DNA of 62,699 nt, the filler included, from Bonamia ostreae (lineage: Eukaryota), in assembly GCA_040357525.1 (NCBI GenBank). It is 23 parts of 23 records of this genome, joined end to end, with 100 filler letters (N's around TTAATTAATTAA, not from the genome) between each part and the next. Parts side by side here need not be neighbours in the genome. Positions count along the whole stretch, not along the records: positions 16,478 to 19,115 come from JBDODL010000742.1; 22 more parts are not named here. One strand, given 5' to 3'. How positions within the stretch are numbered: the stretch's first letter is position 1; every line of letters starts with the position of its first letter. This document shows, piece after piece, positions 1 through 62,699 of this stretch. The position numbers were made by a program, and so were the translations under genes. Under the pieces are notes generated by a model. The model ran no database searches. It was not told where the DNA came from and saw only the letters and a program-made list of their open reading frames with translations.

Positions 1-1439
1 AATTTTGTAAAGTACTTTGCAGCATATTGCAAAAACTTTTTCGTTCATTTTACTGAATGTGGTTTTTGGTGGCTTTGGTTTTTACCCGTTCTATTTGGCA
101 TTTCAGTATATTGTCAACCTTTTTGCAGATGGTTTCATGGCTGAATTTTATTTATAATAATTTGTGGTTCCCTGTACTTTTTTCATAAAATGATATGATT
201 CTAATATTTAATTAAATTGTCAATATAACTTTTTATTAAATAGGTGGAAAAATAAATATAAAAACGAGGAAGGATTAAAATGGAAAGACTTGGCACTTTT
301 TGCCTTTTATATCACTGTGACAACAGCAATAATATGCTTGTGCATATTCACCGAAGTAAAAAGTTTAAAATATCAATATTAGATTATCTAAGTTTCAAAA
401 TGTTCGCAACATCTCAAATTCCTTTCATTTCGTGCAGCTTGCTTTTATATTTTATTAAATATTTGAGAAGATTGGAATTTATTATTATCTTTCGAGTTTG
501 CCCAGCAGTAACTATAATAATGGCTGTTTTCTGGACAGAATTTAAAAAAGATTATGGTACTTTTGACGAAAAACTTTGTTGTTTAGGCGGCTCGTTTCTT
601 TTTTACGCACTTTTTTATTTTCAGGTTTTTCAAAAATCGCCATTTCCACACCATCTAAAACGCAAATGGTTACTTATCACCGTAAAAATTGTCATTGTTT
701 CAAGACTTTTAATTAAAAGGGGTTTATAGATCAAACGTTATTTGACGAGTCAAAAAGAACTAATTTTAAACTTGGCAAAAAGCTACGCGCTATTGGCATA
801 TTTTTTCTGTTATTGTTATTGGTTGTTTGTATGCCCACATCTGACGTAGAAGTGGGTGATCGCTGGATTTACCCGCTTTATGCATTTCGGTGGCAACGCA
901 GTATGTTTGTACTTGGAACATGGTTATGGTTGTTATAACAATTTTTTACAAATTTAATATCAAGAATTTGAAAATTGTTATCTTTCTTTAACCAAATGTG
1001 ACCATTTTAAATATCATTTTCAAATAGCAAATTATTTTTAGTTAAATGTCGAAAATTAAATTTTCAGGATATTGATTTTGACAAAATTCTTCGAAACTTT
1101 CTGCAACCAAGTTTTGGACGAATTCCAATATTTACATTGCCGCCAAAGTACAATAATAGTCTACCTTTTCCATTTTTTGTTCATTGCGTTTGTAAACGTT
1201 TTTTATTCATTTTTTGAAAGGTGACGATAGTGATGCCATACAAAATGTCATTGAGCGTATCGGGAGTTGTGCATTTTTTGATTGTGTTTCCGATGTGCTG
1301 GGTCATTTACGTGTTGGTTTTGTTGTAAAAAGCGAATTAGATTTTGTATGTGCCGTTCATAGGAAATTTGTTTGGGTTCAAAAAGGTTGGAGGATCGGAG
1401 GATAGTAAGAGTGAGCGAGTTTCTGTTCTGGAGAATTAA
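1..1439 (+). CDS. Acyltransferase-3 (OpgC/MdoC-like) multi-pass membrane protein, 5'-partial, multi-exon
   Basis: Spliced translation gives WLWFLPVLF (cf. HLWFL motif), STIIVYLFHFLF (YxxYLxH) and C-terminal YVL|ILYVPFIGNLFGFKK. Introns include 1192-1220 and 1317-1340. Confidence 0.65.
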
Positions 1440-1846
1440 AAATTATGTTTTCAGTTTAGCAAATGTTAGAATTTGTTTGGCAAAAAATTCACAAAAATCG
1501 TTTTTACAAAAAATCTTTTCAATTTTTGAGACAATTGTAACAGACAATTTTCCAAAAAAAAAGTTTTTTAGCAGACAATTTTTTTTCAAAAAAATTGTTT
1601 TCTGTTAAAATTTTTAGGTGGAGAGATTTGATTAAATATTTACGACTAAAAAGCAAATTTAAAAAGTCAAATTAAGCAAATTTAAGGATTTTAAACAGAA
1701 TAAACTGAAATTCTTAACAGTCCATTTTTGATTATAAAAATCAGAAAAACGACATATAAAAATTTAGCCATTTAAATACCAATAAACGTTAATAATAAGC
1801 AATATAATAAATCAAAACACTGCGGCTTCGTTCAAACCTAAACAGA

Positions 1847-2461
1847 ATGGCTTTAGATAAAAAAATGAAACAATACGAAATAATCGCTAGACGCCGTCCT
1901 TCCGAAAAAGTAACAAAACCGAAATCAACGAAAATGCAAATTTTTGCAGAAAACGAAGTTAGAGCACTTTCAAGATTTTTCTTTTTTCTACAGAAATATA
2001 ACCACATAAAACGCTCTTCCAGCGAAGTGCTTTCCATCAAAATCATCAAAGAAGAAAACCCCTTCGTTGCCAAAAACTACGGAATTTGGTTAGACTTTCT
2101 TTAAATTTAGCATTCGGGTACAAACTAGAACAAACATAGTCAACATGTACAAGGAATACAGAGCTTTGAGCAGATCTGAAGCGGTTGAACGCATGTATGA
2201 CGACATTGCCGCTAGACATAGAGCCAGAAAATCGTGCATCGAAATAATCAAAGTCGACGTCCTTCCAAACGAAAAATGCCTCAAACCGGAAACCACCACA
2301 TTCCATGTACTTTTAATATTCCCAAACATCAAAACGACAATTTTAATTTTAAAAAGGGCGACAAAGTTGAATTTCCACAAAGATATCGATTGAAAAGAAA
2401 TGCGTTCAAATCTAAAAGAAAGCTTTACAGCTATTCAAAACCAAATTACTTTGTATTTTAA
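1847..2461 (+). CDS. RPL18A: 60S ribosomal protein L18a (eL20)
   Basis: MKQYEIIARRRPS..MQIFAENEVRALSRF..KNYGI..NMYKEYR..AVERMYDDIAARHRAR. Introns 2089-2110 (22 nt) and 2307-2356 (50 nt) join three ORFs. Confidence 0.95.
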
Positions 2462-2650
2462 GAATACAGAGAGTATTTGAACATTTTTTTAACATTCCAA
2501 TTTGCTAAATTTCGATAATTTTAGTCACAAAAATAATATCCGATAAAAAATATTTCGAAAATTTTATTAAACTGCAACTTCTGTTTTCCAAAATAACTAT
2601 TGATGGCGAACCGCGCATTCATTCAAAAACATTATCGTGACTTCCAAATA

Positions 2651-2750
2651 NNNNNNNNNNNNNNNNNNNNNNNNNNNNNNNNNNNNNNNNNNNNTTAATT
2701 AATTAANNNNNNNNNNNNNNNNNNNNNNNNNNNNNNNNNNNNNNNNNNNN
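2651..2750. other. Artificial contig linker (first of 22)
   Basis: N44-TTAATTAATTAA-N44, with stops in all six frames, recurs about every 2.7 kb. Contigs: 1-2650, 2751-5398, 5499-8145, 8246-10892, 10993-13638, 13739-16377, 16478-19115, 19216-21852, 21953-24588, 24689-27323, 27424-30056, 30157-32788, 32889-35518, 35619-38244, 38345-40967, 41068-43689, 43790-46407, 46508-49125, 49226-51843, 51944-54560, 54661-57275, 57376-59987, 60088-62699. Confidence 0.98.
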
Positions 2751-3315
2751 TTTAAGTAAAATCAAATCAACTGTTACTTTTTAATTGAGTCTGTTTAATA
2801 AAGTCTTTTAGTTTGATTACATGATTTTTACATTAAGTTTTTTAGGGATTTTTGGTGATCAATGAGTTAAGGTTTTCACTACCTTTTGACCATTCTTTAT
2901 GTTTAGAAATAAAATCCCCGCATATGATCGTCAAAACCAATATAACTTTAAAAAGCCAAATACAATCTGATATTTTTGCTTGTTAGCATGTCTTCCGGGG
3001 AGTTTAAATAAACACGAATAAACGCTATATGGCACAGTTCAAGATAGAGACATTATCGCATAACAAACTTTTAACGAAAATAGGAGTCAAAAAAAGACAA
3101 ATTGTAAGACATCTTTAAAAGGAACCAGAAACAGTAAAGATCTTTTAAAGGATTGCTATCAAAACCAAATTTAAAACAAATAATCTTATTAAAATCTTCA
3201 ATTAATAAAGTTCAAGAAATTTAATTTTGAAGCAGTAAAAGTTATTAGTAAACGTTTAAGAAAATTTGAATACAAAACGAAAATATAAAAAATGATTCAT
3301 CCGATAAGAGTTGAT

Positions 3316-3390
3316 ACGGGCATCGGTGGTTTTAGTGTGTGGGCACTTTGTGAGTCCCACACAGATTGGTTAATAACCAGCATCGTCCAT
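3316..3390. other. GC-enriched stem-loop in AT-rich DNA, possible ncRNA
   Basis: TGTGTGGG (3336-3343) pairs with CCCACACA (3356-3363); outer TGGTT/AACCA stem. No family recognised. Confidence 0.3.
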
Positions 3391-4146
3391 GAGATTTCCA
3401 TCCGTTTACAAATTAAAAAATTCAAAAGGCAATTTCTGCACATTCAGAGGTCCGATGAGCCTGTTTAAAAAATCATAAAATCTGCACATTGTGCAAAAAA
3501 AAAGCTGAAGAAACCACAGCTCATATACTCTTCGAATGCGAAAAGACTGATAAATTAGACTTCAAAACAAAGAATGATAAAAGCCTTTAACGAGCGAAAA
3601 ATGACCCTATTGCAATTTGGAGGAAGCGCCTATTCTATGTATTTACAACTGAGAGGCGCAAGACTAATAAATCTGAACAGATTGCTTTAAATAAAAAATA
3701 ATTTTTATGAACATTTAAACCAAATAAAAAATAATTTTAATGAACATTTAAACCAAATTAAAAAATTAAATAGATCGGCCAAGTCTCCACTAAACGGAAC
3801 GAAGACAAAATATATAAAAAAGTCAATTTGTATTTACTTATCGAAGAATAGCAAAATACATATATTAGAGCTTTAAAGGAATGCCGAGCTACTTAAAATC
3901 CTTTTTGTCAAAAAATGTTTCGGAAAGCTTGGAAGAAAAAAATCTTGCAAAAGTTGTTTCAGCCTTTGCAAAAATCGAACTTTTTAATGCTCAAAATAAA
4001 ATTTGTGATTTTTATATTCAAACGATCTCCTCGAAGTTCGGCAAGTTTAATAAATTAAATAAAGTCTTAATTCCATAAGACCAAACGGCAAAATTCAATC
4101 AAAGTCGAAAACAAGCTCTAAATTCTTCCATTTAGANNNNNNNNNN

Positions 4147-5186
4147 TAGACCAAAACCATTTCAAAATTGAGTTCGATGACGTTGCCAACCGTTTCCAGA
4201 TAGTCCCATTGCAGTTTCGTTTTTCATAATCTCTATTCAGAAAAAAGATAAAAATCAACGGGCAAAATTACGCCAACGCGGAGTGGCTGGTCGACGGAGA
4301 TATCATATCGATAAACTGCAAAAGCCATTCTCACGTGCTCAAGTTCTATCTCCCGAGTTCTGATCACGAAGAGAAAGCAAAGGGCGTTCCGGCGAACAAC
4401 ATCCTGTCAACCATTGTCAAGTCCAAGTACGAGATTCGGCGAAATATCGGCAATTTTTGTTGGACAGCGACGGAAGTCGCCGATCTAGTCGACGCGTTTA
4501 AAAGTTTCGGCATGTTTCGCCCTTCAAAATTGCGCGAAAAAGCTAAAATCGAAGAAAAATCTCTTTTGGAAGTGCAATTGTTTTCGATGGAATTAGTCAA
4601 TTTTTTGTACAGCAAATGCAAAAATTGGGCAGAAAAAAGTGTCGAAAGCGAACTTTTGTCTATTCTGGTAAAGAACGAATCGATAAGCGATATTTTGGAT
4701 AGAATTAAAACAGTTTTTGCTGAAAAGTTTGTAAAATTGGATGACTTGATCAAAATGAACGCGGAAAAATGTGCTGCAGATTTGGTCAAATCATTTGGAA
4801 GGACGCAGTTCATTAATGAACTTGTCGCGACTCAGCGGGAAAATGGGGGGAATTTTGAGACAATATTGAAAAAAAGCTACAAACAAATCAAAGAAAAGCC
4901 AACGAGAGAGTGGACTGTGCATGACGACAAGAAATTGATTTTGCGGCTGTATGAAGAAGGAGTGGACAATTACCGGTTTGTATCAAAGAACACACGGTTT
5001 GGAATGGAACAAACCGAAATCGATGAAAACAAGAGGAATCTGGCAAAGTTGGGGGTTATCCGAAAAGAGATCGAATCAACAAAAGATGGCGTAGTTTCAA
5101 CTTTGAAACTGGAAAATCGCTTTGATGCGATCTTTAATTTTTGGAGTGGTTGTGCAGTGCGTAAAAGCGAGATGGAAGATGATTAA
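4147..5186 (+). CDS. FHA-domain protein with CHD-type SANT/SLIDE-like C-terminus; 5' end unresolved across an internal gap
   Basis: Removing intron 4214-4240 gives HFKIEFDDVANRFQIVPLQKKIKINGQ..WLVDGDIISIN..LKFYLP (FHA-like). Then WTATEVADLVDAFKSFGMFR and WTVHDDKKLILRLYEEGVDNY, which resemble CHD DNA-binding helices. Confidence 0.55.
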
Positions 5187-5314
5187 ATTAAGCAATTTCT
5201 GTTTCCTTAATTTTTTCGGAAAAATGTCAATCAAAAAAGTAAATTATTTAAACCGCTCCGAAACCAATTGGTGAGTATTGTTTAAAAGAACAAATATAAA
5301 CCGTAATTAAAACA

Positions 5315-5398
5315 ATGAAAACCATTTTGGCACTTGTTCTTGTTTTGCTATTCAATCCTACAAATTCTGTAACTCGAGAAGGAAAAATGGAAGTCTAC
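5315..5398 (+). CDS. N-terminus of a putative secreted protein, truncated by contig end
   Basis: MKTILALVLVLLFNPTNS is a signal-peptide-like start. Confidence 0.45.
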
Positions 5399-5606
5399 NN
5401 NNNNNNNNNNNNNNNNNNNNNNNNNNNNNNNNNNNNNNNNNNTTAATTAATTAANNNNNNNNNNNNNNNNNNNNNNNNNNNNNNNNNNNNNNNNNNNNTT
5501 CAGGCTAAAACATTTTGCATTTTTGGAATTAATCACTGCTCGTTATCTTCACTTAAGCTTGTTCATTTAATTAAGTATCAGTATTACAATGTCTTAATTA
5601 TAACTT

Positions 5607-8078
5607 TTATACAATCTTATTAAATCGCCTTTTTCGATTTATACAGAATATCAATGTGGAAATTACCAATAGAAATAAACCTGACCCGGATACAATCAAA
5701 ACTACTTTTGTAATAGACCAAAATCTCGGTGTTGATTCGCTCACAATGGTATTCTTTAATGGATCGAATTCTAGGGTCATGTTTGAACATTCGTAATCAG
5801 CACATACTCTGTATTTTGCAATCGATATCCCTTTGATCATCTTCGACGTTAGATTGCCAGTACGGAATGCATTTGTTACTTCATCGACAATGGTTGTCAT
5901 ATTTACATCTGACGAAATGTTTGTTTTATCATTTAAGTTGTACAGTTTACTAGGCGCAAGTAAGATATTTAAATATTGCCTTACATTTTGTTCGTTTTCC
6001 TCTGCGGTTATGTTATTTTGAAAATAAGCAATCCAGGTTACACCTTTTGATTCCCATTTCATCTTCTCTGCAACTGTAATGATTAACCTTGCCCCAGCTG
6101 AATAATCGTCTTCTTGTTGTACTGCTCTTCTGGGTCTGGCTTCCTTATTAAGTCCAACATATATCATCTGAATGTTTTTAATATTATTTTCACTAGACAA
6201 GATTTCCTGACGTACTTTGCATGCCTTTCGTACATCCAGTAATTGCTTAATTGATAAGAATATATCTTTGCAGAGGGTAGGGTATTGCAAGCAATTTGAA
6301 AGCAGTCCGGGTCCAACAGTATAAAATATCTTCATGTTGTCCGAGAGGGTCAAATCGCAAAATGACGGAGAAAGTCTTCTTGGATATACATAACAGCTTG
6401 TGTGAGATTGGAATGCTTTCTCTTTTATCTTATCACATGTAATTGATAGAAAAGGACGAAGCAGGGGAACTAAGGCCGATTGTAAACACCCTCTTACGGC
6501 GTCAATCCACTCCCGACCTTTAGTGGTGAACTTATAGTAATGATTTTTGTACAAGTTGCAAAATTTTGCACCATTACTAATTGCGTATGACGTCTGTTGC
6601 TTTTTCTGACATGGAAATCTTTTCTGTTCATGCATTAAAAGAGAAAAAGAAATTATGTTATATGAATAATTTATGTGGTTCATGTAAAATATAACAAACG
6701 AACAATTCATGTGCTATTCAAAGCGACGTCAACAACTCGTATGGAAGAGTTTTCGACAGATACACGCAGGTGAATGCTAGCTGAATGTTACAATGTATAT
6801 GAAGTCAGTCTTTAGGCAGCAGTCGCGTCGTTTAATGTGGATAACATAATCTGGTGTTTCTGCTTGTTAACACCAAGACAAATACTGATAAAGAGCAATG
6901 TCTTTATTTCCCCCGAAATATAAACTACGATAAAAGATAAATTCTAGATAAATTTATTTACTTAGGTACTCTTTATCTAGCCTCTTGTTTAAGATAGTGC
7001 TTCTTTCTGCAGGTTATTTTATCTTGCTTGCTCGTTTGAAATTTGTAGCTGCTTTTTATGTGACACCCATTTTCGTTTTTATTGCTGTACATTTTTCGCC
7101 TATGTTTCTCTCATCTGTATATTCTTGCATGAACTGTTTTTGTTTGATATGTTATATGTGCATGTTGTGTTTTTATTTGCTTTGATATGATATGTCTTAG
7201 TCGGTTAAGAAACTTAACAGAGCTTGCGCTGACTTGTTGTATGCAATTTAACTAAAATTTACAACAAGTACTTCAAAAGCTAAATAATATATGATGTTAA
7301 TATTAAGTATAAGTAGCGAGTCGTGTCAGTCCAAACGTAACACAGATCATATTAAAACTACCAACCTCTAAGCATTCGGCATACCAGCCGCAATCATCAC
7401 CAGCTGGACTGAGGCAATGGACAGGCAGCTCTGTTAAATTTGTTTGTGGAGGTCGAGTTTGCTGTGGAGAATCCACTTCACAAGCACATTCATCTCGAAC
7501 ATCTCCTGAAAAACATACAAGCTGTCAAAACTCATAAAGATTTATCAATATCTCAAACATCTCCTGAAAAACACATCTGTCAAAGTTAACAAAGCTTTAT
7601 CGATCACAAAAACCTTGTAGGAGTATCACTGATACTGCTCATGACGAGCCTATATGGCATTCTGAACATCATATCATAACATTTAAACACATACTATTAA
7701 CGAAAGGATTTTACGTGACTCGAAGCAAGAGGTTTCATTTTCAATACTGTCAACTTATGTCAATGTAAACCAGCAAATCCACCTAGCTTTGTCTGTAAGT
7801 TACTTACCATCGGCGATTTCATAGAGTTCCATCATACACTGGTAAAAGCAATAAGTTGCATGGTGATCTCGGCAGTTAGCGTTTCCTTTTGAGACAGTCT
7901 GTATGTATGAATTTGTGAGACAAGTCGCCCATTGATATTTATGGTAATATGGAGTAAGAAGCACACATTCAGGAGAACCAACCGGTCCGACATTACTATC
8001 ACATTCTCCAAACACCAAAGTTTGCTGAAAAAGTGCAATGATAGAAAAATAAAAGCATAATATTTTGATCGCCAACAT
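5607..8078 (-). CDS. Host-like type I membrane protein with Cys-rich stanniocalcin-like domain; exons 8078-7808, 7505-7366, 6623-5607
   Basis: Signal peptide; DCGWYAECLE|KRFPC..YAISNGAKFC..KGREWIDAVRGCLQ..CDKIKEKAFQSHTSCY; C-terminal TM helix. Phase-compatible introns of about 300 and 740 nt, the first with a GTAAGT donor. Confidence 0.75.
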
Positions 8079-8872
8079 TGTGCTTTACTGTTCCCACCTC
8101 TTGCAAATGTTATCTACGTCTGATATCGTTATTCAACTAGAACAGNNNNNNNNNNNNNNNNNNNNNNNNNNNNNNNNNNNNNNNNNNNNTTAATTAATTA
8201 ANNNNNNNNNNNNNNNNNNNNNNNNNNNNNNNNNNNNNNNNNNNNTATAAAAATATGTCGTATATTAAGACGCTTTGATTTTCCCTAGCCTTTGTACTTT
8301 AGTTGTAGTGTCACTTAGTTTTTCTTTTCTTTTTGTGTACCATTATTTGGATGTTTTTTCTATGTAAATTATATTTTTCCGTTCTAAAGAGAGCAGAGGT
8401 CGTCAAGGAAGTTTGGCAATTTAATACTGATGGTGTCGTTCGTCATTTTAGTGCTTTAGACATATCTAATTATTTGACCTCGTATAAGTACACTGATACA
8501 ACACTGAGTATGTTGAGGGCTCAACAAATGCAATTCAGGGTGTGAGTTTTCAGGTCACATAGGGTTTAATGAATATCTATAGGTATGTATGGGCATAAAT
8601 ATAGTGGGAAAGAGTGTTAGATGTTTTTGATTTCGAGTTAGGAGACGCCGATGCAAGATTACTGCAATATAAGGAATCAAACATGCACATTTTTGTGTGC
8701 CTCAAATCGAAGATTTTATAAGTGTGATTCTGTACCTCTCTGCTCTGTCCAGATATTTGCACAGAAAGCTACATAACAAATGATTATCCCACTGAAAATG
8801 CAGAATGCAAGCATGTTACGAAAACGGGAAAAGTGGAAATTATTCTAACTTATGTATTATTATTATTATCAA

Positions 8873-8933
8873 CAGTAGTAATAGTAGTAGTGGTAACAGC
8901 GGTAGTAGTATAGTAGTAGTAAAAGTAGTAGTA
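8873..8933. repeat. Imperfect (AGT)n microsatellite
   Basis: cagtagtaatagtagtagtggta...gtagtagta. Confidence 0.8.
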
Positions 8934-8974
8934 TCATATTGTTAATATATCTAAATCAAAACATATTGTTTTAG

Positions 8975-9945
8975 GATGGCTATTGTTTTATCAATGGTCA
9001 ATGCATAGTTGATGGTACACAGGATGGATCAAATATGTGCAATGTCTGCCATTATACATCCAATAGATTCAAATGGACTATTCAAAAACAAAAAACAGGT
9101 AAGAACCATTAACAAAAGTGAAACATTTCTTCCTTGTATATAATAATGTAGACCGTTATATATTTTAAACACATTCAAGTAGGCATGCCATATTCCATGA
9201 TATAACCAGGCAGATTTATGTGGTTTAAAATTTTGGACCACTTTTGCACCCCATCATAAGATATAGAAACGAACATGAAGAAATATCTTTTCCAAAGAGA
9301 TATGGGAAAGGTGCAAAAATGTGCATTAATACAGTTAACGCCCATACGTAAATATATTAAGCCACTTAATGTGTACTCCTATATACATTTAGCTTTCCCT
9401 AATCAACGGAACATTATTTGTCTACTGTTTGTAATAATCCTACGCTGGGGTGAAATGAATCTGGATTGTCTTTGTTTCTGATACTCAATAAGCAATATAG
9501 ATTCCAGATTTCAAAATTGAAAAGGTTATCGTTTTCATACTTCATACTTCATTTTCATACTTTCATACTTGAAGTTTTATACTCGTTGCATCTGTTATCT
9601 TGATATTGATAAATACAAACATTCCCCCTTTATTCACTCGTATAATCCTTAGGTTCAATGTGAGTAAGAATTTTCCCTTAGTATTACGGTCGAAAATGAT
9701 CAAAGAGATGCTGTGTTCCAATAAGTCATTTAATTTAATAAGTCGTCCACGGGATTTTTAACGTATTTCCACTCTTGAAAAATTGAATATCCGCTACATT
9801 TGAAACAAACACAACTTCTGATACTTATTACAGGCTGTGGAGAGGAAGAGTCGAATTTATGGATCATAGGGGCTGTCCTTGGAGGCTTGGCAGTGTTGTG
9901 TTCATTATTGATACTACTGCTGTGGATAAAGAAGAAAAAGCTGAG
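8975..9945 (+). CDS. Two exons (8975-9098, 9834-9945) of a host-like VWDE-type membrane protein
   Basis: DGYCFINGQCIVDGTQDGSNMCNVC..FKW, then the phase-1-compatible TM exon GCGEEESNLWIIGAVLGGLAVLCSLLILLLWIKKKK. GTAAGA donor, 735-nt intron. Confidence 0.6.
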
Positions 9946-10146
9946 GTGAATTTAGTACATAAAGATTTATGTTTGCTAAAAGGATACCGAAACTATGGAA
10001 AAGTCCACTTAAGTCAAAGGTTTTTGTAAATGATTTTGTCTATTCGTCTCTCTGGTAAAATTCCTTTAAACTTTTCTTTTTATCTAAATAGCCACTAAAA
10101 TATAAAGTTTCCTCCATTGGAAGTGGGGAGTATTTAGTGAATTTGA

Positions 10147-10478
10147 ACAGTGACCAATCTTGTAATTCCTACAACAATACAAAAGAGTAGGGCAAACATG
10201 GACTTATGGACATACCAAAAGTGCGACCAGGGCCCTAAGAAAGGTAAACAACCGCTGTTGCATGGCCACACCCGCTGTGAGTTATATATCTTGATCTGAT
10301 AAAATTCTAATTTTTGACCACAGTTTATGCCGTTGATCAAAGCAAGAATGGATGTTTACTCCTAGACATCTGATCCACATTGGGAGAGTCCTGCTGTCTG
10401 TGTTTGTCCTACTCCTAAGTTAGTATTTTTATTGGAATTATCGGATTGATTATTGTTTATTATCTTCCCTTTTCATTG
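10147..10478. repeat. Two diverged copies of an interspersed repeat in inverted orientation
   Basis: gaacagtgaccaatcttgtaattcc..gagtagggcaaa (10147-) matches the reverse complement of tttgtcctactc..ggaattatcggattgattattgttt (10403-10458). From memory it resembles an abundant oyster repeat; not verified. Confidence 0.55.
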
Positions 10479-10651
10479 ATTAATTAAATTGACTGCAAAC
10501 TGCATCAATATCCATACATAACATTGTTCCAGTTATTTTGTTAACTGACAGTTAACTGATTTAATTAAATGACATATTGCTATTGATCTGCTCCGTCGTC
10601 CTCATCCACCGTGCCATGTGCATTAGCAATCAAAGAATTTTTACTTCTTTC

Positions 10652-10788
10652 AGGAATGAATTTAATTTTGTTTTACTTTATATTATATCAATTGGTTTGG
10701 GTCAGATTATGCTTCGCAATTTATAAAATCTTAAACTGTCCCAAACCGATTTATTTCGTATAAAATAGAATGAATTAATTTCATTCCT
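10652..10788. mobile_element. MITE-like palindromic element
   Basis: Imperfect inverted ends AGGAATGAA..TTCATTCCT, with internal GGTTTGGGTCAG / CTGTCCCAAACC. Confidence 0.55.
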
Positions 10789-10992
10789 TATCGTATGGTT
10801 TCAACAATAAAACATGCAGACATTTTGAATTCTATTTCGTAAACAAAAATTGATTGCACCGTGCAAGGATTCGCTTCTAGCAACATACCGACNNNNNNNN
10901 NNNNNNNNNNNNNNNNNNNNNNNNNNNNNNNNNNNNTTAATTAATTAANNNNNNNNNNNNNNNNNNNNNNNNNNNNNNNNNNNNNNNNNNNN

Positions 10993-11520
10993 AATAAATT
11001 TAACAAAAAAATATTTATTTTCAAAATAATAAAAACACCAAAGCTGATCCGTCCGCGGCAAAAGCTTCACTGCTCTGTCCCAGACGTTTCTGGCGTGGTT
11101 TGGAAAACGGTTTTTCATTTCGAATTCGGCGTATTTCAGCCAAATCCCGCGATTTTGATAGTCGACATTTAGCGCTCTCTCGTAAATGGATCGCACCCGT
11201 TCCCACTCTTTTTGCGATTCTTCCCATTTTGCGTAGCGGAGCCAGCAATTGATCGAATGTGGCTGTCGTCTGAGCTTCTGCTCAAACTCGACGCGGTTAC
11301 TGAGCTGATAAGCCTTTAGTTCCTCTTCGTTTGAAATGCGGTGGGATTGAGGCTTGAATTCGTCGACTCTGTGTTCGTAGGCTTCTCTGATGATCTGCTC
11401 TGCGGTGATCTGACGATCGGAAGGCGCTTTGTTCAGAACTTTTTCCTTTTTGAGGTTTCTGCCCGATTTGTGATAACTTGTTTTGGGGTCTGTTTCGACG
11501 TTGTCTTTGAATTGGTTCAT
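10993..11520 (-). CDS. CRNKL1: Crooked-neck/Clf1 splicing factor, 3'-partial
   Basis: KVLNKAPSDRQITAEQIIREA, HAT repeats WLRYAKWEESQKEWERVRSIYERAL, NHARNVWDRAVKLLPRTDQLW. Confidence 0.95.
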
Positions 11521-11745
11521 TTAAAGCTTTGAGTTTAGCTTTTGATTTTATACAATAATAATATATTTGCAAATATTTAGTTTTTAATTATCCGCAAAAA
11601 CAGTAAATGTCGATGTTAACTTTCGTTATGCAAATAAACGAACAAAGAGAATAAGCGCTCGAAAGTCTGATTAAGACTTTTATTGCATTATGATAAAATA
11701 TTCAATCTAATTTTTAGATAAAAAGCTAATTTTAAGGATTAAGTT

Positions 11746-12605
11746 ATGGTGTTAGTAAAGATCGACGATGCGTATAAAAACGTTTCTAAAACAACCTTAA
11801 GCGTTACAGAGACGTAAAACTGGATCACCTCTTCAAGGCGCGCCCCAAAAAATTCAACCATGCTCGCCAGGCTCCCAAAAAAGACTTTTCGCGCGTAGTC
11901 AAATGGCCTAAATATATCGTCATCCAACGCAAAAAGGCCATTTTGAAGAAAAGGCTCAAAATTCCGCCGCCAGTGAACCAATTCAGCTTCACTTTGAATT
12001 CAAATCTAAGTTTCTTAAACACTATTTTCGCTCAATTTTGCTCTAAAATGACAAACATTCACAACAAAAATTTTTTCAAAAAATTTTAAGCAAAATCGCT
12101 TTATTCGCTCTTAAAAAAATACCGACCGGAGAGCACACACGAAAAGAAACTTCGCCTTAAAGAAGCCGCTCTGCAGAAAATCGAAGATAAGACGGAAAAA
12201 GCGCTCAAGCCTTCCGACAAACCTTACTTCGTCAAATATGGTCTGCGCCATGTGACGACTTTGGTCGAAAAGAAGAAAGCCAAACTAGTCGTGATCGCCG
12301 GAGACGTCGACCCGCTCGAAATGATCTTGTTCCTACCCACGCTTTGCCGCAAAATGGACGTTCCTTATTGCATCGTCCGCAGCAAATCGATGCTCGGCTC
12401 TTTTGTGCACCAGAAAAAAGTCACTTGTCTCGCTTTCACCGACGTCAGAAAGGGCAAAGACGAAGCGGTTTTCGAGCAATTGGTCAAATCGGTGCGCGCC
12501 AATTTCAACGAAGTCGAGTTCAAGAAATGGGGCGGAGGCGAAATGGGCAAAAAGTCGCGAGCGAAAGTTCTCAAGGAAAAAAAGTTCGGCGAGACTACGA
12601 AGTAG
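11746..12605 (+). CDS. RPL7A: 60S ribosomal protein L7a (eL8)
   Basis: [69 protein letters not shown]. Introns 11782-11801 (20 nt) and 12010-12090. Confidence 0.95.
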
Positions 12606-12648
12606 GAAAAGTAAATATCTTCTGCCATTTTCACTTTTAAAAACAAAT

Positions 12649-13638
12649 ATGATTAATCGCAAGCAATTACAAAAAGATAAAGTTAGAGATCAAAAAGAAT
12701 TGAAACTGTCTTACTTTTAAAGTATGGACAAAAAGTTCTAAAAAATAGAAATTTATTAAGAACGTGAGTTTTGCTGAAATAGACAAAATGATGTTAGAAA
12801 AAGATAGAAAAAACAAAAAATCGATAAGCAAAGGAAATCCACTTTTTAGAAGAAAAAAGTTGGAAACGAAAACAGGAACAAAGGAACATTCAATTTTCAC
12901 AAAAATCATCGAAAAAAGATCAAAATCGAATGAATCGAAAAAGATGACCAACAAACTACTTTTTGGCCGAAACACGTAAAAATCTCGATAAAAATTGCTT
13001 TTTTTGCTAAAATGTAGTTGACACTACGATACATTTACTTTAGCAAAAAACGGTTACATCATGGAATACGAGGATTTGAGAATGAAAAGAAGAAAAGCTA
13101 TACGACTTTGTTAGAAAAGGAAACGAAAGAAAATTTTTCTTAGACTCAATAAATTTAAGTTTTTAATTTGCGAGATTACAAAAATTTTTGTAGCACCAAA
13201 TTGTTAAAAATATGATTTAGATTGGCCAAAACTTTGTATTCAAAGAATGTCAAATTGAGTCTTTTAATTTCCACCACAAAATGTTTTGTGTTTTAAGGTT
13301 CCTATACAGTTTAAAAAGCTCATTTGCACCACAAATTTTTTACAAAAAATGGATTTCTTTAAATCTAAAACAGACTTTCTTAAGAATTTTAGTTCCTTTG
13401 ACGAAATCGAAAAAATCATTTTCGAAGAAATTAAAAATAACAAGATTTCGTTAGCAAAATCAAATTTTAATGTTTATAAAAAAATCAAATCTTTGAAAAT
13501 ATTTAATTTTATAGAAAGAGCTTTCTAAGGAAATTAACAACGATATAGGAACAGAATGCATTTCGGAAGATGAAGACGACAAGGAAAATTTTAAGAAAAC
13601 AGACCCGATTTTAGACAACAAAATCGATTCCCGTTTGA
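12649..13638 (+). CDS. Hypothetical multi-exon protein; structure unresolved
   Basis: Chain of Lys-rich + strand ORF fragments separated by GT..AG stretches; no family recognised. Confidence 0.3.
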
Positions 13639-13738
13639 NNNNNNNNNNNNNNNNNNNNNNNNNNNNNNNNNNNNNNNNNNNNTTAATTAATTAANNNNNN
13701 NNNNNNNNNNNNNNNNNNNNNNNNNNNNNNNNNNNNNN

Positions 13739-13989
13739 AAAATAATATTCTTTTTCTTGTTTGATATGGTAAATCTGCTCATCAAGATTTTTCCGTTCTT
13801 CCAAACGAAATCTTATTTTCTCGTTAAATTTGACAATTTGTTTTTGTCTTTTTTGCTTAAATCGTTTAGCCGCCATTCTAAACTTGAATCTTAAATTTTG
13901 AACAAAAACCTTTTTTCTTCAACGGAAAGAGTTTCTTTTTCCGGTCTAAAAAAGTTTGTAAAACTGTTTGGAAATTTGTCAATGGCCAT
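13739..13989 (-). CDS. bZIP-like protein A, 3'-partial
   Basis: MAIDKFPNSFTNFFRPEKETLSVEEKR|FKFRMAAKRFKQKRQKQIVKFNEKIRFRLEERKNLDEQIYHIKQEKEYYF; 20-nt intron 13890-13909. Confidence 0.65.
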
Positions 13990-14350
13990 TAAAACTCAAA
14001 TTTTTGCAATTTATTTGATAAAATGTAATTGTGTTGCTCGCGGGAAAAATTGAGAAGTTTTATAGTTTGTTTATTTTTTTGTTATATTTATGTTTTAATA
14101 GAGAAATTGAAACAAAAATTTTGTTTTGATAAAAGCAAAACTCTAAACTATATTAAGTTTATTGTTTCGCGCGAGAATAAACAATTTTTGCAATTTAATC
14201 TGTAATTTCGACAATTTAGTAAATTGCTAAAGTTAAACCAAAATAATCTGTTTCGTTTTTAAAAACGATTCAAACAATATAAAATCGCCATAATTTGTAC
14301 ACATTTTTCGAAAACAATCGAGAAACAACATTTGCAATTTTAATTAAAAA

Positions 14351-14795
14351 ATGATAATGAACAATTCGACCAAATATAACATTTTGCCGAACAAGAAAGC
14401 ACCCGAACTGACTGTTCAAGAAAAAAGGTTTATTAAAAATTTGATTCAAAAGAACAAAATTTAAAATTGCGGCAAGACGGTTTAAAGAAAAACGATTAAG
14501 AGATATCGAAAAGTACGAAAACAAAATCAAAACTCAGCTCAAAAAGCAAAAGATATTAAACGAACAACTGAAATCGATTCATTGCGACTCGAATTACAGA
14601 TATTGGTTTGTTATTGAATTTACAAATTTTTGTTATCAAATTACAAATAACGAAAGGGTGTTTAGCTATAAATATGACGAAATGTTGACACAAGCCAAAT
14701 ATTACAGAATGCAATCGATCTATCTCGAGAAGTGCATTGACGAAAAGATTTCGAAGACAAAGAAAAGTTGCAAATCTCAAAATAAAAAATATTGA
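14351..14795 (+). CDS. bZIP-like protein B, paralog of A; absent from the ORF track
   Basis: MIMNNSTKYNILPNKKAPELTVQEKR|TKFKIAARRFKEKRLRDIEKYENKIKTQLKKQKILNEQLKSIHCDSNYRYW..; 25-nt intron 14428-14452; possible in-frame intron 14606-14656. Confidence 0.65.
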
Positions 14796-14857
14796 GAAAT
14801 TTTGCTTTTTCAACAATTTTTATTTTTGCTTTAAAAAATGGAAAATTTCAAGTTCGT

Positions 14858-16051
14858 TTATGTTGGAACACTAAAACCACTTAAGAACAGTTCTTTAATG
14901 GCTTTAACTAAATGTTCGAGAAAGGGCACACTTTCTGAATTATATATCAAAATGGCGAAAAACAAAGTTGTGTAAGTCGATATTACCAGAACAGGCGCTG
15001 GAGAGCCTTTTCCGATTTTCCTTGTGTTCTCGAGCATCGTTTCGAGCGAATCCACTTTTTCGGTAATTTTAGTCGCCACAATTTTTCTTTATTTTGTTTA
15101 AAAAAACAATTTGGAAAAATTTTGTTCGAAAATGCGCATTTTCTCATTATCTTCCGTCTTCTCGATTTTCATCTGATTAAATTGTCTAATCAAGTTTTTC
15201 GCGTCGTTAAGATTATTTTGGAGTGTTTCCGCTTTCGTTTTGAAATTGTTAATTTGACTGACATATTTTGTAATTTTGGTTTTTTCGTTTTGCAAATCCG
15301 ATTGACGTCTTTTCGCATTTTCTTCGATCGATTTCTCTTTTTCCAAATTCATTTTTACCAAATTTTCGTTTTTTTGTTTTTCTTCAATTATCAATTTTTC
15401 CATTTTTTCTTGTTCAACCAACACGTCTTTATTGATTTTGTTCGCTTTGCTCAACATATTTTCATTTTCTACCAATTTTTCATTCAAATTGTTCATTACA
15501 GTTTCAGTTTCTGAAGCTTTTTCTTTGAGCTTTAACACTTCGTTATTTAATTGATCTTTATCTTTGATCATCGAATTACTGTCATTTAAAGCTTTCGCGA
15601 GGTTTTTAGACAAGCTTCCATGTTTTATCAACAAATCAGCATTTTTCTTTTTTAGTTCTTCAACTTCAGATTTGGCTTTATCTAATTTTTCCTGTTCGTT
15701 TTTGATTATTAACTTCTTTCCTTTTATGTCGTTTTCAAAATGCTTTTTTTGTTCGCTCATTTTTTCGACAAATTTCTCAAAAATTTCTTTTTGTTCTTTG
15801 AGTTCGTTCGCGATTTGCCGTTTTTCCTTCTGCAGATTGTTTCTGAGATTTCTGCCGTTTTTGATGATTTTTTCGAGTTCTGTTTCAGTTTCCTTGTTTT
15901 TGGCGAAGAGCAGTTCGACTTCGGTTTCTTTGGCTTTGAAAATTTCTTTCATGTTTCTGTTGTCTTTGAGTGCTTGCACCGCGATTTTTTCGTATCTATC
16001 GAACGCGATCAGACAGTAATTGGAGGCCATCGAGATGTTGAAAATGCTCAC
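14858..16051 (-). CDS. Long coiled-coil protein with C-terminal hydrophobic anchor (golgin-like architecture); true start upstream
   Basis: 317-aa K/E/N heptad ORF joined by 21-nt intron 15087-15107 to an exon containing VLVISTYTTLFFAILIY. Confidence 0.6.
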
Positions 16052-16746
16052 GTGTTTTCTGAAAATTACTCCTTTCAGGTTTCTGTACTTTTTTATTCCA
16101 TATTTAGTTCGTGAACATTTTTACTGTTTGCGGTTTAGTAAATTATTAAAAGAATTTTAGTTTGGCAAATGTTTAGCGTTGACGGTTATTCGACTAAATG
16201 TTGATTTTCCGATTTTTAAATAAAATTTGGACAGTTTTTAATACAAAATTTTTTGGTAAAATTTAAAATTTTATTTTGCTGAAATTTTGAAACGGTTTTT
16301 AATACAAAATTTTAGGTCGAATTTAAAATTTTATTTTGCTGAAATTTTGAAACACTTTTTAAAACAAAATTTTTTGGNNNNNNNNNNNNNNNNNNNNNNN
16401 NNNNNNNNNNNNNNNNNNNNNTTAATTAATTAANNNNNNNNNNNNNNNNNNNNNNNNNNNNNNNNNNNNNNNNNNNNTCTTGAAAAAGGGATTTTTGATT
16501 AAAGTCTGATTTAAAAGATTTCAATTATCTGGAAACCATTTTTACAACGGCTAATTATTAAAAAAAATTTAACGGCTAATTATTTAAGTCATTTTACAAA
16601 AAATTCAAAAGCCATTATTTGAAACAACGGCTAATTTAACCATTTTTATTCATAATCGACTATATCTAGTTGTTCACATAAAACTAAGATTACATCAAAA
16701 TTAAATTAAAACAAGTGCACTTGCCTAAACGCCATTAAACCAAAAA

Positions 16747-18049
16747 ATGCAAGCGGTAATTTTATCCGGTGGCTTTGGCACACGATTGAGACCACTGACA
16801 TTTTCTTGTCCCAAACCTCTCATTCCTTTATGCAATGTCCCCATTCTCGAACACCAAATATCCGCTTTGAGCATGGCCGGCGTCAAAAAAATTTTGCTCG
16901 CGATTTCTAACAACGCCTTTTCGTTCGAGAAATTGCAACTTTTCGTCGAAATGGCGCAAAGAAAATATCGAGTTAAAATTGTCTTGTCTGTTGAAGACGA
17001 GCCATTAGGAACTGGTTTTGTCTCTGATTTTCTATAGCTGGGCCGATCGCCTTGGCCGAAAGACATATAACAACAGAAAATTTTTTTGTGTTGAATAGCG
17101 ACATCATATGCGAATACCCGTTCGGCAAAATGTTCAGTTTCCATATCGAGAAAAAAGCGCTTGGAACTATTTATGTTTTCATGCTATTTTTCAAAATATT
17201 TTGGTAAATCTCATTTTTCGCGGAAAACGCGATTTGCTTTAATTCGTCTTTTTATTTTATTCAAATTCGTCTTTTTGTTTTATAGACGGTCACAAGCAAG
17301 TCTCCGTGGAAATATGGAGTTGTTTTGTTCGAAAAAGAATCGGGAAAAATTTTAAATTTTGAGGAGAAACCAAAAAGTTTGTTCTCAAAGTAATATCATT
17401 CAAAAAAAAGACAATATCGGGAACACAATAAATGGCGGCATATTCTGCTACCACAGAAAGATTTTTGATTACCTCAAAGTTTCAATTTTGACGAAAAAAG
17501 GTCACAAAGATGTCGATGGAACGCGAAGTTTTCCCAATTTTGGCACAAGAAAGCAAACTTTTCAGCTACGCCTCTGAAGAAAAGGAAACTTTCTGGATGG
17601 ACATTGGACAACCTAAAGATTACCTCGCCGGAACGTTTTAACAAATTATTTTAGAAATCTCTACATCGACCGTCTCGGCGGAAAACCGATCATCGTTTTT
17701 TAATTCGAAAACAGGGCCAAAACGTTATAATCGGAGAAGGCGCCAATATCGAAAATCACGTCGTAATAGGCGACAATTGTGTTATTGAAGAAGGAGTTGT
17801 TTTGCAGAATTGCGTTCTGTTTTCCGGGAGCATCATTAAAAAATCTTCGAGTGTCGCGGGGAGCATTATCGGGTGGGACTGTGTCGTGAGAGAAAATGTT
17901 TTTGAAAAAATATCGCAAAGTCGAAAATAAGCGATCTGAGCATTTTGGAGAACAACGTGATCGTTTTGGAGAAATCTGTTCTTGAAAAGGTGATTGTTTG
18001 TTCACACCGAAGCGTGGAGGGATTTGTGAGAGATAAAATAGTACTGTAA
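16747..18049 (+). CDS. GMPPB: Mannose-1-phosphate guanylyltransferase, 8 exons
   Basis: [51 protein letters not shown]-terminal hexapeptide repeats. Introns 17015-17037, 17175-17285, 17377-17410, 17479-17500, 17635-17654, 17695-17714, 17898-17920. Confidence 0.93.
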
Positions 18050-18052
18050 AAT

Positions 18053-19008
18053 TTATTTTTTCTGTAAAAGCTGTTTAAAGTACTCGATTTTTTCTCGTTC
18101 GGCTTGACGATGTTTTTTGACGCGTTCAAATTGTTCGATGTTTTTGCGTTCTTGGCGCACTCGTTTTCGATTCAACATGTTTTTATAGTCGTCTTTGCTG
18201 GAGCCCATTAGAAATTTGTCATTTAAAGCCGGCATTTGTTCGTCTCGGGTGCGATTTTTCTCTCTTTTTATTTTCTTTTTTTCGATCATCGCTTCTCGTG
18301 TTCCCTTTTCTGGGCGTGGCATGATGTTGTCTCTTAATTCTTCTCTTTCTTCTCTGAAGCGTTCTCGCTCTCTCCTTTGCAAAATGTTGTTCTCGAGGCG
18401 TTTATTGGCTCGTTCGGCTTCTGTTTGCATTGGAAGTTCGTTTGCGATTTTTGGGCGCTCTTTTCTTGTATTTTCTGTTTTCGTGTGGTAAGTCTCGGTG
18501 TCCACCCTGTCTTTTACTAAAATTTGACATTTGTGAAAATATTAAATTTAGAGTTCAATTAAAGCCATTCTTGACCGATTTGGCAAGAATTTACGACGTG
18601 TAAATTAATTTGGTCAATCCGATTTAACGAGTTAATAATAATGCACATTTACGATTTAAAACAACAAAAAATAGTTTAACGGTTCGCATAAAGTAAATTC
18701 CATTAAAGCTACAATATTTGTCCGAAATGGCAAAAACTTTTTTCTAGTGTGTTTTTGTCGCGAGTGGAAAGATCGAAGTTCCATTGGTGGCGAGTGGCCG
18801 GAACTTCGACGGCGGAGCTGTTTATTCCTTCGTAATATTTCTGCGAAAGTTTGCCTTTGTTCCACTTTTTCGCGAACCGTTTGAACAACTTTTTCAACTT
18901 TTTAGATTTTTGCTCGTCAAAATACATTCCTTTCTGCTCGAAAAGCCATACGCGAAACTCTGTGCTTTTCTTGTAAAAGTCTTCCTTCGAAATTTTCAAC
19001 GAATCCAT
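18053..19008 (-). CDS. SCI1 (style cell-cycle inhibitor 1)-like conserved protein, at least 2 exons
   Basis: ISKEDFYKKSTEFRVWL..KKLFKRFAKKWNKGKLSQKYYEGI; C-terminal part IMPRPEKGTREAMIEKKK..LNDKFLMG. Confidence 0.65.
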
Positions 19009-19280
19009 TTAAGGTTTTTATTATTACCGAATTTAAATAGTTCTTTATAACTTACAACAAAATTTAAAATCTTTCCAAAAAATTTTTTGTGATTTTGATT
19101 CGTTCCCGAAAATATNNNNNNNNNNNNNNNNNNNNNNNNNNNNNNNNNNNNNNNNNNNNTTAATTAATTAANNNNNNNNNNNNNNNNNNNNNNNNNNNNN
19201 NNNNNNNNNNNNNNNAGTAGAGAGCTAAAAATCTAATAATTCGTGAAATTATTTGTTGAAATGACTTAAAACAAAAAATG

Positions 19281-19566
19281 TCAATCGTTTTTACTTTGCT
19301 CATCGACTTCTTTTTTGGCCAGAGAAAGAAAGATAAATCTATCCAAAGGCAATTTGTCCTTTTTGTCAGATTTCACGGTTCCCCACGGATTCACAGAAAA
19401 CTTCCACCAGTTCCTCAAATAACTGTAAGGGTCGTACATGACTTTTTTGTGAATAAACTCTTCCAAAGGACTATAAGCTTCGGACTCCCCGTTTTTTCGT
19501 TTTATAGGACATTTTATTCTGTTTTGGAAACTTCAAATTTTAAGTTTAAAACATGTCGGTTTCCAT
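19281..19566 (-). CDS. Small hypothetical protein
   Basis: ORF ..KVMYDPYSYLRNWWKFSVNPWG.. with an upstream ATG in TTTAATG context; exon junction not resolved. Confidence 0.35.
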
Positions 19567-19777
19567 TAAAGCTTAAATATAATCGTATATTTATATATAT
19601 TAATCGGTTTAAACCTTTTTTAACGCGATAAAAATTTGAATCAAAAAATTTACAAATCGATTTCATTTCTTTTATTATTTCAAATCACCTTTTCTTAAAA
19701 ATTTCAAAGACATGTTTTGATTATTTTGACATTTCTAAAATTTTAAAATTTAATCAATTTGGACATTTTCAAATTAT

Positions 19778-20233
19778 TTAATTTTTCTTTTTCGCAAACT
19801 CGTTATAAATTTGGTCCATGCGCTTTTTTCTAAACATGTTCCGTTTCAAATTAATCGCGAAAGCAGTGCGCAACTTGTCTTCGGGCGTTTTTAATATGTA
19901 TTCATCGAAGGAACCGGCATCGTCGATTTCCTTCATTGCAGACATTGACATTTTCACTTTCATTTCAAACTGTAAAATTTCGCTTTTTATCCTTTTGTTA
20001 GCCGCGTTTGGCATCAAAACGACTTTTTTCTTCAAAGTTTTTTTATTCGAAATCTTTTTTATTTTGAGTACTCTCCGTTGAGTGTCTGTCCCGTAAATAT
20101 TCAGTTCCTCTTCCATTATAATCGGCAACTTTTTCATTCTTTTTTCTTTCAAAATGGGCTCCAATTTTGTCAATTTCCTGTACATTTCTCCGGGTATCGG
20201 TGTCCATTTTTTAGGCACAAAAACACGCTGCAT
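19778..20233 (-). CDS. MRPL28: Mitochondrial ribosomal protein bL28m
   Basis: LMPNAANKRIKSEIL..SAMKEIDDAGSFDEYILKTP, typical of the L28m family. Confidence 0.8.
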   Translation of the reverse strand: MQRVFVPKKWTPIPGEMYRKLTKLEPILKEKRMKKLPIIMEEELNIYGTDTQRRVLKIKKISNKKTLKKKVVLMPNAANKRIKSEILQFEMKVKMSMSAMKEIDDAGSFDEYILKTPEDKLRTAFAINLKRNMFRKKRMDQIYNEFAKKKN

Positions 20234-20421
20234 TTCAGACCTTTGATTTTCTCGTTTTTTCTAATAAACAAGAATATTTTTTAGTTTTTTTTCCAAGTTA
20301 ATGGATATTTGCGGTAGCAGATATTACAATAACCAAAAAGGATCACAATTGTCGGTCAACAAAACCAAAAATGTAAACGAATCTTATAAAACAAAATTTA
20401 GCATTTTGATAAGCGGATTTA

Positions 20422-21852
20422 ATGTCCTTCTTTTTTAAAAAAGTCAAAAACTTAATTCTGAAAAGAAAATCTTCACATTTTATCAAACCGAAATTTTGTG
20501 GATTTTCAACTCATTCTATTTTACTGAACGATAAAGCTTTAAATAAATTGATACAAAGCACAATGAGCAAAAATATTGATACAATTGATGTTTATAGATC
20601 TCTTCTGGAAAATTACGGCGCTGTGAACAGTTCAATCCAGATTTCAAAAAAATTTAGCTTTTTCTCGGTATTTAAATTTTTGAAAAATTGATATTAATGA
20701 AATTTTTTTTGTAAAAATTGTTATTAATCAAATTTGCAAAAAAATTGTATTTAAATCTTGAAAAATTGTTGTTGTTCAATTTTTTTTGAAAAATTGATAT
20801 CAATGAAATTTGCAAAAAAATTGTATTAAATCTTAAAAAATTGTTGTTGTTCAATTTTTTTTTGTAAAAATTGTTGTTATTCAAATTTTTGAAAATTGCG
20901 ATTTTAGAAAGTTGGAAAATTGGGCGAAAAATTTTCGATGAGACCAATAAAAATTTTGGAGAACAGTCCAATGTCTGTTTTATTGGAAAATAAACAGAAT
21001 CGCAAAACGAATCGATTTGCTATTCATTTCCATTCAATAGGATTCGTCGGTTTTCCGAATTTTAAAATATTTTTACAATTTTCTCAAATTTGTAAAAACG
21101 GATAAAATCCAAAAACGACAAATTTGTAAACAGAAATGTAAAGAATAGATATTAAATTTTTATCCGCGAAAAAATTAATATCCGGCTAATTTTTATCTAT
21201 CAAAATAGCATTTTAAAAATAAAAAAATTGCTTTTTATGAATTGTATCAACGTAGCTGGATCTCCGTTAGATGTCTACAAACCGATAAGCCATTTGTTTG
21301 AAGATTTGAACTGCGACAAAATTCTTTGTGTTGGTTTGAATTCCATCGAACATGCAAAACTTTCGGACATTTTTGAAACAGCTTTAAATGCCTATAATTA
21401 TGTTGTCCGAAAGTTTGAAGCTGATAAATCCAAATTAATCATTTCAGGTCGTTTAAGATTAAATTTTTAGATTTTTTGAAAACAGTTTAGTCCAAATTTA
21501 TTTTTTTTTCAAATTACAAATTTTCAATTTAAGGCAGTGCATCAGGTTGTCTGTTGACGACGAAAATTCTCAATTACTTAAATTCGAAACAAGAAAAAAC
21601 AGGAGAAAAACATCCTCAACTTCATTACAGAATGGCGCCGATATTTATAAGAAAACCGTCAAAATTTTACTGTGGAGCCATTATTAGTCTTTAACAATTT
21701 TTGTCAAATCGCAATAATTAGTTTATTATAAATTTCCAAATTAAGATTTCTCACCGTTGTTGACCTTAAAAATGGATGAAGGGAAAGATCTGTTAATGAG
21801 TGATGACGTTATAAGAGTAATCAATAAAATCGTCGATGATAAAGTTTCAAAA
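20422..21852 (+). CDS. Alpha/beta hydrolase (HSL/Abhydrolase_3-like), multi-exon, 3'-partial
   Basis: FAIHFHSIGFV|AGS (cf. HGGGF), ALNAYNYV..LIISG|GSASGCL (cf. GDSAG), ISPLL. Basic presequence-like N-terminus. Confidence 0.6.
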
Positions 21853-22299
21853 NNNNNNNNNNNNNNNNNNNNNNNNNNNNNNNNNNNNNNNNNNNNTTAA
21901 TTAATTAANNNNNNNNNNNNNNNNNNNNNNNNNNNNNNNNNNNNNNNNNNNNACAACAAAAATTTGGAAGTCTCTTACGTTAGACAAATTTTTACTTTCT
22001 TCGTTAGACAAAATTTTTCATGCATTCCAGATTTCCAAGTTGACTTTAGAAATAGAAAAATCTCAATTAATGACTTAAGTTTCCGAATAGTGCGCGGATG
22101 TGATAGAAATTGCCTTATGGATTAAGTATTTGGTTATTCATGCATGTGGAGATTTTCTTGGTTCTACAATCCATTTGCCATATTCTATTCCTTTAAGAAT
22201 TTTGTTGATTAGCATTGGACCGGAGTCCCAATAACTCTTTTATACATTGAAATTTTTTGCGCATTTTTCCAGCAATGTTCAATTTGAATGCCGTTTACC

Positions 22300-23495
22300 T
22301 CTTACACTTTTTTGGGACGTCTTTAAATCAGAAGAGACAATGTTGTTGAATTTTGAGCAGTTCCATCTAAAATTTAAAAATTTGATGATGCGTCTTAGGT
22401 CACCGCTGGACTAATTTACGAAGTGTATAATATCACCTCGATAAGTGACGTCTAATACGATCTAGTTGATATCTGGAGCGAATTGGTAGGAAATAGATCA
22501 ATAAGCAAGAATGGATCTAACATGAGATTTGTACAAATGCAGTTTTGCTTTATGACGGATTATTGTCTGTTTTGCTTCCCAAGTAGCTTATTATTCCCAT
22601 AACTTTTCTGCTTTTTGGTATGATGTTGTCGAAATGATGTTTGAAAGAGGCTGTTCTGTGATATTTTACTTCAAGATATTTCCATTCCTTACTAGGAAGA
22701 TTCTTTTTTGTTAAATAATACAGAAAATTCGCAGTTCTAAACATTTGAATTTATACAAAATTATTTGGAGTTGATAGATTGCTACTGTGCACAGGTACTG
22801 TGTTCGAAACTGTATGAAAAATCATCTGCGTATCCAGTAACTGAGTTGTAGACGCCAAAAAGTGAACTGGAGTAGATGCTGCTTTGCAGCAAACCTTTGG
22901 GACAGTTTAACTTTTTTGAATTATTACCTCTAATCTTGATTCCACAAGAGCGATTAGTTATGAAGCTGCATAAATATTTTTTGATGTAAGACTCTATCTT
23001 GAATGCGTTGATCATCTTCTTTAGTTTATCTTTATTGAATTGATTGAGTCGTAAGTTTTCGAGAGATCCACAAAGCATACTGCTAATATTTACTCTGTGT
23101 TTTAGATTTGAAGATTTTGGATGGTAATTTTACTAATGTAGTACTGGAGCCTTTTGTGAATCCGAATAGATTATTTGGTATCAAGTCTAGAAATTTATTG
23201 GATTTGGCAATTCTGTTCAATACAATTTTTTCTAGATTTTTTGCCGCTACTGATAACATAGCAAGGGATCTAAAGTCATTTATTTCGTTTGCGGATATAT
23301 TAATTACTTTTTTCCAACCATTCGGGGTGGCCCTGTTTGAAAGGAGGACGTTAAAGATTTTGCATAAGATTCTGCGCGTAGTAGGAGCGCCTTTTTTATC
23401 ATCTCGGGCCCAGAGGATTTGTTGATTTTCATGTCTTCGGCAAATACTAAGACTTTGTCTATTAGTATATCTTTGTAATTTTGGCTAGTGAACAT
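22300..23495 (-). pseudogene. Decayed non-LTR (LINE) reverse transcriptase
   Basis: KSSGPEMI, KGLLQSSIYSSSLF..YADD, KYLEV..SFKHH and LYKSHVRSILAY* in several frames, with stops. Confidence 0.8.
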
Positions 23496-24730
23496 TTCAG
23501 CATCTGGTTTCTTTGCAGACTAGAAAAAACTTTTCAGCGTCCTTAGCGAATTGAATTGTCATTGTCCTTTGCCCGTGTTTGACGAATCTGACTATTTTGT
23601 GCCCCCTCTATCATCTTGTTTTATTATAGAAACCTGTCTGATAATTTTATTAAATTTTTATATAAGTTAATGTCTCCCAAGTTAATGATCCATCTTTTTG
23701 GTATTAGCAGCTTTGTTAATATCTACTCTAAATAATAGCTGCGTGATCATAGTCAAAACAGTTTAATGTTGCATAAAGGTCATGAATTTTTAACACTTCT
23801 GAGTCAAAAACAATATCAGGGTGAGTTAAACACCGCTGGCATGTTTTAAAGTGTATTTTTTTAAGACCATATACAACGTCAAGATCGTTTGGTTTACGAA
23901 TAAAAGGATAATTCATAGATTTTGGCACCAAACAAGACTTAGAGTTGTTCAAGATTTTTTGTTCCGACAGAAATGTAAATATGATAATGAAATTGAACGA
24001 AATGAAGAGGATACGATCGAAACATAATTGAACATATGCAAAGAAAATTACAAATTAAATTTTATTAAATGAGGATGGACCACCTCTCCAAAAAAGGAAA
24101 TTATGATGCGAATTTATCAAAAACTGGAAAACCGAATTATTAGCTTTAATGATTTGTGATAATAACAATGACATTGTCAAAATTTATAAAAAATTTTCAT
24201 ACATTATTGGTTCAAATATTTTATATTAATAAACATACACATCGAAAATATCAGTTCAATCTGCAGGTAATTTCGTAAAAATAGGTAATTTTATTATGCA
24301 TTGCATTTTAGAAAAAACTCTTTTTTGCTTTATTCAAAATTTCGGTTCATTTACATAGTAGAAACATTAGTGCAACCTCCCTAAATCAGAGAGGCGCATA
24401 ATTAAAAATAGCTACGTTATTTAACTGAAATTTTTAAGGAGCCATTTACTTAATATTTCTGATAATACAAAGAACGATAAAGATTACGACTAAAATCCCG
24501 TTTATCACAGACGAGATTATAAAGCCTATCATTATTCCTTTTGAGTGTCCTTTATTCGGTGGAGAGGGCACATATTTCAGGTATTTTGNNNNNNNNNNNN
24601 NNNNNNNNNNNNNNNNNNNNNNNNNNNNNNNNTTAATTAATTAANNNNNNNNNNNNNNNNNNNNNNNNNNNNNNNNNNNNNNNNNNNNAATTTTATCGTT
24701 TTGGCGATTTTAATAAAAACTGTAAATAAT

Positions 24731-27220
24731 AGTCATTATTAAAATCAAAAAACACAAACGGTCCACAAACTCGCTACAGAATTTTGAACGAAAACGGGGA
24801 TTTTTATGACAGCGTTTGCATCGACGTCTCGATTTTAGGGAAAAACAGAATAGTTGTTTTGGGAAAAGAAACGAAAAATAGACAAAATAAATTATTCCTT
24901 TTTATAAAAAACGGCAAAAACGAGTTAAAAAGGAAAATCGAATTGAATTTTGATAAAACGGAGCGCATTTTTTTCGCTGATAAAAAAGTTCTTTTGAATG
25001 GCGAAGGAAAGCTAATTTTATTCGATCCTTTTAAAAAAGGCGTTGTGGCTGATTGCGCTGTTGATGTTTTCTGACAATAAAATTTTAATTTGCTAATTTT
25101 AAAAAAATCGCTTTGGCAATTTTAAAGGAAAAAGTGACAAAAGTAGTTTGGAATATCAACAAAAAGTTCTTTGCCGCGATAACGAAAAACAAAATTTATT
25201 TCATCGACGAAAATCTCAAAATTATTGGAAAATCTGTCGAAGACGACAATTTTGTTATCAATAATGGCATTTGGGACGATGCTCTTGGAACTTTTTTATA
25301 CACTATCAAAAACATTCTCAAATATTCGTTAAAAAATTTTATTAAAAATGACAAAAAAATCGATAAAAAAATAGCAAATTTTATAAAAAATGACTAAATA
25401 ATCGACATTAAATAGCAAATTTTATAAAAAATGACAAAAAATAGCAAATTTTATAAAAAAATGACAAAAAATAGCAAATTTTATAAAAAAAAATAACAAA
25501 AATAATCGACATTAAATAGCAAATTTTATTTAAAAAAAATAACAAAAATAATCGACAAAAAATAGCAAATTTTATAAAAATCAATAACAAAAAAAGTTTA
25601 TTAAACGGCGAAAACGGCAGAATCCACACATTCGAACAACCTCAACAATTGATAAAAATCATCGAAAGCGGCAAAAACAACACAATTCAGATTTTGACAA
25701 TGGACTATTCCCGCAACTTTTACATGTTTCCGCTGAACCGCTCAGAATACGAATTCAAAAAAGCAGTCGAACTCGACAATATCGAAGAAGTTAAAAAAAT
25801 TCTCGATTTTTCAAAATTCAGCGGACAAAAAATGGTCGATTTTTTGCTGCAGAAAAAGTATTCGAAAGCCGCTTTGCGGTTCGGCCGAGACGAAAACGTC
25901 CAATTTGGTCTCGCGTTGGATTGCGGCGATCTTGATTTTGCGATGAAATGTGCGCAAAAAATCAACGACAAATCAGTTTGGTTGAAACTCGGAGAAAGAG
26001 CTGTGGAACTTGGCTTCTTTGACGTTTTCTTGCATTTTTTGAAAATAAATTTTCGAATCGCCAAATTTTATAAAAATAAGATCGCAGAAAAGGCTTTAAT
26101 TTTATCGGAAAATTTTTTCAAATTGTCTTTTCTTTATTTGGTCGGAGACCAAAAAGAAAAAATGGAAAAACTTTTGCAATTCGCAGAAAAAACTGAAAAC
26201 AAAGCTCTCTTTTTGCAAATTTCGCTATTTTTGAATAGCGAAAATTCGTTAATAAAGCTTCTAAATAATTCCGGATTTTCTGCTCTCGCATATGCGGCAA
26301 TTAAAGCTTATAATTTGAATGGAGAAAAATTTGATATTAAAATTCCGGCAGAAGTTCGTAACAGAATCGACAGAATTCGTTTCGGAGAAGGAATTAAAAA
26401 CTGTTTTTCGGACAAAAATGGCGATTTGGATAAATGGCCTTCAAAAAATGTTAACAAAATTTTAAAAAATTGCTAATTTATTGCAAAAATAGAAAACTGT
26501 GAAAAATGTCAATAGCGAAATGGAAAAGATTCTCAAATCGATTGAAACCAAAACCGAAAATTTGGCGAAAAACGAAAAAATGGTTGAAAACGAGTTCAAT
26601 GATTTTCAAGATTGGATGGCTGTTTTTATTTAATCGCAAAATTTTGGCAAATCCGAAAAGCCAATTCAACAAAATTTGACAAAAAGGGACTAGAAAAACT
26701 GGAACAAGCAGCGGAAAAAGTTCAAAGAAAAGAACAGTCAAAATTGCCCGCCGAAAACCAAAATTCGGTCAACAAAAATTCACAAAATTTGGACAAAAAA
26801 TTGCCGAAAATTGGCAAAAAAGAATGTTTGGAATTTGGTCAGAAATGGATGGAAAACTCGCCTTCAGCGATCGACCTCATTTCCGCACAAAGATTCGATT
26901 TGGCCACAGAGCGATTGTACAGAAAATTTGGAGTCGTCGACCCGAAACCGCTCCAAAATTTGTTCTTGGAAATAGCGCAAAGCACTTCGATGAAAATGTG
27001 TTTGTTGCCGGATTTCGCGCCGATTCGAGTCGGCGTTTCGACGAGGAAAAAAAGTTTTTTGAAGCCGTTGCACGGATTCAACGTGGAGAAAGTGGAGAGG
27101 GAATTTGATTTGGCTCTGAAAAAGGTGACAGCGAGGAAGTTGGAAGAGGCAATGGCGGATTTTAAGAGGATTTTGTTGATTTTGTGTGTTGTTGAAATGA
27201 GTTGTGACGCCGAGATCAAT
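24731..27220 (+). CDS. COPA: Coatomer subunit alpha, internal fragment, multi-exon
   Basis: QFGLALDCGDLDFA..WLKLGERA..NFFKLSFLYLV; WMENSPSAIDLISAQRFDLATERLYRKFGVVDPKPL. Confidence 0.88.
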
Positions 27221-27423
27221 GTTTTTTTCGTCGATTTTTAATTTTTTGAATTTTTTGTTTTTGAAATATTAAAACTGAATTTTGAATTTGTTTTTGAAAT
27301 GTTAAAACAATAAATTTTTTGTTNNNNNNNNNNNNNNNNNNNNNNNNNNNNNNNNNNNNNNNNNNNNTTAATTAATTAANNNNNNNNNNNNNNNNNNNNN
27401 NNNNNNNNNNNNNNNNNNNNNNN

Positions 27424-30056
27424 TTGAAGAATCCTCATCTTCACAATTAATTTATACACTTACATCTTTTCTTTAAATTTTAAATAGCGTCATTCCAAGT
27501 TACTAAGTAACACCTCAACATCATTATCTCTTCTCTACTTTCTATTGATATCAGGAGATGAAGTATGAGGGTCAATGTTCGTAAGAAGCCTATAATTTTG
27601 TGCATGGAAGTAAATAAAATAATATCTGAAATAAGGTCTTAAATTTGTAATTATACCCTATTCGTCTCCTTTCATAGATCCTTAAGATGATACACATCAT
27701 GTGAGCGTTTCACATTTCATTGTTTGACAGATTATGGCCACAATGGTCAAACAACTTGAACATATATACATCCATATAAACTGTGGGGTCGACTTTCAAC
27801 AGGGTTCATCCCCAAAAAGATCATTTCCATGTGTTGTTAGTAACGGCAATTAGCATCATAAGTTACGGTAATCAAAATCATTCTACAACATACATTCTAT
27901 TTAAAGCTATTTTTAGCTTGTAACCTTATTGAAATTCTCTATATGAAATAAACTTTAACAAATTAACATCCAATTATCAACTGTCAATATCATAATGCAA
28001 CATCCCCATTAAAGATGAAGATTTTACCCTGTATCAGTCCCGGGGAAACCGGGTTAGAATAGNNNNNNNNNNCCATATGAGTGAAAAATCTCAAGTGGAC
28101 GTTAAACATTACAACCAACCTCACATCATTCCAAAGTGAATAGTTCTGGACCAAGTCGTGCAAGTATGGAACATCCAGGAATGCTGATAACAAGTGATAT
28201 ATGAGAGAAGAATATCAACAGCCAAAGAATTGAACAGAACGAACAAGAATGGTGGGTTGGATTGGTATTTCAAATTTCCCCGCTCTCAATTTTTACTGAC
28301 CTTCTTAAATGCTGCAGGATGAGAAAGGGAAGTGATGTTACGGTAAATTGAGAATGATACCTGGTAGTCAGAAACAGGGTTCCGGATTATACAACGTCTG
28401 GCAATGATGACTAAATCAACAACTTGACATGTCTTAGATTTAAAAAAAAACCGATACCATAATCAAATAACACTATCTACCTCAATGACATATCACCCAT
28501 AGAAGAGGGGATGGGGAGATAACCACAAATATTTACAAGCTAAAATATGTGCTGCAATTATGAAAGTCTGTATTAACCCATTGGTTCAGTAATCCAACAC
28601 AAAACTTATGTTGATAATTATACAATACAGTTCTCACAAATATTTTGTAGATGAAACAAAGTATGAAAGCATTTTACAATTTATTGTTTGGAAGATATTG
28701 GTCACAGTCGCCAAAACAACTTGAACATATATACAACCATATAAACTATGGAGTAACCTTTTAACAGGGTTCATTCTTAATTAACATGTGTCGTCCATAA
28801 CGGTAAATACACTGCTGGGTAATCACAATNNNNNNNNNNCTTGTAACCTTATTGAAATTGTTGATATGAAATACAAACCTCTGCATGCAGAAAATCATAT
28901 GAGGTTGTCCACCAACACACGACAAGGGTAGGAACCTTCAAATGATAAATGGCCACTTTGTCACTGTTTAGAATCCTTCGCCCATGTGATAATCATATAA
29001 AATATACAAGGTAATTCTTTTCGTTTCCCCGATCCGTAAAATACTCAAATGTCCCTTGAATTGAATTAAGCGTGAGTGATAACACCGCAATCAAATTCCC
29101 ATTCAGTCTATTTCTTGCTTGTTCCATAGTTCTAACATAAGAGTGTCTGCATGAAAAGGGAAGGACCAAACCAGCGTAGTCTCAACGAAGATGCTGGACT
29201 GTAATTACATGTCCCACTTAATTAGATCCGAAAATCAGGAAAGTTTCATTTGTACTACATATGTACCCAGAATGGTTTACACTAAGTGTAAACTACAAAA
29301 CCCAAGACTGTCCACTAGAAAGCAATATCAACTTGAAATTTGAAGAAAACAATCCAAACTATTTTACTTCACTTTGTAATTTCAACTATAGAAAATATAT
29401 GATTGTGCCAAGCAATGACGTACATTGTAAATTATTGGCTGCACAATAAGTAAAAAAAAAGAAGATGATAATCTCCTAGGGCAGCTAGGTACCTAACTTT
29501 GCAAATCAGGTCGATGAAGTTTACCTCCCATACCCTTGTCACAGAATATCCATTCCTCTTTTATTCTATCCTCCTGGTGTAATTCGTGCTGCTTTCATTG
29601 CCCGTTTTACAATTGACAAACCGACTATCCATTCCTTGATATCGTTACGTTGTGGGATCCCTATAATATGCATTAAAATCTAACACATCATAAACTTTCA
29701 CAGAGTGAATGATTAACATAAAAGAGATGTTCACGTAAGTGACGATCTAATATAAGCTTGGAACGCAGTATACCTCCATTTTCCAGCTATTTTGATTTCA
29801 TCACATAAACCCCTTTACCTGCTGCCACTGGCACAGCCCCTATTCTGAATAAAATGATACCTGTAGCACCTCTGCTATCTAGACCTATAGGGGCAATGGT
29901 TCATCCCTATCTAAACCTATAGGGGCAATGGGTCATCTAAAACAGCTCTTGCGTCCTTAAAATTAGTCATAGTCGGAACTGGGCAAATAACTGAATCATG
30001 ACAATTCTGTACAATCATGACCTCTTTCCCAAACGTATCAGTTTTTGAACACTCAA
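27424..30056. other. Gene-poor, host-like contig with a diverged direct duplication (about 27730-27950 vs 28695-28870)
   Basis: Shared aaacaacttgaacatata..ccatataaact..aacagggttcat and cttgtaaccttattgaaatt. No compact genes or micro-introns. Confidence 0.5.
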
Positions 30057-31099
30057 NNNNNNNNNNNNNNNNNNNNNNNNNNNNNNNNNNNNNNNNNNNN
30101 TTAATTAATTAANNNNNNNNNNNNNNNNNNNNNNNNNNNNNNNNNNNNNNNNNNNNTATCATTTCCGTAAACTATCGATAGTTCATCTGTTATTGTCGAA
30201 AGCCTCAGTTCGCGCAAAGAAACTATCAATATCCTTTTTTTGCATTTACTAAAATTCTGTTCTGGAATTTCGTATCTTTATTGTCACATTTATCGATTTA
30301 ATGAAAACAGTGCAACATTAGTAATCAAGTAAAATCTTGTAACCCAACTATTATTCGAACGAAGACGTTTCACATAATCTGAAAAATAAATTATTTCGCG
30401 TCCTTTCCCTTTCTTTTGCAACTAATAAATCATTAAAAAGCACAAAAATGGCAAAAATAAAAAAAATTTTAATTGACAAATTTTATTTTTCGCGGTAAAA
30501 AAGCAAATTTTTTATTGCGGTTAAAACCAATTTTTTTATAGCGGCGATCTTTTCAGTCTGGTTGATTTGATGACTGCTAAATCGATTCATTCTAATGAAA
30601 TAGTAAAGTTAATTTGATTTATATTCCGGAAATAATGAACAGAAATTATAGTTTTGGTTTATTTTAAAAAATTTGTTTCTAATTTATCAAAAATTCAAAA
30701 ATTGTTCTATGAAAACAAAGATTTGGGCTAATTAATTAATATAACATATTTTGATTTAGACAATACAGAAAAGTAAACTTTAATATATTGTAAATCACAA
30801 TAAGCTTTAATTTTAGATTTCGTATTTTCGTTGTGTCGTGTGGATTCCGTCCTCGCTGATTACCGGATAGAATGAATTTTTTGATTTTATTAACCGATTT
30901 TTATTCTTTTTTAAATATCATTAAAATTTTCGGCTGTTTTGTACCGATTTTCACCTTTTTTATTTTTTGGTTTTAGTTCTGTCGGTTATAATTTTGCTCT
31001 TTTTGTCTTTGTAAGGACATTTAAACAGTTTTTTTGAGCGGCAATATTATTATTGCAGTTGTTTTGGTATTAGATTTTGTGACATTATGTTAAATTTTT

Positions 31100-31340
31100 T
31101 GTGCCACTTTCTTTTATATTTTAGTTTTAAAATAAAATGTTTTTAAATTTTTTTGAATCAAAATGTTTTTTATCTATAACAATTTTTCGTATCATTTTGG
31201 CTAAAAATATTTGAGTTTTTTTTCAATATTTCGACTAAATAAGCGTGCCACTTTATTATATCCATTTTTAGACTAAAAATTATATCATGGGAAAGAAGAA
31301 AGATTTAACTGAATCTGAAAAAATAAAAATTCTAAAAATA
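31100..31340 (+). mobile_element. Truncated 5' end of a Tc1-like transposon
   Basis: Two GTGCCACTTT repeats and aatatttcgactaaataagcgtgccactt, shared with the element at 39657. Followed by ATG 31287 MGKKKDLTESEKIKIL. Confidence 0.7.
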
Positions 31341-31517
31341 ACAAAAATTTCCTAATTTCCAAGTCAATCTGTCGCAACAGAAAGACTATAAATTTTTAAA
31401 ATGGCTAAATTGCAAAATTTAAAATCTGGTACTGGACTCAATCGAAAATTTAAAGAGAAATGTCAAAATTATTATTGTTTGTAAATACATTCGCCAATAA
31501 AATATCAAATATGAAAT

Positions 31518-32769
31518 TTAATTTTTCTCTTTCCGGTACAATTGGTAGTAGCTGAATATCAAGTTCACCGTCATGAAAATACCGGTTCCAGACATCAAGG
31601 CTCCTTCATTTATTTAGGTTAATCGTTTTCCATAAAATTCGCTATTTGCAAATTTGCAAAACAAACTCCGAAAGTGCTTTTAAAAAATGGTTCATCTAAC
31701 CTGTTATTTGCGACAAAACAGTCAAAATGCCGACCGCCACGCCGCCCAATATCGTGGACGGGAACACATTCTTCTCTATCGTCGGCAAAGTCTCCTTTCT
31801 GCTTTTCTTGTAAAATTGGATTCCCTGTGAATCGAGCATCCGGGCTTGCGACTTCGGAGAGCTGCCGGACGCCTCCATCCACAGCATCGAGAAAACCCCG
31901 CACAGCAGCGCTATCAAGAAAACGTGCAAGAGAAAGTGCATCGGGTCGCCGAAAATGCTGTGGATCGAGCGGACGGGGCGAAGATAGTACGCCAACCCTT
32001 TATCAGTCAATGCACACAACCTCCGACTGGCGAGTACTGACCCCCCACTGCTTCCCAACGGCCGATCAGGCGAACAAGAAAGTTGTGCGAATAGCGGCGG
32101 TACAGGATTTTCGAGAACATGTGGAAGTTGGCGACGATCGTCGTCTGGAAGATAACCGGGAAAGTCGACATCGGAATCAGTTTGATCGTAAAATTGCCGA
32201 TCACTCCGCGCACGCCTCTTTTCGAGAGGGGGAGATCAAATTTGAAGTCCTCCAAGTAGATGACGATCAAGCACACGGCGCAAGTCGATAGCAGATTGCA
32301 GATGTTCGGAAAATCTTCTCTCGTGGCAGCCTGGATTTAACGAGAAAACCGAGAAAAGTCTTTTCAGCGATCGGTCGGAACGCAATCCGACGTGCAGAAC
32401 TTCAACGACCGCGCCTTCGAATTGAATTCCTTTCGCGGTGTGGAGAGTGGTGGGAGAAAAACAATTCCAAAAAATGCTTTCGCAGACGTTTGTGGCAATA
32501 AAAAGAGAAATCCCGGAACCGAGCCCGTATCCCTTTTCGAGCATTTCGTCTAGCAACAAGACGACGATGCCGGCTAAACAGAGCTGCGAAGCGATGATAA
32601 CGATGTTGCCGATTCCGAGTTGATCGAAACTGCCGTATAAGCCGGAGCGAATCAAAATGGCGGATTCGAAGAAAATTGCGAACATTGCGAAGATTTTTTG
32701 GGCGGATAGAAAGACTTTTTTGTGGTAAGGATCGCTTTTGTCGAACTTGATGAAACTTGATTTTGTCAA
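31518..32769 (-). CDS. SEC61A: Sec61 alpha translocon subunit (divergent), 5'-partial
   Basis: LLLDEMLEKGYGLGSGISLFIATNVCESIFW..FSPTT..FEGA; PVGGLAYYL; SGSSPK; SGTGI. Introns 32331-32349, 31998-32020, 31604-31700. Confidence 0.92.
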
Positions 32770-32888
32770 AATGGTTTATCGGAAGAAANNNNNNNNNNNN
32801 NNNNNNNNNNNNNNNNNNNNNNNNNNNNNNNNTTAATTAATTAANNNNNNNNNNNNNNNNNNNNNNNNNNNNNNNNNNNNNNNNNNNN

Positions 32889-33249
32889 ATGTGGGATCTG
32901 AGAGTTGGTAACTTGAACAAGTGGGTGACCGGAAGGCATTTGATGGAACATTTTTGGGAATTTGGGGATATTTTGGAGGTTAACGTTAATGGGGAAAAAG
33001 GTTTTAAATTTTTCGCGCAAAATTTTAGTTGTAAATATGTTTATTCGGTTACAAAACTTTATAAACGATAACAATTGCTAAATTTTTTGAGCGGTAACAA
33101 ATTTTATAAAAGGGGAAGGTAATATTAGATACGGAAAAAAAGACTTTGCGATAATGGCTGCTAGAAGTATGAATGGAAAAAACATACCAATAAGTTCAAA
33201 TTTGTTTGTAAGAATAAAGCCGAATTGGTCTGGCAAAGCAATAAAGTAA
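32889..33249 (+). CDS. C-terminal RRM of an RNA-binding protein, 5'-partial
   Basis: LRVGNLNKWVT..FWEFGDI; after two introns FIRYG..AIMAARSMNGK..IKPNW. Confidence 0.7.
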
Positions 33250-33715
33250 ATTTAATAAAAAGCAATTTTCAGTTAATTTGGAAGATATTTTTAAATATTT
33301 AAATTAAAATTCTTAAAATGGAATTATCTGTTCTAATTTGCTATTATTCATTACAATTAGAAAATAAAAGATTCTTACAAACAGAAGACATCAAAAATGA
33401 TGAACTTAAAGTACTTCTTAACAAAGGTAGACCGCTTCCAGAAAAAAATAGTTTTGAAATATTAAAAATATCTATAAAATCGATGCGTTTTTTAAATATC
33501 TAAAAATACTTCTTTTTAAATGATTTATATATTTTTTGTTGCACAACAATAAATCTCATCTATCATTAGAAAAAATTTTATTGTTAATGTTTGAATGGTC
33601 TATAAACAGCCCCTTACAAGCCATATCAAGAGACTTAATTATAGATAAAAACATTCTTGTGAGATGTAGCAGTATTTAAATGTGAAAACGATACGAAAAA
33701 ATTGATGGAAAACGC

Positions 33716-34024
33716 TTGGTGTTAGAAATCGATGAATCTGTAACCAGTAGAAGAAAGCATAACAGTGGAAGATTGATAAAGACACGGTGGATGGTTGATG
33801 TTAAATGCTATTCTACAAAAAATTTTCATCGAAAAGTAGAATCTAGAAATGCTGAAGTTATTCGAGACATCATCGAAAGAAGAATCGAAAAGGGTTCTAT
33901 TATTATATCTGATTGCTGGAGAGCCTATAAAAATCTTACTGATTTTGGGATATGTCATTTAGTCTTAAATTTTACTGATTTTTTTGGGAAAAGATTTAAT
34001 TTTAATTTGGAAAAAAGGTTGTGA
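33716..34024 (+). mobile_element. Merlin/IS1595(ISXO2)-family transposase remnant
   Basis: VLEIDES..RRKHNSGRL..W..IEKGSIIISDCWRAYKNL..H..NF; truncated. Confidence 0.85.
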
Positions 34025-34407
34025 TAACAAAGAAAAGATTGTGTAAATTTAATTAGTAAAATCTATGGAATTTGACACATTTTAAAAATTATCAAAGACA
34101 CCATTAATATAGAAATTTTTTTTATTAATGATTATGTGTTCGTATTGTATGTTTAAATATTTTTTAAACAGAAGGGATGGTTTTGGGGGTGGGGAGTCCT
34201 CAACTAGGTTTTTTAATTGATAATTTTATCCATTAAAATTCAACAAATATTTATATAAAATACAAATTAAATCCATAAATTTGTTTTTTTTATATTTAAC
34301 CCTAACCCTAAAACAAATATTTCCATACAAATTGATATAAAATACAAATTGAGTTCAAAAATTCGTTTTTTTAATATTAAATCCGATTAAAAAACTAACA
34401 ATAACGA

Positions 34408-34869
34408 ATGGACGAATACACAGAATCCGAATTACAGAATATCTTTTCTGAAGCAAGTCATTATCTTGAAGTTCCAAATCATTACGAAGACAATGAATCA
34501 GTCATTTTAGATAACGAAAACGATGACACTCGTTTTCTGAAAAAGAATCGGGACAAAATTAATGAAATAAACGAGGTATTCGAAGAATATAATCAAAAAT
34601 ATTGGACAATCGAAGATCCAAAATCGCAAGAATTTACTGGAACGGGTAGCTCTACTACTAGATACCAATTAAATAATGGTGAAATGGATATACTGCAAGC
34701 ACATTCGCAGTTCGAATTTGTTCCCGACCCAAACGGATTTCAAAATGTCAACGTTTCTGGTCAGTATAATTACGAATCTTTGTATCAAGAAATCGATAAT
34801 TCAATAAGTGGAGATCACGAGATTGAATTATCAATTGATAATTCAATTAATGTGCTATTGTACAATTGA
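34408..34869 (+). CDS. Hypothetical acidic protein
   Basis: 153-aa intact ORF rich in D/E/N; no family recognised. Confidence 0.4.
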   Translation: MDEYTESELQNIFSEASHYLEVPNHYEDNESVILDNENDDTRFLKKNRDKINEINEVFEEYNQKYWTIEDPKSQEFTGTGSSTTRYQLNNGEMDILQAHSQFEFVPDPNGFQNVNVSGQYNYESLYQEIDNSISGDHEIELSIDNSINVLLYN

Positions 34870-35325
34870 TGTACTATATTAAATTCTGTGCTATTGATAT
34901 TAAAATCTTCATTTAATTAACTTCTGATGTAGAAAATAACTCTTCTATAATTTTAATTTTACTTCATCTTCTTCTCGCCTTTTGTATTATCATTAATTGA
35001 TTTCAAGATGTCTTTTAGTACTGATCTGAACAATATAGTCTTGTTCGCATAATAAGTTGCTTCTTAAAACGGTTATGTAACTAAGTTGATAAATATCAAT
35101 AAACTTCTGCACAATCGACATACGATAATAAACTTCATTTTCGTTCAGAAATTTCAATACCAATACATTTTTCGAAATTTTGATACTATTTTTGCACAAG
35201 ACATTATTTTAATGCCAATATTTGTTAACAAAGATTAAAAAATTATTTTTAGAAAAAATAACGAAATCTTAAATTGCCAAATTTTTAGTAATTTGTAAAA
35301 TATTATCGGCAGTTTTTCAAAAATA

Positions 35326-35518
35326 ATGCCAGAAAATTGTAAATCAGAATCCCAAAAAATCATTTTTGAAAACGATTTTTGGGACGAACTTTTTAAGCGA
35401 GTCAATTTGGAAAATATTCAAATTAATAATTTGATTTTGGATTACTTCGTTTATAAAGGCAACTACAACGCCGCCAATGCCTTTATCAACGAAACCAATC
35501 TTTTCCGTTATTCAATAA
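35326..35518 (+). CDS. GID8: LisH-domain CTLH-complex subunit (GID8/TWA1-like), 3'-partial
   Basis: WDELFKRVNLENIQINNLILDYFVYKGNYNAANAFINET matches the GID8 N-terminus and LisH pattern. Confidence 0.6.
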
Positions 35519-35618
35519 NNNNNNNNNNNNNNNNNNNNNNNNNNNNNNNNNNNNNNNNNNNNTTAATTAATTAANNNNNNNNNNNNNNNNNNNNNNNNNN
35601 NNNNNNNNNNNNNNNNNN

Positions 35619-35720
35619 TGAGAAGTGTTTTGGAATATGGAAGTCCAATTTGGGGTTACACGACCAAAACCAGATTAAACAAAATAGAGAGCATTCAGCA
35701 TTGGTGTTTAACTAAAATTA
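35619..35720 (+). pseudogene. 3' fragment of a non-LTR retrotransposon ORF2
   Basis: RSVLEYGSPIWG..LNKIESIQ, the post-RT motif. Confidence 0.65.
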
Positions 35721-35789
35721 AATGTTTTGCTTGGATAATTTGTCATTTATATTTATGAATAAACAGACCAATTCAAATCTTATATCAAT

Positions 35790-38244
35790 TTAATCATCTT
35801 CTCCCAATTCTACTGATTGGAAGAATTCTTTTAATTCGTTACTGATTTCATCGATAACATATCGTTTTATGTGGCCAACTTCGGAAGAATTGTTCCACTT
35901 CAATAACAAAAATCTACTTTTCGAATGTAAACTTAATTGCAAAATCGCCGCAAATCTGTTTGAAAGCAAATCAAAAATTTTCTTCAAAGGAGAAAAAGCA
36001 AAAGAAGAATTATGTTCGATGTCATGGAGTGCAGAACAGTTTTTTATCGCATCCAATGAATTCAATCGAAATCTAACATCAAAGTGCGAAGGTTCCGATT
36101 TGAATAAAGTCTTTAATGATTAACGAATTGAACCAACAGATTTAATTTTGTGGCGTCCTTTGATAAGAATCGTTCAGCGAAATCGAGAGAAGCCTTGCTG
36201 ATTGATTTTAGTCTTACGAAATCATATTTATTCATTTTTTGTGTGTAAAAATGCTCTCCCGCATAATCTGCGATATGGAAACAGAGAAACCGACCATCTT
36301 GATCAGTGGACTTGACCTTCTTCTTTAGTTCATCTATGGAGTGGATGATTGAATCTTCTATAATGAGCAAAGGAAGCTTGCGCCATTCATGAGAATGGAG
36401 AACCTCTAGAAAACAAAAGAAGGCTCTTTGCGGCGAAAAGTACTGCATTTCTTTGTGTTTTGATTTTTTGTAGCAGTATAGTACAAGTAGTTCAACAAAA
36501 GTGTCTTCCAAGTTAAATCCATGCATCGAAATCCACAACTTTGAAACAGCGACTGCTTTTTCAAAACTTTTCAAGCCGTCCGAATGTCTTTCGATAAAAC
36601 TGTGACACCGCTCTAACTGCCCGTCTTCAGATTCGTCCGACTGGAAAATCGCACTTATTCGAAACACAGCCGATCCGGTCCACACGTCAACGCCTTCTGG
36701 AACTCTTAGAACACTTTTTTCTGTTACTTTAAGACATTTCACTAAGTTTAGATAAATCGCTTTCAGCAATATAAAAGAATTTTCAGAGTGGGCAAATGGT
36801 GTCTCGAATCCATCTGAGAATTTCGTTTTCATGAAAACCAATTGAACTGGAATTGGTTCGTAGAGCCAAACGTCGTTTTTGATGTGATTCTCAAAATAAG
36901 TGTGGTCGACTCTTCGCACTTGAGATTAGTAAGTGAACAAGGATGAAGCAAATCAACTCTGTGGATTTTGTCCCTAAAATTATCGTCGGACTTTAAATGG
37001 CTGACAAGTTTTCGAAAGGATCTTTTTGCCCTGAGGGACGTAGACTTATGTTCAGAGACCAAATTATCAAAATTTTCAAATGGCATTTTGACTGCACATT
37101 TTGTCGTCGAAACGGCAAATCTAATTATTCGCTCAAAAATGCTGCGCCCTCCGCAGTCCAATTTGCGCAAGTCCACTGCCTCGACGATCGAGCCGTCTTT
37201 GTAGCGTCTCAAAGTCAAATATAAAACCGCACTGCGGAATGTTTCCCCCAGAGATCCCTGAATCGTCTGCTTTTGGCCTTCTCTTCGATAGAAGGTCCTT
37301 TTTCGATAAAGACGTGGGAAAGGTTGTTAAGACCTATTCCAATCATTAAAATCTTTCGAAAATTATCGAGGTCGAAGGAAAGACGTTCGGTTCTATTCCA
37401 CATTCTTTCGTAAATCCGGTTTATCAGATCGTTTAAAATCCGCCGGGAAAAATAATCTCGAAACCTAATTTTCACTATTTGGTCGAATTGACAAATCAAT
37501 GGCTCTTTCTTGAAGATTCCGTCGATAATGTTCTTGCGCGCGATATAGTCTCTATCAGAATCGATGAACCGCAAAATATCATTGCACCTGGTTATAAACT
37601 CGCGGTATTTTGAAGCGGAAACGGTCGCTGCGATGTTGAAGGCGCCTAAAGATAGTGATTAAAACTGAAGGGAGACAAGATCACGATCCCGTTTTCTTCG
37701 AGAAAATCAGCTGGATCTACTTTACTGCGTCCGTTTTCTCCGTCCTTGGGAAAAAGGATGAGACCTTGATCACGGGACGAAAGATCGTTGGAAGCCATGA
37801 ATTGCAATAGTTTTAAGAACACGTTGAACGCTGAACTTATTCTTCCTATTTTTTTGGAATAATAGAGGTGCGCCAAGACCATCGATAAGTGGAAAAAGCT
37901 GATTCCGTCTAGTTTGTCGTTTAAGTTTTGGGAGAACAGCCACTTTTTACAAAGAAAAGCAGCAGTTAATAAGTTCTTATTCTCTGCAAACGCGTCAAAA
38001 CGATATTGGAAGTGCCTGAAAATGTTCTTGTCTTCTTGGATTATGGCACAATGTTCGAAAACATTTTCGGTCTATTACGAAAATTTTTTAATTGGAATTT
38101 GTTTGGAGTTTAGGGCTAAAACCCCGACCTGAGACAATATCGTCTAGCGCAGATATTTGGGCTCAAAGTTTGGGTGTAACGTCACTCAAATTTGGAGTTC
38201 GAATGAAGCTACGTCTCCGTCTTTGCATAGTTAGTAAACAACAG
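35790..38244 (-). CDS. NOL6: Nrap/UTP22 nucleolar protein, 5'-partial, multi-exon
   Basis: KGPS..RFRDLWGKHSAVRRYKDGSIVEAV; SPQRAFFCFLEVLHSHEWRKLPL. Introns 37646-37665, 37208-37227, 36919-36938, 36111-36133. Confidence 0.88.
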
Positions 38245-38344
38245 NNNNNNNNNNNNNNNNNNNNNNNNNNNNNNNNNNNNNNNNNNNNTTAATTAATTAA
38301 NNNNNNNNNNNNNNNNNNNNNNNNNNNNNNNNNNNNNNNNNNNN

Positions 38345-39461
38345 CTACTAATGAACATAAAACATCCAAATGTTTCCCTCTGTTATCCCATCCACGATGA
38401 ACTGGATCTTCAGAGTGTTAATGACTCGAGCACACACTTCGCTGATCCCGAAAATGATCATGAGGATCTTGGGCCAAAACTCCGTCAGATTAGAATTCGA
38501 AGAAGTCGCTTGAAACATAAACGATGGGTAAACCAAGAAAGTCCCCAAGTACAGAACTAAAATAAAAAAGAAAACAGAAGTTAAGAAGAAAATATAACCA
38601 CTTCTTCTTCAACACAACTTTAAAACTCTCCATGATGCTCTGTTCCAATTTTGTCTCGTTTTTTTCGATTCCTCTCTAAAATTAAAATTTCAACCCTTTC
38701 TTCTTTTTTGGGTATTTTCTTTGAAGTGAAGTAGAAAATGATGACCGAGGCGAAATGAACGACAAGCGGTAAGATGAAGTAGTATATCATCCTAGTCTGC
38801 AGGTTTTTAACATAATATGGGAATGGCAGGAAGTACAGACCATACAAGAGGTTTGCAACGGACAGCCCCGTTATGTAGAATTGAACTGTCTGGTTCGAAA
38901 ACTCAGCTGCGAATCTTTGGAAAATCTATAAAGTAAATAAACGCGAAAATGGCTGTTTGAGAGACAGCGAAGCCGGCAGATGAAATTAGTAAGAACAAAA
39001 CTTCAATAAATAAATAAAAACTAGTGATCGCTAAGGCGGTATCTCTACCTAATTTCACTTTCATTGTAGGGATAAAAATCAACACCGCAGAAGAGATAAT
39101 TTGTGCCACTGCATTAATGTAGAAAATTTTGGAAATTGAGACAAATTTCATTAGAAGAGGAATAAACAACGCGAGCGCAACAACTGGGATAGAACCGACA
39201 TAATTGAACATAGTATAAATGTTATTTGAAAAGACATTTGTCCAAATGTCAGCAACTTAAAATTTTATCAAAATTAATTTTATTCGAAAGTTTTTAATTT
39301 TATATTTTGTCCTAAAATTTTATTAAAGTTAAAAATTAATTTTACAAATTTGTTGAATTAAAACCTGAAACAACCGTAGTGTAAGTGGTGATAATCTGGA
39401 GACCGATGAAGCCGATGTTGATTTTGACTGAAGGATGTATTTTCACCTTTTCCTTTGTCAT
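38345..39461 (-). CDS. Equilibrative nucleoside transporter-like protein, 3'-partial
   Basis: Multi-TM; AVSQTAIF..AAEF..VQFYITG; TFLVYPS..WPKILMIIFGISEVCAR resembles ENT TM7-8. Confidence 0.65.
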
Positions 39462-39656
39462 TTTACAAATCTGCGGAATAGATCAATTTATATGCTGAGT
39501 ATCTAATTTTTCAGACTTATCGAAACAAAAGAATTTAGCAAAAGAATTTTGGAAATACCGATATGAGAATTTTTCATAAATTCTGAAACAGAAATTATAA
39601 ATATTTTAATTTTTTTTAAATCTATGTACTAATAAACATAATATTGCCCACCAATA

Positions 39657-40839
39657 CACCCCGTGCCACTTTATTTACGCATATATATTTTTGCTTTAAG
39701 ATAACTAAAAGTTGGACATTTTTAAATTTTAATGTTTTTGAACGATATCAATTTTTTTAGAAGCCATGTTAGGCTGAAAATACAAATTTACGTATTTTTC
39801 AATATTTCGGCTAAATAAGCGTGCCACTTTATTATACCAACTTTTATAATAGTATGAAAAATAAGCATAAATTATTTTTGATAAAATTTACAGCTTAATT
39901 GCCTATTAAACACAAAATTTTAAAATTATTAAAAGTTACCACTTAAATTTATTTTTCCACTTTTTTTCAAAATGATTTCAATCATCAATTTTTATAGTTT
40001 TTTTTTAAAAAGGTTTTATCCAATTTCATCGAAATGGTGATAATGGCTTCCCATAACTCATCTTTGCCTGTGTAAGTTTTGTTGTCTGTTTCGAGAGCAG
40101 CCCAATAATTTTCGATTGGGTTAAGATCTTGTGAATTTGAGGCCAAACCATCAGTTTAATGCCGGAATCGTTTAAAAATGTTTTTTTTCGCAGAGTGTGA
40201 TGACCCATTATCTTGCATAAAAATCAACTTCGATTTCTCTTTTTCCTTCAAAAAATGAAAAAAGGACATAAAATTCATAGACAAAGAAGTGGTTTTCCAC
40301 CATCAGGGACTAGAAACGGTCCTAATATTTGATCGTCAATAATTTCGTCCAAATAATGATGCTGCTTCCCTGTTTTTGTCCCAGAAATTTTGTCGGACTG
40401 TTCTGGCCTTCAAGAACCCAACCCTTTTACCTTTTATGAAAGCGATCTAAAGATGCCTTGGACTCGTCAGTAAAGATTACATGTCTAAAATCTTGCTGGA
40501 GAAAAGTTTGAGCCCATTCCAACCTTAAATTTTTATGTTGAGCTTTAAGAACAGGAGATTTGATTTTTGCTATTTTTCATAAATTCGACATCTTGTTGAT
40601 TTGGGGATTTTCAAAAAAATTTATCTTCGAAAATCTCTTTGCTTGATAACAAAGTAGATTTTTTAAAAATATTTTTAATTTTTGACATGTGTTTTTTATT
40701 ATGTTTTCGAATGGCTCCAGTTTCATTTCTTTTTTTTTGCGATTTAAGAAGGGATTTTTTAATAATTTGGAAACAGTCTTTCTTATTAAAGCAAATATAT
40801 ATATATATATATATGCGTATAATAAAGTGGCACGAGGTG
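39657..40839 (-). mobile_element. Tc1-like DNA transposon, defective, with TIRs and TA target duplication
   Basis: TA|CACCCCGTGCCACTTTATT...AATAAAGTGGCACGAGGTG|TA. Broken transposase LRLEWA..VIFTDES, FMQDNG, QDLNPIENYW. Confidence 0.9.
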
Positions 40840-41323
40840 TATAAACATTCCTTATCGAATTTATAAAAAGCCTGTTCAAAATTCGTCCATTAGAAAATTT
40901 ATTTAGTCTATAAATGTTCATATTTTATTTATCTAAATTATTGTGTTAAGTAAATTTTATTTTTAATNNNNNNNNNNNNNNNNNNNNNNNNNNNNNNNNN
41001 NNNNNNNNNNNTTAATTAATTAANNNNNNNNNNNNNNNNNNNNNNNNNNNNNNNNNNNNNNNNNNNNAATAAAGAGATACCAAAATACCTTTGATAATTC
41101 TGACTTCTCATCAAATCTTATTCGCAAAATGTAAAATTAAATAACGACAAATTTATTTTAACTAGAACCAATTATTTCTCTTTTCAATAATTCTAAATTT
41201 GAAACGAAGTACGAATAATTGACAAAAATTACATTAATTTTATTGCAAGGATGTTTATTTTAATATTTATTTGAATAAAATCGATTTGCACATTTAAACT
41301 GCAGCAAATAAAATTAAAATTAA

Positions 41324-41985
41324 ATGAGAACAGATGGATTAATTTTGGCTGTTATAAGTTTAGTATTCGCTTTATTTGCGCTTTTATACGGAATAGCAGT
41401 TCACTTAAAAGAAAAAGACGAATCCATAAAAGAAGTTTTCATATTCTTCATTGCATTAAATTTGTTTGCTTCCTTTGGGATATGGATGAAAAAAGCGTTC
41501 AGTGGAGATTTGCCTTTTGAAGCAGAGCCAATTCTAATGTTTTTGCCAATTGTGGCACTCACTTTATTGTACTTGAATTGGATAAAGACTTTTAACTTTG
41601 CAGTCAATGTGTTTGTGCTCATCGCTTTCTTTGGATTGATCGTTGATATGATTTTGATAATCGTCCATTCTGACCCATTTTTCGTGGGAATGCACATTAT
41701 TCCAGTGATTTGTCTAGTTTACGTTGTAGCCAGAGTATACTACTCGGACAGAAATTTAAAAGGTTTGGATCGTTATCTACAAAACAAAAAGATTATTTGT
41801 TCAGATTTAATATTGCTTTGACATTTCAAATGATTACGTACGCGACATCCTGCGCCGTAAAAGTTTATGTCGACAAAGGGTCTTATAAAACGACGAATGT
41901 TGTTTCAGGGGGAATATTTCTTGCTACTAATGTTCCTATCTTATTGTCTTTTGTTGCCGCGGAGGTCACCAAAATAATGTATTAA
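41324..41985 (+). CDS. Orphan polytopic membrane protein (about 210 aa, 6-7 TM)
   Basis: Two hydrophobic ORFs joined by 29-nt intron 41763-41791. Confidence 0.65.
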
Positions 41986-42305
41986 AATAAAGTCAAAGAC
42001 GTACTCAATTTTTTGCCGTCAAAATATTTTCAAAATAATCAAAATTTTTTCGTCAAACAAATTTTTAAATTGAAATTACTTCTGTTAAAAATTACTTCTG
42101 TTAAGAAACAATTTTTAGCAAACAAAACATTTTAAAAATTTTGCAACCATTTTTGTTAAATCATTATCATTTTTATTATTAAAAAAATATTATCAAATTT
42201 CATTTTTGTTATAATCGATTTTTGCCATTTTAAATTACGATTTTTTGAATATTTGTACAAAACCATTTTAAATAATCGATTTTATGTTCAAAAAAATTGC
42301 AAAAT

Positions 42306-43587
42306 TTACATTAAAACACAACACCGGTTCGCCTTCTTTTGTAATCCCTTCGCCGCTTCCAACTCTTCATTCGCGTGAACGACGCGTTCTTTCGTCGCTA
42401 ACACATTCTCTTCGATCACTTGCAATTTCTCGTCTTGCAATTCCACCAAAATCGCCAAATCATTGAACATTCTGTTAATCTCCAAAACGCCTTCTTCGAT
42501 CTTCTTTATGTTTTCATATCTCTCTTCGATCTCTTCCACACGCTGCAACACGTCGTCGTGAACAACTTGCAATTGTTTTCTCAAGAAGGAGCCGGGATCG
42601 GGCGAATTGACGAGGTTTTCGAGTTGTTGATCGCTGAGATCTTTGTGGACGACTTTGGCGCGTCGTTTGATTTTGCTGCGCAGGGATTCCCGGAAGGCTT
42701 CGGAGGAGGTGTTGAATTGGCGTGTGACGGATTGGAATTCGGAGAGGTTGGTGTCGAGGATGTTTTTGAGGAGAGTGGTGGAGCCGTTTTGGGGTTCTTT
42801 CGCTATTTTGACGATTTTTTGGCGATGTTTTTTTATATAAAAATGAACAGATTTTGACGATTTTTTGGCGATGTTTATTTTTATAAAAATTAACAGATTT
42901 TGACGATTTTTTGGCGATGTTTTTTTATAAAAATGAACAGATTTTGACGATTTTTTGGCGATGTTTTTTATAAAAATGAACAGATTTTGACGATTTTTTG
43001 GCGATATTTTTTTATAAAAAAAATGAACAGATTTTGACGATTTTTTGGCGATGTTTTTTATAAAAATTAACAGATTTTGACGAAATTTTTATAAATTTTT
43101 TGGCAATTTTTTTTACAAAAACTACAAAATTTTAAATGATTTTTCGCAAATTTTTTGAAATCAGAAAACATTTGCTTTTTTCAAAGTTTTCTAATATTTT
43201 CTTTCCGTTAATTATTTTGTCGTTTGCTGTTTTCGCTTCCGTTCGAGATTCGCCAATTGTGACGTTCAATTCAGCAAAAATGTCTTCGTAAGGAATCCTT
43301 TCCTCGTTTGCTTGCGCTTCCAATTTTTTGATGTTTTTGGAGCATTCCTTTATTGCCAAAATGTTATCTCCAAAATCTTCAAAGCATTTCATAAATTGTC
43401 TCACTTCGTCGTTATTCTTTCAGTTTTGATAAATTTGAGAATTTTATTTTTGCAATTTGAACAAAAATTAAAAATTTATTTTTGATTAAATTTTAAAGCT
43501 CAAAACTTTTATTTTTTCGGACTTGGAACTTATATGGCTATCGGATTTCTGTTCGATATTTCTTAATTCATCGAGTCGAGATTGCAT
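42306..43587 (-). CDS. Syntaxin (Qa-SNARE, Syx1/SYP1-like) without a TM helix, ending CCVLM
   Basis: N-peptide MQSRLDEL; Habc helices; SNARE motif EIEERYENIKKIEEGVLEINRMFNDLAILVELQDEKLQVIEENV. Confidence 0.85.
42805..43095. repeat. Intronic minisatellite, about 42-45 bp x 6-7
   Basis: attttgacgattttttggcgatgtttttt(t)ataaaaatgaacag repeated inside syntaxin intron 42803-43169. Confidence 0.9.
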
Positions 43588-43789
43588 TTTCAATTTTTTG
43601 ATAGAATCGAAAGATCAAATTTTTATTGTTTCTGTTTATAGTTTTTCTGGCTAAAATTTATAAGAATTTAAATATAATTTATTTATTTANNNNNNNNNNN
43701 NNNNNNNNNNNNNNNNNNNNNNNNNNNNNNNNNTTAATTAATTAANNNNNNNNNNNNNNNNNNNNNNNNNNNNNNNNNNNNNNNNNNNN

Positions 43790-45001
43790 TTTGAGAAATC
43801 GAGACATTTTTCAAATATTCAAGAGCTTTCCCGTTTTCGGGCTTTACCGGATTTGGCTCGACCGCTTTTTCGTTTATTATTTTTATTTCTTTCGATTTAA
43901 TTATCAATTTCTTTTTCCTCGGAAGACTTTCTCGGACCGATTCACTATTCTCCATCTTTTTTAAAATTTGTCAGAAACAAGAGAAAACCAAATTTTTGAC
44001 GTCGACAGCTTTTTTGTGATACCGATCGAGAAGATGTCTGAACTTGAAAATTCTAATCGTTTCAGCCATTTCTCCCCAATATTCAAAATCCAAAACTTCG
44101 CCGCTTTCACCATTTTTCGCGTTTTCTATTTTTGTCTTTGTTTCTATTTCCAATTCGGTCAATTCGCTGTTAAAATTTTTGGAATTTTTGAAATTTTAAA
44201 TTTTTTTATTTTTGAAATTATTAAATTTTTTAATTTTTTGAAACGTCAAATTTTTGTTTTTTAGCAATTTTTTCAATTCTTTTTGGTTAAAATTGTTTTT
44301 GGACATGAAAAATTTTACAGTTTTTTCAATTATTTCCCAAAATTCTTTGTTTTCGTCCAATTCTAAAATTTCTTCGACTTCGTTTTTTATCTGTTTTAGC
44401 GTTTCCGGATTCCATTCGTTTTCTATTGTTTTGAACGGTTCGTCCAAAAACAATATTTTTTCTAGACGTTTCCTCAAATCTTTTATTTTGCAAAATTGAA
44501 GAAACGTTTGTTTTTTCTTCGTTTGGAAATCATTTCGACCAATTTGTCGATTTCCAAATGTTTCAACAGAAAATCGACGGAATTGAGCGCGAAAAGGACA
44601 TTTTTAAAAATAGTGTCGAAAGTGTTTTCGCGGCCATCTTTAATGCGGATTAAGGCTCGTTCTCGGACTTGTTCTTTGTGAAACTGTTCTTCTTTTTGGT
44701 TTAGGATGCCATAATTTTCTCTTTCCAGTTGTTTTTGGATGTCTTCTCTCATTTGGTCCATCGCCTCTTTTTCCTGTTGTCGCCTTTTTCTCAGAACTTT
44801 GACTTCAGAGATCTCTTTTTCGAGACTTTTCTCTCTTTTTCTCATTTTTTGTTTGACCATTTTTTTGAGCTCTTTTCCTTTTAGTTTCGGATTTTTCTTT
44901 TTCCACTTTTTCTTCCAAACGAATGGCGTTGATAAGTCGGTGTCGCCGAACCGGTTGTTTTTCAAATCGTGGCCGAAATACAGTTTTCTATCGGAATCCA
45001 T
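43790..45001 (-). CDS. CACTIN: Cactin (spliceosome C* factor), 3'-partial
   Basis: NNRFGDTDLSTPFVWKKK; KEEQFHKEQVRERALIRIKDGR. Confidence 0.88.
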
Positions 45002-45047
45002 TTTCCAATATATTTTAAGCCAAAGTAAAAGCACTGCGGCTTTTTTA

Positions 45048-46407
45048 ATGCAGTCTTTTCAGACACCCGAAACGCTATCAGCTTTGATACCAAGACGAAT
45101 TAAATTTGTTGCGCCGTCCGCCGTTAAACAGAGCGCGTTCACTAAAAGCAGTAAAAGCTTCTCGGATATTAATGTTTTACGATATAACAGTACTTTAGAA
45201 ATTGGATGACGAATGGAATTGGAAAAAGCGGTTTGGGATAAGATGCGGATTTCAGAATGCGGGCGCAACATGTTACCTCAACAGCGTGTTGCAGTGCCTC
45301 GTTTATACTGCGCCTTTATATAATTATCTCTATTCGAGAAAACACGAAAAAATTTGCCGAAGAAAAGGCTTTTGTTGGATGTGCTATATGTCTTCTGTTT
45401 CTTTTCATGTCCAAAAATCCAGTTTGTTGTTTCCAAAGCGGATTCTGCAGAACATCCGCGAGCTCAACAAGTTTTTCCGTGTTTCCGAGGAACAAGACGC
45501 GCACGAACTTTTTCTCTGTCTTTTAGACAAACTCTCATTAACTTCTAGTGCAACGACCAACTCGTTTTATTTTAAATTCGTTGTTACATTTTTAAGCTTG
45601 GCACGATATATTAGATTCGTAATGTCCGTAAATCCGCTTAATGTCATGTCGTTTTTTGTCGACTGTAGAAACATTTTCAGTTTGATTTGCGATAACCAAA
45701 CATTTACAATTATTATATTGTTATCGTTAATAACGATGCTCAAAGCATTATCAGTTTTGCAAATTAAACAATGCCCAAAAACTGAAATATATTTGATATC
45801 GTTGCACAATCTGCTCCACACTCAATTCAACGAAAACACACAAAACCAAATTAAAGCTCTTTTAAAAACATTATTATATCGAAAATAACTAAAATAAAAC
45901 TGCTAAAAGAAACAAACGAAAATTAGACCAAATAGATAAAAACTCTGTAATTTCCAAATTGTTTGCGGGTGAATTTAAGTCGGGGATTCTCTGCAAAACT
46001 TGCAAACAAATATCGAGATCGACCGAAAATTTCAACGATCTCAGTTTAGACATTAACAAAAGTGAATCTGTTGAAGAAGCCATTAAACATTATTTTAAAA
46101 TACTCAAATTATCCGAAGAAAACAAATATTTTTGCGAAAAGTTTTGACATTTTTACTAAAAGTTGCAAAAAGAAAGTATTCGCAAAGAAAAAAACTATTA
46201 TTTCAAGACCGCCAAACATACTCGTTCTCCATTTAAAGAGATTTTCCGTCAACGGAAATTCTGCCAGTTTTTTCAAAAACACAAAAAATGTGTCTTTAAA
46301 TAAATCCATTTCCATTGAAAAGTACACAGCGAAATCAATTAAAAACTCTGATGTTTTTAATAAATTAACCTCAAATTTTATATTAAAGTTTAATTAGATT
46401 TTTGTAC
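45048..46407 (+). CDS. Ubiquitin-specific protease (USP36/42-like), 3'-partial
   Basis: Cys box GFQNAGATCYLNSVLQCL, QDAHE, LFAG..CKTC, PNILVLHLKRF. Introns 45174-45198 and 45564-45909. Confidence 0.88.
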
Positions 46408-46507
46408 NNNNNNNNNNNNNNNNNNNNNNNNNNNNNNNNNNNNNNNNNNNNTTAATTAATTAANNNNNNNNNNNNNNNNNNNNNNNNNNNNNNNNNNNNN
46501 NNNNNNN

Positions 46508-46920
46508 TTTTAGTTTGTGAATCTCTGCTTTGCTCAGAAATCCAAGTAATTTTATCAGATTGCCGAGCATTGTGCTTTTTCCCGCGTCTACATGACCACA
46601 AGTTAAAATTGTAATTGGCGTTTTGTTGGTTTTAGAGGAATTTTTTCGAGATTTTACCAATTCAGTTTTTTCCAACTGGAATTTGTCGTAAGCCGATTGT
46701 GTAAACGGTTTCACAGAACTTGCCGTCTTTTCAATTGGCTGCTTTATGTTGCCATTTGGATTATCAAAATTCGGAAAGCCTTTTTTGTCAAACGCCATTT
46801 TGAACTTTTTTAAGCTCACTTGTTTTATGCTATTAACAAATTATGATATAAAAGAGGCAAAAAACATTTCGTTTTTAGTGATTTAGTCAACAAATCTTCA
46901 CAAAAAGAAGCGTCGTCCAT
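46508..46920 (-). CDS. HBS1L: HBS1-like translational GTPase, N-terminal part
   Basis: N-terminal extension followed by CGHVDAGKSTMLGNL. Confidence 0.7.
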
Positions 46921-46994
46921 TAAGCGGATACAATTTTTTTAATAAATTTGAACTATTTTAAGCGGAGAGATTTGATTAAATTTGCAAAAACAAT

Positions 46995-47590
46995 TTAATT
47001 TTCATCATCAAGCGATTTGCCAATCTTATTAAGTTTTCTAGACAAAATCTTTCTTTGAATCAATCCCATTTTTTTCGTACTCCTTTCATTCTCAAAATCA
47101 ATCGAATCCATGTTCAACAAAGTGCCTATAATTAAACTTTTGTTCGTCTCGTAGACCTCGCCGTTCAAAATGAATTCGTCCAAAACGTTGTACGCCTTCT
47201 TATTTTTTATGGAAACGGATTTGACGTTGTAGATAATATCGAGCTCGCAGACATTTCCAAAATAGTTGTCGAGCAGTTCGACGAAAAAATGGATCGTTTC
47301 CAGCGTCGAAAGTTCGTTGTCCTCGTAATCTGTGATGCAGACAAAGTAAAGAGACGCGTATCGTTTGTAAACGACTCTCAGATCTCGGTAGTCTACAAAA
47401 TTGCATCTGTTTAAAATAGCCTTTTAAACAGTTTGTCGTCTCTTGATAAGACGAGATTGTTGACTTCCTTTATGAAGCGTCTTTTGTCTTTAGAAGACAA
47501 TTTTGGGTCGTACCACCTTTTTAACCTTATTCTTCCTGCTCTACTAGTTAAGTAAATACACTGAATCTAATATTTAAAGCTCAAAACCAT
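46995..47590 (-). CDS. AP1S: AP-1 complex sigma subunit
   Basis: SRAGRIRLKRWY, VYKRYASLYF, DNELSTLETIH, YFGNVCELDIIYN, AYNVLDE. Introns 47567-47587, 47407-47429, 47196-47216. Confidence 0.88.
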
Positions 47591-47784
47591 TTCGAACTTT
47601 AGGTTGTGTTGGTATAGTAGATTTTAGCTTTTTTATTTGAAATGTTTTCATTCAAATTATTAATTTGGTTACGAGTAATTAATGTCTCGTTTAGATGCTC
47701 AAATTAATGTTTAAAAAATTGGAGAAGCGTAAATTAATGTTTAGAATGTCTAAAATTTAGCAATATCTAAAATTTTAGCATTAA

Positions 47785-48870
47785 ATGCTCCGGTTTTCAG
47801 GATTCTTAAGAAACTGCTCTGTCCTCAATTTCTATACTCAATCCAAAAACAGAATAACAAATTTGAATATATCTGCATTTTGCACAAGCGCAACGAAAGT
47901 CCTTAACTCGCAATCACACGAAAAAAGCACCGAATATATATTAAAATGGATATCCGAAAACGGCGGTATGTTTTTAGACCGAATCGGTTTAATGCCAAAC
48001 GGCATTTTCGCCGCAACTAAAATTAGAGCGGGCTCGAATGTTTTCGCCGTCCCTTCCGAACTCGCTTTTATAAGAGAAAACTTAACGGGCGAGTTCAAAT
48101 CAAAATTAAATTGTGAACTGGCGCGACATTTGCCATGGCCAAACGAGTCTCGAAGACATGAAATTTATCCTTTCTTTTGTTATCCGGAAGCAAAAGAGGA
48201 ATTCTACGAAAAACGGCTAATCAGAATTAGAGAACGGGCCATTGTCGCTTTGGTCTTTACCATTTTAGCATACAATTAACTTATCTTTTAACGGGCCATT
48301 GTCGCTTTGGTCTTTACCATTTTAGCATACAATTAACTTATCTTTTAACGGGCCATTGTTGCTTTGGTCTTTTTAAGCGTTAAATCATCTTTTTCTGTTT
48401 TTAGTTGTTCTTAAAGATAATTTAAGTGTTTGATGTACGAAAATTCCATCGGACCCAAAAGCGATTGGGCGCCATGGCTATCCTTGTTACCTCTTCCGCC
48501 GAGTCAAACTGCCGAACCAACTTTTATAGGAGGACCGACTCTTCCATATCATTATTTGGAAGTATTGAAAGGCACTCAAGCCTTCAGACAAATCATAAAC
48601 ATGAAAGTCATTTACATTTCTAATTAATCTTAAAATAGCTAAAATGCGAAAGTAATGTCAAAATCTGAAAAAATATAGATTGATTTTGACGGAGTTTGGA
48701 TTTGGGTCAACAACATTTTGAAAAAATTGCCTGCGAAAATAACTTCAAAGCGGTTTAAAAGAGAAGACTTTGACCATTTTATGATGATCGCAGGACAACA
48801 ATATTTTATGAATCCGCCGCTAATCGACTTTGCCCAACATGCAATGACCAATAAAATGTGCAATGTTGCA
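47785..48870 (+). CDS. SET-domain (Rubisco-LSMT/SETD3-4-like) lysine methyltransferase, partial
   Basis: LKWISENGG..GIFAATKIRAGSNVFAVP; LMYE..KSDWAPWLSLLP; PLIDFAQH. Presequence-like N-terminus. Confidence 0.7.
48234..48373. repeat. 57-bp tandem repeat (about 2.4 copies) spanning an exon/intron boundary
   Basis: acgggccattgtcgctttggtcttt.. starts at 48234, 48291 and 48348. Confidence 0.92.
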
Positions 48871-49225
48871 AAAATCATTTTTAACGTTTTTTAATTAAGA
48901 TATATTTCTTGATATTTTTTTTACTTTCTGATAACTAATAGGTAATTATTTTGTTAATTTTTTTTTTCATTGATTTATTTATTTTTTTGATAAGTAGTGT
49001 GTTTTATTTGAGTTTTATTCTTAATTTTAGTGTATGTGCTGTTTGTTTTGTTTGTGAATAAATTATAATTGGATTTTTTTTTTTTTTTTTTTATTTTAAT
49101 AGTGCGAGTATTTTTATGTCATCTTNNNNNNNNNNNNNNNNNNNNNNNNNNNNNNNNNNNNNNNNNNNNTTAATTAATTAANNNNNNNNNNNNNNNNNNN
49201 NNNNNNNNNNNNNNNNNNNNNNNNN

Positions 49226-50288
49226 TTTATCTAAAAATAAAAATTTCGTAAAAGTTTGCAAAACTATCGATAATCCGTTTTTGTTGCAAGGATACAAGAC
49301 GGGCGTATAAACGAAGGCGCGATATGTCGGAGGAAAGACTTTTTTGACTTCATTTTGTTTAATTCTTATCAACGAATCTCCATTTTTGTCCATTGGCACT
49401 CTTTTCACTCCGATTATCAAAGCGATTGTTTTAATGTTGTTTGTATATTTAAAACAATTAAAATTTAATTTGTCGATAATATTTCGGGTCATTAAAAGGT
49501 TTAGCCAAGTTAATTTTTTATTTGATCAAAAATTATTAAACTCGCTTTAACTTGATTTTTTTAATATTCCGTTTTGTTTAAATTTTAAATTAACTGAAAT
49601 TAACAAAAAATAAAAAATCGAGTAAAATTAACTGAAATTAACAAATCTTAACAAAAAAAAACATTCAAAAATTTTTAAAATAAATTAAAAAAATGGTAAT
49701 TAGGAACATAACAATGGCTACCATTTATAATTTTCATAAATATCTCTTAGTTTCTTAACATTTGTTCTCGATATCTTTTTATTTCGTTTTTCGACGATTT
49801 CTTCAGACAACTCCTTTTTAAGTTTTTCTATTGCTATCTGTAACAATGGCTTTACTGTGAAGATTGTTGATAAATCAATAATATTTGAATTTCTAAGCGC
49901 TTTTAATCTCGATTCCGATTCATTTTTGTCGATTTTTTGGTCATTTTTGTCGATTTTTTGGTCATCTTTGTTAATTTTTTGGTCATTTTTGCTAAATTTT
50001 TGGTCATCTTTGTCGATTTTTTGATCATTTTTGTCGGTTTTTTGGTCATCTTTGTCGATTTTTTGGTCATTTTTGTTAAATTTTTGGTCATTTTTGTCGA
50101 TTTTTCGTTCATTTACATTTATTTTATCCCTTTTAGATTTATCTTGATCTTGCTCGTCAATGTCGCTACTAATATCATTTTCTAGTTCTTTTATAATTTT
50201 GTCAATTTCTTCAATGCGTTCTGCATTCGAATCTAATTTTATTAAATTTGAAACTTTCAAATGTTTTTGTATTAAAAGTTGCCGCCAT
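49226..50288 (-). CDS. Hypothetical protein with coding 21-nt repeats (QKIDKND-type, about 49915-50105)
   Basis: ATG 50288, micro-intron, 180-aa exon with about 9 heptapeptide repeats; downstream exons run to the contig end. Confidence 0.55.
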
Positions 50289-50580
50289 TTGGTTTATTGA
50301 CTAATAACCTTTAGGATTTCCGATTTTTAAATTTGATTGGAAAGTTGGAAGTAATCACTCATTTTTAATTTTACGAAAATTATTTTAAAAAGACTCAACT
50401 TCCGTCACTTCAAAGAAATTAAATTAAACTTCCAAATATCTCAAATTTACAAAATTATTTAAAATTTTATTCGACGACATTACAAAAAAAAAGACTATTG
50501 AAAAAACAAAAAAAAGACCAATTCTTTTTCTTACAAAAATAAAAATTCTATTTAAACGTAAATTTGTTCAAACGACCAAT

Positions 50581-50652
50581 GCTCCCGTAGCTTAGAGGTA
50601 GAGCGTCCCACTCGTAATGGGGAGGTCGTGGGTTCAATTCCCGCCGGGAGCT
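50581..50652 (+). tRNA. tRNA-Thr(CGT)
   Basis: GCTCCCG/CGGGAGC acceptor stem, TCCCA-CTCGTAA-TGGGG anticodon arm, GGTTCAATTCC, downstream T-run. Confidence 0.95.
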
Positions 50653-50744
50653 TATTTGCCATTTTTTTAATAAAAATTATATGACATTCCATTATCACCA
50701 AACATTTTAACAAAAATTAATAATTTTTTTCGAGTGCGCATTTA

Positions 50745-51843
50745 ATGACAACTTACTGGATATCGAACCCTCGTCAATACTGCAGAGACTGCAAAACGTA
50801 CATTGATTCCAAACCTGAAAACGTCAGAAAACACGAAGCCGGCGCAAAACATCAGAAAGCAATGAAAAAAAGGCGAAACATGCTTCGAGACCAAAATTAT
50901 GAACGTTCCGCTACAAAACATGGCTTTGAAAAACAAATGGAACTGGTCGAAAAAGCTGCTCGCGATTCATATAAAAAGGATTCGTCTTATTTTTCTATGT
51001 TTGATGACCAGTCGCGTTTCGAACAACAGGACAGATTTCTAGAAATGGCCAATTTTTCAAAATGTTTTTTTGCCAAATTTCGTTTTTTGAAAAATTAGTT
51101 CCGCCGATTCCCAAAAACGAAGACAATTTTCAAAAATTTTCGAAGGGATTTAAACCTCCTCCGGGGATGTCTTCTGCGACAACACCGACTTGGCTCTACA
51201 AAGACGAAGAGGGACGCGTTCAGGGGCCTTGGAAACTGTCAGAAATGATTTTATGGAACGCGTCTGGATTCTTCGACAAAGAAATGGAAGTTCGAAACAT
51301 TTCTAAAAGAGAAATGGGATGGCTTCCAATTAATTGTTGGGCGGAAATCGTCGGAGAAGAAAATGTACAACAAATCCCTAAACAAAATGTCGGAACAAAC
51401 TCGAAACACAAAAATTTTCCAAATGGCGACGACACTAAAATTTCCGACAAAAATGACAGCTTTAAAAACACGGAAAATGTAAACGAGTCAACGGGAATGG
51501 GCGAATGGACGCCAGTTCCAAGTACTCTAAAACCGGAAAATTCCGACAATAAAACTAAAATGGCAAATTCAAAAAGCGAAAAATCAAAAGTTAAAAAAAT
51601 GGATATTCTGAAAAATGATCCGAAGAGCGAAATGTCTCCAAAAATTTTGGAAAATAATGAAAAGAACAAAATGTTGAATTTTGTTAGAAAATCGCGTCGT
51701 TTTGAAGAGCGAATCGAAGATAGCGATGAAGATTTAAAAGTTTTAGAAAACGATTCTGTTGCGTCGAAAATGGACCGAAACGATGTGTCTTCCGAAAAAA
51801 CGCAGAAAACACAAAAACTTAAAGTTCGACGTAAAAAGCGAAA
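50745..51843 (+). CDS. WBP4/FBP21-like U1-type zinc-finger protein with a GYF domain
   Basis: MTTYWISNPRQYCRDCKTYI..HEAGAKH; WLYKDEEGRVQGPW..MILWNASGFF; GMGEWTPV. Intron 51064-51098. Confidence 0.8.
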
Positions 51844-51986
51844 NNNNNNNNNNNNNNNNNNNNNNNNNNNNNNNNNNNNNNNNNNNNTTAATTAATTAAN
51901 NNNNNNNNNNNNNNNNNNNNNNNNNNNNNNNNNNNNNNNNNNNAAATGTTTTTTGTTGTTGCAAAATTTGTTTTCTAATTATTAAG

Positions 51987-52160
51987 ATGAAAAGCGGTTT
52001 GTTCTGTGAACATTCACCGACACTCTACAATATAAGCGGAGTGCCGACATGGAGCAAAATCCACGATGGATTGGTGCGGATGTTCTATGATGAAGTTTTG
52101 GAAAAATTTACTGTGGCCCAACATTTTTTATTCGGAACAATTATCGATTTTGAAAATTAA
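51987..52160 (+). CDS. PTPA: PP2A activator, last exon
   Basis: KSGLFCEHSPTLYNISGVPTWSKIHDGLVRMFYDEVLEKFTVAQHFLFG. Confidence 0.9.
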   Translation: MKSGLFCEHSPTLYNISGVPTWSKIHDGLVRMFYDEVLEKFTVAQHFLFGTIIDFEN

Positions 52161-52196
52161 TTTAATGATAATCTTCATCATTACTAAAGACCTTTA

Positions 52197-53084
52197 TCAT
52201 TTTCCCTTTATTGTAACATTATTATTTTTACCTTTAAATTCAATTATTTTCAAATCAACAATGATAGATTTCATTATATCAAAATGCGGATCATAACAAG
52301 ATCGTTTGTCGCTCTCAAAAAGAAGTTTGTTTTCCGCTGTCTCGAGCAAACCATTAATTCCCCCCAACATCACAGACGAGTTGTGCCAACCATGACCGCT
52401 ATTTGTTGAAAAACAAAACTATAAAAGTGCACAAAAAAATTCAGAATATTGTCCGTCGCCACAAACAACCGTAAAATTAAGATTTCGGTCGCTGAAAATT
52501 GTTGGGAGCAAATTTTCGACCGATTTAAAATTTCCCCAAACGTTGCTGTGTTCTAAAAATTCAAACTTTGACTTTTCAATTTCGAAAACTCGATCATTTT
52601 TTTCTAGTTTTGCAAGCTTTCTTTCCCATCTAATTTTAAAATTTTTGTTAAACGGCTCACGAATATCGATAATGAACGTTTTTTCGTCATTAAGAAGACG
52701 TTCGACTTCGATCGGTAAATATCTTGTGTAATCGGGATTAACTGGATATCCGGGAATCAAATCCATTATTTGCTTTTTTGTGAAAACCTAAAATTTTTTA
52801 GAAAATTTTTAGAAATTTTTAGAAAAATTTTGTTGAATTTTGTGGTGGACTTAAAAAACAATCGAATCCAAATCTTTTTGGATGTTCAATTTTTCGATCG
52901 GTTTAAACGATTTCCAGCGGAATCGATCTCTTTCTAACGGCTCCATCGGCAAAAGATGGTTATATTTTTCGCTGTTAAAAAAATGGTCGACAAATCCTTC
53001 TTTCACGGAAGAAATATTTAATTGCATCATTGGATAAATAGCGTTCTTTGCTTTACAAAAAAATCTTTTCTGTGTACGCTGCAT
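52197..53084 (-). CDS. Rhodanese-domain protein
   Basis: FIIDIREP..VVCGDGQYS..LL|YGHGWHNSSVMLGGING; intron 52399-52419. Confidence 0.65.
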
Positions 53085-53287
53085 TTTATGGCTAAATATC
53101 GACTAAATATTTTTATTATTAATTAATGTTTTTTAAGTCAAAATTTTTAATTTGTAAAAATCATTGTCAGAACATTAAACAGCAAAACATCAATTAGACA
53201 TTTTGAATATAACAGTTTGCTAAACATTTTTAAACTATATCGATTTTTCCTAAAAACATTCTTTTTAGTTTTAAAGCCTTTTCTCGA

Positions 53288-54001
53288 ATGTCCGAAATTA
53301 AAGCTAATGACACCAAAATTGAAACAAAACAAAAAACTGCTAAAAACGACGAAAATTGTGAAGAAAGAAATTCAGTCGCAAACGCAAAAAATATAAAAGA
53401 TAACGACGTAAAAAATGATGAAAACTTGTCTAATGTCCAAACGACCAATCCGCCTTTTATACCTATTCCTCCTCCTGGACTAGTCCCATTGACAAATATC
53501 GCTAATTCCGCAAATCCAAATATCGCTAATGTGCCCAATCAGACCGGCAACCAATATGCTCAAGCGCCATTATCGTCCTTCCAATTTACAAATGTTTTCG
53601 AAAATTGATTTTAGGTCAATGGAATGCCAGCCAATTTGCCCGGCGGATACAATTTTCCCACCGGGATGAACATTCCTTTCATCCCGATCAACCCCCCGGA
53701 AATAGATCCGCCCGAAAAATATGAACAGTTTGTGCCGGTCGATTCGGATACAAGACCAACATACGTCGTTGACGAGATGAATTCGGGCCCAAAGGTTTAC
53801 ATCGACCAATAAAAGGATCACGCGGGACAGCACATGTTCAAGTTCTTCGATATGTACGGATACCAAAAAACGCGCGAATGGGAAGACCTCAAAAAGCAGA
53901 AACAAAAACCACAAAAAGTCACAAAAAAGCAAATTCAAATATTCAAGAAAAAGAAAAAACAACGCCAATTGCGATCTCTTATTGAAAGGTTGAACAAATA
54001 G
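53288..54001 (+). CDS. Hypothetical Pro/Asn-rich protein with basic C-terminus, 3 exons
   Basis: 21-nt introns 53594-53614 and 53795-53815 give a continuous frame ending DHAGQHMFKFFD..KKRKKQRQLRSLIERLNK. Confidence 0.65.
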
Positions 54002-54039
54002 TTTTTAGGAATATTGTACATTTTTTGGTATTTTATTCG

Positions 54040-54407
54040 CTAAAATTTAATATTCCACAATTCCATATCAATGTCACTTATAAAATTGAGAATGCGCGGA
54101 TCCTTTTTTACTTCTTCGATAATTTGGCTGAAGCCACCAATCAACAAATGTCTGTTTTTTAGAGTTAGTGAATAGTTAAAATGTAATTTAAAGAAATAGG
54201 AAACATTTTGCATTTAAAATCGCCAGATTTATTTAACTCGGAAACAAGTTTAATGGCGCTTTCATTTCCTCTGACTTTAGAATACATGCAGTGCAAGACG
54301 ATGTCAACTTCTTTGTCTCTGTATTCGTCAACTAACTTTGGGATTTTGGCATCAAATTTATTGTATTCGATGTGAATACTGTTTCTGATATGGCCTCCTT
54401 CGTAATC
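54040..54407 (-). CDS. Cdc25-like/Acr2-Ibp1 rhodanese phosphatase, 5'-partial
   Basis: DYEGGHIRNS, VLHCMYSKVRG (HCX5R), LIGGF. Confidence 0.8.
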
Positions 54408-54704
54408 CTGATTTTAAATAAACTGAAATTTGGCAAAAACGCTTAATAAAAATATTCTTAACAAAAAATAACAATAATTTTTAACAATTTTACCAAAATT
54501 TTATCAAAAAATAACAAAAACAATTTTACGAAAATTTTAACAAAAAATAACAATAATTTTNNNNNNNNNNNNNNNNNNNNNNNNNNNNNNNNNNNNNNNN
54601 NNNNTTAATTAATTAANNNNNNNNNNNNNNNNNNNNNNNNNNNNNNNNNNNNNNNNNNNNTTAAAAACAATTTAAAAATATTAAAAAAATGACAAAAAAT
54701 TAAG

Positions 54705-55293
54705 AACAAAAGAAACGTATATTTTAACAAAATAAAAAATGACTGGACAGACAGCAAATTTTTTTCAGGGAAAAACCGCCTGATTCAATTCGCTCTAGGG
54801 AAAACAACCAAAAGAGAAAAAAGAAAGAATTTACACAAATTTGGAAAAGTTTCAAATTTAAGATTTAGACAATTAAAAACGAATGCGTTTTGTTGATGAC
54901 AAATAAATCTGTCGAAGAAGTCAAAAAATATTTCAATTTTGTCCGAGACGCCGAATATGCAAAATCTGGCACTATCTCGACTAAAGTCTTCAAAAATTTT
55001 AAAATTTTAAGACAGTGGAATTGAAATCTGGATTATTAGAAAATATGCCATTTTCGATGGAAACAAGATTGAAAGAGCTAAAACTTCCGATAAAACTTGA
55101 TAACAGACAAATTTTTCTATTAGGCGATGTCACTGTTTGTTCAAAAGGCGAAATGTTGACGTCAAATCAATGCGCCGTATTGGTAAATTTTGGTAGATAA
55201 TTTTGACAGAAAGCTTTTGATTTTAAAATTTCGGCGTTTTCTTGTAAAGTTTACAGTTATTGGGACAACGAAAAATTTTATTTGGAACAATAA
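54705..55293 (+). CDS. MRT4: Ribosome assembly factor Mrt4, 5'-partial
   Basis: DSKFFSGKNRLIQFALG, PFSMETRLKELKLP, VCSKGEMLTSNQCAVL. Introns 54849-54868, 54986-55011, 55183-55209. Confidence 0.88.
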
Positions 55294-55931
55294 ATTGAAT
55301 AAAATTTGATCATTTAATGGATTTTTAGCAAATTGTCAATTTTCCCAAAAATAAACAATTCCGAAATTTGGTCCACAAACTTTATAAAATTTGATCAAAC
55401 CAATTTTATTTTTCCAATTTCGTCCTCGAATCTAAATTTTCGCAATAAGATAATTAGCATCGACAATTTTTGACAATAATTTAATCTTTTTTTAATTTAT
55501 TTAAAATTTTCAAAAAAAGTAAGAAAAATTAATTTGAAAAAATGGGAAAATATTCAAAAATAAAAACGGAAAAATCAAAATTTTCTTAAACGATTCAACG
55601 ATGTTTGTCTGGTAAAACGAATTGACAACAGAAAAAATATAATTATCTAATTTTTTATAAGCTTTAATTGATTTTGCAAAGTCTGAATAAAATTTTTGAT
55701 AAATGATGATTAGTTTATAAGAAAATTGTTTTAGGCAGCCGCAAAACTGATTTATATTGATATTTTTATAATTTATCTTTTTGAGAAAAAAATCGTAATG
55801 GATTTCGTAAAGTTTGTTGATGTTCTTAAAGATTGATTTGATTTGATTTTGTTTATTTTTCTTTTTAATTAATTTTCTGTAATTATAAAATTAATATAAA
55901 TATTTAATACATATTTTGCGATAAATTACAA

Positions 55932-56003
55932 TCCCCTATGGTGTAATGGTTAACATGTTCGGCTCTCACTCGGATGACCCGGGTTCGATCCCCGGTAGGG
56001 GAA
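55932..56003 (+). tRNA. tRNA-Glu(CTC)
   Basis: TCCCCTA/TAGGGGA acceptor stem, TTCGG-CTCTCAC-TCGGA anticodon arm, GGTTCGATCCC. Confidence 0.95.
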
Positions 56004-56474
56004 TTTTTAAATAAATTTTTTCAAAATTTTAAAAATCTGAATTTAAACAAATTCGTCTAAAACTGCAGAACGGGTTTGCAATAAAGGATAAAGTGTAAAC
56101 TCCAAATAAGATTTCTCTTCTAAAATTAATTCTCTCACAATGCTTTTTATTCTTTCCGCGTAAAATTTTTTATCCTTTTTATCCATTTATTGAATTTTTA
56201 TTTAAACCGATTTGAGATTAAATTATAAAAATACATTTGTTGACAATCTTGGATTCTATTTTGGCCAACATTCAAATAAAAATATAAACTATTTTTAATT
56301 ACAAATACAAAAAAATTAAAAGCAAACGAAAAATTGAAATAAAAAAGTATATTTTAGAAAGAAAAGAGCCAACGAATATTTTAAAAATTCAGAAAATAAA
56401 AATGTGAAAGTTCCAAGAGAAGATTTAAAAATATTTATTAAATTAAAAATTATTATTGTGCAACAACAACAGAA

Positions 56475-56978
56475 ATGAAAGATTATTACAACAACTGCGA
56501 AAATGAAAAGCAACGGTATTGTACCGTTCGCATCCCACTTCCCCCGTCCGGCAAACCCGGATGCCCCGGATGCCCCGGCTCTCCGGGAACACCTGGTTGT
56601 CCCGGCAAAAGCATATGTGGCCCTTGTGGTCCAAGAGGTCCTTGTGGTCTCTGTGGAAAGCCAGGAATGCCAGGACGTTGTGGTCCCTGTGGGCCACGAG
56701 GACTGATGGGCCCGAAAGGGTCAATGGGATGCCCAGGTGAACCAGGCAGACCAGGAATGTCTGGACGACCGGGTGCTCCAGGACCATGCGGACCACCTGG
56801 ACCAGCTGGCGCGCCAGGGATCCCGGGAAGTTCAGGTTCGTCGAGAATGAGGGATAGATATGATGATTTCGAATACGGCGGAGACTACGATTACGGAATG
56901 GACTATGACTACGGAAAGAAACATCATGGTTATGGAAAGCATTATTATGATGATTATAGTGATTGTGACAAGTATTAA
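56475..56978 (+). CDS. Short Cys-rich collagen-like protein with Tyr/Asp/Gly-rich tail
   Basis: About 32 Gly-X-Y triplets (7, one interruption, then 25), followed by [20 protein letters not shown]. Confidence 0.85.
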
Positions 56979-57375
56979 AGATATATCATGCTTAATAAAT
57001 AATTTCTTATTTTCCAATTCTTTTAAACTTTTTTTGACGAGTTCGCGTGAAAAGTCGATTTTTTTTTCATTTTAATTAAATTTATTTCAAAAGTTATTAA
57101 CAATTTTTTTTAATTTTTCAAAAGGATCAATTTTTTAATTAATTTATCAATTTATTTCAAATGTAACAGTTTTAATAAATTTGTTTTGGAAACGAAAAAA
57201 TTCATTTTTAAAAATATTTTGTCAAAAAATGGAGATTCATTTTTTGTGTGTTTGCACATGTTTTGTGTGTTTGCANNNNNNNNNNNNNNNNNNNNNNNNN
57301 NNNNNNNNNNNNNNNNNNNTTAATTAATTAANNNNNNNNNNNNNNNNNNNNNNNNNNNNNNNNNNNNNNNNNNNN

Positions 57376-57893
57376 GAACAAAAATCGCAAAATATTAAGA
57401 TAACAAAAATAGAATAAAAACAGTTCTTGCTCTCTTGAATAAAACCCCCCAAGTTTCCTTTCTTCCTCAAACAGCGCACACGACTCGGCCCAATCGAATT
57501 CCGTTTTTTGAACCGCTCCAACCAGCCATTCGACGCTTTGAAATTCCCCAACCCCAACCGCCGAGCCACCGCCAACCCCACCATTTTCAACTTGGTCTCG
57601 CTTAACACGTGCCGAGCCGCTGCCAGCCGACGATACACTTGCAGCGATATCGCGTTCAGCTCGGAGTACTGTTCGCGGGTCACAGTCGCGGCCGGGCGCG
57701 AAGGCACCCCGCCGCGGCCGACATAGAATTCGGACCGGTCCAGCAGCTCCAGGAAAGGGACGAGGTCGCGAGCTGCGCGCCGGACGTAGGGCAGCCCGAC
57801 GCTGAAAGAAGTCGCGACCTCTTCGAAGGGGGCGCCAGAGCGAACCATGCAAGCCAAATGGAAGCGTCTCTGCATCGACAACCGCTTTCTCAT
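57376..57893 (-). CDS. CENP-B/pogo-type double-HTH DNA-binding protein, 3'-partial
   Basis: RKRLSM..EVATSFSVG..; FKASNGWLERFKKR. Confidence 0.8.
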
Positions 57894-57986
57894 TAGGTTT
57901 AGCTGGAATTGTTCGAGATTAGAGAGTGGTGATAGAAATGGCCGCGATTTGAGGTTTTCTGGCGATTTAAATTGGAAAATAATAAT

Positions 57987-59987
57987 TTACTTTTTGCGTT
58001 TCTTCTTTTTGGCCGATTTGGTTTCGCAACAACTCTCTTAAAATTAAAACTGAACCGTCAGACGAGTGCCCCCTGTTGACGGTCATGCAATCCCCCTCTC
58101 GCGGCACTCCGACCCACTCGCCGGCCTCGATTCCTGCCAACCTATCTTCTCGGCAAAGTTCTCTGGTCGGACTCGCCACGCAAATCGCGTCTTGGAAGCA
58201 TTGCCCGCTGCACGAAAACTCCCCGCATTCGCACTCGTATGTCACAATGGTTCCTTCCGTCGCGCGGTTGCTGTAATTTTTCCGCGTCCCGGGCACCGAT
58301 GGCGGCGGTCTGCAGATCACTATCGGCTCTCCTTTTCGTTAGCAGATGCAATATTAAATTCGTTAAACAATTATTAAATTCTTTGAAACAACTGCATCAT
58401 TTATTGTTGTAACCATGATAAAAAATGTAAATATGGCCAATACAAAAATTCGGTTGCTGCAAAAACTCGGTGGCAAAACATACAACTCCACTCTCTCCAC
58501 GCCCCGCGCAGGAAGAAAGCCTGGCACCCCGCCGTTAAAGTCGCAAAACGCTCCGACTGCGTAGTAACTCTGCGCTCGAGAACAGCTCCCATCCATCAGA
58601 GCTGTCCGCCCGTTGAACTTCAGTCCTTCCCATCCGAGTTTGTCGTCTTCAATGACGAGTGGCTTGTAGCAACAGACGCAAGTCTCTTCTACCGCGGGAT
58701 TGTTATTCTGCATCCAAATGTTGGTCACGTTGTGGCATGGGTAGTGCAGTCGAAACGTGAACATGGAGTTGTTCGCTCTATACCGTTCCAAATCTGACAA
58801 AATCGCATAGTTTTCGGCGCAACAATCATCTGGGTTCACCGTCAGTTCGTATGGGCGGAAATAGTAACCAGCGGATTGCCTAGCTACCAGTTTCCACTCT
58901 TAAAGTTATGTAACAATCAACAATTTTCACGCATATCAACAATAAACAGTTTTTTGCAAAAAGAACATTTTTGTTCTGTAATTGTGACAGAACAAATATC
59001 AAAATTTGAAAAACTTGGTCCTATTCCCTTCGGGGGCCAACATTCATCATCATCGATCTTAAAATTGTTACAAGATAGTTTGTACCGATCCGATTCTCTG
59101 CGTTGGTACCGTAAGCCTGGCGTCGTGAGAAGTCTGTTGAAGGCGTCGTCAACTTCCCAAGGACACGGTCTACATGTTGCAACTGGTGAGAGGGGGTTGT
59201 CTGAATCGCTATCAAAATCGGGAGGAAATGTTTGTCCCGCGAAGGTTTGCCCTGGTAATCTTGTCGGGACTCCCGCTTTTTTATTATTGTTACAACAAAG
59301 GTGATGTCGCTTTATCATCAATTTTCACAGAAGAAAATTTGTGACTATGTACTTAATAAAAAACTGGTGCAAAACAGCGAAACAACATTATCTGTGATAC
59401 CACTCAAATTCGCAAAATTGTCAACGATAAAAACATTGGGACCGGCGATTTGTCTTAATTGCTCCTCGTCAATTTCGCAGCCAATTCCGACTGCAATCCT
59501 TGTAAATCCGGCGCGATTGGATTGGCGCACTGCTTCGGCAATGTTACTGCAGTCTGAAGACTGGCCATCTGTGATAACTAACAAAATTCGTGGAAAGAGA
59601 TTGCGATTTCTGAGACCGTCCACCCGAGTACTATAATTTATGCAAAGGTCTATTCTCGTTGTTCCAGCTCCTTTTTCGTTTACAAATTAAATTTTAACAA
59701 ATAGTCGCATTTTAAATCTTCTGAAATGTACATATTCAAAAATCGTTACCTTGAACATGATTATTAACAGCATCGACTTCATTGGACACAGTGGAATATG
59801 TATTAAGAGCAAAAATCTCATCGACCAGATTGTCAAACGCAAGAACAGAGACTTGATTTTCGTTGGGGCCTTGATCCGGAAACAAACGAATGATATCGGT
59901 TACAAAATTCTGAAGTTGAACATAATCGTCAGGAAGAATGCTTTCCGATTGGTCCATACAAATCACCAAATCGATGTTGCAAGTCCC
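57987..59987 (-). CDS. Modular extracellular protein: VWA + fibrinogen-like + sushi-like; 5'-partial
   Basis: MIDAS DQSES and VITDG; WKLVARQ..YAILSDLERYR..GGVPG..VELYV; CRPPPSVPG..GTIVTYEC. Phase-1 GTTT..AAG introns join the ORFs. Confidence 0.7.
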
Positions 59988-60087
59988 NNNNNNNNNNNNN
60001 NNNNNNNNNNNNNNNNNNNNNNNNNNNNNNNTTAATTAATTAANNNNNNNNNNNNNNNNNNNNNNNNNNNNNNNNNNNNNNNNNNNN

Positions 60088-61187
60088 GAGAAAAACAAGA
60101 TTTTTCGATTTGAATCGAATTTCGAAAACGAAATCGATTTAACCAAAAATTCTGTCAAAAAAGACCATGTCGACAAAATCTTCATATTTTTGTTGTGTCG
60201 ATACGTCTTGTATCAATATACCAGCAAATTTAAAGGTTAGGCTAAATTTTATGATAAAAACTAAAATTTAACCAAAAAATAAAAATTTGCACCAAAAATA
60301 AAAAAATAGAAACAAAAATAGACAAAATAACTAAAACTGATTTGAACGAAATGGCGTTTTCTCTGACAAATTTTGGTCTAATATCTTTGGCGTTCTCTCT
60401 TTTGAACAATTTTGAGCAAAATCTTTTTCCTCTTTTTTCCGTTTTGACAAAAAAATGTCTTTCGATCCAAAATTCGTCGTTTTTAAGCTACGAAAACAAT
60501 TCCGTTTTGTCAATCGAAGAAAGACTGATTCTGCAATTCGACATCGGAACTGAGTTTTCGAGATGTTCCTGGCTCTTGTTGGAATCTCTGTTGGCCAAAT
60601 ATGATCGTGATGATCAAAAATACGCCAAATTTATTTTGCAAATTTTGCTTTCTAAACACAACAAAAATAGTTTTAATCATCGCGAAAATTTTGATAAAAA
60701 TGGCGAAAACAACAAAAAGCAAAATTTTGGTAAAAATGGTCTCAAAATAAGTCGAATTTTCGGAAAGATAAAATTTGTTCCAAAATTTTTGGAACAAATG
60801 TTATTAAATTTGAAAGGGAAAAAAGGAAAGTCTTTTTCCGAAGTTTATTGTTTTTCTTATGGCTCTAATGCCATTTTCTTTTTGCGAGTTTTGGTTGAAG
60901 AAGGATATTTGTCCCAAGCCGCGGAAATGGCTATTCGTTATTGCCGAGTTTTTTTCTAAAAACTTACAAAGAACGAACGATTGCGATATTTGAAAGAAAA
61001 TAAGGAAATATGGTATCCGAGAAATTTGTTGAAACGATTACGGAATTCGATGAGTGAATTTATCCAACAACACTTGAAAAAGAGAAAACCAGCAAATTTT
61101 TGGTTGATTCGAAATTTGTTTGTCAATCTAAAAACTGAAATAGCTCTTTGCGATTCTCTTGATAACGCTTTATTCGACGATGTGTAA
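60088..61187 (+). CDS. NUP160: Nucleoporin Nup160 C-terminal region
   Basis: WLLLESLLAKYD..ILLSKH..VPKFL..FLRVLVEEGYLSQAAEMAIRY..IWYPRNLL resembles the Nup160 C-terminus. Confidence 0.6.
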
Positions 61188-61206
61188 ATTTTGTCATTTT
61201 TTTAAA

Positions 61207-61366
61207 AAATTTTATTTTCGTAAAAAAAATCGATTTTGTAAAAATGTCGAAATTGTATTTTTGCAATAAAATCGATTTTGTAAAAATGTCGAAATTGTAT
61301 TTTTGCAGTAAAATCGATTTATTAAAAATGTCGAAATTGTAATTTTGAAATAAAATCGATTTTGCA
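61207..61366. repeat. Intergenic minisatellite, about 42 bp x 4
   Basis: aaaatcgattttgtaaaaatgtcgaaattgtatttttgca repeated. Confidence 0.85.
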
Positions 61367-61384
61367 AAGTCAATTATTCCCTGA

Positions 61385-62514
61385 TTAAAATGAAAATTTA
61401 TTTGCTCCAAACTTCGTTTTTCCGCTTTTTATATTATCCTCTCTTTCTTCACTCCAATTCGCACTGTCACCACTGCTACCATTATCATTTATTTTCCCAT
61501 TTCTGCCAGCATCTTTATTTTTGCCACTATTTTCATCGTTCGAAATATCTACGTTATCACCAATATCCCTATTGTTACCAATATTCCTATTCTTTCCATT
61601 GTCACCATTACTTCTTCCGTTAAATATTCTGATATTGGTTCTGAATATAAAAATGCCCAAATACTCAAGCACAAAAACAACTCCAAATAAAACGACTACT
61701 GTTAGCACGACTACTCCAATCACAATGGCCAAATAAATCAAATCTTGTCGAAAATAGCAATTCGGCTCAAAAATTATTTTTCGCTCCAAACAAATGCTTT
61801 TTCCCTCTTTCGATCCTTGCACAGATTTAAAGGGAAAATTGCAAATATAAATACAAATCCCCTCGAGAACATTCTTGCCACAGCCGTTTAAAAATTTTCC
61901 GTGATTTGGTTGCTTCAAATGATCAAAACATCCTTTAATTCTTGATTTGTTGACAATTTTGGGCAAATTTTGTTTTAAAAGTTGTCCATTGTTACAAAGG
62001 AGAGCGCTAAAGGCGCTCAAAATTTTTTTTGATCCGATTTCAAAGAAAATGTCTTTGTTTGTGGACTGTAACGGACAGTAATCGACGAATCTTGAGTTGT
62101 TATGAAGCAAGGTACACAATTTTGTGTCGAGATTATTTACATGTTGTCGATAAGGGAATTTACAAGCTATTTAAATCATTTTTAAGACAAAATAATTAAA
62201 ATTAACAAATCTGATGTGTCTGAAAATTTGAAACTTGATATGACTGAGATAACTAATTTGTCGACTTTTGAGCCAGTGCACTTTAAAGTTACTTCAGTTT
62301 TAAATTGAATAGTAAATTTTGCAGATTCACAATAAGCGATGGCATAATTTTTGTCAGCGATTAAATGACAGGTCTTGCTAAATCTCATAAACTCGTCGAA
62401 ACAGCCAACCATTCTCAAGTTTGCATAATATTTAAAATAAGTGTCACAATCTTTTAAAATTTGTTGTTTTTGTGAATTTTTTTGTAAAAGGTAAAAAAAT
62501 TTTGGCAATCTCAA
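61385..62514 (-). CDS. Orphan single-pass membrane protein with Cys-rich ectodomain and Asn/Gly-rich tail
   Basis: Two Cys-rich ORFs, then TM IYLAIVIGVVVLTVVVLFGVVFVL. Confidence 0.55.
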
Positions 62515-62699
62515 AAACCTGATTTACATTCTTTTAATAGAATTATCGTCGTAACGAAAGCAAAATAAATCATTTTCGTTTTAAAACGGTTTGTTTTTAC
62601 AAGTTTTAATCTTTTCGAATAGAAAAGATTTCTATTCGAATTTTAAAAACGGTTTGAATTTTATCTGTGGTTGAATTGTAATATGAGTTTACAAGTTTT

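Follow-up and report, generated by a model that had tools for sequence, protein, structure and literature searches.

The window, i.e., the whole stretch of DNA that was analysed (62,699 nt), is made up of 23 short contigs from the haplosporidian Bonamia ostreae (Rhizaria), and the locus under study holds the gene for mannose-1-phosphate guanylyltransferase (GMPPB), resolved into eight exons by exact spliced mapping of a deposited protein isoform (Table 1). These exons display Pfam matches to NTP_transferase, Hexapep and GMPPB_C, exon 1 matches the B. ostreae entry NCBI MHBO_002228 at 100% identity, and the spliced product (residues 1-349) aligns end to end with residues 1-348 of the homologue P0002 (348 aa) at 54% identity; the three gaps in this alignment, viewed at less than residue-by-residue detail, appear to lie away from the exon junctions. 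The coding sequence, about 1 kb long, is densely interrupted by seven introns, and all seven are bounded by GT..AG and start with GTTT, as had been noted in the first-pass annotation of this DNA. Three isoforms are deposited at the locus, one of which, P0001 (317 aa), ends early at a stop codon at 17928-17930 because intron 7 is kept, while the C-terminal exon located 3' of this intron matches the homologue P0002. Intron 1, if retained, would introduce an in-frame stop within the intron itself. A metagenome scan for GMPPB relatives carrying the same introns yielded 15 loci at only 24-30% identity, none near enough for a haplosporidian.

Altogether, three deposited proteins map exactly onto the window with 14 GT..AG introns (GMPPB 7, NOL6 4, Cactin 3), and the addition of one intron in AP-1 sigma and one in ribosomal protein eL20 gives a supported set of 16 introns from 5 genes, backed by annotation or homology and assembled independently of the 38-intron tally on which the first-pass annotation was based. 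This is a small sample, drawn from about 0.5% of the 12.24-Mb assembly. The exons flanking NOL6 intron 1 carry Nrap Pfam domains, and a Cactin_mid Pfam match was found at 44486-45058(-) (E = 3.8e-8). In AP-1 sigma, the upstream exon aligns to residue 44 of the solved homologue 1w63_Q, with the ORF running one residue beyond, followed by a split codon and a downstream exon aligned from residue 47; in eL20, the upstream exon reaches residue 74 of 5it7_SS and the downstream exon begins at residue 76, with one split codon between them. The AP-1 sigma intron was additionally predicted by the motif-blind gene model described below.

Table 1. Genes, exons and introns located in the window, with the evidence for each.
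Feature	Positions	Strand	Length (nt)	Ends	Basis
GMPPB coding region, 8 exons	16747..18049	+			exact spliced mapping, isoform P0121 (349 aa)
GMPPB intron 1	17015..17037	+	23	GTTTTG..TAG	P0121 mapping
GMPPB intron 2	17175..17285	+	111	GTTTTC..TAG	P0121 mapping
GMPPB intron 3	17377..17410	+	34	GTTTGT..AAG	P0121 mapping
GMPPB intron 4	17479..17500	+	22	GTTTCA..AAG	P0121 mapping
GMPPB intron 5	17635..17654	+	20	GTTTTA..TAG	P0121 mapping
GMPPB intron 6	17695..17714	+	20	GTTTTT..CAG	P0121 mapping
GMPPB intron 7	17898..17920	+	23	GTTTTT..AAG	P0121 mapping
NOL6/Nrap intron 1	37646..37665	-	20	GTTTTA..TAG	exact mapping of P0123 (669 aa)
NOL6 intron 2	37208..37227	-	20	GTTTTA..GAG	P0123 mapping
NOL6 intron 3, with TACTAAT branch-like heptamer	36919..36938	-	20	GTTCAC..AAG	P0123 mapping
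NOL6 intron 4	36111..36133	-	23	GTTCAA..AAG	P0123 mapping
Cactin gene, spliceosome-associated protein, partial at contig end	43800..45001	-			Cactin_mid, P0124 mapping
Cactin intron 1	44480..44505	-	26	GTTTCT..AAG	exact mapping of P0124 (355 aa, 99% identity)
Cactin intron 2	44167..44244	-	78	GTTTCA..CAG	P0124 mapping
Cactin intron 3	43956..43988	-	33	GTTTTC..AAG	P0124 mapping
AP-1 sigma intron	47407..47429	-	23	GTTTAA..CAG	solved-structure homologue 1w63_Q
Ribosomal protein eL20 intron	2089..2110	+	22	GTTAGA..TAG (not GTTT)	solved-structure homologue chain 5it7_SS
CRNKL1/Syf1-type HAT-repeat exon, spliceosome protein, runs off contig end	10993..11520	-			PF23233 E = 4e-13, HAT E = 2.7e-9
WBP4-like N-terminal exon with U1-type zinc finger	50745..51062	+			PF06220 zf-U1
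Candidate eL8 (L7Ae) intron	12010..12090	+	81	GTTTCT..AAG	frame enumeration, motif-blind model
Candidate COPA intron	25066..25127	+	62	GTTTTC..AAG	motif-blind model, frame enumeration; one of 10 in-phase GT..AG solutions
Candidate WBP4-like intron, between zf-U1 and GYF exons	51064..51098	+	35	GTTTTT..TAG	motif-blind model, frame enumeration
Candidate Sec61 alpha intron	32331..32349	-	19	GTTTTC..CAG	links two SecY-positive ORFs; 40 in-phase solutions, this being one
Candidate intron joining 340-aa and 76-aa ORFs	15087..15107	-	21	GTTTTT..AAG	motif-blind model, frame enumeration

According to the accessible text of the genome paper, the annotation, which comprises 5253 gene models, was produced by funannotate train/predict/update and fed with published B. 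ostreae transcriptome reads (Chevignon et al. 2022); we infer transcript support for the introns from this pipeline and from the deposited isoforms. The assembly is very fragmented, with an N50 of 1417 bp and low parasite coverage, which, together with the readiness of the motif-blind model to invent introns, would favour the view that these segments are never removed from RNA and arose through errors in the assembly, frameshifts or over-fitting of gene models. We consider this view hardly credible, as all 16 supported introns have exact GT..AG ends, a common four-base start is not expected from random indels, and the deposited isoforms differ by keeping one intron. Further, removal of the introns yields a protein continuous with its homologues, end to end for GMPPB and residue-exact for eL20 and AP-1 sigma, and 11 of the 14 annotated introns carry in-frame stops. 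Retention leads to a premature stop in all 14.

The donor site departs from the intronic background. Against 41.6% T in intron interiors, thymine occupies position +3 in 16/16 supported introns (p = 8e-7) and position +4 in 13/16 (p = 1.5e-3). A GTTT start was found in 13/16, compared to 20.5% when every GT site of the 21 Bonamia-like contigs (4957 in total) is counted (p = 3e-7). It might be argued that GTTT is no recognised signal but a mere by-product of T-rich introns, whose interiors contain 41.6% T and 38.2% A, and T at positions +5 and +7 (8/14 annotated introns each) is indeed little above background; the excess at +3 and +4 over the interior T content, and that of GTTT over GT sites at large, make this very improbable. 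The first-pass annotation, with 29/38 introns starting GTTT and 34/38 starting GTT, had specified beforehand that a +3/+4 T frequency no higher than intronic background would speak against its claim; since T exceeds that background at both positions, this outcome did not occur. Likewise, the reported lack of GTRAG and rarity of +5 G (4/38 in the earlier tally) were confirmed, with GTRAG in 0/16 and +5 G in 2/16 supported introns, so that the U1-complementary GTRAGT consensus is not followed; this is a departure in consensus, the GT-AG class itself being intact. Position +6 is T in 4/14 annotated introns, and the last exon base (-1) is G in 4/14, showing no G preference. Donors of the minor (U12-type) class are of the RTATCCTT type, and 0/16 introns start with GTATCC or ATATCC.

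The same GTTT excess, again at odds with a by-product of T-richness, was obtained outside annotated genes with a motif-blind gene model that combines codon log-odds with GT..AG boundaries only and a flat length prior. This model predicted 25 introns of <=40 nt, 17 of them outside annotated genes, and among the latter GTTT was found in 10/17 (p = 6e-4 against 20.5%) and GTT in 14/17. It recovered 3 of the 7 GMPPB introns, produced about as many introns when given wrong boundary dinucleotides (38-54, against 49), and over 255 decoy pairs gave mean counts of 15.2 against 19 and of 21.0 against 25; since the counts are thus unspecific with respect to decoys, only the donor make-up of the short predictions carries weight. 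A motif-free approach, in which every segment joining neighbouring ORFs in phase was considered and boundary dinucleotides and 4-mers were ranked, failed to discover splice signals, with 131-740 ORF junctions, about 490 solutions for each and a dominance of AT-rich boundaries. In its ranking GT-AG came only 168th of 256, the phase-decoy test showed nothing, and long antisense ORFs outcompeted true exons.

The supported introns measure 20 (five introns), 22 (two), 23 (four), 26, 33, 34, 78 and 111 nt, i.e., they have a mode at 20-23 nt and a long tail, and they spread well beyond the 1-4 nt length window of size-constrained tiny introns. Twelve of the 16 fall within 19-29 nt, in agreement with the micro-introns of the earlier tally (30/38). 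The combination of a GTTT start with an extremely short length (mostly 20-26 bases) is absent from the Bonamia genome paper, whose accessible text describes the introns as "canonical", with a mean of 2 per mRNA. No description of intron size or splice consensus in Bonamia or other haplosporidians was found in the accessible parts of the literature consulted (including PMC11069148, PMC9329632, PMC9998036 and PMC13746701), older papers on Haplosporidia actin genes, which may bear on the subject, lying outside this coverage; in the part of PMC9329632 that was accessible there are 0 mentions of intron or splicing. Intron lengths also show a bias to 2 mod 3 (10/16), for which no claim is made because annotation and frame-based detection both under-detect 3n introns.

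The 3' end showed a different picture. Acceptors in the supported set are AAG (7), TAG (5), CAG (3) and GAG (1), compared to 19, 13, 5 and 1 in the earlier tally, which had been read as a preference for AAG. That preference was not upheld, given that A at position -3 (7/16) is no commoner than A in intron interiors (38.2%; p = 0.41). A pyrimidine occupies the same position in 8/16 introns, which does not amount to a YAG acceptor. As the -3 base mirrors intron composition, the acceptor is a relaxed NAG, and position -3 looks unconstrained, not re-specified. The absence of a polypyrimidine tract, also proposed earlier, was corroborated by the pyrimidine content, which amounts to 52.8% at -12..-4 and to 54.7% in intron interiors. 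A YTRAY branch-like motif is present in 11/14 annotated introns, whereas shuffled sequences would give 5.4 (p = 0.0016). In 11/11 of these introns the acceptor used is the first AG after the motif. The motif lies mostly 7-16 nt upstream of the 3' end (43 and 54 nt in two long motif-bearing introns), and in three 20-nt introns it starts at +3 to +5, directly against the GTTT donor. In a less certain set of 17 introns it was found in 5, against 6.7 expected (p = 0.88), i.e., without enrichment. The rewired splice code put forward in the first-pass annotation thus stands for the donor and for the missing tract, but not as a whole; the branch-site part of the Bonamia code may be ordinary, a conventional YTRAY motif being found in most annotated introns, though not enriched in the less certain ones.

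The less certain set was hand-picked from the output of the motif-blind model and from frame enumeration, and owing to this selection no headline statistic rests on it; candidate introns are included in Table 1. The eL8 candidate takes out the sole in-frame stop between two same-frame ORFs, and its downstream exon has an L7Ae Pfam match. The ORFs downstream of the COPA candidate carry COPA Pfam domains; a homologue search, limited to the COPA exon and to longer proteins, returned nothing at E <= 1e-30, and the COPA introns therefore stay candidates. The WBP4-like candidate has a 17-nt alternative at 51082-51098, and no Pfam families were matched by the exons on either side of the candidate at 15087..15107. 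Four other candidates (12241-12272, 11075-11108, 51787-51805 and 23333-23349) were dropped because each falls within an uninterrupted ORF and two also fall within regions aligned to Pfam models; the candidate at 4182-4203 was left out too.

Genes for spliceosomal proteins (CRNKL1, cactin and a WBP4-like protein) had been recognised in the window by the first reading, and Pfam and structure-homologue matches bear this out. For the WBP4-like exon, the best solved match pairs its first 81 residues with residues 1-81 of human WBP4 (E = 1.3e-6), while U1-C reached only E = 0.15. Rfam models detected no snRNA in the window, whether the gathering threshold was applied or the cut-off was relaxed to E <= 10, the output consisting of 2 tRNAs and weak chance matches.

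These results point, with a probability of roughly 0.8, to true spliceosomal introns of the major GT..AG type that have shrunk almost to the minimum size, keeping a tail up to ~110 nt, and whose donor has drifted to GUUU(U). The donor has an invariant +3 U and a nearly invariant +4 U, with almost no +5 G and no preference for G at exon position -1. At the 3' end, any NAG after A/U-rich sequence serves, the first AG past YURAY being used in most annotated introns. The introns, their sizes, the donor consensus, the relaxed acceptor and the spliceosome proteins are seen directly in the data, whereas the way in which GUUU is read is inferred. The short branch-to-AG distance would render U2AF-type reading of a tract dispensable. 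A standard U1 5' end could pair only with G1 and U2 of GUUU. As the likeliest reading, though at somewhat less than even odds, we suggest that GUUUU could be read by a U1 with an A-rich complementary 5' end, as is the case for the GUUUGU donors of Entamoeba. In addition, the U at +3 and +4 may strengthen pairing with the ACAGA box of U6.

Entamoeba has GUUUGU(U) introns and a co-evolved U1, as reported in the accessible text of bioRxiv 10.1101/2022.06.08.495308, and resembles Bonamia in donor U at +3/+4, A/U-rich introns, a branch motif near the 3' site and a parasitic lifestyle. The two differ in that Entamoeba keeps +5 G (96.9-98.5% GUUUGN) and U at +6/+7, whereas Bonamia mostly has U at +5 and, with +5 G in 2/16, +6 T in 4/14 and +7 T in 8/14 introns, does not follow GUUUGUU. 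Entamoeba has few introns, and 20-nt ones are not reported in that text, in contrast to the seven of Bonamia GMPPB; its U1 5' end is 5'-AACAAAC-3' (10.1101/2022.06.08.495308). The co-evolved U1 of Entamoeba makes plausible an altered U1 pairing in Bonamia, which the first-pass annotation had proposed alongside altered U6 pairing or a definition of introns through their length. Against a co-evolved U1 count three other lineages in which atypical donors coexist with a standard U1 (10.1101/2022.06.08.495308), as well as the sister mikrocytids, in which only U2, U4 and U6 have been reported.

The mikrocytids also bear on the possibility, which we regard as doubtful, that U1 takes no part in recognising the 5' site, being either lost or bypassed by a branch 6-12 nt downstream that leaves no room for it, with U6/U5, intron length and A/U content taking its place. 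The 16-17 nt introns of mikrocytids are, to our knowledge, the shortest outside ciliates. Alongside them only U2, U4, U6 and 17-19 spliceosomal proteins were identified (PMC10245619), and in Bonamia the YTRAY motifs abutting the donor, the lack of an exon -1 G preference and the higher potential of +3/+4 U for pairing with U6 ACAGA (10.1101/2022.06.08.495308) are consistent with such a reading. However, the donor of the tiny introns also occurs in introns of 33-111 nt, which means that length alone cannot define introns. Bonamia is said in the accessible literature to lack the extreme reduction seen in mikrocytids, and the enriched loss of splicing genes is placed there on the ancestor of paramyxids and mikrocytids and not on Haplosporidia. 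The missing mikrocytid U1 may itself be a sensitivity issue, since U5 is also unreported in those organisms.

Mikrocytos mackini and Paramikrocytos canceri, the mikrocytids concerned, share with Bonamia their placement in Ascetosporea, extremely short introns and conserved intron sequence (PMC10245619). Their introns are of 16 or 17 nt only (217 and 7 of 224), in contrast to 20-111 nt in our supported set, and their spliceosome is down to the protein complement given above (PMC10245619). In a further reading that we hold to be rather unlikely, donor and branch of the 20-nt class would form one composite element (GUUUUAAY as GUUU + YURAY) with a lariat loop of ~7 nt, read without conventional U1 pairing (through an A-rich U1 or none); given the 16-17 nt introns of mikrocytids, such a minimal splice code could be common to Ascetosporea and not separately evolved in each lineage.

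Tiny introns in ciliates and in the chlorarachniophyte nucleomorph are similar to those of Bonamia in their narrow near-minimum size class, GT..AG ends and stops on retention, but their donors are of the GTA type. Their reported sizes are ~25 nt in Paramecium, 15-16 nt in Stentor and 18-21 nt in the nucleomorph (PMC10245619, PMC5014332). Ciliates and nucleomorph are unrelated to Haplosporidia, the latter residing in a rhizarian host but being derived from a green alga. With regard to the 3' end, Saccharomyces relies on a strong branch motif and the first downstream AG, with a weak or absent pyrimidine tract, and Bonamia is alike in its branch motif followed by the first AG, in having no clear tract, and in the TACTAAT heptamer of one intron. 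Yeast introns differ in being long (~400 bp, PMC10245619) and few, with GUAUGU donors, unlike GTTT, and a standard U1 (10.1101/2022.06.08.495308).

Lineages in which the preferred 5' site has shifted off U1 complementarity have been counted as six, with direct evidence of co-evolution between splicing RNA and introns in Entamoeba and a relative (accessible text of 10.1101/2022.06.08.495308). Bonamia would add a lineage that joins a doubly atypical donor (+3U and +4U, no +5G) to high intron density and near-minimal size. Placed next to the mikrocytids, it makes two matters testable, namely the U1 5' end against the donor consensus and the minimum spacing between donor and branch. The summary given in the accessible text of the genome paper may understate the introns of this species, and gene finders and read mappers run at their default minimum intron size will mis-model the genes of this aquaculture pathogen.

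Bonamia ostreae, which parasitises the flat oyster, is a haplosporidian (Ascetosporea, Rhizaria), and the introns of its mannose-1-phosphate guanylyltransferase gene (GMPPB) can be placed exactly from deposited proteins. Exon 1 is 100% identical to the NCBI protein MHBO_002228 of B. ostreae, whose cluster comprises three isoforms of 349, 317 and 229 aa. The 349-aa isoform fits the gene exactly with seven GT..AG introns of 23, 111, 34, 22, 20, 20 and 23 nt, ending in that order with TAG, TAG, AAG, AAG, TAG, CAG and AAG, and all seven start with GTTT, as the first-pass annotation had claimed; once spliced, the product shares 54% identity with a 348-aa homologue in an alignment that spans its full length. 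The 317-aa isoform (P0001) retains intron 7 and runs into a premature stop, and the 229-aa isoform (P0122) starts at an internal Met; these isoforms may reflect common intron retention, or else be by-products of the pipeline. The antisense strand of the GMPPB exons carries long stop-free ORFs that match no family and are chosen over the true exons when genes are called naively from ORFs. The available text of the genome paper reports an assembly of 12.24 Mb in 9705 scaffolds (N50 1417 bp, 33.3% G+C, 5253 gene models), in which mRNAs have 2 introns on average, described just as "canonical introns" (PMC11069148). According to the accessible description, annotation was carried out by funannotate train/predict/update fed with published B. 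ostreae transcriptome reads, and the gene models and isoforms are therefore transcript-informed by way of this pipeline.

Exact mapping of deposited proteins also placed four introns in NOL6 (20, 20, 20 and 23 nt, with donors GTTTTA, GTTTTA, GTTCAC and GTTCAA) and three in Cactin (26, 78 and 33 nt, GTTT in 3/3). Together with GMPPB these make 14 annotated introns, and two more, in AP-1 sigma and eL20, are backed by solved-structure homologues, giving the tally set of 16 supported introns; the finding of tiny GTTT introns rests on this small sample. All 16 start with GTT and 13 with GTTT (T at +3 in 16/16, at +4 in 13/16), GTRAG is absent (0/16) and G occupies +5 in two, which upholds the donor described in the first-pass annotation, whose hand tally of 38 introns gave similar proportions. 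T makes up 41.6% of intron interiors. The Bonamia-like contigs have 4957 GT sites, of which 20.5% are followed by TT, two foreign-looking contigs being excluded from background counts; against these backgrounds the p values are 8e-7 for T at +3, 1.5e-3 for T at +4 and 3e-7 for GTTT. Exon position -1 displays no preference for G (4/14 annotated introns). Lengths of 19-29 nt are found in 12 of the 16, and ten are 2 mod 3 (values of 20, 23 and 26 nt), a bias that could reflect selection for stops on retention, or detection bias. The three lengths divisible by three all enclose an in-frame stop, and retention of any annotated intron leads to a premature stop (14/14), located within the intron itself in 11.

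Coordinates of the introns, genes and other features along the stretch
Feature	Position	Strand	Details
GMPPB	16747-18049	+	fitted by 349-aa isoform (P0121)
GMPPB intron 7	17898-17920	+	retained in P0001
Premature stop	17928-17930	+	P0001
Internal Met	17130		start of P0122
Antisense ORF	16725-17183	-	152 aa
Antisense ORF	17700-18074	-	124 aa
AP-1 sigma intron	47407-47429	-	23 nt, GTTTAA..CAG; upstream exon aligned to residue 44, downstream from 47; TTAAAY
eL20 intron	2089-2110		22 nt, GTTAGA..TAG; upstream exon ends at residue 74, downstream begins at 76
AP-1 sigma first intron	47561-47597	-	ambiguous
Sec61 alpha (SecY)	31699-32775	-	three overlapping ORFs
WBP4-like	50745-51841	+	N-terminal U1-type zinc finger as in WBP4, then GYF (PF02213, E = 9e-11)
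Candidate intron with TTAAAY	12010-12090	+
Candidate intron with TTAAAY	15087-15107	-
Candidate intron with TTAAAY	32331-32349	-
Candidate intron with TTAAAY	19519-19552	-
Foreign-looking contig	54661-57275		RhoGEF
Collagen triple-helix ORF	56442-56975
Foreign-looking contig	57376-59987		Tc5 transposase HTH; 46% G+C
VWA	59348-59686
tRNA	50581-50652	+	Rfam, 67.7 bits
tRNA	55932-56003	+	Rfam, 59.1 bits; on foreign-looking contig
ISXO2-like DDE transposase ORF	33686-34021	+	PF12762, E = 2e-6; contig 27% G+C

Two genes were ambiguous in structure. The first intron of AP-1 sigma can be read as a 37-nt GTTCGA..CAG intron behind an 18-codon first exon, or as a 27-nt GTTTTG..CAG intron directly following the ATG start codon; a very short N-terminus is the better fit to the homologue alignment. 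In Sec61 alpha, the sequence between the ORFs is G+C-richer than other introns, and frame solutions are numerous (40 and 62).

A home-made gene model knowing codon usage, GT and AG only was also applied. With a 40-nt intron cap it predicted 25 introns (GTTT in 16, GTT in 22), and among the 17 outside annotated genes GTTT opened 10 and GTT 14 (p = 6e-4). Decoy boundary pairs yielded about as many "introns" as GT/AG and just 3/7 GMPPB introns were recovered; the model is thus unspecific and its intron counts carry no meaning. Only the donor excess in its output counts as evidence, which contamination can only dilute. Purely enumerative frame-restoration tests on the window gave no signal.

At the 3' end, the proposed preference for AAG was not borne out. 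Acceptors among the 16 supported introns are AAG (7), TAG (5), CAG (3) and GAG (1), and A at -3 (7/16) matches the interior frequency of A (38%, p = 0.41), the acceptor being therefore a relaxed NAG and not a newly specified AAG; at position -4, 11/16 have A (p = 0.013). The polypyrimidine tract is indeed missing, with 52.8% pyrimidines at -12..-4 vs 54.7% in interiors, and the sequence upstream of the acceptor is A-rich in AAG-ending introns (52% A) and T-rich in TAG-ending ones (58% T). A branch-like motif, YTRAY, is present in 11/14 annotated introns vs 5.4 in shuffles (p = 0.0016), its A lying 7-15 nt from the 3' end in the nine short introns that carry it; the acceptor is the first AG downstream in 11/11, and one annotated intron contains TACTAAT. 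Three of the 20-nt introns have the motif beginning at +3 to +5, where it runs into the GTTT donor in two cases and lies directly next to it in one. In the less certain set (17 hand-picked introns), YTRAY is not enriched (5 vs 6.7 expected), and many carry TTAAAY instead, with one extra A, a post hoc observation that may represent a putative relaxed branch motif; as evidence for a branch site, YTRAY is thus no more than suggestive.

The GT..AG ends, the branch-like motif, the use of the first AG, and the CRNKL1, cactin and WBP4-like proteins encoded in the window, which agree with the earlier proposal of a retained spliceosome, suggest that these minimal introns are probably spliced by a major-type spliceosome of the ordinary kind. 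The 5' end of standard U1 would pair with a GUUU donor at G1 and U2 only. By analogy with Entamoeba, we tentatively favour, at roughly 45%, a putative A-rich U1, co-evolved with the donor, that would read the 5' site. The accessible text on Entamoeba describes a U1 (5'-AACAAAC-3') that restores full pairing with GUUUGU(U) donors, and indicates that U at +3/+4 also increases pairing potential with the U6 ACAGA (bioRxiv 10.1101/2022.06.08.495308). Recognition of the 5' site independent of U1 pairing is a less likely alternative, and a standard U1 helped by proteins takes the remaining, smallest share. Standard U1 is kept despite atypical donors in Thecamonas, Mamiellales and 69 yeasts, as stated in the same text (bioRxiv 10.1101/2022.06.08.495308), and the snRNAs found in mikrocytids, in the available part of that paper, were U2, U4 and U6 only (PMC10245619), both of which count against a co-evolved U1. 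An Rfam search of the window detected no snRNA gene, and a metagenome scan no close relative.

Tiny introns occur in mikrocytids (16-17 nt), Stentor (15-16 nt), the chlorarachniophyte nucleomorph (18-21 nt) and Paramecium, according to the accessible text (PMC10245619), and Entamoeba shares the +3U/+4U donors, in the available part of the preprint (bioRxiv 10.1101/2022.06.08.495308). Bonamia combines both traits and differs from either kind of precedent: it lacks +5 G, its introns vary broadly in size (20-111 nt) and their density is high (7 introns in a 1-kb coding region). The B. ostreae introns themselves are already in the public annotation. No description of tiny GTTT introns was found in the accessible portions of the B. 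ostreae genome, transcriptome and related papers, nor in those of the literature on Bonamia, haplosporidian and mikrocytid introns or atypical donors. The mikrocytid intron consensus is given in a figure and supplements (PMC10245619), and a GTTT start may be shared across Ascetosporea.

The window joins 23 separate contigs of ~2.6 kb each, in decreasing size, with spacers of 44 N's, 12 bases and 44 N's, which are break points across which no feature is to be read. The two foreign-looking contigs may be animal DNA, of the host oyster or of some other species. In the B. ostreae WBP4-like protein, GYF takes the place of the WW domains of human WBP4, and both domain types bind proline-rich peptides. 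Two tRNA genes and an ORF matching a transposase domain were also identified.
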